This document shows positions 1 to 64,000 of a stretch of DNA of 64,000 nucleotides, piece after piece. The notes beneath the pieces are model-generated. The model was not told the DNA's origin. It did no database searches and saw only the letters and a program-made list of their open reading frames with translations. Both the position numbers and the translations under genes were made by a program. The first letter of the stretch is position 1. Each line of letters begins with the position of its first letter. The DNA is from Lentisphaeria bacterium (GTDB taxonomy: Bacteria; Verrucomicrobiota; Lentisphaeria; Victivallales; UBA1829), in assembly GCA_017615635.1 (NCBI GenBank), contig JAFZZR010000044.1, positions 36,176 to 100,175 on the forward strand, read 5' to 3'.

Positions 1-355
1 GGCGCTTCATCCGGGCGTGGAGATCCTGGTCCATCCGGAATGCCGTCCCGACGTCGTGAAAGCCGCCGACCGCGCGCTGAGTACGGGCGGGATGCTGAAG
101 TACATCCGCGAATCCTCCGCGAAAGAATTCATTGTGGGGACCGAGTGCGGTATTCTGCACCGTCTCCGCAGGGAAAATCCGGACAAGGTGTTTTACACGC
201 TGAAACCGGAACTGGTCTGCGCCGACATGAAGAAACTTGCGCTGGAAGACGTCCTGGCCGCCCTGAAAACGGGCCGGGAGGAAATCGTGCTTCCGGAAGA
301 CGTTATGAAGAAGGCGCTTCTGCCCATCGAACGGATGATCTCCGTCGGCCGCTGA
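1..355 (+). CDS. nadA: Quinolinate synthase NadA, C-terminal fragment (5' end lies outside the window)
   Basis: The frame of ORF 17..355 stays open to the window edge. The segment IVGTECGILHRLRRENPDK plus the C-terminal tail is typical of the last third of NadA. Confidence 0.8.
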   Translation, partial: ALHPGVEILVHPECRPDVVKAADRALSTGGMLKYIRESSAKEFIVGTECGILHRLRRENPDKVFYTLKPELVCADMKKLALEDVLAALKTGREEIVLPEDVMKKALLPIERMISVGR

Positions 356-357
356 AG

Positions 358-1044
358 ATGGACCTGATCGCACTGGATTTCGAAACTGCGAACTCCCTCC
401 CCGGCAGCGCCTGTTCGTTCGGCGTGGCCGTCTTTCGGAACGGCGAGCTCCGGCAATGTGCGGAACGGCTGATCCTCCCCCATGCGACCCGCCGTTTCAT
501 TCCTTCCTTCTATACTTCGATCCACGGGATCCGGATGGAGGACGTGGCGGATGCGCCCGAATTTCCGTATTACGCGGAAACCCTCTTTTCGATCCTGGAA
601 AGCGGACTCGTGCTTGCCCACAATGCCGCCTTCGATATGGGCGTGCTCCGTTCGCTGTGCGATCTTTATCACCTGCGGAGTCCGGAGATCCGCTATCTTT
701 GCACCTGCAAGACGGCCCGGCGGTTCTGGCGCGGTCTGGAAAATTACAAGCTGGATACGCTCTGCCGGAAGATCGGCCATTCGTTTCAGCATCACGACGC
801 CCGGGAAGACGCCGCCGCCGCGGGTTTCGTGTATCTGGCCATGCTCCGCGAATCGGGGTGCACCACGAACGAAGAGTTCGCCGACCGGCTCCGGATCCGG
901 CCCGGCACCCTCAGCGAGAGAGGCGATTCCCCGTGTCTTGCCCTGCCGCACGGCCGGAAGTATCCGGTCAGAACCGGAACCGTGAAAAGGAAATATCCGG
1001 AAGACGCGGCAGAAAATTGTACTCCCAGTCCGGGGAGGCCGTAA
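358..1044 (+). CDS. DEDDh 3'-5' exonuclease (DNA polymerase III epsilon-like / RNase T family)
   Basis: Internal ATG at 358 in ORF 40..1044, 3 nt after the nadA stop. Contains Exo I (DLIALDFETAN), Exo II (LVLAHNAAFDMGVL) and Exo III (HHDAREDAAA) motifs. The C-terminal tail overlaps the convergent gene and may be over-extended. Confidence 0.8.
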   Translation: MDLIALDFETANSLPGSACSFGVAVFRNGELRQCAERLILPHATRRFIPSFYTSIHGIRMEDVADAPEFPYYAETLFSILESGLVLAHNAAFDMGVLRSLCDLYHLRSPEIRYLCTCKTARRFWRGLENYKLDTLCRKIGHSFQHHDAREDAAAAGFVYLAMLRESGCTTNEEFADRLRIRPGTLSERGDSPCLALPHGRKYPVRTGTVKRKYPEDAAENCTPSPGRP

Positions 1045-1651
1045 GGCACAGCGCCAGATAGAAGAGGAGTGAGGCGACCAGATAGGTCAGCAGGGTGATG
1101 AAAAAGGAATCGCTGTAGAGTTTCAGGGCGGACCCGAAACTCTTTTTGGCGCCCAGCCCGAACAGTCCGAACGACCAGATCTCATCCACGATCAGGTGAA
1201 ACAGATAGCCCCCGCCCGCCGCCGCCGCATACAGACGGCGCACCGTCGGCGGCGACGCGTAGAACATGGCCAGCGTGCCGGCCGAGAGCACCAGCGCCAT
1301 GGGAATGCTGTGGAATATGCCGCGATGCTCCGTACATCGCTCGAAGAAGAATTCCAGCGGATACCGGACCAGAAAAAAAAGAAGAAGCAGCAGAAGCACG
1401 CCCTGCTCCGCCGTTTCGAAACTCAGATGAAGAACGATCAGCGCCGGAGCCAGAACGGCCAGCGTCTCGAACAGAAATTTTTTCGCCGTGCCCGTATTGC
1501 TGTCCAGATCCGGAAGCACCGAAGCCACGGAGAAAAGAACGGCCGCCAGAATGGAGCGGACCGGCGAGAGCGCCCCCGCCACGCCGCACAGGAAACCGAA
1601 TGCGGAACCGGCCATGGTTCCGAGTACGGAATGTGTTTTGAAATCAGCCAT
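968..1651 (-). CDS. Membrane-bound metal-dependent hydrolase (YdjM/DUF457-like)
   Basis: ORF 968..1678, start moved to MADFKTH at 1651. Multi-pass hydrophobic protein with N-terminal H, LPDLDS and HRGxxHS motifs typical of the YdjM family. Confidence 0.65.
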   Translation of the reverse strand: MADFKTHSVLGTMAGSAFGFLCGVAGALSPVRSILAAVLFSVASVLPDLDSNTGTAKKFLFETLAVLAPALIVLHLSFETAEQGVLLLLLLFFLVRYPLEFFFERCTEHRGIFHSIPMALVLSAGTLAMFYASPPTVRRLYAAAAGGGYLFHLIVDEIWSFGLFGLGAKKSFGSALKLYSDSFFITLLTYLVASLLFYLALCLTASPDWEYNFLPRLPDISFSRFRF

Positions 1652-1756
1652 AAGAAATCCCGGAAGAACACAAAGCACGGAGACAACGGACAGGGCCTAT
1701 CCGGACAATTCTTTCGCCGGGAAAGAAGAAGAGAGGCCGGCCCCCGGAGAAACGGA

Positions 1757-3619
1757 TCACTCGGCCGCGGGCGCTTCCGCCGCTTCGGCTGGCTTGGCCT
1801 GCGAGGCGGCCTGCCGTCCTTCCTGATACTTCTTCAGACGAAGCGGGAGGTAGATCTTTTGGAAGATGACATCTTCGTACACCCCGGCATCGTGGTTGTA
1901 ATAGAAGGAAAGCACGCCGCGGGAAAGGATCCCTTCCCAAACGAAGAAGTACGGCTTTTCGGCGGGTTCACTGTTTTCCTGCTGTTGTTCTCCTTCGCCC
2001 TCGAAAATTCCGGCATTTTCTCCGTTTTTCTCCTCCGTCTCTGTGCCTTGTCCTTCGCTGCCGGCTTCGTCCGAATCCATTCCGGTCTCATCGGTTTTCG
2101 CGCTGCTGAACTTCGGCAGATCGTCGGGAGAGAGCGTGCCTTCGATAAGCCGGAGAAAAACATCGTCGCCCATCTGTTTCTCGGTATCGGATTTTCCGTA
2201 TTTCTGGACCAGTGAATTCTTGTAGATATTGAACTCGTTCTGCTTCAGATCGCCCATGTAGATCTGCACCTTGTAGAGCTCGCCCAGATGATAGTGCAGA
2301 TAAATCTTCCGGGGACGGGATCCTTCGGGATAAAGGATATCGTTCCGGTTGATGCGGAGCTTCTTGATGAAGGCAGCGTCCGTTTCCTTGGAAAGGGCGT
2401 AATAGACATCCGTCTCGCGGAAGCCCCAGAGAGCCTTTTTGAACCCCTGGTCGGCATCGATCCCGAAGTATTTGGAATTGATCTCATTCTGTTCTTTTTC
2501 AATTCGCTCCATGAGAGCCTTGTAGGCGGTCTCGTTGACCTTCGGACGGCTGAGCGCAGCCAGCTGTTCGGGCGTCAGAGCAATGAATGTCCCGCCTTCA
2601 TCCGGCTGCAGCACATTGGCGGAACTTTCCGCACTGTTGAGAATATCCTGAGGATCCGCGTTCTCGGCCGTCTTTTCCCCGTCAGCGGCCGTAGGCAAAG
2701 CGAATGGGTTGTCCTTGATCTGATCGGGAGGAATCTCTCCGCCGGCTTCTCCGGCCGGTGTATCGCCGGTGCCCTGAGACTGGGCGGCGGCGGCAGCAGC
2801 CTCGGCTTCCGCCTTCTCCTTGGCCTCGCGTGCGGCCAGTTCCTTTGCTTCACGTTTGCGGCGGATCCGCTCCTGCTTTTCCTTGTTCTTCTTGTAGCGG
2901 ACTGTTTCATCGGCCAGTTCGGCGGAAGCGATCTCCTGTGCCGTTTTCCAAAGTTCACGGCGTTTCAGGAAGATGTATCCGTTTTTTTCGTTTTCGCTGT
3001 TGGCCGCGGCCAGAAGCGTGTCGAAGATCTGCTGCTGGCGGCTGTTGAATTCAAGAACATAGTCGCCAAGACGTTCCTGAACGTACTGCTCCCGCAGATC
3101 CTTGTTGTACTGCGGATCGAAACGGCCGCGGGTCGTCTTGTCCATGTCGATGAAAGAGACGGTTCTGGCACCGACAAGGATGTTACTGGTGTTGACCTTG
3201 TAGAGGACGCCGGAAACAACGCCCCGTTTGGTCACCACGGTCACCTTGTCGCGGATTTTCGCCATGGGAAACTTTTCTTCCGCCTCGGCGGCAAACTTGG
3301 CCTTGAGTTTTTCGGGATCGGCCTTGGTTTTCTTCATAGCCCGGGCATAGGCTTCCTCATTGAGTTTCTTGAGATCGACCTGAAGGATGGGCTCCTGGGG
3401 CGTCAGCGGCATTTCGGCGCCGATCCTGTTGTAAATGGACTGGATAACGGCAGGATTGGTGAGATCTTCCTTGTCGGCCACGGCTCTCGCAATGATGCCG
3501 TTGATGGTTTCGATCCGTTCATCGGACAGTTTGTACTGCTCATCGGCGGCGGAGAGGGAGACGAAGAGACAGAACAGGAAGGTGTACAATGCAGAAAAAC
3601 GCGTATTCGCTGAAGCCAT
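1757..3619 (-). CDS. Secreted hypothetical protein with a central K/E/A-rich coiled-coil-like segment and an acidic low-complexity C-terminal region
   Basis: 620-aa ORF with an N-terminal signal-like peptide (MASANTRFSALYTFLFCLFVSLSAADE). I recognise no family. The antisense ORFs are low-complexity. Confidence 0.6.
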   Translation of the reverse strand: MASANTRFSALYTFLFCLFVSLSAADEQYKLSDERIETINGIIARAVADKEDLTNPAVIQSIYNRIGAEMPLTPQEPILQVDLKKLNEEAYARAMKKTKADPEKLKAKFAAEAEEKFPMAKIRDKVTVVTKRGVVSGVLYKVNTSNILVGARTVSFIDMDKTTRGRFDPQYNKDLREQYVQERLGDYVLEFNSRQQQIFDTLLAAANSENEKNGYIFLKRRELWKTAQEIASAELADETVRYKKNKEKQERIRRKREAKELAAREAKEKAEAEAAAAAAQSQGTGDTPAGEAGGEIPPDQIKDNPFALPTAADGEKTAENADPQDILNSAESSANVLQPDEGGTFIALTPEQLAALSRPKVNETAYKALMERIEKEQNEINSKYFGIDADQGFKKALWGFRETDVYYALSKETDAAFIKKLRINRNDILYPEGSRPRKIYLHYHLGELYKVQIYMGDLKQNEFNIYKNSLVQKYGKSDTEKQMGDDVFLRLIEGTLSPDDLPKFSSAKTDETGMDSDEAGSEGQGTETEEKNGENAGIFEGEGEQQQENSEPAEKPYFFVWEGILSRGVLSFYYNHDAGVYEDVIFQKIYLPLRLKKYQEGRQAASQAKPAEAAEAPAAE

Positions 3620-3716
3620 GTCCTATGATCCTTCCGGTAAAAAGACAAAAAAACACGAAAACTTTCATAATTATACAACAGAAATCTTGATTGTCAAGAA
3701 AGAAACGCTATACTAA

Positions 3717-6352
<2,636 letters not shown>

Positions 6353-6364
6353 AGAAGACTCCCG

Positions 6365-7357
6365 TTACATGATTTTGAAGCGGGGAAGATCCTGGATATC
6401 CACCATGCCCGCAAACTTGCCGGATCCATCGACCACCACAATGTCGTCGATGGGCTTCGCAGCCACGAGTTTCGGAATCTCCACCGCCAGAGCGTCGGCG
6501 GAAATGGAGACGGGATTGGGCGTCATGACGTCCGCGACCCGCTTCGTGAGGATGTCGGGATCGCTGTTGATGCAGCGCCGCAGATCGCCGTCCGTGAAGA
6601 TACCCAGAACGTTTTTCTGCGGACCAAGGATCACGGCGGATTCGGTGCGTGCGGAGGTCATTTTGAGAAGCACATCCTTCACCGGCATTTCGGGCGGCAC
6701 GTCGGCGGTGCGGTCCGCGGGACGGATCAGGTCCCGTACATGCATCGTGACTGCGCGTCCGATGGCGCCGGAGGGATGACGTCTTCCGTAATCCTCCTTG
6801 GTAAATTTCCGGAGGTGCATAAGGACCATGGCGAGGGCGTCGCCGAGGGCCAGGTGCGCGGTGGACGTGGTGGTGGGCGCCAGATTGAACGGACAGGCTT
6901 CGCGGGGGATGGAGGCGATAACGGCGATATCGGAAAGGTGCGCCAGCGAGGAATCTTCCACTCCGGTGAAGCAGGCAACGGTCACGCCGAGTCTCTTCGC
7001 GGGAAGAATGATGGCATTGAGCTCGGCCGTCTCTCCGCTGTAGCTCAGAGCAAGCAGGAGGTCGTTTTCCTGAAGCATGCCCAGATCGCCGTGCATGGCT
7101 TCAACGGGATGCATGAAAATGGACGGTGAACCGGTGGACGCCAGCGTGGCGGAAATTTTCCGTCCGATATGCCCGCTTTTCCCGATGCCCGCCACGACGA
7201 TCTTTCCGCCTTTGTCCAGCGTCTTCATGCAGGTCTCCGCCAGCGTGACGAACCGATCGCCGATCTGATTGCAAACGGAGAGGATCCCATCCATTTCGAT
7301 CTGAAGGACCTCTTTCGCCTTATTGGTAATTTCCGCAGCGTTTGACATTCTCATCAC
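6365..7357 (-). CDS. kdsD: Arabinose-5-phosphate isomerase (KpsF/GutQ family; SIS domain plus tandem CBS domains)
   Basis: 330 aa. SIS-domain motifs GKIVVAGIGKSGHIGRKI and LALSYSGET, followed by a C-terminal CBS pair. Confidence 0.88.
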   Translation of the reverse strand: MMRMSNAAEITNKAKEVLQIEMDGILSVCNQIGDRFVTLAETCMKTLDKGGKIVVAGIGKSGHIGRKISATLASTGSPSIFMHPVEAMHGDLGMLQENDLLLALSYSGETAELNAIILPAKRLGVTVACFTGVEDSSLAHLSDIAVIASIPREACPFNLAPTTTSTAHLALGDALAMVLMHLRKFTKEDYGRRHPSGAIGRAVTMHVRDLIRPADRTADVPPEMPVKDVLLKMTSARTESAVILGPQKNVLGIFTDGDLRRCINSDPDILTKRVADVMTPNPVSISADALAVEIPKLVAAKPIDDIVVVDGSGKFAGMVDIQDLPRFKIM

Positions 7358-7419
7358 CTTATCTGAATTGAAACGGTTGAATCACAGGGGAAGGAATATA
7401 CTCCGGCAGGTGGCTTTTT

Positions 7420-9360
7420 TCAACTGCAGCCGGACAATAATTTCCGGGAAATGGCCGAGATCTCTTCGGAAAGTTTCTTTTTCTCTTCGGATCCGTCGGG
7501 CAGCGACATGGCATGCCGGATCAGACGCCGCTTTTTGTCCGAAAGAACGGTCCTGCGGATGGCTGTGAGACAGCTCCGGTAGATGCGGTCGGCATCGTCG
7601 GGCGGCTGAACATCGGCCTCGCGCATAAGCAGTCCGGAAATTTCGTCGTCCCGGATATTCTGGGACTCCATCATCATGGAGATCTGTTCGGGCGCCTCGT
7701 CCCACTCTCCGTTCATGGCGGCGCCGACGAGGGTCTCCAGCGCCCGGCCCGCGGGAGATTCGTCAAGCAGTTCGGCTTCGAGATCGCCGACCGCCCGCTG
7801 CGCATACGTTTCGGAGGCGAGCAGCAGGGAGAGCAGTTCGTAGAATGCCTGCCGCAAACCCGCATGGCGCATGGATAACGGCGGCTCCTTCCGGACAAAA
7901 TCCGACGCCGCCGATGACGTCTCCTTTTTGTCCTCCTGCCTTCCCGCATTCGAGGAATAGATCGCGGCCCGCTCTTTTTTTTCCTGTTCGGAACGGCGGT
8001 TCTTCTCGATTTCCGCCAGAATGAATTCCCTCGCAATGGAAAGTTTTCCGGCCAGCCAGTCCGCGTAGATTCCCTGGGTCACCGGGTTGTCGATGAGATG
8101 CAGATAGGCGGCAATTCCGGCGGCGGCCGCGGCTTTTCCCGCAGGAGAATCCAGATCCAGATCTTTTGTGATGTGACGGAACGCAAATTCGAAAAAGTCA
8201 TCCGCCTTCTCCACGGTCTCACGGAGAACATCGGCGCCTTGGGTCTTCAGAAGTTCATCGGCATCCTTCGCCCCGGGGAAGACAGCCACCCGGAGGGAAA
8301 ACCCCTTGGGCAGGAGAATGGCCGCATCCTTGAACACAGCCTCGCGTCCGGCCTTGTCATTGTCCAGCGCCAGGCAAATGGACTGCGTATACCGTCCGAG
8401 GATCGAGGCCTGTTCCTGACCGAACGCCGTCCCCTGAGGCGCGACGGCATTGGTACAGCCTGCCCGGTGCATGGCGATCACGTCAAGCTGGCCTTCGCAG
8501 AGAACGGCGCACTGCTTTTCACTGATGGCCCGGCGGGCGAAATTGAGCGCATAAAGGGTCCTGCTTTTCTTGAAGATGGGCGTCTCGGGACTGTTCACGT
8601 ATTTCCAGCCGCCGGGATCCGCCTCGATGCTCCGGGCGCTGAAGGCGACGACGCGGCCCTGTTCGTTCCAGATGGGGAACATGAGCCGGTTGCGGAACCG
8701 GTCGAATATGTGGGTTTCGTTCTCCGGCTTGGTGGAAACCACCCCCGACAGCCGGAGCTCCTTTTCCGTGAAACCTTCCTTTTTGGCAAAGAGAATGGCG
8801 GCGTCCCAGGAATCCGGAGAAGCCCCGATGGAAAACCGGGCCGCGGTTTCGGCCGGCAGACCGCGGGTGGCGAAGTAGCGTGCCACGGGGGAATCGGGAA
8901 AGTCGCGGAGCTGCGATGCATACCAGGCGGCAAGCTTTTCGTGAAGCAGAAAAAGCCGTTCCCGCAAAGCGTAGGAGGATTCCGGACTTTCCGCGGATCC
9001 CGAGGATGCGGCCGACCGGCCCCGTCCGAACCGGGCATTGGGCGGCGGCGTATCGGGAATGATGATATTGTATTTCCGGGCGAGGAGTTCCGCGGCATTG
9101 GGGAAATCGAGCTTCTCCATTTCCCGGATGAAGGTGAAGACGTTTCCGCCCTGGCCGCATCCAAAGCACTTGTATATGCCGCGCGCCGGATTCACCGTGA
9201 AGGAAGGCGTCTTCTCATGATGGAACGGACAGCACGCCTTCCAGAGAGAACCGGCCCTCTTCAGCGTGGGAACGTACGACTGGACCACCTCCACGATGTC
9301 GGCCCGCTGCCGGATGGTTTCCAGAACATCATCGGGAATATACCGGGCCATGGACGTCAC
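7420..9360 (-). CDS. dnaG: DNA primase
   Basis: 646 aa. Zinc ribbon CPFHHEKTPSFTVNPARGIYKCFGCGQGGN, RNA polymerase domain, and TOPRIM segments CEGQLDVIA and LALDNDKAGREA. Confidence 0.95.
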   Translation of the reverse strand: MTSMARYIPDDVLETIRQRADIVEVVQSYVPTLKRAGSLWKACCPFHHEKTPSFTVNPARGIYKCFGCGQGGNVFTFIREMEKLDFPNAAELLARKYNIIIPDTPPPNARFGRGRSAASSGSAESPESSYALRERLFLLHEKLAAWYASQLRDFPDSPVARYFATRGLPAETAARFSIGASPDSWDAAILFAKKEGFTEKELRLSGVVSTKPENETHIFDRFRNRLMFPIWNEQGRVVAFSARSIEADPGGWKYVNSPETPIFKKSRTLYALNFARRAISEKQCAVLCEGQLDVIAMHRAGCTNAVAPQGTAFGQEQASILGRYTQSICLALDNDKAGREAVFKDAAILLPKGFSLRVAVFPGAKDADELLKTQGADVLRETVEKADDFFEFAFRHITKDLDLDSPAGKAAAAAGIAAYLHLIDNPVTQGIYADWLAGKLSIAREFILAEIEKNRRSEQEKKERAAIYSSNAGRQEDKKETSSAASDFVRKEPPLSMRHAGLRQAFYELLSLLLASETYAQRAVGDLEAELLDESPAGRALETLVGAAMNGEWDEAPEQISMMMESQNIRDDEISGLLMREADVQPPDDADRIYRSCLTAIRRTVLSDKKRRLIRHAMSLPDGSEEKKKLSEEISAISRKLLSGCS

Positions 9361-10097
9361 CGGATGTTCTTGAACCGCTGCGAGACGGCGACGCGTTCCC
9401 GTTCCAGTTCCGGATTGCGGGCGGTAAGACGGAGATACTTGCTGTACAGTTCGACAGCCCGGTTTTTCTCGTTGAGATACCAGTCATGAATGATCGCCGC
9501 ATTGAGCACGGAAACAGGCAGAGTGGCGCGGCGGTCCAGAAGAAAGGCGAGCGCCTCGCGCGGTTTTCCCCGAAGCGCAAAGACAACGCCCAGCTCGTTG
9601 AAAACGACAGGACTGTTGACGAATGCGGGGAAGGAAAGAAGTTTCTTCTGATAGTCGGCGGCGTCCTTCGTGTTGAGACGAAGGGAGGCTTTCGCCAGAA
9701 GGATCAGGGTATTGATGTCCCGCGGAGATGCCTGCTCGGCTGCCTTCAGCGGCGCTATGCACTGCTCCATCCGTCCCTGCTTGAACAGCATGCGGCCCAG
9801 CGTGTACTGGACCATGAAATCGTTGGGATCGGACGCAATACTCTGCACGCGGTTGATCGCTTCTTCCAAATGGCCGTTGTTTTCCATTGCAAGCGCCGAA
9901 AACAGAAGGATATCGCGGTTCCCGGGCGCGATCTCCACGGCATCGTCGGAAATGGAAAGCGCCGACTTCCAGTCGCCCTGCTTTCCTGCGGCGATGGCAT
10001 CGGCGAGCAGCGCCGCGGGCGTTTTTTTCTCGGAAGAGCAGGCGGCGAGGAGAAGAAGGGAAGCGGCGGCGAAAAAGAAAGAACAGCGTCTCAGCAT
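9357..10097 (-). CDS. TPR-repeat lipoprotein
   Basis: 246 aa with a lipobox signal peptide (LLLLAAC|SS) and several TPR-like helical repeats. Its stop overlaps the dnaG start by 4 nt. Confidence 0.7.
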   Translation of the reverse strand: MLRRCSFFFAAASLLLLAACSSEKKTPAALLADAIAAGKQGDWKSALSISDDAVEIAPGNRDILLFSALAMENNGHLEEAINRVQSIASDPNDFMVQYTLGRMLFKQGRMEQCIAPLKAAEQASPRDINTLILLAKASLRLNTKDAADYQKKLLSFPAFVNSPVVFNELGVVFALRGKPREALAFLLDRRATLPVSVLNAAIIHDWYLNEKNRAVELYSKYLRLTARNPELERERVAVSQRFKNIR

Positions 10098-10291
10098 GAT
10101 TGAAAACTCCCGGGTGAAGACAATGTACGGCAGGTGGGTATATTAGCGCGGAGAACGCCATCTTTCAAGACGAACAGTAAAAAAAGCGCGCTTTTTTTTC
10201 ACCCGGTCTTGAAAAATGGGCGAGTAGGACTTACAGTAAGTTCCGCATTTCGCGAAACAGCGACAAGGACTCGGAAAAAACAGGCGGAAAA

Positions 10292-11695
10292 ATGATAGCA
10301 GTGGATCTGTCTCTGGCACTCATTGCCATACTGGCGGGCGCATGTGCGATCGCCTACCGGGCCCGTACGGCCGCTCTCCGGAAAAAACTTTCGGCCGCGC
10401 GGAGACACAGTGCCGAAGTGGGCAGCTTTATGACCCTGTTTTCCAAGAATATCCGCAACGTCCGCGATTCCGACAACTGGATGAACGTGACCGCCCGCTA
10501 TGTGGCCGATACCGTCGCCGCATCCGTCGTCTGCATCTTCACCCGTTCCGAAGACAAGTCCCTCCATCTGACCGGATCCTCCGGCGGCGTACCCAGAGTG
10601 CTCCGGGCGCTGATGATGGACGACAAGCGCTCGGCCCGGGAACGGGATGACGAAGCATCGTCTCCCATACTCCAGCTTCTGACCGATGTGGCGGATCAGC
10701 GGGAACCGGTCATGCTGGACGATCCCAGGGACGCCCGGCTGGAAGTCCTGGATCCGTTCGCTCAAATCGTTACGCTGATGGCCGTTCCGATCATCGGAGA
10801 CGGCGAAGTGCAGGGCGTCCTGTGTGCGGTGAACAGCCGCCGCGCGCCGCGGGCCGGATTCGACCGGGATCAGTTCGGCCGCCTGAAATTCCTGTCCCAC
10901 CAGGTCGTCCTGGCCCAAAACATCATGTTCGTGTACGCGGGCCTGAGCAAGCAGCAGCGGATCAGTCAGGAGCTTCAGTTTGCGCGCGGACTCCAGAGAT
11001 CCCTTCTTCCCCGGCAGATGCCCGTGTGGGGCCGTTTCATCGTCCATGCGTTTACCCGCGCCTCGAAAGAGGTGAGCGGCGACTTCTATGATTTCGTGGA
11101 GATCGACGAGAACCGTCTTCTGGTCGTGATCGGCGACGCCTGCGGCAAAGGGATCCCCGCCTGCATGATCATGTCCATGACCCGCAGCTTCATCCGATCC
11201 AATGCCGGCCGCTTCACCTCCCTGAAGGATATGCTCACGGAACTGAACGACAATCTTTACCGCGATATGGGTGACGGACGCTACATCACTCTGGGTGCCT
11301 GTCTGCTCAACCGGCGGGAATCCACCATGGAATACGCACGCGCCGGTCATACGGAACTCCTGATGTATGTGCATGAACATATCCGGACCATCAATCCGGA
11401 CGGCGCGGGTCTGGGACTTCTGCCCGGCATGCTGGCGGAGTTCGATACGTTCTGCATCGAACTTCTGCCCGATATGGAAATGCTGCTGTTTACGGACGGG
11501 ATCAACGAAGCAACGAATCCGGCCGGCGAGTACTTCGGCGTGGAAAGCATCAAGAAGATTTTCGTGAAGTCCTGTTCCGAACGGGATCAGCCGCACGACA
11601 CCATCGCCCGAATCATGGGCTCCGTGGACGATTTCTCCCAGGATCCGAAGTCCCAGGCCGACGATCAGACCATTGTTATCATCCGCCACATGTAA
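10292..11695 (+). CDS. Membrane-anchored GAF-domain PP2C (SpoIIE/RsbU-type) serine phosphatase
   Basis: 467 aa. One N-terminal TM helix, a GAF-like central region, and a C-terminal PPM domain with SGDFYDF, IGDACGKGIPA, TDGINEA and DDQTIV motifs. The 529-aa antisense ORF 10199..11788 was rejected. Confidence 0.88.
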   Translation: MIAVDLSLALIAILAGACAIAYRARTAALRKKLSAARRHSAEVGSFMTLFSKNIRNVRDSDNWMNVTARYVADTVAASVVCIFTRSEDKSLHLTGSSGGVPRVLRALMMDDKRSARERDDEASSPILQLLTDVADQREPVMLDDPRDARLEVLDPFAQIVTLMAVPIIGDGEVQGVLCAVNSRRAPRAGFDRDQFGRLKFLSHQVVLAQNIMFVYAGLSKQQRISQELQFARGLQRSLLPRQMPVWGRFIVHAFTRASKEVSGDFYDFVEIDENRLLVVIGDACGKGIPACMIMSMTRSFIRSNAGRFTSLKDMLTELNDNLYRDMGDGRYITLGACLLNRRESTMEYARAGHTELLMYVHEHIRTINPDGAGLGLLPGMLAEFDTFCIELLPDMEMLLFTDGINEATNPAGEYFGVESIKKIFVKSCSERDQPHDTIARIMGSVDDFSQDPKSQADDQTIVIIRHM

Positions 11696-11730
11696 TCGAA
11701 CCTGAATATGCAATATAACCGGAGTCACCG

Positions 11731-12147
11731 ATGTCGAGAATCCTTCTTCTGCTTTCCGCCGCCGCCGCGGTCGTTTTCTGTTCCGCATGCTCCTCGCTTA
11801 TCCGCCAGGACCCTCCCCCTTCCGGACAGAAGAAACAGGATGGCGGCACGGCGGCGCAGCCTTCCGGAAAACAGAATCCGGCGCCCCTGACCGACAAGCA
11901 GATTGCGGAGATGAGTCCGGAGGAACTGGAACGCTACATGGAGGAAAAACGCCGCAAGGAGAAAGCCCGGGCTTTTTCGGAAGATCTGTCCCGCCGGGGA
12001 GATTATTCGGAGAGCGAGCGGCGCCATATGCGGAGGAACGTTTCCAGGCCCATGCAGCCGGAAGAACAGGGAAGTGCGTTTCCCTGGAAAAACGAGCCGG
12101 GCAATCGGAGCGAGTCTCTCCGCGATACGACGACGTTCAATCATTGA
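11731..12147 (+). CDS. Small lipoprotein, hypothetical
   Basis: 138 aa with lipobox LLSAAAAVVFCSAC|SS, followed by a charged low-complexity region. Confidence 0.5.
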   Translation: MSRILLLLSAAAAVVFCSACSSLIRQDPPPSGQKKQDGGTAAQPSGKQNPAPLTDKQIAEMSPEELERYMEEKRRKEKARAFSEDLSRRGDYSESERRHMRRNVSRPMQPEEQGSAFPWKNEPGNRSESLRDTTTFNH

Positions 12148-12165
12148 GATGGAGGAAACGGGAAT

Positions 12166-13149
12166 ATGAAGTACATCGTAACGGGAGCGGCGGGCCTTAT
12201 CGGAAGCGCCGTCGTCCACGCATTGAATCAGCGCGGCGAAACGGATATCCTGGCCGTGGATCATTTGGGATCAACCACCGAAAAATGGAAGAATCTGCGG
12301 GCGCTCCGCTTCACCGACTATATGGAAAAAGAAGAGTTTTTCGCCTCGCTCGATACGCCGGATCCCATTTTCTCCGATGCAAAAGCCATCATTCACATGG
12401 GCGCCTGCTCTTCCACGACCGAAACGGACGCCTCCTATCTGGCGCGGAACAATTACGAATGCACAAAAAAAATTGCCTCCCTGGCCGTCGGGCGCGGGAT
12501 CCGGTTCCTGTATGCCTCCAGCGCGGCAACCTACGGAGACGGCTCCTGCGGGTACTCGGATGACGAATCGGGGATCGAACAACTCCGCCCCCTCAATATG
12601 TACGGATATTCCAAGCAGATGTTCGATCTGTGGGCGAAGCGCCACGGAATGCTGGACCGGATCACGGGCGTGAAATTCACCAATGTATACGGCCCCAACG
12701 AACGGCATAAGGGATCCATGCGCAGCATGGTCTGCCGGGCTTTCGAACAGATCCGGGATACCGGGAAAGTCCGGCTCTTCCGTTCCGATCGGCCCGATTA
12801 TGCCGACGGCGAGCAGAAGCGGGATTTTCTGTACGTCAAGGACGCGGCCGACATGGTCCTCTTCCTGCTGAAGGATCCGGCGCTGTGCGGCCTCTACAAT
12901 GTGGGAAGCGGGAAAGCCGAAACCTGGAACGAGCTGGCGAAGGCGGTATTCGATGCCATGAACGTGCCGGTGAACATCGAATATATCGACATGCCGGATC
13001 ACCTGAAGGGCAAATATCAGTACTACACCTGCGCGGATATGAGCAAAATGAAGAAGGCGGGATATCCCCGCGAGATTCTCTCCCTGCACGATGCGATCCG
13101 GGACGATGTAGTCAATTATCTGCTTCCGGACAAATATCTGGGCGACTGA
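12166..13149 (+). CDS. hldD: ADP-L-glycero-D-manno-heptose 6-epimerase
   Basis: 327 aa. Rossmann motif VTGAAGLIGS, catalytic YGYSK, and overall HldD/RfaD-like layout (FTDYMEKEEF, FTNVYGPNE). Confidence 0.9.
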   Translation: MKYIVTGAAGLIGSAVVHALNQRGETDILAVDHLGSTTEKWKNLRALRFTDYMEKEEFFASLDTPDPIFSDAKAIIHMGACSSTTETDASYLARNNYECTKKIASLAVGRGIRFLYASSAATYGDGSCGYSDDESGIEQLRPLNMYGYSKQMFDLWAKRHGMLDRITGVKFTNVYGPNERHKGSMRSMVCRAFEQIRDTGKVRLFRSDRPDYADGEQKRDFLYVKDAADMVLFLLKDPALCGLYNVGSGKAETWNELAKAVFDAMNVPVNIEYIDMPDHLKGKYQYYTCADMSKMKKAGYPREILSLHDAIRDDVVNYLLPDKYLGD

Positions 13150-13183
13150 CCGGGCCCAGGCCGAACGCGGGAGGAACAGAACT

Positions 13184-14032
13184 ATGATGCAGGAATCCGG
13201 TCGGAATTTGAAAAAGTACGTCGTCATCGGCGATCCGGTGGGGCACTCCCTGTCGCCCGGAATGCAGAATGCCGCCTTCCGTGCACTGGGTCTCCAGGCG
13301 GAATACATCGCGGTCCGGGTCGTAAAAGAGGATCTCGCCGCCTTCGCCAGAGATGCCTCGAAACGCCTGGCCGGCTTCAATATCACGGTCCCTCACAAAA
13401 ACAACATTCTGCCGTTCCTCACGGAGATCGAGTCCACCGCACGCGCGGCGGGAAGCGTCAATACCGTCAAAGTGCAGGAGAACGGCGCTCTGCACGGCTT
13501 TTCCACGGACGGCTATGGACTGGAACACGCCGTGCTGGAAGCGGGCGGTCCGTCGCTGAAGGATGCCTCGATCTGTTTCATCGGATGCGGCGGCGTAACG
13601 CCTGCGCTGGCGTTTCATGCGGCGGCGGCGGGCGCAAAAGAGATCCGGATCCTGAACCGGACGGAGGAAAAGGCCCGCGCCCTTGCGGAACATCTCCGGG
13701 CACTCCATGCGGATCTCCGCTGCGAAGGGGCGGCGCTGTCCTGCGCGGAGGACTTTCTCCGGCACACGGATCTTACGGTCCAGTGCACCAGCCTGGGACT
13801 GAAGGCGGAAGATCCGGCGCCGGTGGATCCCGCCCTGCTCTCGAAGGATACGTTCCTTTTCGACCTGGTGTACAATCGGGAAACGAAGATCCTCGCCGGC
13901 GCCCGGGCTCGCGGGATCCCCTGCGCGGACGGACTGGCCATGCTGCTCCATCAGGGCGCAAGATCCTTCGAAATCTGGACGGGGTTGGAGGCGCCGGTGG
14001 AGGAAATGCGCCGCGCGCTGTTCAACCGTTGA
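13184..14032 (+). CDS. aroE: Shikimate dehydrogenase
   Basis: 282 aa with VIGDPVGHSLSPGMQNAAF, NITVPHK, NTV..GFSTDG and GCGG motifs. Confidence 0.92.
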   Translation: MMQESGRNLKKYVVIGDPVGHSLSPGMQNAAFRALGLQAEYIAVRVVKEDLAAFARDASKRLAGFNITVPHKNNILPFLTEIESTARAAGSVNTVKVQENGALHGFSTDGYGLEHAVLEAGGPSLKDASICFIGCGGVTPALAFHAAAAGAKEIRILNRTEEKARALAEHLRALHADLRCEGAALSCAEDFLRHTDLTVQCTSLGLKAEDPAPVDPALLSKDTFLFDLVYNRETKILAGARARGIPCADGLAMLLHQGARSFEIWTGLEAPVEEMRRALFNR

Positions 14033-14068
14033 CACGCGTACGCCGCAGAACCCCGTCCCGCCCGGACA

Positions 14069-15505
14069 TCAGCTCACATTCGATCCGGATCCCGACAGTT
14101 CCTTCCGTCTCTTTTCTTCGTACCAGTGATACAGGATCAACGGGACGGCCATGAAGAAAAGCGACCCGAAGAGCAGGAACGCGATGTACAGGATCACCGC
14201 GTGCGTTCCTTCCGCCCGGACATTGCCGGTGGGGATGAACCCGACCGCAATAGCCAGAAGCGAGGTCAGAAACGCGATCCCGGCAACGATCCACATGCCG
14301 GCCTTTCCGCCGGGGATCTGATACGGACGGGGCACGTCCGCCCTGGAATACCGGAGCTTGATCGCCGCCGCAAACATGAACAGATACATGATCATATACA
14401 GCTGAGCGGTCAGGGCGGACATGATCCAGAAGGCGCCGCTGATGGTGGGCATGAAGAAGATCACCAGAGAAAGCACCGAGGAAATGGACGCCTGCAGAAT
14501 CAGGATCCGAGTCGGCATGCCGTTTTCGTTGCGGTGCTGCCAGTATTCCGGCAGATAGCCTTCCCGGGCCACTTCCAGAACTCCTTTGGAGGGACCGAGC
14601 ACCCAGGTCACGACCATGGTCAGCGCCCCATAGGCAAGCAGAAAACTGATGATCGGGGTCATCCAGCGGATGTGAAAGATCTGGAACATTTTGTCGAATG
14701 CCTGAAGCGCACCCGCGGCCAGGCTGATGTCATTCTCCGGAATCACCACGGCAATACCCAGCGATCCGAGGATGCTCAAGAGAATAATGACTGCACAGGA
14801 GATGAACACCGCCCGGGGAAAATTCTTCTTCGGTTCCTGCACATCGGTCACATGGACGGCGGACATCTCCATACCGGAAATCGCCACCATCATGCCGGAA
14901 AGCAGCATGATCTGATTCATGTTGTCCAGATTCGGCACCAGCGCTCCGGCCGAAAACGGAATGGAGCTGGGCTTGCCCATGATGAAAAACGCCAGCATCA
15001 GCAGAATGATCAGGACTCCGGGGATCAGCGTGCCGGCAATGGCGCCGGAACTGCTCAGGAATGCGGAAAGTTTCATTCCCCGGAAATTGAGGAACGTTGC
15101 CATCCACAGACTGACGATCACGACCAGGAACACGAACCAGCGGCTGGAGGCCAGCTTCGGATCGAATACGTAGGCAATGGCGGATGCCACGAACGTCAGC
15201 ACCGCGGGAAACCACGGCAGGTTCTCCACCCATTGCATGGCGATCGCCACGAATCCCCATTTCGGACCGAACGCTTCCTTCACCCACAGATACACGCCCC
15301 CGTCCTGCGGCCAGGCCGAGGCCAGTTCCGCCGATACCAGCGCCGACGGCAGAAAGAAGCAGATCGACGCCGCCGTAATGTAAAAGATGATGCTCCAGCC
15401 GTACTCCGCCTGGGACGGCAGATTCCGGATCGACAGCACAGCTGCCACGTTCAGCATGGCGAGCGTAAAAACACCCATGCCGGATTTTCTGATGATCGAA
15501 CTCAC
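14069..15505 (-). CDS. APC-superfamily amino-acid antiporter, GadC-like (glutamate:GABA antiporter family)
   Basis: 478 aa, about 12 TM segments. From memory, it aligns collinearly with E. coli GadC across GGVYLWVKEAFGPKWGF, the SAVHV region and LGPSKG. Lies immediately downstream of the decarboxylase gene. Confidence 0.85.
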   Translation of the reverse strand: MSSIIRKSGMGVFTLAMLNVAAVLSIRNLPSQAEYGWSIIFYITAASICFFLPSALVSAELASAWPQDGGVYLWVKEAFGPKWGFVAIAMQWVENLPWFPAVLTFVASAIAYVFDPKLASSRWFVFLVVIVSLWMATFLNFRGMKLSAFLSSSGAIAGTLIPGVLIILLMLAFFIMGKPSSIPFSAGALVPNLDNMNQIMLLSGMMVAISGMEMSAVHVTDVQEPKKNFPRAVFISCAVIILLSILGSLGIAVVIPENDISLAAGALQAFDKMFQIFHIRWMTPIISFLLAYGALTMVVTWVLGPSKGVLEVAREGYLPEYWQHRNENGMPTRILILQASISSVLSLVIFFMPTISGAFWIMSALTAQLYMIMYLFMFAAAIKLRYSRADVPRPYQIPGGKAGMWIVAGIAFLTSLLAIAVGFIPTGNVRAEGTHAVILYIAFLLFGSLFFMAVPLILYHWYEEKRRKELSGSGSNVS

Positions 15506-15547
15506 GTTTTTCCCCCTTCCGTTTGTTTATGACTGCGCAGCCCGGTT

Positions 15548-17851
15548 TCATTTCTTCCCGATGCACATGGTGGTGAAGACCGTTTTCCCGTTCACTCTCT
15601 CCCGTTCCACTCCGTGGATATCCCCTTCATATCCGGGGAACGCTTCCTCGAAAGCCTGACGGGCCAGCAGATAGTCCAGTATGGGGGCGGCCTTTTCGTT
15701 GAAGATCTCGCCGCCCATGATGACCGGGATCCCCGGGGGATACGGCACCATCATGACCGCCTGGATCCGGCCTCGGGCGCAAGAGAGTTCCACCCGCTCC
15801 ACGTTTTCCTGCACCACATGCCGATAGGCGTCCGCCGGTTTCATTGCCTGATCCGGAATGGTTTCGAATGCCGCCTGCATCTTATCCAGCAGATGATGCG
15901 CCCGGATCCATTCGTGCATGGCCTGGCAATGCTCCCGCAGGCCCGTATGGCAGTAGGCTTCCGGATGGGCCTCCACCAGTTCCGGAAAGACGCAGCAGAG
16001 CGGTTTGTCGGCATCGTAGTCCGCCTTGAATTTGAGCATGGCCGCCAGCAGAGTCCCCTGCTTGGCCCGCGTCGTTCCCAGAGAATTGAGCAGCAGGAAG
16101 GAATAGTAATCCGTTTTTTCGCATACGATGTTGTGCCGAATCAGATAATTGGTCAGAACCGGCGCCGGAATGCCCGTCTTTTCCATTTCACCCGATTCCG
16201 TCAGGCCCGGCGTCAACAAAGTCAGCTTGATGGGATCGAGCATGACATAATTTTCTTCGATATCTTCGAACCCGTGCCACGCATCGTCCCGGCGAAGCAC
16301 CCAGGGCTCCTGATGAGAAGAGAGGAATTCGGTGCAGGCATCTTCGAAACGGACCTTTTTCCCGTTCACGCAGACGCAGTCGGGCTGCCACATGCCGAAG
16401 AACCAGTCGTTCTTTTCCGCAAACTCGCGCCGGAGACGGGCGACCTCGCGGCGCAGCTGAACGGCCTCACGGATAATGTCATGCATCATGATCTCGCCGT
16501 TGTCGTGCATCATTTTTGTGGCGGTATCCAGCGACGCGATCATATTGTACTGCGGGGAGGTGGATCCGTGCATCATGTACGATTCGTTGAAGATCGATGG
16601 ATCGATTTTGACTTCTCCTCCGTTCCGGATGTGAAGCATCGACGCCTGGGAAAATGCCGTCAGCAGCTTATGGGTGGACTGGGAACAGAAGACCGGGGGA
16701 TCCTCCGGCCTGACAGGGCCGGATTCCATGCCGAAATGATCCCGGTACACCGGATGAAATTTTGCGTAGGCGTACCAGGCTTCATCGAAGTGAAGGTTTT
16801 CCACGCTCCGGCCCAGCTGCGCCTTGATTTTGACGGTATTGTAGCATAGTCCGTCGTACGTGGAATTGGTCAGCGCCGACATCCTGACTTTTTTCTGTCT
16901 TGATTCGGCGGGGATGATCGGACTCTTTTCGATTTTCGACCGGATGGATCCGGGCGTGAATTCGGAAAGCCGGACCGGACCGATAATGCCGCGCCTGTTG
17001 CGCCTCGGTATCATGTAGACGGGCAGCGCTCCCGTGATGGTCATGGCATAGTTGAGCGATTTGTGACAGTTGCGGTCCACCAGCGCAATGTCTCCGCAGA
17101 CCACCCGGCTGCGCCAGATGATCTGGTTCACCGTGGAGGTCCCGTTCAGCACATAGTACGTCTGATCCGCGCCGAACACCCGTGCGGAATTACGCTCGGC
17201 ATCGCCGGCCGCGCCCTCGTGGTCCAGAAGCGAACCCAGTTCCGGGACCGAGATCGAAAGATCCGAGCGGAACATATTTTCACCGAAAAATTTGTACAGC
17301 GCCACGCCCGCCGGACTCCGCAGAAAACCCTGTCCGCCGAGATGTCCCGGCGTATGCCATGCGTATTTGTACCTCTCGGCATACTTCACCAGCTCACCGA
17401 AAAATTCCGGATAGACCGATTTGACGTATTCCGACGCATGTTCCCGGATTCGGCCGGCCAGAAATTCCGCCGTGTCCGCCGTCTTCCACAGGCAGCCGTC
17501 GATCTTCGAAAGATCGGCCGCGGAAAGTTTTTCCGTTTCCAGCCGGTTCGTCAGCAGCAGAATCGGGATCGTGCGGTTCCGTCTGCGGATCTCGGTTGTC
17601 AGATCCGACGGATTTTCTTTTTCTCCGCTGTCCTCTTCAGGCAGATCCCAGTCCACCACGATCGCGCTGAGATCGGCGCGCGAGTGAAAGATCTCCGAGG
17701 CATCCTCATACGAGAATGACGGAATCACTTTGCATTGCTGCGCGGTTTCAAGTTCATGAATGATTTCCCGCTGGCGGAATCCGTTGTCGTTTTCCGCATT
17801 GAGTTCATGCGAGATGAACAGGATCGGCCATGCCGACATCGTGAGTTTCAT
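15548..17851 (-). CDS. Large biodegradative Orn/Lys/Arg decarboxylase (PLP fold type I, AdiA/CadA/SpeF family)
   Basis: ORF 15548..17914, start moved to MKLTMS at 17851, which follows a GGAGG Shine-Dalgarno. N-terminal CheY-like wing domain, PLP-lysine motif SQSTHKLL, and a C-terminal domain. Substrate cannot be assigned by eye. Confidence 0.9.
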   Translation of the reverse strand: MKLTMSAWPILFISHELNAENDNGFRQREIIHELETAQQCKVIPSFSYEDASEIFHSRADLSAIVVDWDLPEEDSGEKENPSDLTTEIRRRNRTIPILLLTNRLETEKLSAADLSKIDGCLWKTADTAEFLAGRIREHASEYVKSVYPEFFGELVKYAERYKYAWHTPGHLGGQGFLRSPAGVALYKFFGENMFRSDLSISVPELGSLLDHEGAAGDAERNSARVFGADQTYYVLNGTSTVNQIIWRSRVVCGDIALVDRNCHKSLNYAMTITGALPVYMIPRRNRRGIIGPVRLSEFTPGSIRSKIEKSPIIPAESRQKKVRMSALTNSTYDGLCYNTVKIKAQLGRSVENLHFDEAWYAYAKFHPVYRDHFGMESGPVRPEDPPVFCSQSTHKLLTAFSQASMLHIRNGGEVKIDPSIFNESYMMHGSTSPQYNMIASLDTATKMMHDNGEIMMHDIIREAVQLRREVARLRREFAEKNDWFFGMWQPDCVCVNGKKVRFEDACTEFLSSHQEPWVLRRDDAWHGFEDIEENYVMLDPIKLTLLTPGLTESGEMEKTGIPAPVLTNYLIRHNIVCEKTDYYSFLLLNSLGTTRAKQGTLLAAMLKFKADYDADKPLCCVFPELVEAHPEAYCHTGLREHCQAMHEWIRAHHLLDKMQAAFETIPDQAMKPADAYRHVVQENVERVELSCARGRIQAVMMVPYPPGIPVIMGGEIFNEKAAPILDYLLARQAFEEAFPGYEGDIHGVERERVNGKTVFTTMCIGKK

Positions 17852-18140
17852 TTTCCCCTCCTGGTTTTCAGTTGCGGCGGTACAGTTTCCCCTCCGTACC
17901 CGTTTACCATACACCGGAAAATGAAAAATGCAACCTTGTTTTCTTTTTATAACATGCTAACAATAAAACATATATGAGATTGTTTTTTCGGTTTCCCGCG
18001 AAACAAAATAAAATCCATTCGTGCTTCGGGACACGGATCCGCGTTTTTTTGAAAAAAATGCCCTTTCGACCCCTTCCGGGCAGCGGACCGGCACGGACGC
18101 ACTCCACATGAATCTGAAAAGAAAAATGTCGGCCGGACCG

Positions 18141-18173
18141 GACGGAACGCCCTCAGGACCGAGGGCGTCCGTC
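18141..18173 (-). terminator. Putative terminator hairpin downstream of the beta-mannosidase gene
   Basis: GACGGAACGCCCTC/GAGGGCGTCCGTC stem with one bulge, about 10 nt after the stop. On the minus strand the T-rich tract follows only after a spacer. Confidence 0.4.
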
Positions 18174-18183
18174 AGCAGAGAAC

Positions 18184-20640
18184 TTATTCCTGGCTGCAGC
18201 CTTGCAGATGCCGGATCACCAGCGCTTTTTCCAGCGTTTCCAGCGGAATATCGGAATCCGTCCGGAAGGTCAGATCGCGCGGCTTGTCAGGCAGAAGCGT
18301 GAAGCTGTTGTCCGAGAACACCGCCTGGATCCCGCGGAATTCCGCCAGCACGTAAAATGCGGCTTTCTCCGCCGTGAGCGCCAGGTGCATGACGCCCTGC
18401 TCATCGCGGTAGAGACGGGAGCGGATCCCGGGCTCGGACATCTGATATTCCTTGTATTTTGCCAGGAAACATTCGTTGGTGAAGCATACGGAACGGCCTT
18501 CGCACTCGCCCTGCAGTTCCAGGTACAGGAACTCCTGATCCGGTGCGGAGGAGAGTTCGGAGACGGGAATCGTTTCCAGCACGCCGGCGGAATACGCGGC
18601 CAGATCGACCTTGATCTTCCGCGAAGACCGGACCTCGCCCTCGATCCCGCGCACTTCCAGAGTCAGTTCGCCGCGGACAGCGCCGCCCAGATCGCTGGAC
18701 ATGCGGACCTCGACGGTTTCGGGCGTCTTGCGGATCGCGGCGGCCATGACCGGCGCGTAAAAGCGTTTCGCGTGATAATGAAGCTGTTTCCAGCTGCCGA
18801 AGAAGTCCAGGCTCGCCCAGGAGGCCACCGGCCAGTTGTCGTTGAGCTGCCAGTAGATGGTGCCCATGCACAACGGCTTCAGCGTGCGCCAGAATTCGAC
18901 TCCGGTCTTTATGGCCACCGCCTGCTGGACCTGACTCAGATAGATGAAATCTTCGAAGGTGGCGGGCAGACGGAAATACCGGGTGAACATTTCCACGATC
19001 TTGGAATTGCCGCCGTTGTTCCTCTGATGAAATTCCATAAGCGGCGAGGTGACGTTGCGCTGTTTCCCCTGCGTATAGAAATCCACCGTGTTCTGCGTGG
19101 GGAACGCCTGGAACCCGAACTCGGAACAGAATCTCGGCTCGATCTTGTAGTATTCCTCGAACGGCGCTCCGCTGTGCCAGACCTTCCAGAAGTGCATGTC
19201 TCCCTGGGAATCGTCGTCCCATCCGCTGGCGTCCCACTGGCTGTTGCACGGACTCGTGGGCCAGAATACGCGTGTCTTGTCGGCGGCGGCGACGGCTTTG
19301 CCCACAGCCTGATTGAACCGGTCGTAATTGAGCGTCCACGGAAGCTCCTTCGGCCCGGCTGACCTCAAAAACTGTCCGCATTCGTTGTCGCCGCACCAGA
19401 GAGCGATGGAGGCGTGATCGCGGAGCCGTTTGATCTGATAGTTCAGCTCCTGTGCCACGGATTCCAGAAATTCCGGTATGGCCGGATAATGGGCGCAGGC
19501 GAACATGCCGTCCTGCCACAGAAGGATGCCTTTTTCATCGCAGAGATCGTAGAAATCCTCGTTTTCATACAAACCGCCGCCCCAGACGCGCAGCGCGTTC
19601 ATGTTGGCCTCCACGGCATCGGAAAGAAGGCGGTCATATCTCTCCCGCGTGTAGGTCTGCGGCCGGGAGTCCATGGGAATCCAGTCCGCACCCTTTGCAA
19701 AGATATCGATCCCGTTAACCTGGAAATACAGGCAGATCCCGTGTTCATCCGGATGACTGACCGTTTTCAGGTCGCGCAGGCCGATCCGCTTCCGGATCCG
19801 GCAGGAATCCGCCGCGACTTCCAGATCGTAGAGCGGGTGCTCGCCGTACCCGGCGGGATACCACAGCTTCGGGTTTTTCACCGTAAACGAAGTCTCGACT
19901 TGGTTCAGACCCTTCCGCAGTTCCGCCGTTACGGTTTTCGTTTCCCCGTTGAACTTGAATTCCACAGCCTGTTCGCCATCGAAGTCCGAGTCGATCTCCG
20001 CCGTGACGTTCAGAAGACATTCGCCGGGCTTGTGCGCCTGCTCCGTGTATGCGTGCTCGATCCAGACCCCGTTGGAACCTTCCAGATAAACCTCGCCGTA
20101 CAGACCGCTGACAGGCATGCAGATCCCCCAGTCCCAGCCGCCCTGGCACTGGATCTTTCTTGCCAGATTCAGATTCGGCATGAAACGGAAGTAGCTTTTC
20201 GCGCCGAGCTTGAACGTGAGCTTTTCCTCGACCGCGGTGGTATACTCCTCCACGGGAGTGATGATCGCCTCGATGGTGTTTTCGCCCTCCCGGAGAAACT
20301 CCTTCACGTCCTGCCGGATCCGGCAGAACATGTTCCGGCTGGTGACCGCGGTCTTCCCGTTGATCCGGATCTCGCCGATGGTATCGAACGATTCCACGTT
20401 CAGCCAGATCCGTTTCTGCTTCAGAAAATCCTTGCTGACGTCAACGCGGCGCGTCCAGGTCCAGGTGTATTTGCGCACCCACTGAATGTCGCGTTCGTTG
20501 AACCCGATATTCGGATCGGATGCGATTCCGGCCTCGATCAGGGCGGTGCAGTTGTCGCCGGGAATTTGAGCCGGGATCGCCTGAAAATCCGCCTTGCTGC
20601 AGGTCAGGGTCCAGGTACCGGAAAGATCGATCTTCGTCAT
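18184..20640 (-). CDS. Glycoside hydrolase family 2 beta-mannosidase
   Basis: ORF 18184..20928, start moved to MTKIDLSG at 20640, which follows an AGGAGG Shine-Dalgarno. The N-terminus is typical of beta-mannosidases (LSGTWTL, IPAQIPGDNCTALIEAG). TIM-barrel segments WQDGMFAC and CSEFGFQAFP are present. No signal peptide. Confidence 0.88.
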   Translation of the reverse strand: MTKIDLSGTWTLTCSKADFQAIPAQIPGDNCTALIEAGIASDPNIGFNERDIQWVRKYTWTWTRRVDVSKDFLKQKRIWLNVESFDTIGEIRINGKTAVTSRNMFCRIRQDVKEFLREGENTIEAIITPVEEYTTAVEEKLTFKLGAKSYFRFMPNLNLARKIQCQGGWDWGICMPVSGLYGEVYLEGSNGVWIEHAYTEQAHKPGECLLNVTAEIDSDFDGEQAVEFKFNGETKTVTAELRKGLNQVETSFTVKNPKLWYPAGYGEHPLYDLEVAADSCRIRKRIGLRDLKTVSHPDEHGICLYFQVNGIDIFAKGADWIPMDSRPQTYTRERYDRLLSDAVEANMNALRVWGGGLYENEDFYDLCDEKGILLWQDGMFACAHYPAIPEFLESVAQELNYQIKRLRDHASIALWCGDNECGQFLRSAGPKELPWTLNYDRFNQAVGKAVAAADKTRVFWPTSPCNSQWDASGWDDDSQGDMHFWKVWHSGAPFEEYYKIEPRFCSEFGFQAFPTQNTVDFYTQGKQRNVTSPLMEFHQRNNGGNSKIVEMFTRYFRLPATFEDFIYLSQVQQAVAIKTGVEFWRTLKPLCMGTIYWQLNDNWPVASWASLDFFGSWKQLHYHAKRFYAPVMAAAIRKTPETVEVRMSSDLGGAVRGELTLEVRGIEGEVRSSRKIKVDLAAYSAGVLETIPVSELSSAPDQEFLYLELQGECEGRSVCFTNECFLAKYKEYQMSEPGIRSRLYRDEQGVMHLALTAEKAAFYVLAEFRGIQAVFSDNSFTLLPDKPRDLTFRTDSDIPLETLEKALVIRHLQGCSQE

Positions 20641-20939
20641 GATGCGGGATTCCTCCTTGATTTGTACGTGACTGTTCGTTGCGGAATCAATATAATGTCT
20701 CTTTCCCGTAAAAAAACTGGCTTTTTTGAAAAAAGATACTATATTGACATTAAAAGACGGCCCTGTCAAATCTCGCGACACCGGATTTCGGATGGATCCC
20801 GAAAAAGACGATGTCCGGAAGTTTGAGGCTGCTGCCCGGTGCGGCAACAGCCGAAAACGTACGGATACCGGACTTTCGGGAGACGCCGAAAGGCCCGTCA
20901 CGAGATTTGGCAGCGTCGTCTGAAACACCGGAAAATAAA

Positions 20940-21764
20940 ATGATACACCTGCCTGTCGGATCCGCTTTGCGCGGAAAAGAACGCTATCACTGCCATCTTT
21001 CCGTTTTCACCCGGGAGGAAAGTTTTCCCCTGCACGACCACGAATTCTATGAATTCTTCCTGGTCCTGGAGGGACGCCTGAAGCACATCTGCAACGGCGA
21101 AACTGTCATCTGCGAAACCGGCACCATCTGTTTTCTGCGGCCCGGCGACGCCCACGAACTGCATTGCGCTCCGGATTCCCCGCGGACAAAGATTTTGAAC
21201 TGCAACGTGCTGGGCGATGAAGTCCAGCGGCTTTTCCTGCATGTCACAAGCGACTGTCCCGTGGCTCTGGAGGACTGCGTTCAGCGGATCCTGCCGCCGC
21301 AGGCTCCGCTCCGTCAGGCGCTGCTGGAGGAGGCGGCCTCCCTCTCTCTGGCGGAAAACGACGGTCTGAAAACGGCCCGGCTCCGTATGCTCCTGGAAAA
21401 CATTCTTCTGCTTCTGATTCGGGGAAGCGGCTTCGATGCCAATCCCGCGCCCGACTGGCTCCGGACGGCCCGCCAGGCCATGCACGAACCCGCCAACTAC
21501 CGGGCGGGACTCCGCCGGTTCGTCGAACTCTCCGGACGGACGCAGGAGCATCTCTGCCGGGCGATGCGCCGCTACTACGCGGAATCCCCTCAGGAATGGC
21601 TGACGGCGCTTCGTCTGGATGCCGTATTCGATCGGCTCATGCTGCAGGGCGGCGATATTTCCGCGGCCGCGTTCGATGCCGGATTCCACAATCTTTCCTG
21701 GTTTCGCCGCGCCTTCCGGAAACGGTACGCGGTATCACCCAAGGAAGTTCGGAAACGAAGCTGA
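20940..21764 (+). CDS. AraC-family transcriptional regulator (cupin sensor plus HTH)
   Basis: ATG at 20940 within ORF 20811..21764. Cupin-like N-domain (PLHDHEFYEFFLVLEG) and a C-terminal double HTH (GFHNLSWFRRAFRKRYAVSPKE). Confidence 0.85.
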   Translation: MIHLPVGSALRGKERYHCHLSVFTREESFPLHDHEFYEFFLVLEGRLKHICNGETVICETGTICFLRPGDAHELHCAPDSPRTKILNCNVLGDEVQRLFLHVTSDCPVALEDCVQRILPPQAPLRQALLEEAASLSLAENDGLKTARLRMLLENILLLLIRGSGFDANPAPDWLRTARQAMHEPANYRAGLRRFVELSGRTQEHLCRAMRRYYAESPQEWLTALRLDAVFDRLMLQGGDISAAAFDAGFHNLSWFRRAFRKRYAVSPKEVRKRS

Positions 21765-21777
21765 CCGTTTCGCAGGA

Positions 21778-22695
21778 TCAATCGTGAAGCACGGGAACAT
21801 CCGGCGGCAGAAAGGAACGCAGGACATCCGCGATGCGGTCCAGAGCCGCCGCATCCGGCGATTCCGCCTCGGGCATGGTGTTTTCCAGTCCGGCTGCCGC
21901 ATATTTTTCCCCGGCCAGAGAGTGATAGGCCAGCAGGCGGACTCGCTTCAGGGTCCCGATCCCGGCCAGCAGACGGCCGGTCTTTTCGATGTCGTCGGGG
22001 AAGTCGTTGCATCCCGGAACGATGGGCATGCGGATCTCCACAGACGTGCCGAACGCGGCGATTTTCCGGAGATTTTCATGGATGAGCGCGTTGTCCCGTC
22101 CCGTATTCCGCCGATGTCGTTCCGGATCCATTCCCTTGAGATCGAACAGCACCAGATCCGTATGAGGCAGGATCATCCGGTAATGCTCGAAATCCACCGC
22201 CCCGCAGGTATCCAGCGCCGTGGAAATGCCCGCCTCCTTCAGTTTCCGGAACAGCCCGGAAACGAACTCCGGATACAGCGCGGGCTCGCCGCCGGAAAGC
22301 GTCACGCCGCCTTCCGGGACGAAGTAATCCCGGTCCTTCACGAGTTTTGTGAAAAGCTCCTCCACGGACATCTTCACGCCGCAGATCTCCAGCGCATTGA
22401 AAAGACAGGCCCGCACGCACGCCCCGCAGAGACGGCATGCCTCCCGGTTCAGCGTGTGCCGTCCTTCCGGAGTAAAGGCGTGCACCCCGTTCGGACAAGC
22501 CCGCATACATGCCCCGCAGCCAGTGCAGAGTTTTTCGTGGAAAAGAATCCGGGGCGCCGCAGAGATGCTTTCCGGATTGTGGCACCAGAGACAGCGCAGG
22601 GGGCAGCCCTTGACGAATACGGTATCACGCACGCCCGGTCCGTCGTGGATGGTGAGGCGCCGGACGGCGGCGACGGGGATTTTTCCGGAGTTCAC
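21778..22695 (-). CDS. Glycyl-radical enzyme activating protein (radical SAM, with extra ferredoxin-like clusters)
   Basis: 305 aa. Radical-SAM CPLRCLWCHNPE, two additional Cys clusters (CTGCGACMRACP and CRLCGACVRAC), and the GGVTLSGGEP SAM motif. Starts 4 nt after the GRE stop. Confidence 0.93.
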   Translation of the reverse strand: MNSGKIPVAAVRRLTIHDGPGVRDTVFVKGCPLRCLWCHNPESISAAPRILFHEKLCTGCGACMRACPNGVHAFTPEGRHTLNREACRLCGACVRACLFNALEICGVKMSVEELFTKLVKDRDYFVPEGGVTLSGGEPALYPEFVSGLFRKLKEAGISTALDTCGAVDFEHYRMILPHTDLVLFDLKGMDPERHRRNTGRDNALIHENLRKIAAFGTSVEIRMPIVPGCNDFPDDIEKTGRLLAGIGTLKRVRLLAYHSLAGEKYAAAGLENTMPEAESPDAAALDRIADVLRSFLPPDVPVLHD

Positions 22696-22699
22696 GGTA

Positions 22700-24862
22700 T
22701 CAGCTCCTGCTTTCCGCTTCGGTGATGAAGGTTTCCTGCACGTGCGGCGGCAGGTCGATGAACCGGACGTTCCATCCGCAAAGCCGGATCTGCAGATTGC
22801 GGTACTGTTCCGGATCCTTCTGCGCGGCCCGCAGGACGGCCGGCGAAAGCACGTTGAACTGGATGAATAGGCCGCCCCGCTCGAAGAAGGTGCGGATCAA
22901 CCTCACGATCAAATTAATTCCGGCATCGCCCGCCACGGACCGGGGCGAAAGCATGACATCCAGCACGGAGCCGTCGGCAAAGAGGGTGTGATCCAGCGCG
23001 GATGCGCTGTCCAGAAGACCGGCGATGCCTTCGGCGTCGCAGCCCGAGGTGCTCAGCACGTTCCGCGAGATCGGATCGCCGGAGTGGCGTCCGTCCGGCG
23101 TGGCTCCGGTTTCGCGCCCGAAGATGTAAGACCAGTCGATGGACCAGAGTCCCATCTGATAGAATCCGCCCTTGGCGTTGGGCGTGTGCATGATCTGATC
23201 GCCGGCCCGTTCCGCAATGATCTTCGCGGGCGAATCCGCCGAATCGATGCCGTTCCCCCATTTCGGCGCCCGTTTCGCCGCCAGCAGCCGAAGCGGTTCC
23301 TGTCCCTCCCAGTTCGAGGCAAGGATCCTGCCCAGCTCGGCAAAGGAGACTCGTTTCTCCTCGAAAACAAGTTCCCGGATCGCCGCCAGAGAATCCGCCG
23401 CGGTTCCGATCCCGGCGCACATGACGCCGCTGGTGACGTACTTTGTCCCGTACTGCGAAACATCCAGACCGCGCACCATGCATTCATCCATGGTTCCGGA
23501 GAGGAGCGGAGCGGGAGAGACCCGGTTCCAGTCCTTTTCCAGCAGATTCGCCTTTTCCATGGATTCGGCCAGACGGCATTCCATGAGCTCCAGGAATTTG
23601 TGGAAGACCTCATCGAAGGTTTTCGGCGTGAACCCGGGATCGGAAAAGAGTTCCGGGAAGAGTCCGGCGAAGTTGAACAGAATGGTCATGGTGCAGGAAA
23701 GTTCCTTGCCCATGATCGCCGGTTCATAGCAGCCCACAGGAAGAAAATTCGCCAGGTCGCGGGGTTCCTTTCCGTGCCTCAAAAACATCTTCCGGGCGGT
23801 TTCTTCGCAGGCGAAGACCATGGAGGATTTTCCTTCGCGGATGCACTCCGCCGCGAAGGCGAGCACGTCGTCGGGCGTTTTGGCGTTGACGCGAAGCGAA
23901 AATTTCGGATCGATCCGCCCCAGATCCCGGAAGACTTTCCAGGCTAGCCGGGTCAACCCGCAGCAGCCGTCTTCCGCCGTTTCCGGATCGTCCGAGGGAA
24001 GCAGTCCGCCGAAGCAGAAGGGCGTGCCGTTGTCTTTTCCCTGCGATTGAACCAGAAAGCGGGAGAAATAGGCGGTCAGGAGTTCTTCCGCGCTCTCCGC
24101 AGTCAAGCGGCCCGAAGCCAGATCGGCTTCGTAAAACCGGCGGTACATCCGGTCGAAGATCCCCATGGAGCGGACCCATTCGCCCTCGATTTCCTGAATT
24201 TCGCGGTAAAGAAGACCCAGTTCCAGCGCCTGACGGAGCGTCTCCGGCGCATGATCCGTCAGAAACGTGAGCATCTCCTTCAGATCGGCGCGGCCGCTTC
24301 GCCCGGACAGGTCCGCAAACCGCAGAAGAAAATCGCGGAAAGCCGTATAGACGATCCGCACCGACTCGGCAAAGGGCGACGGCTTTTCCCGGCACAACGT
24401 TTCCGCCCGGGCCAGCAGACCGGGGATCCCCAGGTTCAGCAGATTATCCCAGTCGGGCGAGGTGTGACTCAAATCCAGACGGCTCCGGTAGAGCCCCTTC
24501 ACCGCCGCTTCCATGCCGGATGCCCGGTCCCCGAATGCGGCTCGTGCAGACGCTTTTTTCCGCTCGTTCTGAATGACGATGATTTCGTTTGCCGGACTTG
24601 GACTCAATGTCTGCCGTTCCACCAGCGAGGCGAAGGGATCGAAATCGTTGACGGCGATCCGGACGTTCTGCAGGAAGCACTCCACCATCCGCGCCCGGGT
24701 CACGGCAAAGGGAACGCCCTGTCGCTCGTTTTCCGTGTAGAGGTCCCGGATTTTCTGCCTCAATTCCTCCGGGGGAAGCCCTTCGGCGGCAGCAAAGACC
24801 TCCGGATCATAGCAGTGATCCATTTTTTTGAGGAAATCCTCGCGTTTCACATCCATCATCAT
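22700..24862 (-). CDS. Glycyl-radical enzyme, PFL2/glycerol-dehydratase-like family; compact, substrate unknown
   Basis: 720 aa. Cys loop LPVGCYEP (Cys-x-Glu) and C-terminal glycyl-radical loop YRNLQIRLCGWNVRFIDL. General PFL2 architecture. Confidence 0.9.
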   Translation of the reverse strand: MMMDVKREDFLKKMDHCYDPEVFAAAEGLPPEELRQKIRDLYTENERQGVPFAVTRARMVECFLQNVRIAVNDFDPFASLVERQTLSPSPANEIIVIQNERKKASARAAFGDRASGMEAAVKGLYRSRLDLSHTSPDWDNLLNLGIPGLLARAETLCREKPSPFAESVRIVYTAFRDFLLRFADLSGRSGRADLKEMLTFLTDHAPETLRQALELGLLYREIQEIEGEWVRSMGIFDRMYRRFYEADLASGRLTAESAEELLTAYFSRFLVQSQGKDNGTPFCFGGLLPSDDPETAEDGCCGLTRLAWKVFRDLGRIDPKFSLRVNAKTPDDVLAFAAECIREGKSSMVFACEETARKMFLRHGKEPRDLANFLPVGCYEPAIMGKELSCTMTILFNFAGLFPELFSDPGFTPKTFDEVFHKFLELMECRLAESMEKANLLEKDWNRVSPAPLLSGTMDECMVRGLDVSQYGTKYVTSGVMCAGIGTAADSLAAIRELVFEEKRVSFAELGRILASNWEGQEPLRLLAAKRAPKWGNGIDSADSPAKIIAERAGDQIMHTPNAKGGFYQMGLWSIDWSYIFGRETGATPDGRHSGDPISRNVLSTSGCDAEGIAGLLDSASALDHTLFADGSVLDVMLSPRSVAGDAGINLIVRLIRTFFERGGLFIQFNVLSPAVLRAAQKDPEQYRNLQIRLCGWNVRFIDLPPHVQETFITEAESRS

Positions 24863-24889
24863 TCTTTTCCTCTGCCTTCCCTCGATGCG

Positions 24890-26032
24890 TCAGTGTCCGG
24901 TCGTCAGAAGATTGGTTACTCTGATCCCCGTACCGTGGCCCGGTTCGAAAAACGGCTCGTCCGCCAGATGGACATGTCCTTCGGGCGTCGTATGATCGAT
25001 CACATACTCGATGCTGCCCCGCCAGCGTCCCGGAATACTTTCCGTGGCCCGATGACGGCCTTCCAGAAAATCCGGCGCCTTCCGGTCGGTGTGACCCGGA
25101 CAGGTGTTGGGCCACTGCAGATTCATGGCACGGATTGTCACGCTCTGCGGAGAACCGGGAGACGCATGGCCGAAACGGGGCATGTTGACATTGTGTTCGT
25201 CCAGAAGATTCACGCAGTAAACGGGATAGAAGCATCCGCCGAAACAGGTCTCCCGGCCATCCCCGAAATTCCTTCTGCCGCGGTATCCGTTGAAGGAAAA
25301 ACCGTATATATTGTAAAGCGCTGAAAGACTTTCGCAATAAACATGTTCGCCGCCGATATCAAAACCGACTCCAAAGCCCAGCGCCGCCAGATTCTTCCAT
25401 TCCGAGCGGGCCATGAAATTGCTCCCCGCCGTCCCCCGGAACGCCACGCTCTCCGGATGAGGTACCGGGATGCCGCTGCTGGTGGCGAAATCGAATGAGT
25501 TGACGGGGAGGGACGTCACCCAGATTCCCTCATAGGTCAGTGCGCTGCAGGTACTTCCATCGAACACCACCACCGGTTTCCCGTTGCCGGGAAGACGCAC
25601 CGCCAGGTTCCGGATCGTCCATGCCCGGCCGAACAGATCGTTGCCGTCGCAGTAAAAGAGGGAGAACGGCTCCTCGTCCGAGAGATCCGCATAGAGATCG
25701 TCGCCCATCACAATGACCGCGCCGTTCTGGAAGCCGAGCGGTTCCACAACCCCTTCCAGCGTATGAAAGATACCCTGATTGTGCGCATAGGAACTGCCCG
25801 TCCGCGGCCGGTCGTTGAAAAAGACGATCCCGCCGGAAGGATTCCGGGTCCCGCGGGAATTGATGACGTACGTTCCCTTCAGCAGAATGCATTTTACGCA
25901 CAGCCTTCCCGCTTCGTCGATGGCGCGCTGAAGCGTTTCCCGGGCGTCGTTTTCGGGACAGATGTACCGGGCCGCCGTTTTCAGTTCGTCCGGCGTATCG
26001 AAGGCGGCGCAAACGATATTTCCATCACTCAT
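24890..26032 (-). CDS. Hypothetical cytoplasmic protein co-transcribed with the GRE (possible beta-helix-like fold; unassigned)
   Basis: ORF 24890..26206, start moved to MSDGNIV at 26032. 380 aa, no signal peptide, Cys- and Gly-rich C-terminal half (ETCFGGCFYPVYC, NTCPGH). Ends 27 nt before the GRE start. I recognise no family. Confidence 0.6.
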   Translation of the reverse strand: MSDGNIVCAAFDTPDELKTAARYICPENDARETLQRAIDEAGRLCVKCILLKGTYVINSRGTRNPSGGIVFFNDRPRTGSSYAHNQGIFHTLEGVVEPLGFQNGAVIVMGDDLYADLSDEEPFSLFYCDGNDLFGRAWTIRNLAVRLPGNGKPVVVFDGSTCSALTYEGIWVTSLPVNSFDFATSSGIPVPHPESVAFRGTAGSNFMARSEWKNLAALGFGVGFDIGGEHVYCESLSALYNIYGFSFNGYRGRRNFGDGRETCFGGCFYPVYCVNLLDEHNVNMPRFGHASPGSPQSVTIRAMNLQWPNTCPGHTDRKAPDFLEGRHRATESIPGRWRGSIEYVIDHTTPEGHVHLADEPFFEPGHGTGIRVTNLLTTGH

Positions 26033-26149
26033 TTTTTCAAGTCTCTCGGTTTTTTTTGCTATTTTAGCATGCCGACCTTCTTTTTTCAAGGCCGAATCGT
26101 ACAAAAAACCATGGTTAAATCGTCTCACATCCCCTTTTGCGGACGCCCT

Positions 26150-26216
26150 CCCAGACAAAACAAAACGGGGTGATTTCGGCAGCTGTCCGACGGGACAGCC
26201 TCGCAATCACCCCGTT
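26150..26216 (-). terminator. Rho-independent terminator downstream of rhaA
   Basis: Perfect 12-bp outer stem AACGGGGTGATT/AATCACCCCGTT enclosing an inner CTGTCC/GGACAG hairpin. On the minus strand it is followed by TTTTGTTTTGTCT. Begins about 40 nt after the rhaA stop. Confidence 0.6.
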
Positions 26217-26258
26217 CGCCTTTGCGGATCCATCACGGTTTCGTGACGGACCGGAGGA

Positions 26259-27515
26259 TCACCCTCTGGCGGAGAGCACCTGCTTTTCGTAGGCGCGGAT
26301 CTCGTTCATGAAATCGAAATCCGAAGGAACGCCCCGACGCTCGCACCACTCGTTCCAGACCAGACCCCAGGGCAGCGTTTTGGCCGCTTCCTGAAGAGCC
26401 AGACGGGTTGTACCGTCGAGGCTGCGCTCCGCCTCTTTTGCCCCGGCTGGCTCCAGCAGGGCGACGAGCAGGGCCTTCTGGAAATCGCGGGCGCCGATGA
26501 CCCAGGCGGCGATCCGGTTGATCGTGGCGTCGAAATAATCCAGTCCGAAATGGATCTTGTCCAGGTATCCGTAGGAAACCGATTCCCGCGCCAGACTCAG
26601 AAGCTCATCGTTGACGACGATGACATGATCCGAATCCCAGCGGACGCCGCGGCTGACATGCAGGAATATCTCATCCATGAGGCAGAAGATCGCCGAGAGC
26701 TTGTCTCCGACCTGTTCGGTGGGATGGAAGTGCCCGGTATCGAAGCAGAGGATCTTGCCGCGGCTGGCCGCATAGAGCATATAGAACTCGTGAGAGCCGA
26801 CGGTGCAGGATTCCACTCCGATCCCGAAGAGCTTCTGCTCCACCGTGTCCCGTTCATACGCGGCGTCGATCTTTTCCGCGAAACAGCGGTCCAGGGATTC
26901 CATCATGCGTTTCCGGGGCGTAAAACGGTCCGCCGGCGTATCCTTGAAGCCGTCCGGCATCCAGAAATTGACAATGGCCGGGGAGCCGAGCTCACGGCCG
27001 AACGTTTCGCCGATCTTCCGGCAGGCGATCCCGTGATTGATCCAGAATTCCCGGATCGCGGGATCCGGATGCGCCAGCGAAAGATTGTGATCCAGCTTGT
27101 CGTGTCCGTAGAATGCGGGCGCGATATCCAGGCCGATCTTCTTTTCCTTCGCCCAGTCCAGCCACGACCGGAAGTTTTCGATCGTGAAGCCGTCGCGGTC
27201 CACGCCCGGCAGCATCCGGTCGACCTGATGTCCCTGAAGCCCCACGCGATGGTGTCCCGGAATCAGCTTCAGCGCAAGGTCGAGATCCTTCCGGAGTTCG
27301 TCGGCGTTGCGGGCACGGCCCGGATAGTTTCCGGTGACTTGACAGCCGCCGGTCAGGGTGAAAGAGTCCTTCTCGAATCCACGGACGTCATCGCCCTGCC
27401 AGGCATGGATCCCCAGTTCCACCTTGTCCAGGACGGACATGGCCTTTTCCACGTCCACGCCCAGATTTCCGTACATATCCTTCGCCGCCGCGAAAAGTTC
27501 CTGATTCCGACTCAT
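26259..27515 (-). CDS. rhaA: L-rhamnose isomerase
   Basis: ORF 26259..27542, start at MSRNQ (27515). Collinear with E. coli RhaA: HAWQGDDVRGFE, LTGGCQVTGNYPGRARNADELRKDL, FDTGHFHPTE and VRWDSDHV. Confidence 0.92.
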   Translation of the reverse strand: MSRNQELFAAAKDMYGNLGVDVEKAMSVLDKVELGIHAWQGDDVRGFEKDSFTLTGGCQVTGNYPGRARNADELRKDLDLALKLIPGHHRVGLQGHQVDRMLPGVDRDGFTIENFRSWLDWAKEKKIGLDIAPAFYGHDKLDHNLSLAHPDPAIREFWINHGIACRKIGETFGRELGSPAIVNFWMPDGFKDTPADRFTPRKRMMESLDRCFAEKIDAAYERDTVEQKLFGIGVESCTVGSHEFYMLYAASRGKILCFDTGHFHPTEQVGDKLSAIFCLMDEIFLHVSRGVRWDSDHVIVVNDELLSLARESVSYGYLDKIHFGLDYFDATINRIAAWVIGARDFQKALLVALLEPAGAKEAERSLDGTTRLALQEAAKTLPWGLVWNEWCERRGVPSDFDFMNEIRAYEKQVLSARG

Positions 27516-27683
27516 TTTCCGTTCCTTTCCCTGTCCTGACATGTTGCGTGATATACGCGCGGAAAAGGCCTCGTTTTTCGGGGCGTCCGCGCCTTTTCCC
27601 GTAAGATACAGCGCGGCGGCTCTTTTGTCAATTCCCGGCTCAAAAAAAATTGTGTTTTTATAGGCGGAAGGTCTTCCCCGCCA

Positions 27684-30918
<3,235 letters not shown>

Positions 30919-30935
<17 letters not shown>

Positions 30936-32544
30936 GATGTGTCTCCTTGTATGCCAGCGCCGCGGCGATCAGCCCGGCAAAAAGCGGATGCGCCGCCTGC
31001 GGTCTGGATTTGAACTCAGGATGGAACTGGCAGCCGATGAAGTACGGATGATCGGCCAGCTCAATGATCTCGACCAGTCCCGACTGCGGATTGGTGCCGC
31101 CAATGCGCAGTCCGGCTTTTTCCAGTTCGGAGCGGAACGCAGCGTTGAATTCGTAGCGGTGACGATGACGCTCCTGAATATGCGCCGTCCCGTAAAGCCG
31201 TTCCGCGAGGGAGCCGGGAACGATGTCGCAGTCGTATGCTCCCAGACGCATGGTCCCGCCCTTGTCGGTGATCTTCCGCTGCTCGGCCATGAGGTCGATC
31301 ACCGGATGCGCCGTCGACTCGTTGAATTCGGTGCTGTCGGCATCGTTCCAGTTCAGGACGTTCCGCGCGTATTCAATGACCGCGCACTGCATTCCGAGGC
31401 AGATGCCGAGGAACGGCACGTTATGCGTCCTCGCGTATTCGATGGCCCGGATCTTGCCGGGAATGCCGCGGGATCCGAAGCCGCCGGGAACGAGAACGCC
31501 GTCGGCGCCGGCCAGCAGTTTTTCGGGATCGCCGCTTTCCAGTTCTTCCGCCTCGATCTTGAGGATCTCGACCTTGCACGAATGCCGAATGCCGGCATGG
31601 CTCAGCGATTCGTAGATGCTCTTGTACGCATCCTGATGGCGGATGTACTTCCCGACCACGGCAATGGTGCAGCGGTGCTGCGGATGAAGGACGCCGTCGA
31701 GCCAGGCCCGATAGCCGGAGAGATCGATCCGGCCCGGCCCAAGACGCAGAAGTTCGAGAGTCTTGATGTCCAGTCCCTGACGTTCGAGTTCGAGCGGGAC
31801 TTCGTAGATCGAATTCTGCACATCCAGTTCCTCAATAACGAAGCTGCGCGGCACGTTGCAGAAGCAGGAAAGTTTTTCAAGGTGATCCGGTTCCAGCGGC
31901 ACTTCGCTGCGGCAGACGAGGATGTCCGGCGTGATCCCGATGCCGCGCAGAGTCGCTACCGAGTGCTGACTCGGCTTCGTCTTGAGCTCCTTCGCGGCGC
32001 GGATATACGGAACAAGCGTCAGGTGAATGAAGATCGCCTCCCAGGGTTCCGCCTCAAGCTTGAACTGCCGCGCCGCTTCGAGGAAGGGCAGACTTTCGAT
32101 GTCGCCTGTCGTCCCGCCGATCTCGGTGATGGCGATATCCACATCGTCGGCCTCCAGCGATTTGATCGCCCGTTTGATCTCGTCGGTGATGTGCGGAATG
32201 ACCTGAACAGTGCCGCCCAGGTATCCCCCGGCGCGTTCGCGTGCGATCACGTTCGAGTAGATGCGTCCGGAAGTGTAATTGCTCGCGTGCGAACAGCGGA
32301 CACCGGCGATTCTTTCATAGTGCCCGAGGTCCAGGTCGGTTTCCGCACCATCGTCGGTCACGAAGACTTCGCCGTGCTGATAGGGACTCATTGTGCCGGG
32401 ATCCACGTTCAGATACGGATCGAGCTTCTGCATAGCCACGCGCCATCCGCGCTTTTCCAGAAGGAACGCAAGAGCCGCGCCCGTAATGCCTTTTCCGAGA
32501 CTCGAAACAACGCCGCCGGTAACAAAAATATGCTTCGTCTTCAT
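30919..32544 (-). CDS. pyrG: CTP synthase
   Basis: 541 aa. N-terminus [17 protein letters not shown], glutaminase-domain segment GICLGMQ. Overlaps the carB start by 17 nt and the carA stop by 4 nt. Confidence 0.97.
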
Positions 32545-33647
32545 TTTCCGCTATGCTCCATCAGTTGTTGAAAATCCGCAAACAGTTCCTGCGCATCATG
32601 GGGCCCGGGCGCAGCTTCCGGGTGATACTGCACGCTGAAGGCCGGAAACTTCCGGTGCCGTATGCCTTCGACCGTGTTGTCGTTCAGATTGATATGGGTG
32701 AGTTCGAGACAATCCGGCAGATCCGCAAGCGCAAAGTTGTGGTTCTGGCTCGAGATCGCCACGCATCCCGTCCGGACGTCCTGCACCGGATGATTGCATC
32801 CGTGATGGCCGAACTTGAGCCGTCCGCATTTGGCTCCGCAGGCAAGACCGAGCAGCTGATGTCCGAGGCAGATCCCCATGAGCGGCACCTTGCCCAGCAG
32901 AAGCCGGATGTTCTCGATCGCATACCCTACGGCCGAGGGATCCGCCGGTCCGTTCGAGAGGAAGACGCCGTCCGGTCTGCGCGCCAGCACGTCGCGTGCG
33001 GGCGTTTTTGCCGGGACCACCGTCACACGCATATCGTGCCCGGCAAGGCAGCGCAGGATGTTGTACTTGACGCCGAAATCGTATACCACGACATGATACT
33101 TCCCCTCGCGGCTCCATTCATACGGTTCGGATGTCGTGACGCGGGATGCGTAATCCTGTCCGTCCAGCCCTTCCCAGGCGGCGGCGCGGGCGGCGGCTTC
33201 CGTTTCGTCAAGCACCGTTCCGTCGACATGAAGATATGCTTTCTGGCTTCCCTTTTCACGCAGATGCAAAGTCAGCGCACGGGTATCGATCCCGGCAATG
33301 CCCGGTTTCCCGTGCCGGAGAAGAAAATCCGCCAGCTCTTCGCGCGCCCGCCAGTTCGAGGCCGGATTCAGCTCGTGGACAACCAGCGCGTTCAGAAAGA
33401 CGCCGCGGGACTCCATGTCTTCCGGCGAACACCCGTAATTGCCGATCTCCGGTGCGGTCAGCGTGACGAACTGCCCTGCATAGGAAGGATCGGTAACGAT
33501 TTCCTGATATCCGGTCATGCCGGTATTGAATACAGCCTCGCCGACCGCATCGTTTGCCGCGCCGAAGCCGTATCCGTGAAAAACCGTTCCGTCGGCCAGT
33601 GCGAGATAGGCGGCGCGGCGCCGCTTTGCTTCCCAGTTGAAATCCAT
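32541..33647 (-). CDS. carA: Carbamoyl-phosphate synthase small (glutaminase) subunit
   Basis: ORF 32541..33773, start moved to MDFNWEAK at 33647. Contains [16 protein letters not shown], catalytic GICLGHQ and FSVQYHPEA. Confidence 0.93.
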
Positions 33648-33649
33648 TT

Positions 33650-35371
33650 TCAGTACGCTCTCTCGTTTTTGTTTTCCATAAAATTCACCAGCGCGCGGTT
33701 CGCCGTCAGAATGCCTCCCCGCGTGGGATAATCTCCGGTAAAATACCAGTCGCCGGTATGTCCCGGACAGCACCGGTGCAGATCTTCCACGGATTGAAAG
33801 ACGACCCGGAGCTCCGCATGGAAGTCCTGCGGGGTAAGCAGCCGGGCGATCTCCTCGTGAAGTTCGTCTTCGGTTACCGCATCATAAATCAGTTTCATCC
33901 GGTTTTCCGCATGCTCCGGCTCGGCGAGATCGCGCCGGGCGAGCCGGGCGGCGTCTTCGAGCACGGCGCCCCGCTCCGCACAACGGAGCAGATTCACCGC
34001 CGCCTGAAATGCCACCAGATCGCCCGCACAGGCCATATCGATCCCGTAGCAGTCGGGATACTTGATCGGCGGTGCGGAACTTGCGACCACGATCCTCCGT
34101 GCGCCGAGGCGGGCAAGAATCGGCAGGATCGCTTCGCGCATGGTGCTGCCACGCACGATGGAGTCATCCAGCACGACCAGGGTATCCGAGCCGGGGCGGA
34201 CGAGTCCGTATGTCACGTCGTATACGTGCATATAGAGTTCCCGGCGGCTTGCCGCGTCCGCGATGAAGGTGCGGAATTTGACATCCTTGATGGCGACCTG
34301 TCCGAACCGGACCATTTTTCCCGCGGGGAAGGCGATCCGGTTCAGCGCCTCCAGCAGTCCGTGGAAACTTACCTGCGCCGAGTTCGGAATATAGCTGAAG
34401 AACGTGTTGTCGAAATCGCTTTCCGCCGCTTTCAGGACGCCGGGAACAAGGGCAGCCCCGAGCTTGCGGCGTTCGCGGTGGATCTCCGCGTCGTTGGGAC
34501 GCGAGAAATAGATGCGCTCGAAGACGCAGCTCCGTTTCGGTGCGGGATCAAGGCAGTCGGATATCTCGACCGAGCCGCCCGGTTTGAGCGTGACGGCCTT
34601 GCCGGGAGGCAGTTCCATGACTTCGCCGGTGGAGCAGTTGAACGCGGCCTGGATTGCCGGACGTTCGCTGGCAACCGCAAAGATCTCGTCATCGAAATAA
34701 AAAAATCCGGGGCGGATACCATGTCCGTCCCGGATCGCAAAGACTTCTCCCGCGCCGTTCATGCCGCACAGCGTGAACGCCCCGTCCAGCGGATTGAGTG
34801 CCTGTCGAAGCAGGCCTACCCAGTCCGGCGAACCGGCGTGGCGGTTTGCATCCTGTTCCAGATAATGCGCAATGGTCTGCGTGATAAGATAGCCGTCGGC
34901 GCGGCTGGCGGGATGGTGCCCCGCCTGCTGGAAACGAGAGAACAGAAGTTCGGCATTGGTAAGGTTGAAGTTTCCCGCCAGCAGCAGCGTCCTCCGCAAA
35001 CAGTTCGAGTCATGAACGAACGGATGACAGCATTCGATCGATTCCCGCCCGTAGGTCGCATAACGGAGATGTCCCAGAAGAACTTCTCCGTTCATCCCCG
35101 GGTGTCCGGCGCACCGTCCGAGAAGATCGGCAAGCGGATCCTCCGCCGCCGCCGATTTTTCCAGGTTGTACGCCGGCGTTCCCGGTTCGGGATTCAGGTG
35201 CAGGACGGCGATCCCGGCGCCGTCCTGACCCCGATTGTGCTGCTTTTCGAGAAGGAGGGCAAGTTTGCCGAATCCGTAATCGCCGTTGCCGTATTTCCGC
35301 TGAAAATACGCCCGGTTTTGCCGCAGACACAGCAGCCCGACCGCACATTCATGTTTGACCGCGTCCGACAT
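33650..35371 (-). CDS. purF: Amidophosphoribosyltransferase (class II glutamine amidotransferase, long form)
   Basis: 573 aa. Short propeptide before the Ntn cysteine (MSDAVKHEC|AVGLL), the HNRGQDGAGI segment, and a PRTase loop VVLDDSIVRGST. Its stop lies 2 nt before the carA start. Confidence 0.85.
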   Translation of the reverse strand: MSDAVKHECAVGLLCLRQNRAYFQRKYGNGDYGFGKLALLLEKQHNRGQDGAGIAVLHLNPEPGTPAYNLEKSAAAEDPLADLLGRCAGHPGMNGEVLLGHLRYATYGRESIECCHPFVHDSNCLRRTLLLAGNFNLTNAELLFSRFQQAGHHPASRADGYLITQTIAHYLEQDANRHAGSPDWVGLLRQALNPLDGAFTLCGMNGAGEVFAIRDGHGIRPGFFYFDDEIFAVASERPAIQAAFNCSTGEVMELPPGKAVTLKPGGSVEISDCLDPAPKRSCVFERIYFSRPNDAEIHRERRKLGAALVPGVLKAAESDFDNTFFSYIPNSAQVSFHGLLEALNRIAFPAGKMVRFGQVAIKDVKFRTFIADAASRRELYMHVYDVTYGLVRPGSDTLVVLDDSIVRGSTMREAILPILARLGARRIVVASSAPPIKYPDCYGIDMACAGDLVAFQAAVNLLRCAERGAVLEDAARLARRDLAEPEHAENRMKLIYDAVTEDELHEEIARLLTPQDFHAELRVVFQSVEDLHRCCPGHTGDWYFTGDYPTRGGILTANRALVNFMENKNERAY

Positions 35372-35391
35372 GGCTCTCTCCCTCCTGAGGA

Positions 35392-37524
35392 TCAGTACAC
35401 GAAGAGCATTTCACGGTACTTGGGCAGCGGCCAGCGCGAGTCGTCGATCTCGCATTCCAGCGTATCCACCACGGCCCGCAGATCGGCCATTGCCTTCAGG
35501 ATCTCCTCGTGCTTTCCTCCCAGCGCGGTCCGAAGCAGAGCGCATTTTTCCGCCAGATCATCGAGTCCGCGCCCGAGAAGTTCCGCCTCGCGCTTCAGGG
35601 ACTTCACGCCCGGCCGGACGCCGGAAGCACCGGCTTCGGCGATTTCGCTCACCAGACTGCCGTATTCGGCGGAGAGAGCCGGACGGATCATGGTCTCGGC
35701 GATCTCCAGCGCGACTTTTCCCTCGATACGGACCTTGCGGTGATAATCTTCCATGAAGACTTCGTACCGGGATTCGAGTTCGCGGCGGCGGTACACGTTA
35801 TACTTTTCGAAGAGCGTGACGCTTTCCGGCTTCGTCAGAACTTTCAGCGCATCCATGGTGGTCTTGAAGTTCGGCAGTCCGCGCCGTTTGGCCTCGGCCA
35901 GCCAGTTGTCGGTATAGCCGTCACCGTTGAAGATGATCCGCTTGTGCGCTTTGACCACCTTTTGCAGATGCTTCTGCAACGCGGCATGGAAATCCTTTTT
36001 GCCGAACTTGCCGATCGTCGCGGCCATGCGGTCGAACGCATCGGCCACGATGGTATTCAGGATGGTATTGGCGCCCGAACAGGACTGACTGGATCCCGGA
36101 GCACGGAATTCGAACTTGTTGCCGGTAAAGGCGAAAGGACTCGTCCGGTTCCGGTCGGTCGCATCCTGCGGCAGAGGCGGCAGCGTGTCCACGCCGATCC
36201 GGAGCGTGCCGGAGTGGCGGCTCGACTTCGCTTCACCTTTTTCCAGCTGATTGATAACGTCGGCCAGCTGGTCGCCCAGGTAGATCGAAATGACGGCCGG
36301 AGGCGCTTCGTTGGCGCCGAGCCGGTGATCGTTGCCGACACCGGTCACGGCGGAACGCAGAAGATCGGCGTGCAGATCGATCGCCTCGATGATCGCCGCA
36401 AGAACGGTGAGGAAGATCGCGTTCTGATGCGGATCGCTGCCCGGATTCAGCAGATTCAGCTTGCCGTAGTTGACGCTCCAGTTGTTGTGCTTGCCCGAAC
36501 CGTTGACTCCGGCGAACGGCTTTTCATGCAGCAGGCAGACAAATCCGTACCGGTCGGCAGTCTGACGGAGGACTTCCATCACAAGCATGTTGTGGTCGCA
36601 TGCCAGATTCAGCTCCTCGAAGATCGGCGCCAGTTCGAACTGGGCGGGAGCCACTTCGTTATGACGAGTCTTGGCCGGAATGCCGAGCTTCCAGAGCTCC
36701 TGCTCCACTTCGTTCATGAAATTCAGCACACGCATCTTGATCGTTCCGAAATAGTGATCTTCCAGCTGCTGATGCTTGGCCGGAGGCGCGCCGAAAAGCG
36801 TCCGTCCGGTCTGCAGAAGATCCGGCCGCAGAAGATAGAAGTGCTTGTCGATCAGGAAATATTCCTGCTCGGGTCCGAGGGTGACCGTAACCCTTTCATC
36901 GGCATAGCCGAAACATTTCATCAGCCGTTTCGTTGCTCCGGAAAGCGCCTGGATCGAGCGCAGCAGCGGAGTCTTGCGGTCCAGCGCTTCGCCGGTATAA
37001 CTGCAGAACGCCGTCGGGATGCACAGCGTCGCACCGTTGCCGTGGCGCTTGATGAAAGCCGGACTGGTCGGATCCCACGCCGTATAACCGCGCGCCTCGA
37101 AGGTCGAACGCAGTCCGCCGGAGGGGAAACTCGATGCATCGGGCTCGCCGACGATCAGGTTCTTCCCGGAAAAGCTCAGGATCGCGTGTCCGTGCTTGAG
37201 TTCCAGAAACGAGTCGTGCTTTTCGGCGGTGTTGCCGGTCAGCGGCTGGAACCAGTGGGTATAACTGGTCGCGCCGCGGGCGATCGCCCACTCCTTCATG
37301 GCATGGGCCACATCACCGGCAATGGCCGGATCCAGTGCTTCGCCGCGCTCGATTGTCGCCAGCAGTTTCGCGCAAGTCGCCTGCGGCAGATACTCCCGCA
37401 TGGCATCGGCATTGAAGACGTCTTCCCCGTAGCACTGCACGTCGGCGGGGGCGGCAGGTGCGGGGGCGGAGGGGGCAACGGCGGCGACAGCGTTGACGGC
37501 GTCGGTACGATTGGTGATGCTCAT
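35392..37524 (-). CDS. glnN: Glutamine synthetase type III
   Basis: ORF 35392..37587, start moved to MSITN at 37524, which follows an AAGGAG Shine-Dalgarno. About 710 aa with GSIII-typical segments YTHWFQPLTG, NGSGKHNNWS and PFAFTGNKFEFRA. Confidence 0.93.
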   Translation of the reverse strand: MSITNRTDAVNAVAAVAPSAPAPAAPADVQCYGEDVFNADAMREYLPQATCAKLLATIERGEALDPAIAGDVAHAMKEWAIARGATSYTHWFQPLTGNTAEKHDSFLELKHGHAILSFSGKNLIVGEPDASSFPSGGLRSTFEARGYTAWDPTSPAFIKRHGNGATLCIPTAFCSYTGEALDRKTPLLRSIQALSGATKRLMKCFGYADERVTVTLGPEQEYFLIDKHFYLLRPDLLQTGRTLFGAPPAKHQQLEDHYFGTIKMRVLNFMNEVEQELWKLGIPAKTRHNEVAPAQFELAPIFEELNLACDHNMLVMEVLRQTADRYGFVCLLHEKPFAGVNGSGKHNNWSVNYGKLNLLNPGSDPHQNAIFLTVLAAIIEAIDLHADLLRSAVTGVGNDHRLGANEAPPAVISIYLGDQLADVINQLEKGEAKSSRHSGTLRIGVDTLPPLPQDATDRNRTSPFAFTGNKFEFRAPGSSQSCSGANTILNTIVADAFDRMAATIGKFGKKDFHAALQKHLQKVVKAHKRIIFNGDGYTDNWLAEAKRRGLPNFKTTMDALKVLTKPESVTLFEKYNVYRRRELESRYEVFMEDYHRKVRIEGKVALEIAETMIRPALSAEYGSLVSEIAEAGASGVRPGVKSLKREAELLGRGLDDLAEKCALLRTALGGKHEEILKAMADLRAVVDTLECEIDDSRWPLPKYREMLFVY

Positions 37525-37571
37525 GGACAGGCTCCTTTCGTAGTTGTTTTTTGAGTCCGGCATGGGATAGA

Positions 37572-37586
37572 GCATGTTCTGTGCCA
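37572..37586 (-). promoter_or_regulatory. sigma54 (-24/-12) promoter for glnN
   Basis: The minus strand reads TGGCAC-AGAAC-ATGCT. The -12 GC lies about 48 nt upstream of the glnN ATG. Confidence 0.7.
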
Positions 37587-37619
37587 ATTTTTGTTTGCCT
37601 CAAATCCGTCCATTTGGTT

Positions 37620-37665
37620 TTACAAAAAATGTAATTATAAAATACGGATTTACATATTTTGTAAA
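37620..37665. promoter_or_regulatory. Two TTACA-N5-TGTAA palindromes (candidate enhancer/UAS sites) between the divergent sigma54 promoters
   Basis: Site 1 is 37620..37634 (TTACAAAAAATGTAA). Site 2 is 37649..37665 (TTTACATATTTTGTAAA). Their centres are 30 bp apart. Confidence 0.4.
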
Positions 37666-37708
37666 CACAAACGATGCAAATCCCCTCGAAATGCGCCTCA
37701 AACCGGCT

Positions 37709-37723
37709 TGGCACGCAATATGC
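37709..37723 (+). promoter_or_regulatory. sigma54 (-24/-12) promoter for gltBD
   Basis: TGGCAC-GCAAT-ATGC(T), with the -12 GC about 40 nt upstream of the gltB ATG at 37763. Confidence 0.7.
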
Positions 37724-37762
37724 TCTATAGTACCGCGAAAAACCAAAATACGGAGACAAAAA

Positions 37763-40700
37763 ATGAAAACTCAACTTTTTCATCCGCGACAGCGCGGTCT
37801 GTATGATCCGGCGCAGGAACATGATGCGTGCGGCGTCGGACTCGTTGCCGATCTGAACAATCGTCCATCCCATGAGATCGTGGCGCAGGGCATTACCGTT
37901 TTACGCCGCCTGATGCACCGCGGCGCGGCGGGAAGCGATCCGGAGACCGGAGACGGCGCCGGACTTCTGACCGCCATCCCGGATGCCTTTTTCCGCGCCC
38001 ACGCGGGAACGGCACTGCCGCCGCGCGGGCAGTACGGAATTGCCATGATCTTCGGAGGCCTCGGCGAAGAGGCGATCCTGGAAGCGATCATTCGTTCCGA
38101 AGGTGGCCAGGTCCTCGGGTGGCGCGACGTACCCGTCGTACTGAAGGCGGCAGGAAAAACGGCACGGCAGACCGCGCCCCGGATCCGTCAGCTATTCATC
38201 GGCGGCACGGAATTTCCGGACCAGGGTGCATTCGAGCGTAAACTTTTCGTAATGAGGCGGCTGATCGAAAAGCAGACACACGATCTGTACATCTGCAGCA
38301 TGTCAAGCCGGAGCATCGTCTACAAAGGACTTCTGCTGGCGACCCAGCTCGAACAGTTCTATCCGGATCTTAACGATGCGGACTTCGCCTCGCCGCTCGC
38401 CGTCGTTCATCAGCGGTACAGCACCAACACGTTCCCGACCTGGAGCCTCGCGCATCCGTACCGGTATCTGGCGCACAATGGGGAGATCAACACGCTGCGC
38501 GGCAATCTGAATGCGCTCAAGGCGCGCGAACGGCTTTTCAAAAGTCCGCTTTTCGGCGACGATCTGGCCAAACTGCTGCCTCTGGTCGCGCCCGGACAGA
38601 GCGATTCGGCGTCCCTCGACAATATGTTCGAGCTTCTCGTGGCTGCCGGGCGTCCTCTCGAACACGCCATGCTGATGCTCGTTCCGCAGGCGTGGGGACA
38701 GAATTACTACATGGGACGTGACGTGCGTGCATTCTTCGAATACCATTCGGCTCTGATGGAGCCGTGGGACGGGCCCGCCGCCATTGCGTTCAGCGATGGT
38801 GTAAATGCCGGAGCTATATTGGACCGCAACGGGTTGCGTCCGGCGCGTTACACTTTATGTAAAAGCGGACTTTTCGTTCTTGCCAGCGAGACCGGCGTTC
38901 TGGACATTCCGCCGGAAGATGTTGCTTCGAAAGGACGTCTGAAGCCCGGCGAAATTCTGTATCTCGATCTGGAGCATCATCGTCTGATCGACGATTCCGA
39001 AATCAAGAACCGTCTTGCCCGCAGCAAGCCGTACCGCCGCTGGGTCGAGGAGAACCGGCTTTCGGTCCATGGACTTTTCACGGACATCACCGCGTCCGAA
39101 CCGGAAGCGAATCTTCCTGAACGCCAGAGATTTTTCGGTTACACGAGAGAAGATTTGGAACTGATTCTCGGCCCCATGGCGGAACAGGGGAAGGAGCCTG
39201 TGGGCTCCATGGGCAACGATGCGGCGCTGGCAGCGGTCTCGGAGAAGCCGCGTCTGCTCTTCGACTACTTCAAGCAGCAGTTTGCCCAGGTCACGAATCC
39301 GCCGATCGACCCGATCCGCGAATCGCTGGTGATGAGTCTGATGACCTACATCGGCAATCAGGGCAACATTCTTGCGGAAACGCCCGAACACGCGCGGCTC
39401 ATCAAACTGCGCCGTCCGGTGCTGACCGATGACGAACTGAAGCATCTGCAGGATTTCGGAGAGCGCGGATTCCGCTCGATCCGGCTGGACTGCGGTTTCC
39501 CGGCGGACGGCGGTGCGGATGCGCTCCGCAAAGCGCTCTGCGATCTTGCCGAAAAAGCAGTCGAAGCGGTTCGCGAAGGACGGAAGATCGTGATCCTCTC
39601 CGACCGTCATCTTGCATTCGGCATGGCGGCGATCCCGAGTCTGCTCGCCTGCTCCGCGGTGAACCGTGCGCTGGCCGACGCCGATCTGCGTCCCGGCGCG
39701 GGGATCGTCGTCGAGTCCGGCGAAGTCCGAGAGATCATGCACTTTGCGCTGCTTCTCGGCTACGGCGCGACTGCGGTGAATCCGTATCTGGCCCTTGAGA
39801 CGGCCAGTGCACTCGCCCGCTCCGGTGCGGTCAAGACCGATCCCGTTACGGCGGCCGGCAACTACATCCGTGCGGTGGACAAGGGGCTTCTCAAGACGAT
39901 GTCCAAGCTCGGGATCTCGACTCTGCGGAGCTATCGTTCGGCGCAGACCTTCGAGGCGGTCGGACTGAACAGAACGTTCCTCAACGAATTTCTGCCGGGC
40001 ACGGCAAGCCGGGTCGGCGGCATCGGACTGGAGGAGATCGCACGTGATGCGGTCCGCCGGGCACGGCCGGGACAGCCGGAATCGCCGCTTTCCTCAGGTG
40101 GAGAATACCGTTTCCGGCGCGACGGCGAAGCGCATTTGTGGACGCCGCAATCGCTCTCGGCCTTCCGGCAGGCCGTACAGACCGGCGACCGGGCGAAATT
40201 CCGTGAATACAGCCGGTTGATCGATGAACAGGCGGGACACCTCTGCACGCTGCGCGGACTTTTCCGGTTCAAATCGGCAAAAAGCATTCCGGTCGACGAG
40301 GTCGAAAGCGTCGAAAGCATTCTCAAGCACTTCGTTTCCGGCGCCATGAGCCTCGGATCGCTGAGTCCCGAAGCGCATGAGACCATTGCCCGCGCCATGA
40401 ACCGGATCGGCGCCATGAGCAACTGCGGTGAAGGTGGCGAAAACGCCGCAAGGTTCAAAGGCGATTGCAATTCGGCGATCAAGCAGGTGGCCAGCGGACG
40501 TTTCGGCGTGACGATCGACTATCTGCGGCACGCCCGCGACATCCAGATCAAGATGGCGCAGGGAGCCAAGCCCGGCGAAGGCGGCCAGCTGCCCGGATAC
40601 AAAGTCAACGAATTCGTGGCCGAGCTGCGTCACTCCACGCCCGGCGTAACGCTGATCTCACCGCCGCCGCATCACGATATCTATTCGATCGAAGACCTGG

Positions 40701-42175
40701 CGCAGCTCATCCGGGATCTGCGGGTCGCCAATCCACGGGCCCGAATCTCGGTCAAGCTCGTTTCCGAACTCGGCGTCGGCACGGTCGCCGCGGGTGTGGC
40801 AAAGGCCCACGCGGATGTGGTCCTGATCTCCGGACACGACGGCGGGACCGGCGCGTCGCCGCTGGCCAGCATCAAGCACGCCGGCATGCCGTGGGAACTC
40901 GGACTTGCGGAAACCCAGCAGACTCTTGTGCTGAACCGTCTGCGCGGCAAAGTCAAACTGCAGGTCGACGGACAGCTGAAGACCGGGCGTGACGTGGTGA
41001 TCGCTGCGCTGCTCGGCGCGGAAGAGTTCGGATTTGCCACGACCATCCTGGTGTCGCTCGGCTGTGTGATGATGCGTCAGTGCCACAGCAATACCTGTCC
41101 TATGGGGATCGCCACGCAGGATCCCGAACTGCGCAAACGGTTTGCGGGCAAACCGGAATATATCGAGAACTTCCTCCGGTTCATCGCCGAGGAAGTCCGC
41201 GAACACCTGGCTAGCCTCGGGCTTCACAGTCTTGCCGAAGCCTGCGGGCGCGCCGATCTTCTGGAAACCGACCGTGCGGCAGCCTCCGCCAAAGCCGAAA
41301 AACTCGATTTCTCGGCCATTTTCCGGCCTGCGGAGGGGAAAGAACGGTGCTTCGACGAAGCCGCGCCCCGTCCGGCGGAGGAAACCTTCGACCATCGGGA
41401 ACTTCTCGGCCAGCTCAAGCTCGACGGCACGCCGGAAACGGTGACCGCGCGGATATCCAATGCCGACCGTACCGCCGGCACGGAGATCGCCGGACTCGTC
41501 AATGACCGGTTCGGTGCGGCGGGACTCCCGGAGGACACGGTCCGCATCCGGCTCGCCGGCAGCGCCGGACAGAGCTTCGGCGCTTTCCTGGCGCCGGGCA
41601 TTACGCTCGAACTCGCCGGTGAGGCCAACGACTTCGTCGGCAAAGGGCTTTCCGGCGGCAAGATCGTCATTCGGCCGCCGGAGAACTTCGGCTGCCGTCC
41701 GGAGGAAAACGTGATTGCCGGCAACGTGATCGGATACGGCGGCACCTCCGGCAAAATCTTCCTCAACGGCATCGCGGGCGAACGGTTCGCCATCCGCAAC
41801 AGCGGAATGACGCTGGTGGCGGAAGGCATCGGCGACCACGGCTGCGAATACATGACCGGCGGACGGGTCGTTGTCCTCGGGCACGTCGGCGTGAATTTCG
41901 CGGCCGGAATGACCGGCGGGATCGCGTACGTCTACGACGAAAAAGGGCATTTCGACCTCTCCTGCAATCCGGACGGGGTCGATCTGGAGAGCGTCGAGCC
42001 CGGAAGTGAAGCGGAAACAGAACTCAAAGCACTGATCGGAGAACACCTCCGCGAGACGGCAAGTCCCCGTGCCGCCCGAATGCTTGACGACTGGGAACGA
42101 TATCGACCCCGCTTCGTGCGCGTCTTCCCGGTCGAATACCGTAACGCCTTAGCCAGACAGGGAGGTGCACGATGA
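37763..42175 (+). CDS. gltB: Glutamate synthase large subunit
   Basis: ATG at 37763 within ORF 37574..42175. Ntn amidotransferase start (DACGVGLVADL), FMN/Fe-S central domains and a C-terminal GXGXG beta-helix domain. About 1470 aa. Confidence 0.97.
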   Translation: MKTQLFHPRQRGLYDPAQEHDACGVGLVADLNNRPSHEIVAQGITVLRRLMHRGAAGSDPETGDGAGLLTAIPDAFFRAHAGTALPPRGQYGIAMIFGGLGEEAILEAIIRSEGGQVLGWRDVPVVLKAAGKTARQTAPRIRQLFIGGTEFPDQGAFERKLFVMRRLIEKQTHDLYICSMSSRSIVYKGLLLATQLEQFYPDLNDADFASPLAVVHQRYSTNTFPTWSLAHPYRYLAHNGEINTLRGNLNALKARERLFKSPLFGDDLAKLLPLVAPGQSDSASLDNMFELLVAAGRPLEHAMLMLVPQAWGQNYYMGRDVRAFFEYHSALMEPWDGPAAIAFSDGVNAGAILDRNGLRPARYTLCKSGLFVLASETGVLDIPPEDVASKGRLKPGEILYLDLEHHRLIDDSEIKNRLARSKPYRRWVEENRLSVHGLFTDITASEPEANLPERQRFFGYTREDLELILGPMAEQGKEPVGSMGNDAALAAVSEKPRLLFDYFKQQFAQVTNPPIDPIRESLVMSLMTYIGNQGNILAETPEHARLIKLRRPVLTDDELKHLQDFGERGFRSIRLDCGFPADGGADALRKALCDLAEKAVEAVREGRKIVILSDRHLAFGMAAIPSLLACSAVNRALADADLRPGAGIVVESGEVREIMHFALLLGYGATAVNPYLALETASALARSGAVKTDPVTAAGNYIRAVDKGLLKTMSKLGISTLRSYRSAQTFEAVGLNRTFLNEFLPGTASRVGGIGLEEIARDAVRRARPGQPESPLSSGGEYRFRRDGEAHLWTPQSLSAFRQAVQTGDRAKFREYSRLIDEQAGHLCTLRGLFRFKSAKSIPVDEVESVESILKHFVSGAMSLGSLSPEAHETIARAMNRIGAMSNCGEGGENAARFKGDCNSAIKQVASGRFGVTIDYLRHARDIQIKMAQGAKPGEGGQLPGYKVNEFVAELRHSTPGVTLISPPPHHDIYSIEDLAQLIRDLRVANPRARISVKLVSELGVGTVAAGVAKAHADVVLISGHDGGTGASPLASIKHAGMPWELGLAETQQTLVLNRLRGKVKLQVDGQLKTGRDVVIAALLGAEEFGFATTILVSLGCVMMRQCHSNTCPMGIATQDPELRKRFAGKPEYIENFLRFIAEEVREHLASLGLHSLAEACGRADLLETDRAAASAKAEKLDFSAIFRPAEGKERCFDEAAPRPAEETFDHRELLGQLKLDGTPETVTARISNADRTAGTEIAGLVNDRFGAAGLPEDTVRIRLAGSAGQSFGAFLAPGITLELAGEANDFVGKGLSGGKIVIRPPENFGCRPEENVIAGNVIGYGGTSGKIFLNGIAGERFAIRNSGMTLVAEGIGDHGCEYMTGGRVVVLGHVGVNFAAGMTGGIAYVYDEKGHFDLSCNPDGVDLESVEPGSEAETELKALIGEHLRETASPRAARMLDDWERYRPRFVRVFPVEYRNALARQGGAR

Positions 42176-43563
42176 AACAGACTGCACGCATTCATGATCT
42201 TTATCGTCCGGTCGCCGAGCGCGTCCGGGATTACCGGGAAGTCGAACGGCGTCTTCCCGTCGAAACCATCCGGGAACAGGCCGCCCGGTGCGCCGACTGC
42301 GGCATTCCCTTCTGCCACGGAGCCGGGTGCCCGCTGGAAAACTGCGTTCCGGACTTTAACGCGGCAGCGGCCGCCGGGAACTGGAACGAGGCGTACCGTC
42401 TGCTTTCCCAGACGAGCTTCTTCCCCGAATTCACATGCCGGATCTGTCCGGCGCTCTGCGAAGGCGCGTGCTGTCAGGGTGTTGCCGGAGAGCCGGTGAT
42501 GATCCGCCAATGTGAAAAAGCCATTATTGAGACGGCATTCCAGCACGGCATGGTGCGTCCCGTCCGACCCGTTGTCCGCAACGGACGCAGGATCGCCGTG
42601 GTGGGAAGCGGACCCTCAGGACTTTTCGCTTCCGAAGCACTGAACCGCACCGGTTTTTCAGTGACGGTCTATGAGGCTGCGCACCGCCCGGGCGGCCTGC
42701 TCCGCTACGGGATCCCGGACTTCAAGCTCGACAAACGGGTGATCGACCGGAGACTGGAAATCATGAAGGCATCCGGCATCGAATTCGTCACCGACACCCG
42801 GATCGGGCAGGACATTTCGGGAACGTATCTTGCCCGTCATTACGATGCGGTCGTGCTGGCGATCGGCACGCCTGCGGCACGCGATCTGAGCATTCCCGGC
42901 CGTGAACTCAAGGGGATCCACTTTGCCCTCGATTTCCTGCGGTCGCAGACTCGTTCCATCCATGGCGAAATCTCCGAAAATCCGCTGTGTGCAAAGGGAC
43001 AGCGCGTCCTCATCATCGGCGGCGGCGACACCGGCAGCGACTGCGCCGGGACCGCGATCCGGCAGGGAGCGGCGGAAGTCCGGCAGATCGAGATCATGCC
43101 CATGCCGCCCGAAAGCCGGTCTCCCTCGACTCCGTGGCCGCAGTGGCCGTGGATGCTCCGCACCAGTTCCAGCCATCTCGAAGGCTGCGCCCGCGAATGG
43201 AATCTGGCCAGCGATTGTTTCCTCGGAAACGAAGCGGGACAGGTGACCGGCGTCCAGGCACATCAGGTCGAATGGGCGCTTTCTCCCGAAGGACGTCCGC
43301 TCAAGCCCGCGCCCGTCGCCGGTTCGGAACGGATCATCGAGTGCGACATGGTGCTGCTGGCACTCGGATTCACCGGCGTGCCCGCCGAAGGTCTGGCAAA
43401 GGAACTGGAACTGGATCGGACGCCCCGCGGAGCCCTTGTTCCCGCTCCGGACCGTCATATCTACGCGCTGGGCGACTGCGCCAACGGCGCCAGCCTTGTC
43501 GTTCGTGCGATGGCCGATGCGAAAAAGGTCACGCGGCAGATTGCAAAAGATCTGCTGTCATGA
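42172..43563 (+). CDS. gltD: Glutamate synthase small subunit (NAD(P)H oxidoreductase)
   Basis: 463 aa. Fe-S cysteines (CADCGIPFC, CRICPALCEGAC) and dinucleotide folds (VVGSGPSG, IIGGGDTGSDC). 4-nt overlap with gltB. Confidence 0.95.
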   Translation: MKQTARIHDLYRPVAERVRDYREVERRLPVETIREQAARCADCGIPFCHGAGCPLENCVPDFNAAAAAGNWNEAYRLLSQTSFFPEFTCRICPALCEGACCQGVAGEPVMIRQCEKAIIETAFQHGMVRPVRPVVRNGRRIAVVGSGPSGLFASEALNRTGFSVTVYEAAHRPGGLLRYGIPDFKLDKRVIDRRLEIMKASGIEFVTDTRIGQDISGTYLARHYDAVVLAIGTPAARDLSIPGRELKGIHFALDFLRSQTRSIHGEISENPLCAKGQRVLIIGGGDTGSDCAGTAIRQGAAEVRQIEIMPMPPESRSPSTPWPQWPWMLRTSSSHLEGCAREWNLASDCFLGNEAGQVTGVQAHQVEWALSPEGRPLKPAPVAGSERIIECDMVLLALGFTGVPAEGLAKELELDRTPRGALVPAPDRHIYALGDCANGASLVVRAMADAKKVTRQIAKDLLS

Positions 43564-43643
43564 AGGGAAAAACCGCTCCGGACATGTTGATTCAGATCGG
43601 GTTTCATATTGATTTTTCATGAAAATGTGATACATTACGTGAC

Positions 43644-45158
43644 ATGATGAATGCAGTTATCACACCGCAAATCCTGGTCATTCAGAAGATCAGCTCCGTG
43701 CTGATCCACGAACGCGACGTCGAATCCATGCTCGGCAAGGTGCTGTCGATCATCGAGAGCGACATGCACATGCTCCGGGGCACGTTCGCCCTTCTCTACG
43801 GCGATACCCTCCGTATCGAAGTTTCCCAGGGCATGGATGAAAAATCCCGTCAGCGCGGCCGCTACCGGATCGGGGAAGGCATCACCGGACACGTTGCCGA
43901 GACCGGACGCAGCCACGTGATCCCGGATCTGCGGAACGATCCCCGGTTTCTGAACCGGACGGGCACGAGACACTACGATTCGCAGGTCGCGTTCATCTGC
44001 GTGCCCCTGCTTCATCATGAACGGGTCATCGGGACTCTGTCCATCGACCGTCCGGTCACCGAAGACACGGTGCTGGAAAGCGATGTGGCGTTTCTTGAGA
44101 TCATAGCCAACATCACCGCGGATGCGGCGGCCGCGTGCATCGAAATGCACAACGAGCGCGAAACGCTGCTGGAAGAAAACCGCAAACTCCGCGACATGCT
44201 CCACAAAACGCCCGGCAAGCTCATCGGCAACTGCCGCGAGATGCAGCAGGTCTACGAACAGCTCCATCAGGTGGCCTCTTCCGATGCCACGGTCCTGATC
44301 CGGGGCGCAAGCGGCACAGGCAAGGAGCTGCTGGCTCATGCAATCGTGGAGCTCTCCTCCCGGCGGGACAAGCCGTTCATCACGCTCAACTGCGCGGCGC
44401 TGCCGGAAAATCTGGTGGAAAGCGAGCTCTTCGGTCACGAAAAAGGATCTTTCACCGGCGCCGTCGCCCGCCGTATCGGACGGGCGGAAGCCGCCGACGG
44501 CGGAACGCTCTTCCTCGATGAGATCGGAGACCTTTCGGTGCCCATGCAGGTCAAGCTGCTGAGATTCCTGCAGGAGCGGACGTTTTCACGGATCGGAAGC
44601 AACGAGGAACTGCATTCCAACGTGCGTTTTCTGGCGGCGACCAGCCGCAACCTGGAGGACCTCATGGCGAAATAGCTCTTCCGCGAGGACCTCTATTATC
44701 GGCTCAATATCTTCCCGATCATGATGCCGGGCCTCGCCCAGCGCAAAAGCGATATCATCCTGCTGGCGGAACACTTCATCGACCGCCTGAATGTCAAATA
44801 CAACAAGCGCATCGCCCGCATTTCGCCGGGCGCGATCCGTCTGCTGATGAATTACGCCTGGCCGGGCAATGTCCGCGAACTGGAAAACTGCATGGAACGC
44901 GCCGTGCTGACAGCTCGCGATGAATGCGTCCACAGCTACAATCTGCCCCCGTCCCTGCAGACCGGAGATTCGGGCGGCGGAAGTCATCCGGCTGCCGGGG
45001 CGCTGGACGAGATGATCGCCAATTACGAGCGGGAGATCCTCACCGAAACGATACGGCGGAACAACGGGAATTATTCCGCCGCCGGACGGGAACTCGGGAT
45101 CTCGCCCCGGATGATGAACTACCGGATGAACCGCCTCGGTCTTACAAAAAAATCCTGA
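43644..45158 (+). pseudogene. GAF-AAA+-HTH sigma54-dependent transcriptional activator (NifA/NtrC-like) interrupted by a single in-frame TAG at 44673..44675
   Basis: ORFs 43644..44675 and 44721..45158 share one frame. Together they contain Walker A GASGTGKE, the GAFTGA-type loop ESELFGHEKGSFTGA, Walker B LFLDEIG, then a stop directly before LFREDLYYRLNIFPI, then WPGNVRELEN and a Fis-type HTH. Confidence 0.8.
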
Positions 45159-45295
45159 ATCCGCCGATTGCCGCGGTGCATGAGACCCTATTTTTCCATC
45201 CGGTTTTTTACATTTTCTGTCTTTTCTTCACAAAAAATACTTTTTTTGTAAAACCCGGCGGCTCGATTTTGTCTTTTTTCCCCTGAGACCCATGT

Positions 45296-45310
45296 TGGCA
45301 CGGGAAGTGC
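45296..45310 (+). promoter_or_regulatory. sigma54 (-24/-12) promoter for glnB-amtB
   Basis: TGGCAC-GGGAA-GTGC(T), with the -12 GC about 44 nt upstream of the P-II ATG at 45354. Confidence 0.7.
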
Positions 45311-45353
45311 TCTCTGCCTGAAGAACAACCAACCCATCAGGGAGAAAGCGGAA

Positions 45354-45695
45354 ATGAAACTCATTATCGCGTACATTCAGCCGGACCGGCTGAATCCGGT
45401 AAAGCAGGCGCTCTACGCCCGCAACATCTACAAGATCTCCGTCACGAATGCGCTCGGCTGCGGTCAGCAGCGGGGTTACGTTCATATGTGGCGAGGCGCT
45501 CTTCAGGAAGTCAATCTGCTGAAGAAGGTCCGCCTGGCGATCGCCGTTAACGACGATTTCATCGAACCCACCATCGAAGGCATCTGCGAGGGTGCGCGGA
45601 CCGGCCGCATCGGCGACGGAAAAATTTTCGTGCTGCCCATCGAAGAATGCGTCCGCATCCGCACGGGCGAACGCGGTGTGGATGCCATTGGATAA
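45354..45695 (+). CDS. glnB: Nitrogen regulatory protein P-II (GlnB/GlnK family)
   Basis: 113 aa, collinear with E. coli GlnB. The B-loop [11 protein letters not shown] is conserved and the T-loop is divergent. Confidence 0.9.
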
Positions 45696-45724
45696 TCTGC
45701 AATCACAGAAAGAAGAAGTTCATC

Positions 45725-47071
45725 ATGAATAAAATACTGACTGCGGCCCTGACGAGCCTGTTTTTTACCGGAATCTGCCTCGCGGAGGAAAATTCCGCAC
45801 AAGCCGTTGTGGAAACCGTTACGAAGACATCCTCACCCTCGGCCGCCGAGCTGGCCATGTTCGCCGTGAACAATCTGTGGGTCATGGCGGGCGGCATGCT
45901 GGTTTTTCTGATGCACCTGGGATTCGCATGCGTCGAATCCGGGCTGGCGCGCGCCAAGAACTGCAACAACATCCTTTTCAAAAATACGCTGACTCCGGCG
46001 ATCGGATTCCTTTCCTACGCGGTCTGCGGATTCGCGCTGATGTATCCGGGCGTACACTGGCTCTGGGGCCACTGGTTCGGGTTTGCCGGATTCGGATTGC
46101 ATCTGCCTCCGGGCGACCCCTTCGCCTACCACAACGGAGAATTTACCTACTGGACGGACTTCTTCTTTCAGGGAATGTTTGCCGCGACCGCCGCGACCAT
46201 CGTCTCCGGAGCCGTGGCGGAACGCGTGAAGCTGAGCAGTTACCTGATCTTTACGGCCGTCTACGTGTCGATCGTGTATCCGATCATCGGCTCCTGGGGT
46301 TGGGGCGGCGGATGGCTTGACGCCATGCATTTCCACGATTTTGCCGGATCGACGTTCGTTCACAGCGTCGGCGGATGGGCCGCATTGTCCGGTGTGATCC
46401 TGCTCGGACCGCGCATCGGCAAGTATGTCGACGGCAAGGTAATGCCCGTCATGGGACACAATATGCCGCTTGTGACCATCGGTGTTTTTCTTCTCTGGCT
46501 CGGATGGTTCGGATTCAACGGTGCTTCCGCCTTCAACGCGGATCCGTCCACGGTCAGCCTGGTCCTCGTCAATACCATGATCGCAGCCTGCGCCTCCGTT
46601 GTCTCCAGCATGCTCATCAGCCGCCTCATGCTTCATCATCCCGACCTCTCCATGACTATGAACGGATGTCTGGCGGGTCTTGTGGGCGTGACCGCCGGAG
46701 CCGACTGCGTGAGTGTGGGCTCCGCTGTCATCATCGGCGGGATCGCCGGGCTCATCGTGGTGCCCGCGGTCGTCTTTTTCGACAGGATCCGTCTCGACGA
46801 CCCTGTCGGCGCCCTCTCCGTCCATCTTGTGAACGGAATCTGGGGCACTCTGGCCGTAGGGATCTTCTCCCCCGAATATCAATTTCTCGTGCAGCTCCTC
46901 GGTGCGGCGGTTGTCGGTGTCGTCTCGTTCGCTTCTTCCTTTGCCATTTTCTTCGCCCTGAAGAAAATCATGGGAATCCGTGTTTCCGAGGAGGAAGAAC
47001 TTCGCGGTCTCGACTTGTGCGAGCACGGCGGCGAGGCGTATCCCGGATTCCAGTTCTTCGTCAACATGTAA
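45725..47071 (+). CDS. amtB: Ammonium transporter (Amt family)
   Basis: ATG at 45725 in ORF 45647..47071. Signal peptide followed by about 11 TM segments with Amt signatures (AGGMLVFLMHLGFACVESG, DFAGSTFVHSVGGWAAL, LSVHLVNGIWG). Confidence 0.93.
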   Translation: MNKILTAALTSLFFTGICLAEENSAQAVVETVTKTSSPSAAELAMFAVNNLWVMAGGMLVFLMHLGFACVESGLARAKNCNNILFKNTLTPAIGFLSYAVCGFALMYPGVHWLWGHWFGFAGFGLHLPPGDPFAYHNGEFTYWTDFFFQGMFAATAATIVSGAVAERVKLSSYLIFTAVYVSIVYPIIGSWGWGGGWLDAMHFHDFAGSTFVHSVGGWAALSGVILLGPRIGKYVDGKVMPVMGHNMPLVTIGVFLLWLGWFGFNGASAFNADPSTVSLVLVNTMIAACASVVSSMLISRLMLHHPDLSMTMNGCLAGLVGVTAGADCVSVGSAVIIGGIAGLIVVPAVVFFDRIRLDDPVGALSVHLVNGIWGTLAVGIFSPEYQFLVQLLGAAVVGVVSFASSFAIFFALKKIMGIRVSEEEELRGLDLCEHGGEAYPGFQFFVNM

Positions 47072-47198
47072 GTCCTGTCCGGAGCCGCAGGTCCGGCGAT
47101 CCCGACTCCGGACGAAAATCCCCTCTTCTCCGGTTGACAAACGGCGGTCTTTGTGCTATGATACCGGAATGTCATTGCCGAATCCGGAGGAGTTTTCC

Positions 47199-49091
47199 AT
47201 GCTGCCCTATGATGTTTCCGCCTTGACGGCCGACGAGCTCGAACGCCTGATCCGGTATCACAACGAGAAGTACTGGCGCCAGGCGGAACCCGAGATCTCC
47301 GACGAGGATTACGATTCCCTCGTCCGCAGACTCGCCGAGCTCGTCCCCGATCATCCCCTTCTTCAGCGCGTGGAGGCTCCCATGGCCGCCGGCGAAGGCA
47401 AGGTCGTCCACCTCGAGCCCATGCTTTCCCTGGACAAGGCGTACAGTCTCGAGGAACTGCAGGAGTGGATCGGCAAGTACGCGCGCTCTCCCCGGGAGAA
47501 ACTGCTGATCCAGCCCAAGTACGACGGAATCTCCGCCCTTTGGGAGAACGGCGTCCTTTCCACACGGGGCGACGGATACACCGGCGAGGACATCTCCTCC
47601 AAGGTCCCCCTCATCGAACTGGAACACCCCGAGGGCGTCATGCCCCTGGCCGACTTCCGCGGAAACGCCCGCGGCGAGATCGTCATCCGGTCCGACGACT
47701 TCCGGACCATCTATCCCCGGATCCGCAACCGCAACGGCCAGACCTACCGGAATTCCCGCAACGCGGCCGCCGGGATCATGGGACTCAAGGACATCACCGA
47801 CATGCTTCGTCAGGGTGCCAAGCTCACCCTGGTGGACTATTCCCTGCACTCCCGCACGCTGGAAGCCTCTTCACTGAACGCCGAATGGCCCGCCATCCTC
47901 GAAAAAGCCGAATCCATGCCCTATCCCATGGACGGGATCGTGCTCAAACTGGCGGACTCCGATTACTCCGCCTCCCTGGGCAATACCGCGCATCATCCAC
48001 GCGGTCAGATTGCCTTCAAGTTCAGCGGCGTCCGCCGGACCAGCGTCCTCCGCGCCGTGGAATGGAGCTTCGGCAAGAACTGCCTGACTCCCGTGGCCGA
48101 AATCGACCCCGTGGAGATCGGCGGTACCACAATCCGCCGCGCTACGCTTCATAACCTTCAGAATGTGCTGGATAAAGATCTCCATGTGGGCGACGTCGTC
48201 ACCGTGGAGCGCGCCGGGGACGTGATCCCGCACATCGTTTCCTCCGAACCCGGCGAAAAACGGATCCCCTGCGTGGTGGAGAACTGCCCCTGCTGCGGCG
48301 CCCCCCTGAAAAAGGAGCTCCCGGAACTCCGCTGTGTGAACCCGGACTGTTTCGAAACGCGCCTTCAGAATCTTCTCGCCGCCGTCCGCAATATCGGGAT
48401 CGAACGCCTGGGCGAACCCGTCCTGCGCAAACTTATGAAGACTCTTTCCGTCCGCTCCCTCCCGGATCTGTTCCGCCTTCAGGCTGCCGACTTCCTTCGC
48501 GTCGAGGGCTTTGCCGCTCTTTCCGCCGAGAATCTCTACCGGGAGATCCAGTCCGCACGGACCGTCCCCGACTGGCAGCTCCTGGCCTCCATGAACATCC
48601 GCGGCATCGGCCCCAATATCGCAAAATCCATTCTGGCCGTCCATCCCTTCGCTCGCCTGCGCGAAATGACTGCGCCCGAGCTGGCCGCCATCGACGGGAT
48701 CGGACCCGAGCGCGCCGGCGCCCTGGAAAAGGAGTTCCGGGAGAACCGGGCCGCTCTGGATGAGCTTCTTTCCTGCGTGACCATGGTAGAATCCGGCGGC
48801 GAAAAGCCCGCGCGGACCGTCTGCTTCACCGGGCAGATGCCCCAGAAACGCTCCTACTACGAGAAACTCGCACAGGCCAACGGTTTCTCCCCTGCCGACA
48901 GCGTCACCTCCTCCCTTTCTCTGCTGGTGGCGGCCGATCTTCAGGGCGCCTCCTCCAAACTTACCAAGGCCCGCAAACTCGGCATCCCCGTTCTCTCACT
49001 GGACGACTGGCTGGCCTCTCTCGATAACGCCGGCACGGCGGCCCCCGTCCCCCAGGCGCCGAAACCCGTTCAGGACGATCTTTTCGGATGA
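47199..49091 (+). CDS. ligA: NAD-dependent DNA ligase
   Basis: ATG at 47199, preceded by GGAGGAG, within ORF 46980..49091. Adenylation lysine motif IQPKYDGISA, Zn finger CPCCGAPL...CVNPDC, HhH repeats and a BRCT C-terminus. Confidence 0.93.
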   Translation: MLPYDVSALTADELERLIRYHNEKYWRQAEPEISDEDYDSLVRRLAELVPDHPLLQRVEAPMAAGEGKVVHLEPMLSLDKAYSLEELQEWIGKYARSPREKLLIQPKYDGISALWENGVLSTRGDGYTGEDISSKVPLIELEHPEGVMPLADFRGNARGEIVIRSDDFRTIYPRIRNRNGQTYRNSRNAAAGIMGLKDITDMLRQGAKLTLVDYSLHSRTLEASSLNAEWPAILEKAESMPYPMDGIVLKLADSDYSASLGNTAHHPRGQIAFKFSGVRRTSVLRAVEWSFGKNCLTPVAEIDPVEIGGTTIRRATLHNLQNVLDKDLHVGDVVTVERAGDVIPHIVSSEPGEKRIPCVVENCPCCGAPLKKELPELRCVNPDCFETRLQNLLAAVRNIGIERLGEPVLRKLMKTLSVRSLPDLFRLQAADFLRVEGFAALSAENLYREIQSARTVPDWQLLASMNIRGIGPNIAKSILAVHPFARLREMTAPELAAIDGIGPERAGALEKEFRENRAALDELLSCVTMVESGGEKPARTVCFTGQMPQKRSYYEKLAQANGFSPADSVTSSLSLLVAADLQGASSKLTKARKLGIPVLSLDDWLASLDNAGTAAPVPQAPKPVQDDLFG

Positions 49092-49474
49092 TGAATACCG
49101 CTTCTTCCATTCTTCTGAAACGATTCCGGCAAATTCGGCCCGGCGGACTCCTCATTGCCGCCGCCATCCTGCTCGTCTTTACGGATTTCTTCCACTTCGC
49201 CTTTCACGATGTGCCAGCGCGCGATTCCGTCTGCGCGTGCTCTCTTCCATCCGGCGTGGATGTCCCGGATGCGGCGGCGGATCCTTCGTCGCCTCATAAC
49301 TCCGGATTCTGTCCCGTTTGCGAAGGCATTCTGATTTCCGACGGACCGCCCCTCTCCGCGGTCGGTCTCCCGTTCTCCGCGTATGCTGCCGATCCCATTT
49401 TTTCCGGGATCGATTCGTACATCTCTCTCTCCTTCCTTTTGCCTCAGGGCCGTGCGCCGCCCCGCGCCGCCTGA
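49088..49474 (+). CDS. Hypothetical small membrane protein
   Basis: 128 aa with one TM helix and a CPVC motif. Its start overlaps the ligA stop (ATGA). No family recognised, and coding status is uncertain in this GC-rich context. Confidence 0.35.
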   Translation: MMNTASSILLKRFRQIRPGGLLIAAAILLVFTDFFHFAFHDVPARDSVCACSLPSGVDVPDAAADPSSPHNSGFCPVCEGILISDGPPLSAVGLPFSAYAADPIFSGIDSYISLSFLLPQGRAPPRAA

Positions 49475-49578
49475 ACGGAATCTTTTTTCTTTTTTCCCCC
49501 ACCCTGCGGATGCGCCGCGGCCTTTTTCGCGCCGTGCATCCGTTGTGCCTGCACATTGAATTCTAGGTATACCAGGAA

Positions 49579-49620
49579 TACTGGAAATACTATGTGTACT
49601 GGGGGGTACTGAGGGTACTG
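49579..49620 (+). repeat. Five TACTR direct repeats phased at 9-10 bp
   Basis: TACTG at 49579, TACTA at 49588, and TACTG at 49597, 49607 and 49616. The array ends about 40 nt upstream of the ATG at 49659. Confidence 0.6.
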
Positions 49621-49658
49621 TTTACCCTGAAAACAAAACTTTTGAAAGGACTTTCATC

Positions 49659-50384
49659 ATGTCGAAATCCGACAACATTTTTAAATTTTCATCTCTCATA
49701 CCTCATACTTCATACCTGAAGCAATTCACACTCATTGAATTGCTTGTCGTCATCGCCGTCATCGCCATTCTGGCGGGACTGCTCCTCCCGGCCATTTCCC
49801 GGGCAAAGGAACGGGCCAATGCCATCGACTGCCTCAACAATCTGAAGCAGGCCGGCCTTTCCATCCACTCCTATTGCGCCGACTTCAACGACTGCCCGCC
49901 CGTGGTCCACTCCGGCTCCTTCGAGGATCTGGACGAACTTCCCGGCGAGCCCCAGTGGTATACGCCTCTCTGCGATCTCTACGGATACAGTCTGGACTAC
50001 CTGAAGTGCCCTGCCGACAGAAAGTATAACGGGAAGGAAGGGATCCAGAGTTACATGATCAATGCCATGTTCACCCTCGGATATCCCGTCAGCCGCCTCA
50101 GCGGATCACGCCAGATCATCCTCTCCGAGCGCGGACTCGAACCCTCGGGCGACGCCGTGGAGCATCCCTGCTATCCCGGCATGAGCGAGCCGGAGGACTG
50201 GCAGGACGAGATCGACCGCACTCGTCATCCGGGCGAGAAGGCCAACTACCTCTATCTGGACGGCCACGCCGCCGAACATAAATTCTCCGAAACCATCGGC
50301 GACGGCTCCCCCTCGAAAAATATGCATTTCGTCTACACCTGGCTCCCCGGCGGCTACGTGGAAGCCCATCATCACCACGACTGA
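49659..50384 (+). CDS. Prepilin-type N-terminal cleavage/methylation domain protein (H-X9-DG / DUF1559-like pseudopilin)
   Basis: 241 aa. N-terminal [23 protein letters not shown] segment and a C-terminal H-x10-DG segment ([14 protein letters not shown]). Confidence 0.85.
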
Positions 50385-50496
50385 CCCCGAAAGGACGTAG
50401 AAAGACGGGCACTTTCCCCGAAGAACGGAAAACGCCCGTCGCCTCGATATCAAAACTTTCGTGAATATCCCCCGATCCAGACACGCCTCGGAAAAA

Positions 50497-51705
50497 TCAG
50501 CCCGTTGTGCTCTGGCGGATATAGTCAAGAACAGCATTGGCTACTTCTACCGCCTCTTTTCTTCTTCCATCGTAGTGGCCAAGAATTTCTTCGATGACCT
50601 CGCTTCTTTTTGTCTCGTCGGCAGTCAGACGATCAAAGAAAACGTTATTCAATCTGAACTCATCATCGTGTTTTCCCAGAACCAATGTGTCCAGATTCTT
50701 CTCTATTTCCCAGTTGGAACCAGTGTCGGAATCATTGCGATTAAGAAGAAACTCCCTGATTCTTTTTATGTTGTCTTCGTTTCCTTCCAAATTGCAAAAT
50801 TTGATCAATGTTTTCGTCCCCCAAAAATAATAATGATCAAAGCCCAATTCAATTTCATAAGACGGCCCTTTGAAACTTACGTTGTAATCAAGCCCTCGGC
50901 CTTTAATTATGTCGTTAATCTGTTTTTCCGTAACAGAAAAATCCTTCTTCTCAAATGCAGGTGTCAAATATTTATTGAGCAAATAGGCTTTCGTTTGATC
51001 GATATTTTCGCAAACCTGAATTGCAGCGTTAAAATTGCCTGCTATAGCCTTCCAAAGTTCCTCGCTCATTTCCATTTCCTTTCCCAGCAATGTGTTTGTT
51101 ATAAAGTCGCAGTACTGACTGCAAAAAACGGCTTTTTCCATGTCGTTCCGCAACATCAGTGCGCATTCCCGCAGCCAGTTGCAGATGTGCGTGCGATATG
51201 AGATCCTCCCATATTCGCCTTGAAAATTTTTCGCATCATCACCTTTATAGGTCAGATAGAGAAGTGCCCTGTACTGATATGCTTTCTGGTCATCATCAAG
51301 CCACTTTCGATAATCTTCCAACTGTAATTCATGATCGGTCGTTGCTGTCTTGTTCTCGATAACGACACAAAACTTTTTCTCGGGTTTGTCGGGGTCACTG
51401 GTAATAACAATATCCATCCTTCGCCCAGGAATGGAGTATTCAGTTTCAACTTTTGTTTTCTCATTGCAAAGTTTTGCAATGTTATACAATCCGACTTGCC
51501 GAAAAAACGCCTTCAACGGTTCTTCGCCTTTTTCCAAAGGTCCTTTGGGATCCAGCAATGATGCTACAATAGCCGAGTGTCGCGTCTCCTCACTGTAAAT
51601 CCGAGCCACATCAAAGGCATTAAAAGGCGTCTGTTCTTTACACTCGCTTTTAATTGTCTTAAAAACCTCCTTTAAGAGATTTTCAATATCCCGAGATTGT
51701 TCCAT
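50497..51705 (-). CDS. PD-(D/E)xK nuclease superfamily protein (PDDEXK_4-like)
   Basis: 402 aa in an AT-rich gene. N-terminal FNAFDV...EETRHSAIVASLLDP segment and catalytic-core-like RRMDIVI...FCVVIENK (D...ExK). Confidence 0.7.
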   Translation of the reverse strand: MEQSRDIENLLKEVFKTIKSECKEQTPFNAFDVARIYSEETRHSAIVASLLDPKGPLEKGEEPLKAFFRQVGLYNIAKLCNEKTKVETEYSIPGRRMDIVITSDPDKPEKKFCVVIENKTATTDHELQLEDYRKWLDDDQKAYQYRALLYLTYKGDDAKNFQGEYGRISYRTHICNWLRECALMLRNDMEKAVFCSQYCDFITNTLLGKEMEMSEELWKAIAGNFNAAIQVCENIDQTKAYLLNKYLTPAFEKKDFSVTEKQINDIIKGRGLDYNVSFKGPSYEIELGFDHYYFWGTKTLIKFCNLEGNEDNIKRIREFLLNRNDSDTGSNWEIEKNLDTLVLGKHDDEFRLNNVFFDRLTADETKRSEVIEEILGHYDGRRKEAVEVANAVLDYIRQSTTG

Positions 51706-51740
51706 AAAATATCCTTTTTCGTTTTTTGGTGAAGTCCAGA

Positions 51741-51768
51741 TAAAGGGGGGGTGAGCAAAGTCACCCCC
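51741..51768 (-). terminator. Putative terminator between the membrane-protein gene and the PD-(D/E)xK gene
   Basis: Perfect 8-bp stem GGGGGTGA/TCACCCCC (51747..51768), 16 nt after the stop at 51784. On the minus strand it is followed by CCTTTATCT. Confidence 0.45.
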
Positions 51769-51783
51769 GCCTGAAAAATTAAC

Positions 51784-52479
51784 TCACAGTCCGCTGGTGT
51801 CAGCTTTGCTCTTTACGATTTCCTCTTTTTCTTTGGTATTCTGTGAGGACAGCTTGTAATCACTCACAGAAATCCAGTTCATATTGCCGTCAATGCCATA
51901 TTTGTTATCTGCGCTGACGGTACGCCCTTTCCCGGAAAATTGGTGTCCACCAAAAGAATATCCCATTTTCGCCTTGTACTTTTCTTCCAGCGAGGCAATA
52001 ATGACTTTCAGATCCTCCTCACTTCCTTTTTCGGAGGAATAAATCTTGTAAACGACAAAAGTCTTTGGGGTGAAAAAGAGCTGAATCTCTTCAAAGTTCC
52101 GGAACTTGTTTTTTGCCGGGCGCGTGATATAACCTGCGGCCAGATCCTTTTCCTGAATTTCCTTCGGGTCGAGTTTTTCGCCGAGTTCATATCCGCCGAA
52201 GCCGACGATTTCAACTTGAGTTGTTTCACCCGCAAACGCTTCCTTTGCCGCAAGCGTAGCTTTCATTTGGAAGGAGACGACGAATCCGCCAATGACGCAG
52301 AGGATAATCGCCGCAATCCCCAAGCCGTTTTTCCCTTTCTTCCTTGCTATGGAGATAATGACTCCAAGAAGTGCCAGCAGAAACGCCGGAATCAGCAAAA
52401 CGAGTGCAAATGCACCGACAAAGGGAATCAATGATAAAACCAAACCAATAATGGAGAGGACAAATCCTGCAACTTTCAT
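51784..52479 (-). CDS. Hypothetical membrane protein (about 3 N-terminal TM helices plus a soluble C-terminal domain)
   Basis: 231 aa in an AT-rich gene. The hydrophobic N-terminus is FVLSIIGLVLSLIPFVGAFALVLLIPAFLLALLGVI. No family recognised. Confidence 0.6.
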   Translation of the reverse strand: MKVAGFVLSIIGLVLSLIPFVGAFALVLLIPAFLLALLGVIISIARKKGKNGLGIAAIILCVIGGFVVSFQMKATLAAKEAFAGETTQVEIVGFGGYELGEKLDPKEIQEKDLAAGYITRPAKNKFRNFEEIQLFFTPKTFVVYKIYSSEKGSEEDLKVIIASLEEKYKAKMGYSFGGHQFSGKGRTVSADNKYGIDGNMNWISVSDYKLSSQNTKEKEEIVKSKADTSGL

Positions 52480-52642
52480 TTTTGTTTCTTTCCTTTTTCA
52501 GTGAGAGAATTTTCTCTTGTTTTTCTCTCTGTTGTTGTTCCTATCCGTTGAATCACTGCAACGGATTTTCAGGGGTAGACGATACTTCATGCAAAAGCGT
52601 AACGATTCTTCTCTGTTTATCTCCTTTCTCCGTTAATGCCGG

Positions 52643-54085
52643 TTAAAAGTCAAGTGCCGCATTGTCGGCAGCATCTTTCTTTGCTTTTTCCGCTTTTATG
52701 TCCTCTTCTTTCTTTGAGGCGACGAGTCGGTTGTAAAGCTTTCTGTCTATAATCTTAATCTTGTGGCGTTTGGCAGCCTCTTTCATGTCGTCGGCTCTTG
52801 TTTGCCAACGCCAATCTTCCGCTGTAACTTCTACAAATTCGGGAAAGCTAAACGTGACAATGATATCCTGATTCTTCCAGACATATTCCCCTCTCTTAAT
52901 TTTGACCTGATATGAAGTTGTAAATGCTGAATGATCGAGAGTCTGATTTATAACTTTCCGCTCAAAAGTCGGTTTGATTTGAGGATACTCCTGACAGTAT
53001 TTCTGATATATTTTTTCATTCTCGATATTATCAGGAAGTGAAATTTCTACAGCGCATAGGCATCCTTTCAAATCGAGATCATCCTTTGCCTGTATATAAT
53101 CCGCGAAAGAAGTGATATTGCGCATTACCGCTTCTTTTGCGTCTGAAGAGAAAAAAAATTCGACACCAGGGTATAGTGTTGAGCAGTAAATCTGCAGGTA
53201 TTCTTCCTCCCTGTCAGAAACCTTGATACATTTATTTTCCTTTAATAATGTTTCCAGGATAAACCACTGGAGAGAAATTCCAGAGGTAAAGTGCTTATAG
53301 AGCTTAATACCGGAAGTCCCCTCGGGAGATGAGTATTTGGTCGGCCCCGACTTCTTTAGCTCATCTTCCATTTCTTTTTTTTCGGCGATACGCTTTTCTT
53401 CGGCAATTCTTTTTTCAGCGTTTGTGCTGTAATTTTCCAGTTTTTCCAAGAATTCAACTGCTCTGTCAACTTGCATGACTGCTCTATTGGTATCGGATGG
53501 TTTATTTCGAGCGATTGCAATCAATCGCTTCTTCAGTTCGTATGTTTCATTTTCTTTTCCGGTTTTTTCCAATGTGCCAAGATAGGTCAAACACATCTTG
53601 ACTCCTTCATCAAAATTTTCCCGAAAGAGTTTCTCATAAGTTTCCATGTGTTTTGGACCTTTGTAATACTTTTCTGTCTGCCAGATATATGGAACAAAAA
53701 GAGTTTCCCAGACCTTTTGATAGCAGTCTCCGAACAAAGTGGAACGTTCCGTATCTCCGGTCTTCTCGATAATGTTTAATACTTCCAGACAGTCGGAGAT
53801 GGGTATATCAACACCTGCTTTGGCTGCTTTTTCGTAATAAACGAGTGCCTGTTTCAGATCTTTGGCGACTATTTTCCCATCCTTCATGCATCTGGCAACT
53901 GCATAGGCCATGTTCCCGTCTCCGGCATCGGCCTTCGCTTTCGCTTGTTCAAATTTATCTCTTTGTTCCTTTGCTTCCTGTTCCTCTCTTTCTCTTTTTG
54001 CTTGTCGAATTTCTTCCTGTGTCATGCAACCTGCGAGCAAGACCGATCCTGTCGCAATAAGCAGGGAAATAAAAAAGCTTTTCAT
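52643..54085 (-). CDS. Lipoprotein with a Sel1-like repeat and coiled-coil segments, hypothetical
   Basis: ORF 52643..54217, start moved to MKSFFISLL at 54085, which follows an AGGAAAGG Shine-Dalgarno. Lipobox VLLAGC|M and one Sel1-like repeat (AYAVARCMKDGKIVAKDLKQALVYYEKAAKAG). AT-rich. Confidence 0.65.
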   Translation of the reverse strand: MKSFFISLLIATGSVLLAGCMTQEEIRQAKREREEQEAKEQRDKFEQAKAKADAGDGNMAYAVARCMKDGKIVAKDLKQALVYYEKAAKAGVDIPISDCLEVLNIIEKTGDTERSTLFGDCYQKVWETLFVPYIWQTEKYYKGPKHMETYEKLFRENFDEGVKMCLTYLGTLEKTGKENETYELKKRLIAIARNKPSDTNRAVMQVDRAVEFLEKLENYSTNAEKRIAEEKRIAEKKEMEDELKKSGPTKYSSPEGTSGIKLYKHFTSGISLQWFILETLLKENKCIKVSDREEEYLQIYCSTLYPGVEFFFSSDAKEAVMRNITSFADYIQAKDDLDLKGCLCAVEISLPDNIENEKIYQKYCQEYPQIKPTFERKVINQTLDHSAFTTSYQVKIKRGEYVWKNQDIIVTFSFPEFVEVTAEDWRWQTRADDMKEAAKRHKIKIIDRKLYNRLVASKKEEDIKAEKAKKDAADNAALDF

Positions 54086-54562
54086 TTTTCTGTCCTTTCC
54101 TTGTTGCATTTTTTCCCGAATCAAGGCACAAAAAAGGCGTACCCTGACCACATTGTCACAGAGGTACGCCAATACACCCGATCGATTATGCAGACAGAGT
54201 ACGCCCATACGGCGCATCCGGCAAGCTCAATCGATCCATCTTTGAATTGGCGTTTTCTGTGACAGAATCGTTCTTGCAGATACTATGCTAGAAGCAGAGT
54301 TTCACGCTGAAATTGAATTGTGAGAAGCAGAATCCTTTCCTTTTGGTTTCTGCTCCTACAATAGCATGTTCGTCCGCACTAGTCAAGTCCTTTGCTGCAT
54401 AAAAAACCAAAATATATTGGCGCACACAGATGCATCATCCGTTACTTGCTATATAATCGGGAAAAGAGGGGCCGATATGACAGAGAAAATGAAAAAGAGC
54501 GGAAAAAAGTGCTTGAATCGGGCGCCCGGAGAGAGTAGATTACGTAGACGGAGGAATCATTC

Positions 54563-55153
54563 ATGTATACGACACGGGCCACCCTGCTGGAAAAAATCGC
54601 CGCGGGAAATGAAGTCAGCTGGAGCGAGTTTTACGATACGTACAAGAGTCTGATCCTTTCCGAGGCGCGGAAGCGTGGCGTTCCGGAGTCGGATCGGGAC
54701 GACATCGTGCAGAAAACCATGCTGGGCGTATTCCACGACGGAGTCTTTACGTACCGGCGTCAAAAGGACGGGAAATTCCGGTCCTGGCTGGGCAGCATCA
54801 TCCGCAACAAAATCGCGGACTATTTCCGTGAAGCGGAGCGCCGGAATACTGTTGTTTCCACAGGGCTCCCGGAAGGCAGGGATTGGGACGATTTCGAGGC
54901 CGGATTCCTGGAGGAGTACCGGACTCATCTTCTGAGGCTGGCCATGGAGGAGCTGAAGGCACGCGTGGATCCGGAAATCTTCGAAACGTTTGCGCTCTGC
55001 CGGACGGGCTGCAGCGACACGGAGGCCGCGCGGAAGCTGGGACTCCGGAGCAATACCGTAACGATCCGGAAGCGGAGGTGCGTGGAGATTCTGAACGGGA
55101 TCATCCGCAGTCTGAACCAGTCCGATCCGGATCTGAACCTGCCAATCTTATGA
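54563..55153 (+). CDS. ECF-type RNA polymerase sigma-70 family factor
   Basis: 196 aa. Region 2 (DRDDIVQKTMLGVF, FRSWLGSIIRNKIADYFRE) and region 4 HTH (SDTEAARKLGLRSNTVTIRKRR). Confidence 0.8.
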   Translation: MYTTRATLLEKIAAGNEVSWSEFYDTYKSLILSEARKRGVPESDRDDIVQKTMLGVFHDGVFTYRRQKDGKFRSWLGSIIRNKIADYFREAERRNTVVSTGLPEGRDWDDFEAGFLEEYRTHLLRLAMEELKARVDPEIFETFALCRTGCSDTEAARKLGLRSNTVTIRKRRCVEILNGIIRSLNQSDPDLNLPIL

Positions 55154-56535
55154 GCCTTGCCCATCTGATCGATCTACCGGATCTGCCGGAAAACCTTCGT
55201 CTGCGCTGCCGGATCGGGAGCGGTGCGGCGGGGAGCTGTTTTCTGGCAACCGACATCACAGACCAGGCTCTGGCGCTGAAAATCGTCTCTGAAAAATGGG
55301 AAGAGAGGGAACTGGAATCGATCCGCGCGCTCCGGAAAATCCCATCGCATCCGGCGCTGGCACAAATACTCGGCAGCGGAAAACTTTCCGATGGCCGGTT
55401 CTACTACACCATGGAGCTGGCGGACAACGCGGGAACGGAGACGGAGTATCAGGCGGATACGTTGGCGTACCGCATGAAAAACCGCGTCATTCCGCTGCCG
55501 GAAATTCTGCAGATCATCTCGGCGGTCGCATCCGGTGCGGAGCACCTGCACAGACACGGCGTGTTCCACGGGGACATCAAGCCGGAGAACATCCTCTTCG
55601 TCAACGGCAGTCCGAAGCTGTGCGACTTCGGAACGCTAAGCTCCGGTCTTTCCGGGACCGCCGGATTTTATCCAGAGAATCCCGTATCGGGTGCCGACCG
55701 GGACTGCTACGCCCTGGGCATGACGCTCTATTGCGCGTGGAGCGGCCGGGATGCCTCCAGCTTTCCCGATCCTCCGGACTCGTATGATCCGAAAGAATGG
55801 AGACGGGTCCGCAAAATCTATCTTCAGGCCTGCAATCCCGCCGTGCGCCATCGTTTCTCCTCGGCGTCCGCTCTGATCGCGGCGCTGAACGAGGCTGCGC
55901 AGCCCCGGCGGCACGTTTTTACGCGGAAACGGCTGCTGATAACGGGAACCCTTTTTCTGCTTTTGATCCTGTTCTCCGGCGTTGCGGTTCTGTTTTTCCG
56001 CACAAAGGAGGAGCCGCTGACTCCGCAGAAGCAGCAATCGTTTTCGCCTTTCTTTATCACCCATAATCCGAGAGACTTTGTAACGGAAGACAATGAAGAA
56101 GAATATGAGGCCCGTAAACAGCAGGAACTTCATGAAATCTGGCGTCGGGGTTCGGAGGAATGGATCCAGAAGCATCCGAAAGCGATAAAGGAGCTGGCGG
56201 AATACGGAGTTACCATTACGCTGACTCCGGATGGCCAACTGGAGATCCACGATCCGGAATACAAGGAGAACGGCGGAATTTACCGCACCCACAGCGACTG
56301 GTACTTCAGCATAAGCGGGAAACGTTATCTTGAGGTGAAGCGCTGGATGCGGAAGAATCCGGGAGAGATAGAAAAGATGAAAGCGGATGGTATCACCTTT
56401 TTCCCCGATCCGAAAGACGGTCTTGAATATACGGACATCCGCAACGGCCTTCAGGGCGTCGGCAGCCTGTCCGATCTGCTGGCCTACTGGAAAGATGGAC
56501 CGCTTTTTTACCTGAAGAAAAAGCAGCAGCCGTAA
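55150..56535 (+). CDS. Membrane-spanning Ser/Thr protein kinase (Hanks type) with an uncharacterised extracytoplasmic domain
   Basis: ATG at 55150 overlaps the sigma-factor stop (ATGA). G-loop IGSGAAGSCF, ALKIV lysine, catalytic loop HGDIKPENILF, CDFG motif, one TM helix (LLITGTLFLLLILFSGVAVLFF), then about 170 aa with no recognised domain. Confidence 0.85.
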   Translation: MSLAHLIDLPDLPENLRLRCRIGSGAAGSCFLATDITDQALALKIVSEKWEERELESIRALRKIPSHPALAQILGSGKLSDGRFYYTMELADNAGTETEYQADTLAYRMKNRVIPLPEILQIISAVASGAEHLHRHGVFHGDIKPENILFVNGSPKLCDFGTLSSGLSGTAGFYPENPVSGADRDCYALGMTLYCAWSGRDASSFPDPPDSYDPKEWRRVRKIYLQACNPAVRHRFSSASALIAALNEAAQPRRHVFTRKRLLITGTLFLLLILFSGVAVLFFRTKEEPLTPQKQQSFSPFFITHNPRDFVTEDNEEEYEARKQQELHEIWRRGSEEWIQKHPKAIKELAEYGVTITLTPDGQLEIHDPEYKENGGIYRTHSDWYFSISGKRYLEVKRWMRKNPGEIEKMKADGITFFPDPKDGLEYTDIRNGLQGVGSLSDLLAYWKDGPLFYLKKKQQP

Positions 56536-56667
56536 GATTCTGAAGCGCGGAGCGGGGATGAAACTTTTCATGAAAACGCCGTTTCGAGATTGAAAAATCC
56601 GTTTTTAATGGCAAATTATGGCAGAGCTGCCGACAGACGGCGGCGGTCAGGAGAAAGGATTTTGAAA

Positions 56668-56886
56668 ATGCCGGATTCCGTACTCGACTTTGTTATTTTC
56701 TGCATAGAAGAAGTTGCGACGCAGCTACAGCTTCCCGGCAATGTCGTATATGATCTTCTGGCGGAAAAATCCGACATCCTTTCGAACTACATTGTCCCGT
56801 CCTACGACGTTCTGCATACGCAGAGCAGGCAGTATATCGTCGATGACATCGTTTCGCTGATGCGCGAAGAAGGAGTCATCGCATGA
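56668..56886 (+). CDS. Small helical protein, DUF3791-like
   Basis: ATG at 56668 in ORF 56590..56886, 72 aa (VLDFVIFCIEEVATQL...). Family name assigned from memory. Its stop overlaps the next start (ATGA). Confidence 0.6.
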   Translation: MPDSVLDFVIFCIEEVATQLQLPGNVVYDLLAEKSDILSNYIVPSYDVLHTQSRQYIVDDIVSLMREEGVIA

Positions 56887-57380
56887 TAAAGGTCTTCCAT
56901 GGATCATATGTCAAGGTGGAATATCCCGACATTTCGTTTTCCCGGGATACGCTTGATTTCGGCAGAGGATTCTATGTGACGCCTTTGCGCAATCAGGCGG
57001 TAAACTGGGCATTGCGCTGGAAGCGCCGCCGCCGGAAGGCCATCGTCAACACCTACGGCTTTCACGAAGAGCTCATTGCCGGACTGGGGATCAACGAGAG
57101 GGTTTTCCCCTCTTATGACCGGGAGTGGCTTCGCTTCGTGGTCGCCAACCGGGACGGCAGGCCCGTGGAAAGATACGATATTGTGCAGGGCGGAATCGCC
57201 AACGATAAAGTCTTCAACACGCTGGAACTGTACTTTATGAAACTGATTCCCGAAGAAGAAGCGCTGAATCGTCTGAAGTATGAAAAGCCCAATCACCAGA
57301 TCTGCATCTGCCGGCAGGATCTGATTGCGCAGCTGCTTTCCTTCGAGTCCGCGGAGGAGGTCGAAGATGGAAGCCGATAA
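56883..57380 (+). CDS. DUF3990-like protein
   Basis: 165 aa with VFHGSY, FGRGFYVTP and IVQGGIANDKV motifs. Family name assigned from memory. Confidence 0.6.
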   Translation: MIKVFHGSYVKVEYPDISFSRDTLDFGRGFYVTPLRNQAVNWALRWKRRRRKAIVNTYGFHEELIAGLGINERVFPSYDREWLRFVVANRDGRPVERYDIVQGGIANDKVFNTLELYFMKLIPEEEALNRLKYEKPNHQICICRQDLIAQLLSFESAEEVEDGSR

Positions 57381-57582
57381 GACCCTGCTTCATATGAAGT
57401 TTTCCCGAGTCGTCGCGAGGTTTGCGGAACAGCAGAAGATCCCTGCCGAAAAAGCACTGGAATTCTTTTATCACTCGGAGACCTACCGCGAACTGAATGA
57501 AGGCATTGCCGATCTGCATTGCCGCAGCGATCAGTACATTGTCGATGAACTGAAAGCCGAGTATCTCGATCTCAACGGGTAA
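57367..57582 (+). CDS. Small helical protein, DUF3791-like (second copy)
   Basis: ATG at 57367 in ORF 57325..57582, 71 aa. Overlaps the previous gene by 14 nt. Same length class and helical pattern as 56668..56886. Confidence 0.55.
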   Translation: MEADKTLLHMKFSRVVARFAEQQKIPAEKALEFFYHSETYRELNEGIADLHCRSDQYIVDELKAEYLDLNG

Positions 57583-57679
57583 TCCGTCTTCCGTGTCGGA
57601 TATCCGCAGCCGGGATCGGCAGTTTTCTTTTTTTGATCAGGACTTGATTTTTCTTGAAATCATGCTATTTTCACTCTAT

Positions 57680-57727
57680 CATCCTCCGGCAATTAGCCTG
57701 GAATTGCCGGAGGATGCCGTTTTTTTC
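57680..57727 (+). terminator. Rho-independent terminator after the DUF3791/DUF3990 triad
   Basis: Perfect 15-bp stem CATCCTCCGGCAATT/AATTGCCGGAGGATG with a 7-nt loop, followed by CCGTTTTTTT. Confidence 0.8.
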
Positions 57728-57750
57728 ACGGCTCCGATGAATTGCCGCCG

Positions 57751-57832
57751 ATGGATCTGCAAAAAATTTCACCTGCTTTTCTGCATATGATATGGATCTG
57801 CAAAAAATTTCACTTGCTTTTCTGCGCATGAT
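57751..57832 (+). repeat. Tandem direct duplication, 2 x 41 bp with 2 mismatches
   Basis: Copy 1 (57751..57791) is ATGGATCTGCAAAAAATTTCACCTGCTTTTCTGCATATGAT. Copy 2 (57792..57832) is ATGGATCTGCAAAAAATTTCACTTGCTTTTCTGCGCATGAT. Confidence 0.95.
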
Positions 57833-57937
57833 GTGGTATTTTATTTAGTACTTCGGATTTTTTGTCCGATGTGTGAAAAAGCTGCACGCTCAGCAGGAGA
57901 GTGCGGAAAACAAAAACAAAACAAGGAGTATTTCGGC

Positions 57938-58612
57938 ATGGAACAGGAAGATGTAAAAAAGACGATTGACGATCTCAAGGAGAAATCCGTCCAGGTCTTC
58001 AATGCGGAAAACCAGAAGAAGGCGGTTCGGTTCGTGGATACCTTTTTCGGCTGGATGTACAGCGCCAGCTATTTCTTCATAGCGCTGCTGGTCGGGCTGT
58101 TTTCTCTGATCCTGATCGGTTCCGTTTTCTACGCGGTTTTCCATGGCCCCAAGACCGATATCGTCCCGACCTACAAGGAAGTCAAGACGCTCAATGACAA
58201 GCTCGCAGCCGCGGTGTCCGAGGCGGATACGGAATCCGTGGAAGTCAACAAAAAATTCGGCGACGAGATCATCAAGATCTGCAAACTCACGGAGTTCAAG
58301 CCGGAAGCGCTCGTCAAGCGGATCTGCAAGATCGAAAAGAAGCACCGCAAGGCGTTTGTTTACGGCATGCTGGACTTCCTGGAAGATGCCAAGGCCGATC
58401 TCAAAGAGAAGGATTTCAACGGAGGGAAAGTTGCCGAAGTGTACATCGACCTCTTCCGGGACGGACTCAAGGACATCCCGCGCCGTGAAGAGACTGCCGA
58501 TGCGGAATGCAAAATGGCCTGGTGCCTCGCTCTGTTTTCGCTGTACAGCATCCTGATCGCGCTGATTCTGCCGCTGCTGATCCAGATTCAGAAAAACACC
58601 AGAAAGGAATAA
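57938..58612 (+). CDS. Hypothetical two-TM membrane protein
   Basis: ATG at 57938, preceded by AAGGAG, within ORF 57833..58612. 224 aa with TM helices near YFFIALLVGLFSLILIGSVFYAVF and WCLALFSLYSILIALILPLLI. No family recognised. Confidence 0.6.
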   Translation: MEQEDVKKTIDDLKEKSVQVFNAENQKKAVRFVDTFFGWMYSASYFFIALLVGLFSLILIGSVFYAVFHGPKTDIVPTYKEVKTLNDKLAAAVSEADTESVEVNKKFGDEIIKICKLTEFKPEALVKRICKIEKKHRKAFVYGMLDFLEDAKADLKEKDFNGGKVAEVYIDLFRDGLKDIPRREETADAECKMAWCLALFSLYSILIALILPLLIQIQKNTRKE

Positions 58613-58638
58613 GTTTTTTCCTTTCCTGATTCAGGAGA

Positions 58639-58674
58639 CTGCCGCAAGACCGACCGTTTTGCGGCAGTTTTTTT
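58639..58674 (+). terminator. Rho-independent terminator
   Basis: 9-bp stem CTGCCGCAA/TTGCGGCAG followed by TTTTTTT, 27 nt after the stop at 58612. Confidence 0.75.
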
Positions 58675-58719
58675 GTTTACCGGAAGCGGCGGGGGATAAA
58701 ATCGGCACCGTTTTTCTCT

Positions 58720-60912
58720 TTATGTCAGATCAAGCGAGGTTCTGTTAATGATCATATCCTGCCATTCCTCGCTGAGCGAGGCGAATCTGGCCGACCATCC
58801 GGAGATGCGGACCACGAGATTCGGGAAGCGGTCAGGATCTTTTTTTGCCTCGCGGAGCATATCGGGATCGACGGTATCGATTTGCAGATACAGGCCGTTC
58901 TTTTTCACGAAAACGCGAAGTACCTGGGCCAGCGTATCGGCCGCGTCAGGCGCCTTGCGGATTCCCGCAGGCAGCCGGAGATCCAGCGGACAGCCGTTGG
59001 GCGTATCGGAAAAATCCATCCGGCAATAGGAATTGATGACGGCGGTTACGGGACTTTTATCGGTTCCGGGCGTGGGCGCCAGGTTGGGCGCAAGATATTC
59101 ATGGGCGTATTTTCCGAAGACAGTGGCCATCCGGTCTTTCGCATACGCGATTTCGCGTCCGAAGGTACTGACGCCGATGGGAACCATTATGTAATTGATT
59201 CTGGATTTCTCCCCTGAAATGGCGGAGCAGTCGTGAAGGACCTGCCGGAGAAGTTCATCGACTTCCGGATTGTCGTTCCCGTAGTACGCCAGCGACCGGG
59301 CGAAATGCAGGCGAAGCGCTTCCTCATCCGCCCAGTTGTTTTTCAGGATCCGTACCAGTTCCGGCAGGGAAATGATTTTCTTTTCGAAAACATTTTTCCG
59401 GATCGCATAGAGACTGTTTGCCACATCAGGCAGTCCGGCCATGTGGATGGCCCGGAAAACCCGGCGAGTTCCATGGAGCACATAGGAACAGCCGGATTCC
59501 CGGCAGGAAGGCATCAGGAGGGAAAGCACCACGTCGGACCGATCGACCGGTCCGGCCGGATAATCACCGGGATCGTTCTTGCCGGGCAAGCAACTGTTCG
59601 CAATCCGTCGTCTTATACTTTCCGCAAGGGTTCTGACATGGTCAAGGAAATTCCGGTAGAGTTCCTCGCAGGATTCCGGAGTCTTTTCCGCAAACAGCGC
59701 CTCCTGAAAAGGAATCAGATAGTCTTGCGGGAAATAGACGAAGTTCGTCTGGCCCGGAAGAATGATTTCCCAGCATCCGTCATTGGTGAATGTGCGGGCC
59801 TCGGCTTCCGGAATGCCCATCTTTTTGAGATTGCGGAGAATCAGCGGCTCGTTGTAGACCGAAACGATCCCGCCGCCCAGCAGCTGGACTTCGGCGATCC
59901 GGCGGAGCAGTTTTTCCGAGGTCGCGGAATTGAGGCGTACAGTCACCGGATAGTCGCTGATGTGAAGTTCCTCGACGACATCCAGCACCAGGAACGTCAC
60001 TTCGTTTTCAATCTGTTTACCCGATTTGTCCATACCGCTTAGAATGATGTTCTGATAGTTCTGCGCATCGCCGGAGCCGGGTGTCCGGGCGGTATCCTTG
60101 CGCAGGCCGAAGCACCATTCGGTCCCCTTGATCCAGAAATGGGCGATCAACTCCCGTGCCTCGTCCAGCGTAATGACGCCGTTTTTCAGGTCGCGGTCGA
60201 GATATGGTCCGAGGATCTCATCGAACCGGCCCAGTCCGCTCCAGTTGCCGCACAGCCGCTGAAATTCGAAGAAACTCCAGAACGACTGGATCGCTTCCGC
60301 GAATGTGCGGGGCGGATTTTCCGGCACTCTTTCCAACCGGTCCAGGACGGCACGGAGATTCGCTTTATGTCCTGTGTTTTCGGAAGAATTCAAAAGTTTC
60401 CGATATGCCTCCTTATATCTGTTTGTCCAGATACGCATGGCTTCGATGACGTCCAGCAGTCCGTTGAAAAAGTCCTGATGGTGTGAATCGGAATCGTCTT
60501 TCATCCGGGCCCGGATCTCCCGCTCCAATCCCGAAAGTCCTTTCCGGACTGCATCCCCGAAATCGGCCGTGGTATGGCTGATGGACCGTCCCTTTCCATC
60601 CCATTTCACCGGAGGCGGATAGCCGGGGATGCAGTGCTGAAGAGCCTGAATGTTCGAGGCGCTTCCGGCAAGGAGCTCTTCCGGAAGAATATCGATGCCG
60701 GATCTTTCCGCCGTAAGGATGGTGTTTTTCCCGTGCTCGATTTCAGGCGGACAATCCTTCGGCAGATTCAACTCTTCCAGCCGGAATCCCATATCTTTGA
60801 TCCGGCATTGATATTTCCCGGTCAGATAGCGTATCGCCAGCGAACGGGTCGTATCGCTGAGCCGTTTCACCGGACCGCTTTTTGTCATCGGGTTCAAATT
60901 GACTGAACTCAT
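58720..60912 (-). CDS. Glycyl-radical enzyme, PFL2/glycerol-dehydratase-like family (second compact paralogue, no adjacent activase)
   Basis: ORF 58720..60969, start moved to MSSVNLN at 60912, which follows an AGGAGG Shine-Dalgarno. 730 aa. Cys loop TNDGCWEI (Cys-x-Glu) and glycyl loop FPNLVVRISGWSARFASL. Confidence 0.9.
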   Translation of the reverse strand: MSSVNLNPMTKSGPVKRLSDTTRSLAIRYLTGKYQCRIKDMGFRLEELNLPKDCPPEIEHGKNTILTAERSGIDILPEELLAGSASNIQALQHCIPGYPPPVKWDGKGRSISHTTADFGDAVRKGLSGLEREIRARMKDDSDSHHQDFFNGLLDVIEAMRIWTNRYKEAYRKLLNSSENTGHKANLRAVLDRLERVPENPPRTFAEAIQSFWSFFEFQRLCGNWSGLGRFDEILGPYLDRDLKNGVITLDEARELIAHFWIKGTEWCFGLRKDTARTPGSGDAQNYQNIILSGMDKSGKQIENEVTFLVLDVVEELHISDYPVTVRLNSATSEKLLRRIAEVQLLGGGIVSVYNEPLILRNLKKMGIPEAEARTFTNDGCWEIILPGQTNFVYFPQDYLIPFQEALFAEKTPESCEELYRNFLDHVRTLAESIRRRIANSCLPGKNDPGDYPAGPVDRSDVVLSLLMPSCRESGCSYVLHGTRRVFRAIHMAGLPDVANSLYAIRKNVFEKKIISLPELVRILKNNWADEEALRLHFARSLAYYGNDNPEVDELLRQVLHDCSAISGEKSRINYIMVPIGVSTFGREIAYAKDRMATVFGKYAHEYLAPNLAPTPGTDKSPVTAVINSYCRMDFSDTPNGCPLDLRLPAGIRKAPDAADTLAQVLRVFVKKNGLYLQIDTVDPDMLREAKKDPDRFPNLVVRISGWSARFASLSEEWQDMIINRTSLDLT

Positions 60913-61089
60913 TGTACACTTCCTCCTGGCCGATTTGTGCATTGATTTGCTTCTGCGGATAAGGTACACGAAAAACGAAAAACGGTCAATGGCAAATAAT
61001 CCGAAAAAGTGTCTGTTTGTCCATTGAACTCATTTTCCCGCATGATATATTACCCGGGAAGAACCATTCCGAATATGAGGTGAACAGTC

Positions 61090-61983
61090 ATGATTTTCGA
61101 ATCCTTGCCGCATCTGCGGTACGCTCAGGCCGATGAGTTTTCACACTCGAAAAACGGGTCCTGTCACTGCAAAACCGTTCCTTTTTACATTTTTGCACAG
61201 GCATTCGAAGGTCATTATGAGCTCGATGCGGATGGCGAGTTCGCCGTTTGCGAAGAGGGCGGCGCATTTTTTGTCCCGCCCAACATTCCCCTGAAAATAT
61301 GGCATTACGTAAACCCGGAGAGCGGGATCATGCGTATCCGGTTTGTGCATTTCATCCCGGAAGATCCCAGAGGGCTGGATCCGTTCTCGCAATACAGGTT
61401 GCGCCTGGCCGTAAGCCGCGCGGACTGCCGCGAACCGGCGACGATCATAAAACGGCTCTTGAAGAGCGGACCGGAACGATCCGGATTTCTGCTGGCCTCG
61501 GATTTTCTGCGCCTGCTCGCCCTGTTCCAGTCGTTCATGAAGCCGAAAAAAGCTGCGCCGTATCCGGAGGGTCTATCCGTGCTTCTGCAATGGATACAGG
61601 AGCACGCCGCGGAACCGATCCACACCTCCGACCTGGAAAAGATCTTTCCCCTTTCCCGTTCAAAAATGTTTTCCCTCTTCCATGATGCCACGGGGATGAG
61701 TCCGGGCAGCTGCATTCTCCGGGAACGAATCCGGTTTGCCGCCCGGCTGATGCTCTGCAATCCGAATCTGTCGGTCAAAGAGGCGGCGGATCAGTGCGGA
61801 TGGCAGACCGCCTGTCATTTCTCCCGGATGTTCCGTCAAGTCATGGGCGAACCACCCGGACGGTATGTCCGGGAAGCAGCTGTGGGGGCCGGTCCTGAAG
61901 GCGGAAAAATCAAGCCTTCCGGCGGTCAATCGGCGAATACGGGGAAGCACCGGCGGATCTCCCGGATGAGATTCCGCGCGTAG
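61090..61983 (+). CDS. AraC-family transcriptional regulator
   Basis: 297 aa. Cupin-like N-terminus and a C-terminal HTH pair (AADQCGWQTACHFSRMFRQVMGEPPGRY). The non-conserved tail overlaps the convergent gene. Confidence 0.8.
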   Translation: MIFESLPHLRYAQADEFSHSKNGSCHCKTVPFYIFAQAFEGHYELDADGEFAVCEEGGAFFVPPNIPLKIWHYVNPESGIMRIRFVHFIPEDPRGLDPFSQYRLRLAVSRADCREPATIIKRLLKSGPERSGFLLASDFLRLLALFQSFMKPKKAAPYPEGLSVLLQWIQEHAAEPIHTSDLEKIFPLSRSKMFSLFHDATGMSPGSCILRERIRFAARLMLCNPNLSVKEAADQCGWQTACHFSRMFRQVMGEPPGRYVREAAVGAGPEGGKIKPSGGQSANTGKHRRISRMRFRA

Positions 61984-62924
61984 AAACTGAATCCCAGATC
62001 CCCGGGATGAACCTTTCCGTCGGCAAAGAATTCCGGCCGGTGCGGAACCAGACCGTCTCCGGGAATGACCCGGGCCAGGAGATGACATGCGGCCGCTTCC
62101 GTCACGATCCTCCGGGCGTCTTCGAAGCGGCCCGCCGCGGTGATGCCTTCGCAGTCCTTCCTCCAGATGGGCTGAAGCGCCGCCACGGGGACGCCGGGAT
62201 AGACCTCGTTCAGCGCGGTGAAGAAATCCCGGGCCTGACGGGTGAAATCCTCTCCGGTACATTTGGACCAGTCGTTAGTCCCGTAGGCGGAGATGATGAG
62301 ATCGGGCTTCGGAGCCCCGGCGGGAGCGAGGCGGACAAGCTCGGGCGGGAAGGTGGCGCCGCCAATGGCTGCGTTGCGCATTTCCGCATCGAATTCCGAG
62401 GCAAGCAGGGCGGTATAGGTCAGTTCGGGATAGATCGCGTCATAGCCCTGCGTGATAGAATCGCCGTAGAAGAGGAACCGGCGGCGATGTGTACGCGGGT
62501 TGACAAAAGTGGCGCCTTCGAGTTCGAAATCCTTCAGCACGGCACAGGCCAGCTGAGGAAAATGAAGCGTGCAGCGGTGAGAAGCGCCATCCAGTTCGAC
62601 CTCGAAATCGCATTCCGGCCGGTCATGGATATCCGGCGAACCGCCGTGTGCGGAAAGCACGCCGTCGCAGTCGAAATCGAAGAAAGCCCATTTGCGGGAA
62701 GAGCCCGGACGGAAAGCAGCGTGAAACCGGATCCGCTTTGCATCCGTTTCGAAGTCCAGCATGATACCCGATCCGGAGCGGCTTCTGATCTCATACGATT
62801 CCTTCCGCGCCAGCCAGCTTTCCTCCTCTTTGGAAAAACGGTGGAACCGGACACCGTCCGGGGTCTGCTCGATCTGAACGGCGCCGAAGGTCAACGCCCG
62901 GAAATCATCGCGTTCTATCCGCAT
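61926..62924 (-). CDS. SGNH/GDSL-family hydrolase (carbohydrate-esterase-like, with an N-terminal beta-sandwich-like domain)
   Basis: ORF 61926..62984, start probably MRIERDD at 62924. Block I FYGDSITQG, block III GTNDW and a block V-like DGKVHP. Confidence 0.75.
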   Translation of the reverse strand: MRIERDDFRALTFGAVQIEQTPDGVRFHRFSKEEESWLARKESYEIRSRSGSGIMLDFETDAKRIRFHAAFRPGSSRKWAFFDFDCDGVLSAHGGSPDIHDRPECDFEVELDGASHRCTLHFPQLACAVLKDFELEGATFVNPRTHRRRFLFYGDSITQGYDAIYPELTYTALLASEFDAEMRNAAIGGATFPPELVRLAPAGAPKPDLIISAYGTNDWSKCTGEDFTRQARDFFTALNEVYPGVPVAALQPIWRKDCEGITAAGRFEDARRIVTEAAACHLLARVIPGDGLVPHRPEFFADGKVHPGDLGFSFYARNLIREIRRCFPVFAD

Positions 62925-63113
62925 GAATAAGCTCCTTTCTGCCGGAATATCTCGAATGGCCGTTACTATAGCACGCTTCTCCATCGTTTCAACATCTTCC
63001 TGCCCGCCGGAAAAGCGGACTTTTTCCCCGGACAGATCAAAAAGATGTTTGACTTTCCCGATTTCGGAAGTATGTTATCCCTTTCAAAAACAGAATCCGG
63101 ACAAGAAAGAAAC

Positions 63114-64000
63114 ATGTCGATGCCGCAGCGAGAAAAAAACGGCGGAAAAGGCGCCACCTATCTTCGTCTGCTCCGCTATGTAAAGCCCTACTGGCTGCGG
63201 CTGACCGCCGGCGTTCTCTGCGGATTCGTCGTGGGCGGTTCCCTCTTCGGAAGCCTGATGATGGTCCCCAATATGCTGATGATCGTGGATCAGGATTCCT
63301 CCCATCGGAAGATACAGGCGGACCGGACAACGGAGCAGATCCTTTCGGCGTTGGAAGGGAAGAAGGGTTTGGATGAGACGGAAAAGGCAAAGATCATCCA
63401 CGGCATACTGTGTCCGGATATAGAAGACTCCGATCCGAAACTGACCCAGGCCATGAACAAACTGCGGACCTATTCCGTCCGGTACCATCTGCCCGTTCAG
63501 GTCGACAAGCGCGAGATCCACCTCACATGTCTGGGCGGCTGCTCGTTCCCCATTGTGAACGACGACGGCAAAATGACCTGGCAGTTCTTCAGCATCTACG
63601 TGTTTCTCTTCATTCTGGTCTGGACTCTCAAGAACCTGGCCACCTATCTGAACCACTACTTCACACGCTGGGTCGGCGCCCGGGTCATTGCCGACATGCG
63701 GACAAAAATCTACGAAAAACTGATCATGCAGTCCATGAGCTTCTTCGGAGAACAGGACATCGGCCAGCTGATCAGCCGGTGCACGAACGATACGAAAGCC
63801 ATCGAAGACTCCGTATCCAACACCATTGCGGACGCCACGCGCTGTCCCCTGGAAATCCTGGCCTGCGCGGCGGCCATCATCTGCACCAGTATCCAGCAGA
63901 ACAATTTGAACACCACGCTTCTCCTCTTTGTCGGCATGCCGACGTGCATTCTGCCGGTCATCCTCATCGCCAAAAAGATCCGCGCCACATACAAAAAAGC
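63114..64000 (+). CDS. ABC transporter permease/ATPase, MsbA-like exporter; N-terminal part, continues beyond the window
   Basis: Not in the ORF track because there is no stop in the window. I translated from ATG 63114 by hand and the frame stays open to 64000. It contains LRLLRYVKPYW, TM1, a long loop, then TM2 and FFGEQDIGQLISRCTNDTKAIEDSVSN, typical of type I ABC exporter TMDs. Confidence 0.8.
   Translation, partial: MSMPQREKNGGKGATYLRLLRYVKPYWLRLTAGVLCGFVVGGSLFGSLMMVPNMLMIVDQDSSHRKIQADRTTEQILSALEGKKGLDETEKAKIIHGILCPDIEDSDPKLTQAMNKLRTYSVRYHLPVQVDKREIHLTCLGGCSFPIVNDDGKMTWQFFSIYVFLFILVWTLKNLATYLNHYFTRWVGARVIADMRTKIYEKLIMQSMSFFGEQDIGQLISRCTNDTKAIEDSVSNTIADATRCPLEILACAAAIICTSIQQNNLNTTLLLFVGMPTCILPVILIAKKIRATYKK

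Follow-up and report, generated by a model that had tools for sequence, protein, structure and literature searches.

Our analysis of the window, i. e. the whole 64-kb stretch of DNA, identified a unit of three genes that encode an oxygen-sensitive glycyl-radical enzyme (GRE) of a little-populated clade, its activase, and a beta-helix protein that we call X. The host is probably an anaerobe of the gut or rumen from the PVC group (Kiritimatiellae-like). On balance, we favour the idea that X and the GRE act one after the other in an AraC-associated module: X would release a sugar-derived molecule, and the GRE would cleave a C-O bond in that molecule. As the neighbouring genes suggest, the unit may serve an uncharacterised anaerobic step by which carbohydrates are broken down.

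Layout of the operon and its control signals

The features of the region are the following:

18184..20628, minus strand: GH2 beta-mannosidase homologue (Pfam GH2 and mannosidase Ig domains)
20811..21764, plus strand: AraC-family regulator (cupin sensor domain and HTH_18 in Pfam/NCBIfam)
21778..22695, minus strand: activase gene, 305 aa (ORF and TIGR02494)
22700..24862, minus strand: GRE gene, 720 aa (ORF and Pfam)
24890..26032, minus strand: X gene, 380 aa (ORF; start from homologue alignment)
26061..26089, minus strand: promoter-like site, TTGAAA-17-TAAAAT, extended upstream by TG (consensus match only)
26155..26216, minus strand: intrinsic terminator after rhaA, parting rhaA from the X-GRE-activase unit (sequence and RNA fold)
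26259..27542, minus strand: L-rhamnose isomerase RhaA (PF06134, 563 bits; NF002203, 585 bits, cut-off 572)

The ORF map agrees with the earlier note on three minus-strand genes in the order X-GRE-activase, with gaps of 27 nt (X/GRE) and 4 nt (GRE/activase). The raw third ORF spans 24890-26206 on the minus strand, and an alignment of 40 homologues places the true start of X at the ATG at 26032, 29 nt downstream of the promoter-like site found in a consensus scan. The strong terminator that had been proposed at 26150-26216 between rhaA and the operon is present as well: the sequence can form a long GC-rich hairpin at about 26216-26164 and continues with UUUUGUUUUGU, and the whole rhaA/X intergenic RNA folds with -97.6 kcal/mol (z = -7.1). 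A simple terminator scanner missed this hairpin, which was revealed by sequence inspection and RNA folding. The rhaA gene is a separate transcription unit that lies upstream and outside the conserved module. At the other end, the gene of the AraC-family protein is convergent with the operon. This protein is probably the regulator of the operon, and AraC-type genes flank the X/GRE pair in L002, L004, L006, L009, L015, L021, L023 and L031. X, the GRE and the activase form a compact catabolic operon that is probably AraC-regulated.

The glycyl-radical enzyme and its place among known families

The 720-aa protein matches the Pfam families PFL-like (229 bits) and Gly_radical (64 bits), and its translation contains a complete radical relay made up of the radical Gly696, the thiyl Cys378 and Glu380 of the C-x-E motif, which is common to all eliminases and isomerases among the GREs (PMC13450708). 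Cys378 and Glu380 are part of GCYEP, His133 of SHTSPDW, and Gly696 of IRLCGWNV. The thiyl loop VGCYEP can be read in the translation as LPVGCYEPAI, alongside NLQIRLCGWNVRF. The glycyl loop IRLCGWNV, which had been described as non-canonical, is indeed there but still falls within the general R-x-x-G-[FWY] pattern, and A. fulgidus PFL2 has a Trp at this position, too. The claim that the protein is shorter than the eliminases was borne out: it has 720 aa, and the solved eliminases and isomerases have 765-843 aa. At the position aligned with His133, glycerol dehydratase and HypD have the His of a conserved G-H motif, and CutC has an Asp. With an AF2 model of high confidence (pLDDT 91.3), Foldseek found PflD, GD and Af PFL2 at a TM score of 0.85 and 22-24% identity.

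The 305-aa protein exceeds the cut-off of TIGR02494 by far (305 vs 174 bits), and carries Radical_SAM, Fer4 and Fer4_12 domains (Pfam/NCBIfam); its translation shows CPLRCLWC and two CxxCxxCxxxC motifs in a ferredoxin-like two-cluster insert. By these features, it is a standard GRE-activating radical-SAM enzyme, and it is the sole activase homologue in the 64-kb window.

We assign the GRE, on its sequence, to a distinct, coherent and uncharacterised clade of short (about 700-720 aa) C-x-E enzymes, and several lines of evidence support the earlier idea of a subfamily of unknown substrate; the enzyme groups with none of the characterised GREs. First, signatures particular to the clade (SHTSPDW, GCYEP and R[LV]CGWN) were found in essentially all 120 homologues checked. 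Second, the GRE misses every NCBIfam equivalog cut-off by a wide margin, scoring 278 bits with TIGR01774 (cut-off 678), 231 with HypD (1100), 223 with the PflD-type model (1109) and 160 with CutC (1050); seven X-linked GREs are likewise far below the cut-offs. Finally, the characterised C-x-E eliminases and isomerases are all about equally distant (21-25% identity), the best match in a PDB sequence search reached no more than 220 bits, and a clade profile scored A. fulgidus PFL2, glycerol dehydratase, CutC, HypD, PflD and propanediol dehydratase nearly alike (435-454 bits). In a neighbour-joining tree all short GREs form a group apart from PflD, YbiW and PflB; this tree leaves out most characterised GREs, the distance to which is inferred from the HMM and PDB scores.

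The gene immediately upstream on the same strand, rhaA, might suggest an ordinary B12-independent propanediol or glycerol dehydratase for rhamnose fermentation, leading from rhaA via lactaldehyde to propanediol, with X being incidental. The GRE shares the C-x-E motif and the conserved His with these dehydratases, and its best PDB matches include glycerol dehydratase. We nevertheless consider this quite improbable: in addition to the low TIGR01774 score, the GRE is just 22-23% identical and, in the alignment to the PDB sequence, has a Met at the position of glycerol dehydratase Asp447. Moreover, the operon has no rhaB/rhaD, aldehyde dehydrogenase or shell genes beside it; the reported lack of microcompartment genes was confirmed by phmmer searches with E. 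coli EutM/N/K/L/S, which found no shell homologues, either in the 64-kb window or across loci L001-L035. The three neighbours in which the earlier note had seen a hint at carbohydrates (GH2, AraC and RhaA) are all real, the GH2 protein being a true beta-mannosidase homologue, but rhaA lies behind the strong terminator and adjoins the operon only in the window and in its 98%-identical relative L031, not in L002, L023 or any other locus.

The beta-helix protein X and its linkage to the GRE

X had been called unclassifiable. This holds for sequence libraries, since neither X nor any of 40 homologues tested has a sequence match in Pfam, NCBIfam or the PDB, and X matches no characterised CAZy family; fold and remote homology, however, place it among the tail-spike-type beta-helices. 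The AF2 model (pLDDT 92.6) is mostly beta, and all Foldseek matches are beta-helix enzymes or tail spikes, with TM scores of 0.77-0.79 to two phage proteins; the best matches among PDB structures are weak (TM 0.3-0.4, E > 1e-3). A profile search found the same domain at the C-terminal end of larger proteins (600-1300 aa) with matches to phrog_16313 (PHROGs). In its modelled fold, X is thus a free-standing right-handed beta-helix, homologous to domains with which virion and tail-spike proteins of phages end at the C-terminus. Glu229 and His230 (motif GGEH) and Glu279 (DEHN) are conserved in 95-99% of the sequences in a set of 138 distant relatives and are candidate catalytic or metal-binding residues; they could serve metal or ligand binding instead of hydrolysis. 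We predict that X is a cytoplasmic, glycoside-cleaving enzyme.

The linkage of X to the GRE, for which X had been proposed as a partner, is conserved: 14 of 22 distinct X loci have a short-clade GRE within 5 kb, in PVC bacteria and Clostridia and in varying gene orders, and the two genes often lie a few to tens of nucleotides apart. This linkage is not obligate. The remaining eight X loci have no GRE (X stands without it in L007/L038, L008/L037, L013, L014, L027 and L029), and L021, L022 and L023/L024 have the GRE but no X. These findings bear on the question of whether X might assist the GRE as a structural or accessory subunit or as a chaperone, like the small subunits of benzylsuccinate synthase or 4-hydroxyphenylacetate decarboxylase. 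Accessory subunits are known for some GREs (PMC13450708), and the conserved adjacency, the 27-nt spacing and several Cys and His residues conserved in the homologue alignment of X would fit. We regard it as very improbable, however, as X is found alone beside other glycosidases, as most sampled clade GREs without X retain the activase, and as a 380-aa tail-spike-type beta-helix with a conserved Glu-His...Glu set is unlike the known GRE subunits. Because X and the GRE are not always linked and signal peptides occur in 21 of 95 X homologues, X is better seen as a pathway enzyme than as a GRE subunit.

A looser association is a more serious, though still rather unlikely, alternative: X may cleave glycans and the GRE may act on carbohydrates, but on different molecules, both genes merely residing in glycan-utilisation islands. 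The unpaired loci, among them L023, suggest that co-location may reflect shared glycan loci and not consecutive reactions. In the close relatives L029 and L011, the GRE is absent from one and present in the other between the same flanking genes, and many different glycosidases surround both genes. Operons with X and a GRE of 86-98% identity occur in L002/L003, L025 and L031; the nearest GRE relative beyond these, in L023 (76% identical), is without X. Between phyla X is 55-61% identical but the linked GREs just 29-38%, which fits modular recruitment rather than strict co-evolution. On the other hand, the adjacency recurs in two phyla with tight gaps and different gene orders, and the minimal modules of L002 and L004 hold AraC, X, GRE and activase and no other carbohydrate-metabolism gene. 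Finally, GREs of this clade are few: a search of 5.8 billion clusters gave 231 proteins at E <= 1e-30, and chance adjacency to X is thus very unlikely.

Carbohydrate context and proposed reaction

The suggestion of a carbohydrate-derived substrate gained support from the context. Glycosidases lie near the X/GRE pair in nearly every locus (GH2 beta-mannosidase, GH78, GH63-like, GH127, GH36, GH39, GH28, GH20, GH5 and GH31). Further neighbours are GDSL esterases, sugar-binding proteins and a PTS EIIC, and in two loci (L033 and L034) the GRE is fused to an IU_nuc_hydro-like, i. e. nucleoside-hydrolase-like, glycosidase domain. The module is not consistently accompanied by a transporter, a kinase or a downstream enzyme. 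It is highly improbable that this context is misleading and that the substrate is not a carbohydrate but, e. g., hydroxyproline-like or amine-bearing: the better NCBIfam and PDB matches include HypD-type models and the minimal modules have no sugar kinase or transporter, but the HypD cut-off is far out of reach, the fusions and the context of nearly every locus speak for carbohydrates, and the regulator resembles sugar-responsive AraC members (ChbR 96 bits, RhaS 59 bits, each below the NCBIfam cut-off).

For the favoured coupling of X and the GRE, we propose that X cuts a glycosidic bond of an oligosaccharide or glycoside that has been imported, and that it may act outside the cytoplasm in about a fifth of the homologues. 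Its sugar-derived product would be the substrate of the GRE, the thiyl radical of which would take a hydrogen from a hydroxyl-bearing carbon while Glu380 deprotonates the hydroxyl on that carbon. The resulting ketyl radical could then expel the oxygen substituent from the neighbouring carbon, either in a dehydration or, as in PflD/YbiW, by cleavage of a C-O bond in a ring or ether, with His133 as the putative acid, and the keto or deoxy product would enter central metabolism. The nearby beta-mannosidase and the other glycosidases may supply the same pathway. The GH2 protein of the window scores 474 and 458 bits with the PDB beta-mannosidases 6BYE and 2JE8, respectively, and it recurs beside clade GREs: a 76%-identical copy adjoins the 76%-identical GRE in L023/L024, and a 98%-identical one is present in L031.

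Organization of the operon and its surroundings

The operon consists of three genes on the minus strand, which encode a 380-aa protein (hereafter X), a glycyl radical enzyme (GRE) of 720 aa and its radical-SAM activase. The gaps of 27 and 4 nt between them, already claimed in the earlier note, are reproduced by the ORF calls and by the start of X as set by its homologues. The features of the locus are as follows:

21778-22695, (-), activase ORF, 305 aa, TIGR02494 and radical-SAM
22700-24862, (-), GRE ORF, 720 aa, PFL-like and Gly_radical domains
24890-26206, (-), open frame of X; start ATG at 26032, giving 380 aa, from the alignment with 39 homologues
26089-26061, (-), promoter-like site upstream of X
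~26216-26164, (-), rhaA terminator, a long GC-rich hairpin and then a U-run, from sequence and RNA fold

The frame of X stays open beyond the ATG at 26032, and a longer form would cross the terminator of rhaA, the upstream gene for L-rhamnose isomerase. This terminator had been proposed from the sequence to separate rhaA from the operon, and the hairpin with its U-run bears this out: the region between rhaA and the operon folds far better than shuffled sequences (z = -7.1). A simple terminator scan missed it. The activase, 4 nt downstream of the GRE gene, scores 305 bits with TIGR02494 (cut-off 174), carries the radical-SAM and the ferredoxin-type cluster motifs, and is the sole activase homologue in the window.

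Pfam and NCBIfam identify the neighbours of the operon as L-rhamnose isomerase, a regulator of the AraC family and a GH2 protein; the last of these, with 474 bits to 6BYE, is a genuine homologue of beta-mannosidases. The absence of microcompartment shell genes, noted at first reading, was confirmed by phmmer: with EutM/N/K/L/S as queries, BMC-H/T/P homologues were found neither in the 64-kb window at E <= 10 nor at 1e-3 in 35 of the related loci that we compared with it (L001-L035). Scans of the window against Rfam and for tRNA genes gave no matches.

A short clade of glycyl radical enzymes

By motif and predicted fold, the GRE resembles the eliminases and isomerases with a Cys-x-Glu (C-x-E) motif in the Cys loop, and it falls outside every characterised family. 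It matches PF02901 with 229 bits and PF01228 with 64 bits. Its AF2 model (pLDDT 91.3) gives Foldseek TM scores of 0.80-0.88 to solved GREs, and the predicted fold is canonical because the model superposes on all eliminases and isomerases with a TM of about 0.85. Both loops reported from the sequence are present in the translation: In alignments with PflD, YbiW and GD, IRLCG696WNV and VGC378YEP coincide with the corresponding loops, so that the GRE has the R-x-x-G-[FWY] pattern of the Gly loop as well as the catalytic Cys on the Cys loop. The Leu and Asn of the Gly loop are specific for the clade, and C378-Y-E380 is invariant across it, as are Arg181, Arg231, Lys320, Tyr475, Asp490, Asn601 and Asp635.

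The C-x-E motif is common to C-O, C-N and C-S eliminases and to isomerases, with the Glu acting as general base (PMC13450708). In glycerol dehydratase and HypD, the counterpart of His133 (SHTSPDW motif) in the alignment is the G-H motif His, and in CutC it is an Asp. The aligned G-H motif residue is probably His164 of glycerol dehydratase, which protonates the leaving hydroxyl group (PMC13450708). The GRE residue that aligns with Asp447 of glycerol dehydratase is a Met (...SCTMT...). This Asp we take to be an important substrate-binding residue.

Every curated cut-off was missed by a wide distance:

Scores of the operon GRE with curated family models
TIGR01774: 278 bits, cut-off 678
HypD model: 231 bits, cut-off 1100
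PflD-type model (NF007437): 223 bits, cut-off 1109
CutC model: 160 bits, cut-off 1050

Taken over the HypD, CutC, HpfG/HpsG, HPAD, IAD and PFL equivalogs, the scores were 62-231 bits as compared to cut-offs of 994-1150. Seven X-linked GREs that were tested (689-730 aa) behaved alike, with 229-381 bits for TIGR01774, all below the cut-off. The best solved relatives of the GRE reach about 220 bits at 21-25% identity. In the databases, 231 proteins match it at E <= 1e-30; among the 120 matches listed, the median length is 710 aa, the named sources are Kiritimatiellae, Victivallales, Lentisphaeria and Planctomycetes, and nearly all carry the signatures SHT[S]PDW, [IV]GCYEP and [IV]R[LV]CGW[NS]. 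As compared to PflD and YbiW, these short GREs miss about 35 residues of the N-terminal region and another 11-12 residues. A profile of the clade scores nearly equally (435-454 bits) with A. fulgidus PFL2, glycerol dehydratase, CutC, HypD, PflD and propanediol dehydratase. In a neighbour-joining tree in which E. coli PflD, YbiW and PflB were the characterised members, the distances to the others being taken from HMM and PDB scores, all short GREs, including the divergent neighbours of X in Clostridia, form one group apart from these three. The missed cut-offs, the identity of at most 25% to solved GREs and the signatures of its own thus sustain the proposal of the earlier note that the enzyme belongs to a subfamily outside the characterised ones. 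No paper on this clade turned up in our search of the open-access literature, nor any on GREs in Kiritimatiellae, and a 2026 review of the superfamily states that whole GRE clades are still without an assigned function (PMC13450708).

The closest characterised systems differ from the operon in several respects. PflD and YbiW are GRE isomerases that act as C-O lyases on 1,5-anhydromannitol-6-P and 1,5-anhydroglucitol-6-P. They provide the best single-sequence and structural match in the PDB (8YJO, 220 bits, Foldseek TM 0.85), and their C-x-E motif and the G-H motif His are kept in the GRE. However, the identity is only 25%, the score with NF007437 is far below the cut-off, and the GRE is about 45-90 aa shorter, with the N-terminal deletion of about 35 aa; moreover, it has GCYEP and RLCGWN where they have GCVE/GCIE and RVAGYS. 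The E. coli loci contain PTS, fructose-6-P aldolase and phosphatase genes that have no counterpart in the window, whereas the partners of the GRE are glycosidase-like proteins. PflD and YbiW use a carbohydrate-derived substrate, and a microcompartment is not involved (PMC13450708). For A. fulgidus PFL2 (2F3O), the function is disputed and likewise open (PMC13450708). This protein is the top match of the clade profile (454 bits) and shares the Trp after the radical Gly (RVAGWSAYF), but it is archaeal, 776 aa long, 24% identical to the GRE and has a GCVE Cys loop. We know of no glycosidase context for it.

The nearby rhaA gene recalls the GRM5 microcompartments for fucose and rhamnose, in that a GRE lies close to a rhamnose gene in a PVC-type bacterium, and the B12-independent glycerol and 1,2-propanediol dehydratases share the fold, the C-x-E motif, the conserved His and an activase with a ferredoxin-like insert with the system described here. 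On the other hand, the GRE is shorter than these dehydratases and 22-23% identical to them, it falls far short of the TIGR01774 cut-off, and the equivalent of Asp447 is the Met. Shell proteins are absent from the window and from the related loci, aldehyde-processing genes are absent from the GRE locus, and the terminator lies between rhaA and the operon. By its scores the operon GRE is not a propanediol dehydratase; together with the terminator and the absence of shell genes, they make a propanediol or glycerol dehydratase serving rhamnose degradation very unlikely.

The window contains a second short C-x-E GRE (58720-60969, minus strand, ~731-749 aa, PFL-like and Gly_radical) that is unrelated to the operon GRE, with only 25% identity. 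It has the motifs ISHTTADF, DGCWEII (a GCWE Cys loop) and VVRISGWSARF (a RISGW Gly loop), lacks the ATPDGR motif, and its best PDB matches, spread over all eliminases, reach about 150-215 bits. Beside it lie a further AraC-type regulator and an SGNH/GDSL-like ORF (61090-61983, plus strand; 61926-62984, minus strand), and it has no activase of its own nearby, the only homologue in the window being the one at 21778-22695. A second, different GRE locus is also present beside the short-clade GRE of the related locus L021 (1087-8942): it encodes a 784-aa PFL-like protein with no Gly_radical match on record, an activase, an FGGY kinase, a GntR regulator and a phosphomannose-isomerase-like protein. 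The same locus encodes a 410-aa NosD/Beta_helix protein that is unrelated to X by HMM; here, too, a GRE and a beta-helix protein are found together.

The partner protein X and its association with the GRE

X could not be placed in any family at first reading. This holds for sequence libraries: X has no match in Pfam, NCBIfam, the PDB sequences or PHROGs, and 40 homologues searched against Pfam at E <= 5 had none either. At the level of curated libraries, X is thus a new protein family. It does not hold for the fold, since AF2 with Foldseek and remote homology identify a beta-helix. The AF2 model of X (pLDDT 92.6) is mostly beta with serial strands. In the PDB, nearly all Foldseek matches are right-handed beta-helix carbohydrate enzymes and tail spikes, besides a few adhesins and capsid proteins, and they are weak (TM 0.3-0.4, E > 1e-3). 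X was placed with a library of viral structures and a profile search of 1.84 billion representative proteins. Among the predicted viral structures, two gut-phage proteins match with TM 0.77-0.79 (E 1e-15 to 1e-16, 21-22% identity), one of them annotated as tail spike. The profile search found 417 relatives; beyond the core clade of X, the complete X domain is found at the C-terminal end of proteins of 600-1300 aa, several of which match phrog_16313 ("virion structural protein") over the X region, and some have tail-fibre or collagen-like N-termini. As judged from the model, X is a right-handed beta-helix of the tail-spike type. One relative, P0216 (706 aa), carries the X domain fused with a second beta-helix domain, Pect-lyase_RHGA_epim (PF12708).

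Of 138 distant relatives, 95-99% retain Glu229-His230 (GGEH) and Glu279 (DEHN), and about 80-85% retain Lys152, Glu331 and Asn275. The retention of these residues across such a diverse set points to a common site for catalysis or metal binding and thus suggests that X is an enzyme; its predicted activity is the cleavage of glycosides, as hydrolase or lyase. The phage tail-spike and virion proteins (phrog_16313; UniProt A0A8S5R9W6 and A0A8S5U7D9) have C-terminal domains that align with full-length X (profile ~4-382) and share Glu229-His230 and Glu279. In contrast to them, X is free-standing, without an N-terminal virion-attachment or collagen-like part, and the X of the window is cytoplasmic and encoded in a catabolic operon, not in a prophage. 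The phrog_16313-type proteins are themselves without an assigned activity. With the beta-helix CAZymes (GH28, GH49, GH82, GH91, polysaccharide lyases and the AlgE4 epimerase), X shares the general fold and an N-terminal motif of the pectate-lyase-like type, but the matches are weak and their catalytic residues cannot be equated with those of X.

The linkage of X and the GRE was assessed in 22 distinct loci with core-clade X (46-98% identity); the metagenome and genome scans for X, with a strict pattern step, had yielded 8 and 12 loci. The linkage, which the earlier note wished to see checked in other genomes, is frequent but not obligate: A short-clade GRE lies within 5 kb of X in 14 of the 22 loci, whose hosts include Clostridia and Oscillospiraceae MAGs and PVC bacteria of ruminant, horse and other guts. 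These are the window with its 98%-identical relative L031, L002/3/26, L025, L001, L004, L005/34/35 and L033 as well as L006, L009, L011, L015, L028, L030 and L032, and the gene orders include X-GRE-activase, activase-GRE-X, GRE-X and opposite strands. The other eight X loci are without a GRE, three of them being truncated close to X. Conversely, L021, L022 and L023/24 have only the GRE, with no X homologue at E <= 10 in L021-L024; in L023/24, the GRE and the beta-mannosidase that is retained there are both 76% identical to those of the window. Between phyla, X is 55-61% identical as compared to 29-38% for the linked GREs, and this better conservation of X suggests modular recruitment. The close relatives L029 (2228-9786) and L011 (4707-15032) share the order 899-aa protein, X, GH39 and a 750-785-aa unknown protein, and only L011 has a GRE between the 899-aa gene and X, pointing to a recent gain or loss of the GRE. 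In L015 (9992-11160), X is split at ~10393 into ORFs of 134 and 255 aa by a frameshift, which marks either a pseudogene or an assembly error.

Several GREs have accessory subunits (BSS beta/gamma, HPAD gamma, MASS delta), and X might be taken for such a protein in view of its frequent proximity to the GRE. However, these subunits are small, bind Fe-S clusters or metals, are always co-encoded and are bound to the catalytic subunit, whereas X is a beta-helix of 380 aa. Clear signal peptides in 21 of 95 X homologues, together with the X loci that lack a GRE and the GRE-only loci, exclude X as an obligate subunit; in view of the signal peptides and the occurrence without GRE, any role as GRE subunit is very unlikely. 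We favour the idea that X is an enzyme acting earlier in the pathway of the GRE.

Carbohydrate context and a possible radical route

The neighbours in the X/GRE loci are overwhelmingly carbohydrate-active. They comprise glycoside hydrolases (GH2, GH78, GH63-like, GH127, GH36, GH39, GH28, GH20, GH5 and GH31), GDSL esterases, sugar-binding proteins, PTS EIIC and a GFO/IDH/MocA (GH109-like) oxidoreductase. The earlier suggestion of a carbohydrate-derived molecule gains from this context, but not from rhaA, which the terminator sets apart from the operon. In L001, the genes directly upstream of X (7927-9944) encode RpiB/LacAB and a fusion of a ROK kinase with ribulose-phosphate-3-epimerase, a set that may recall allose-type pathways (allose kinase, isomerase and epimerase); the GRE of this locus is flanked by an FAD oxidoreductase and a 3HCDH-family dehydrogenase. 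In Clostridia, ADP-ribosylglycohydrolase-family proteins (PF03747, 490-568 aa), another ribosyl-type hydrolase family in X loci, recur beside X (L008/L037, 11196-12839; L009, 13817-15289).

In L033 and L034/35, the GRE beside X is a 1067-1074-aa fusion of an IU_nuc_hydro-like N-terminal domain and a short-clade GRE with the motifs SHTCPDW, VGCYEPG and VRVCGWNV. The fusions lie beside secreted X paralogues:

L033, 2352-5576, IU_nuc_hydro-GRE fusion
L034, 4237-7440, IU_nuc_hydro-GRE fusion
L035, 6649-8412, IU_nuc_hydro-GRE fusion (cut)
L005, 1-1422, IU_nuc_hydro-GRE fusion (cut)

Free-standing IU_nuc_hydro-like copies occur near the GRE in L023 and beside an X-like gene in L017; a search for such a gene in the window found none. 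Among all hints that the substrate of the GRE is freed by glycoside hydrolysis, this fusion with a glycosidase-like domain is the strongest. We found no fusion of a GRE with a nucleoside hydrolase in the open-access literature.

The N-termini of the fusions are hydrophobic and resemble signal peptides (L034, 4237-4300, and L033, 2352-2440; MIALLAVALALRPVGAF..., MIRPSRIALSLMIAWGSVPAY...), which could mean that the start codon is wrongly called or that a genuine signal for export or anchoring is present. Together with the signal peptides of the neighbouring X proteins, this might be read as a system that operates outside the cytoplasm, a reading that we regard as very unlikely; to our knowledge, an exported GRE would be unprecedented. 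A conserved 800-813-aa protein without Pfam match follows the fusion GRE or a second copy of X (L033, 5610-8015; L034, 8894-11335; L005, 2876-5317), and proteins of 722-785 aa from a different unknown family are found after X-GH39 in L010, L011 and L029.

GREs give anaerobic organisms access to chemistry beyond that of ordinary enzymes, and sugars have joined their known substrates only recently, with PflD and YbiW ("anhydroglycolysis"). For the system studied here, the following sequence of events can be envisaged: X would cleave a glycoside, and the thiyl radical of the GRE would take a hydrogen from a carbinol carbon of the released molecule, whose hydroxyl group Glu380 would then deprotonate. 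From the resulting ketyl radical, the oxygen substituent of the adjacent carbon would be eliminated, His133 serving as acid, and the product radical would regain a hydrogen from Cys378. The outcome could be a dehydration or, as for PflD and YbiW, the cleavage of a C-O bond in a ring or ether. As to the substrate, compounds derived from beta-mannosides and those of the ribosyl type are no more than leads.

It is tempting to speculate, although we would sooner bet against than for it, that the GCYEP/RxCGWN clade represents a radical pathway new to the anaerobic breakdown of carbohydrates, in which a free sugar or glycoside that is not phosphorylated undergoes beta-elimination by way of a ketyl radical and glycosidase-like partners feed the GRE directly. 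These partners would be the tail-spike-derived X and, in some bacteria, the nucleoside-hydrolase-like domain fused to the GRE, and the reaction might be a ring-opening, a deoxygenation or the breakage of a C-O bond, of the ether or glycosidic type, that would otherwise resist attack. As a candidate, the clade lends itself to study: Compact, with an activase of its own and no tie to a microcompartment, it occurs in loci for glycan degradation in bacteria of the rumen and gut and offers two independent hints to the substrate, the conserved beta-helix partner and the fusion to a nucleoside-hydrolase-like domain. Once identified, the substrate could reveal a missing step in the anaerobic degradation of plant, host or microbial glycans. 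X is of interest in its own right, as a phage tail-spike-type domain without a Pfam family that is predicted to be catalytic and to serve as a cellular catabolic enzyme.

Elsewhere in the window, a low-GC island at ~50000-54300 (0.42-0.46 as compared to ~0.59), which may have been acquired horizontally, encodes a Sel1-repeat protein, a member of the PD-(D/E)XK nuclease family (50497-51705) and, in an ORF without annotation, a protein of 231 aa. At 14069-17914, an Orn/Lys/Arg decarboxylase (788 aa) adjoins an amino-acid permease, an arrangement typical of acid-resistance or polyamine export pairs.
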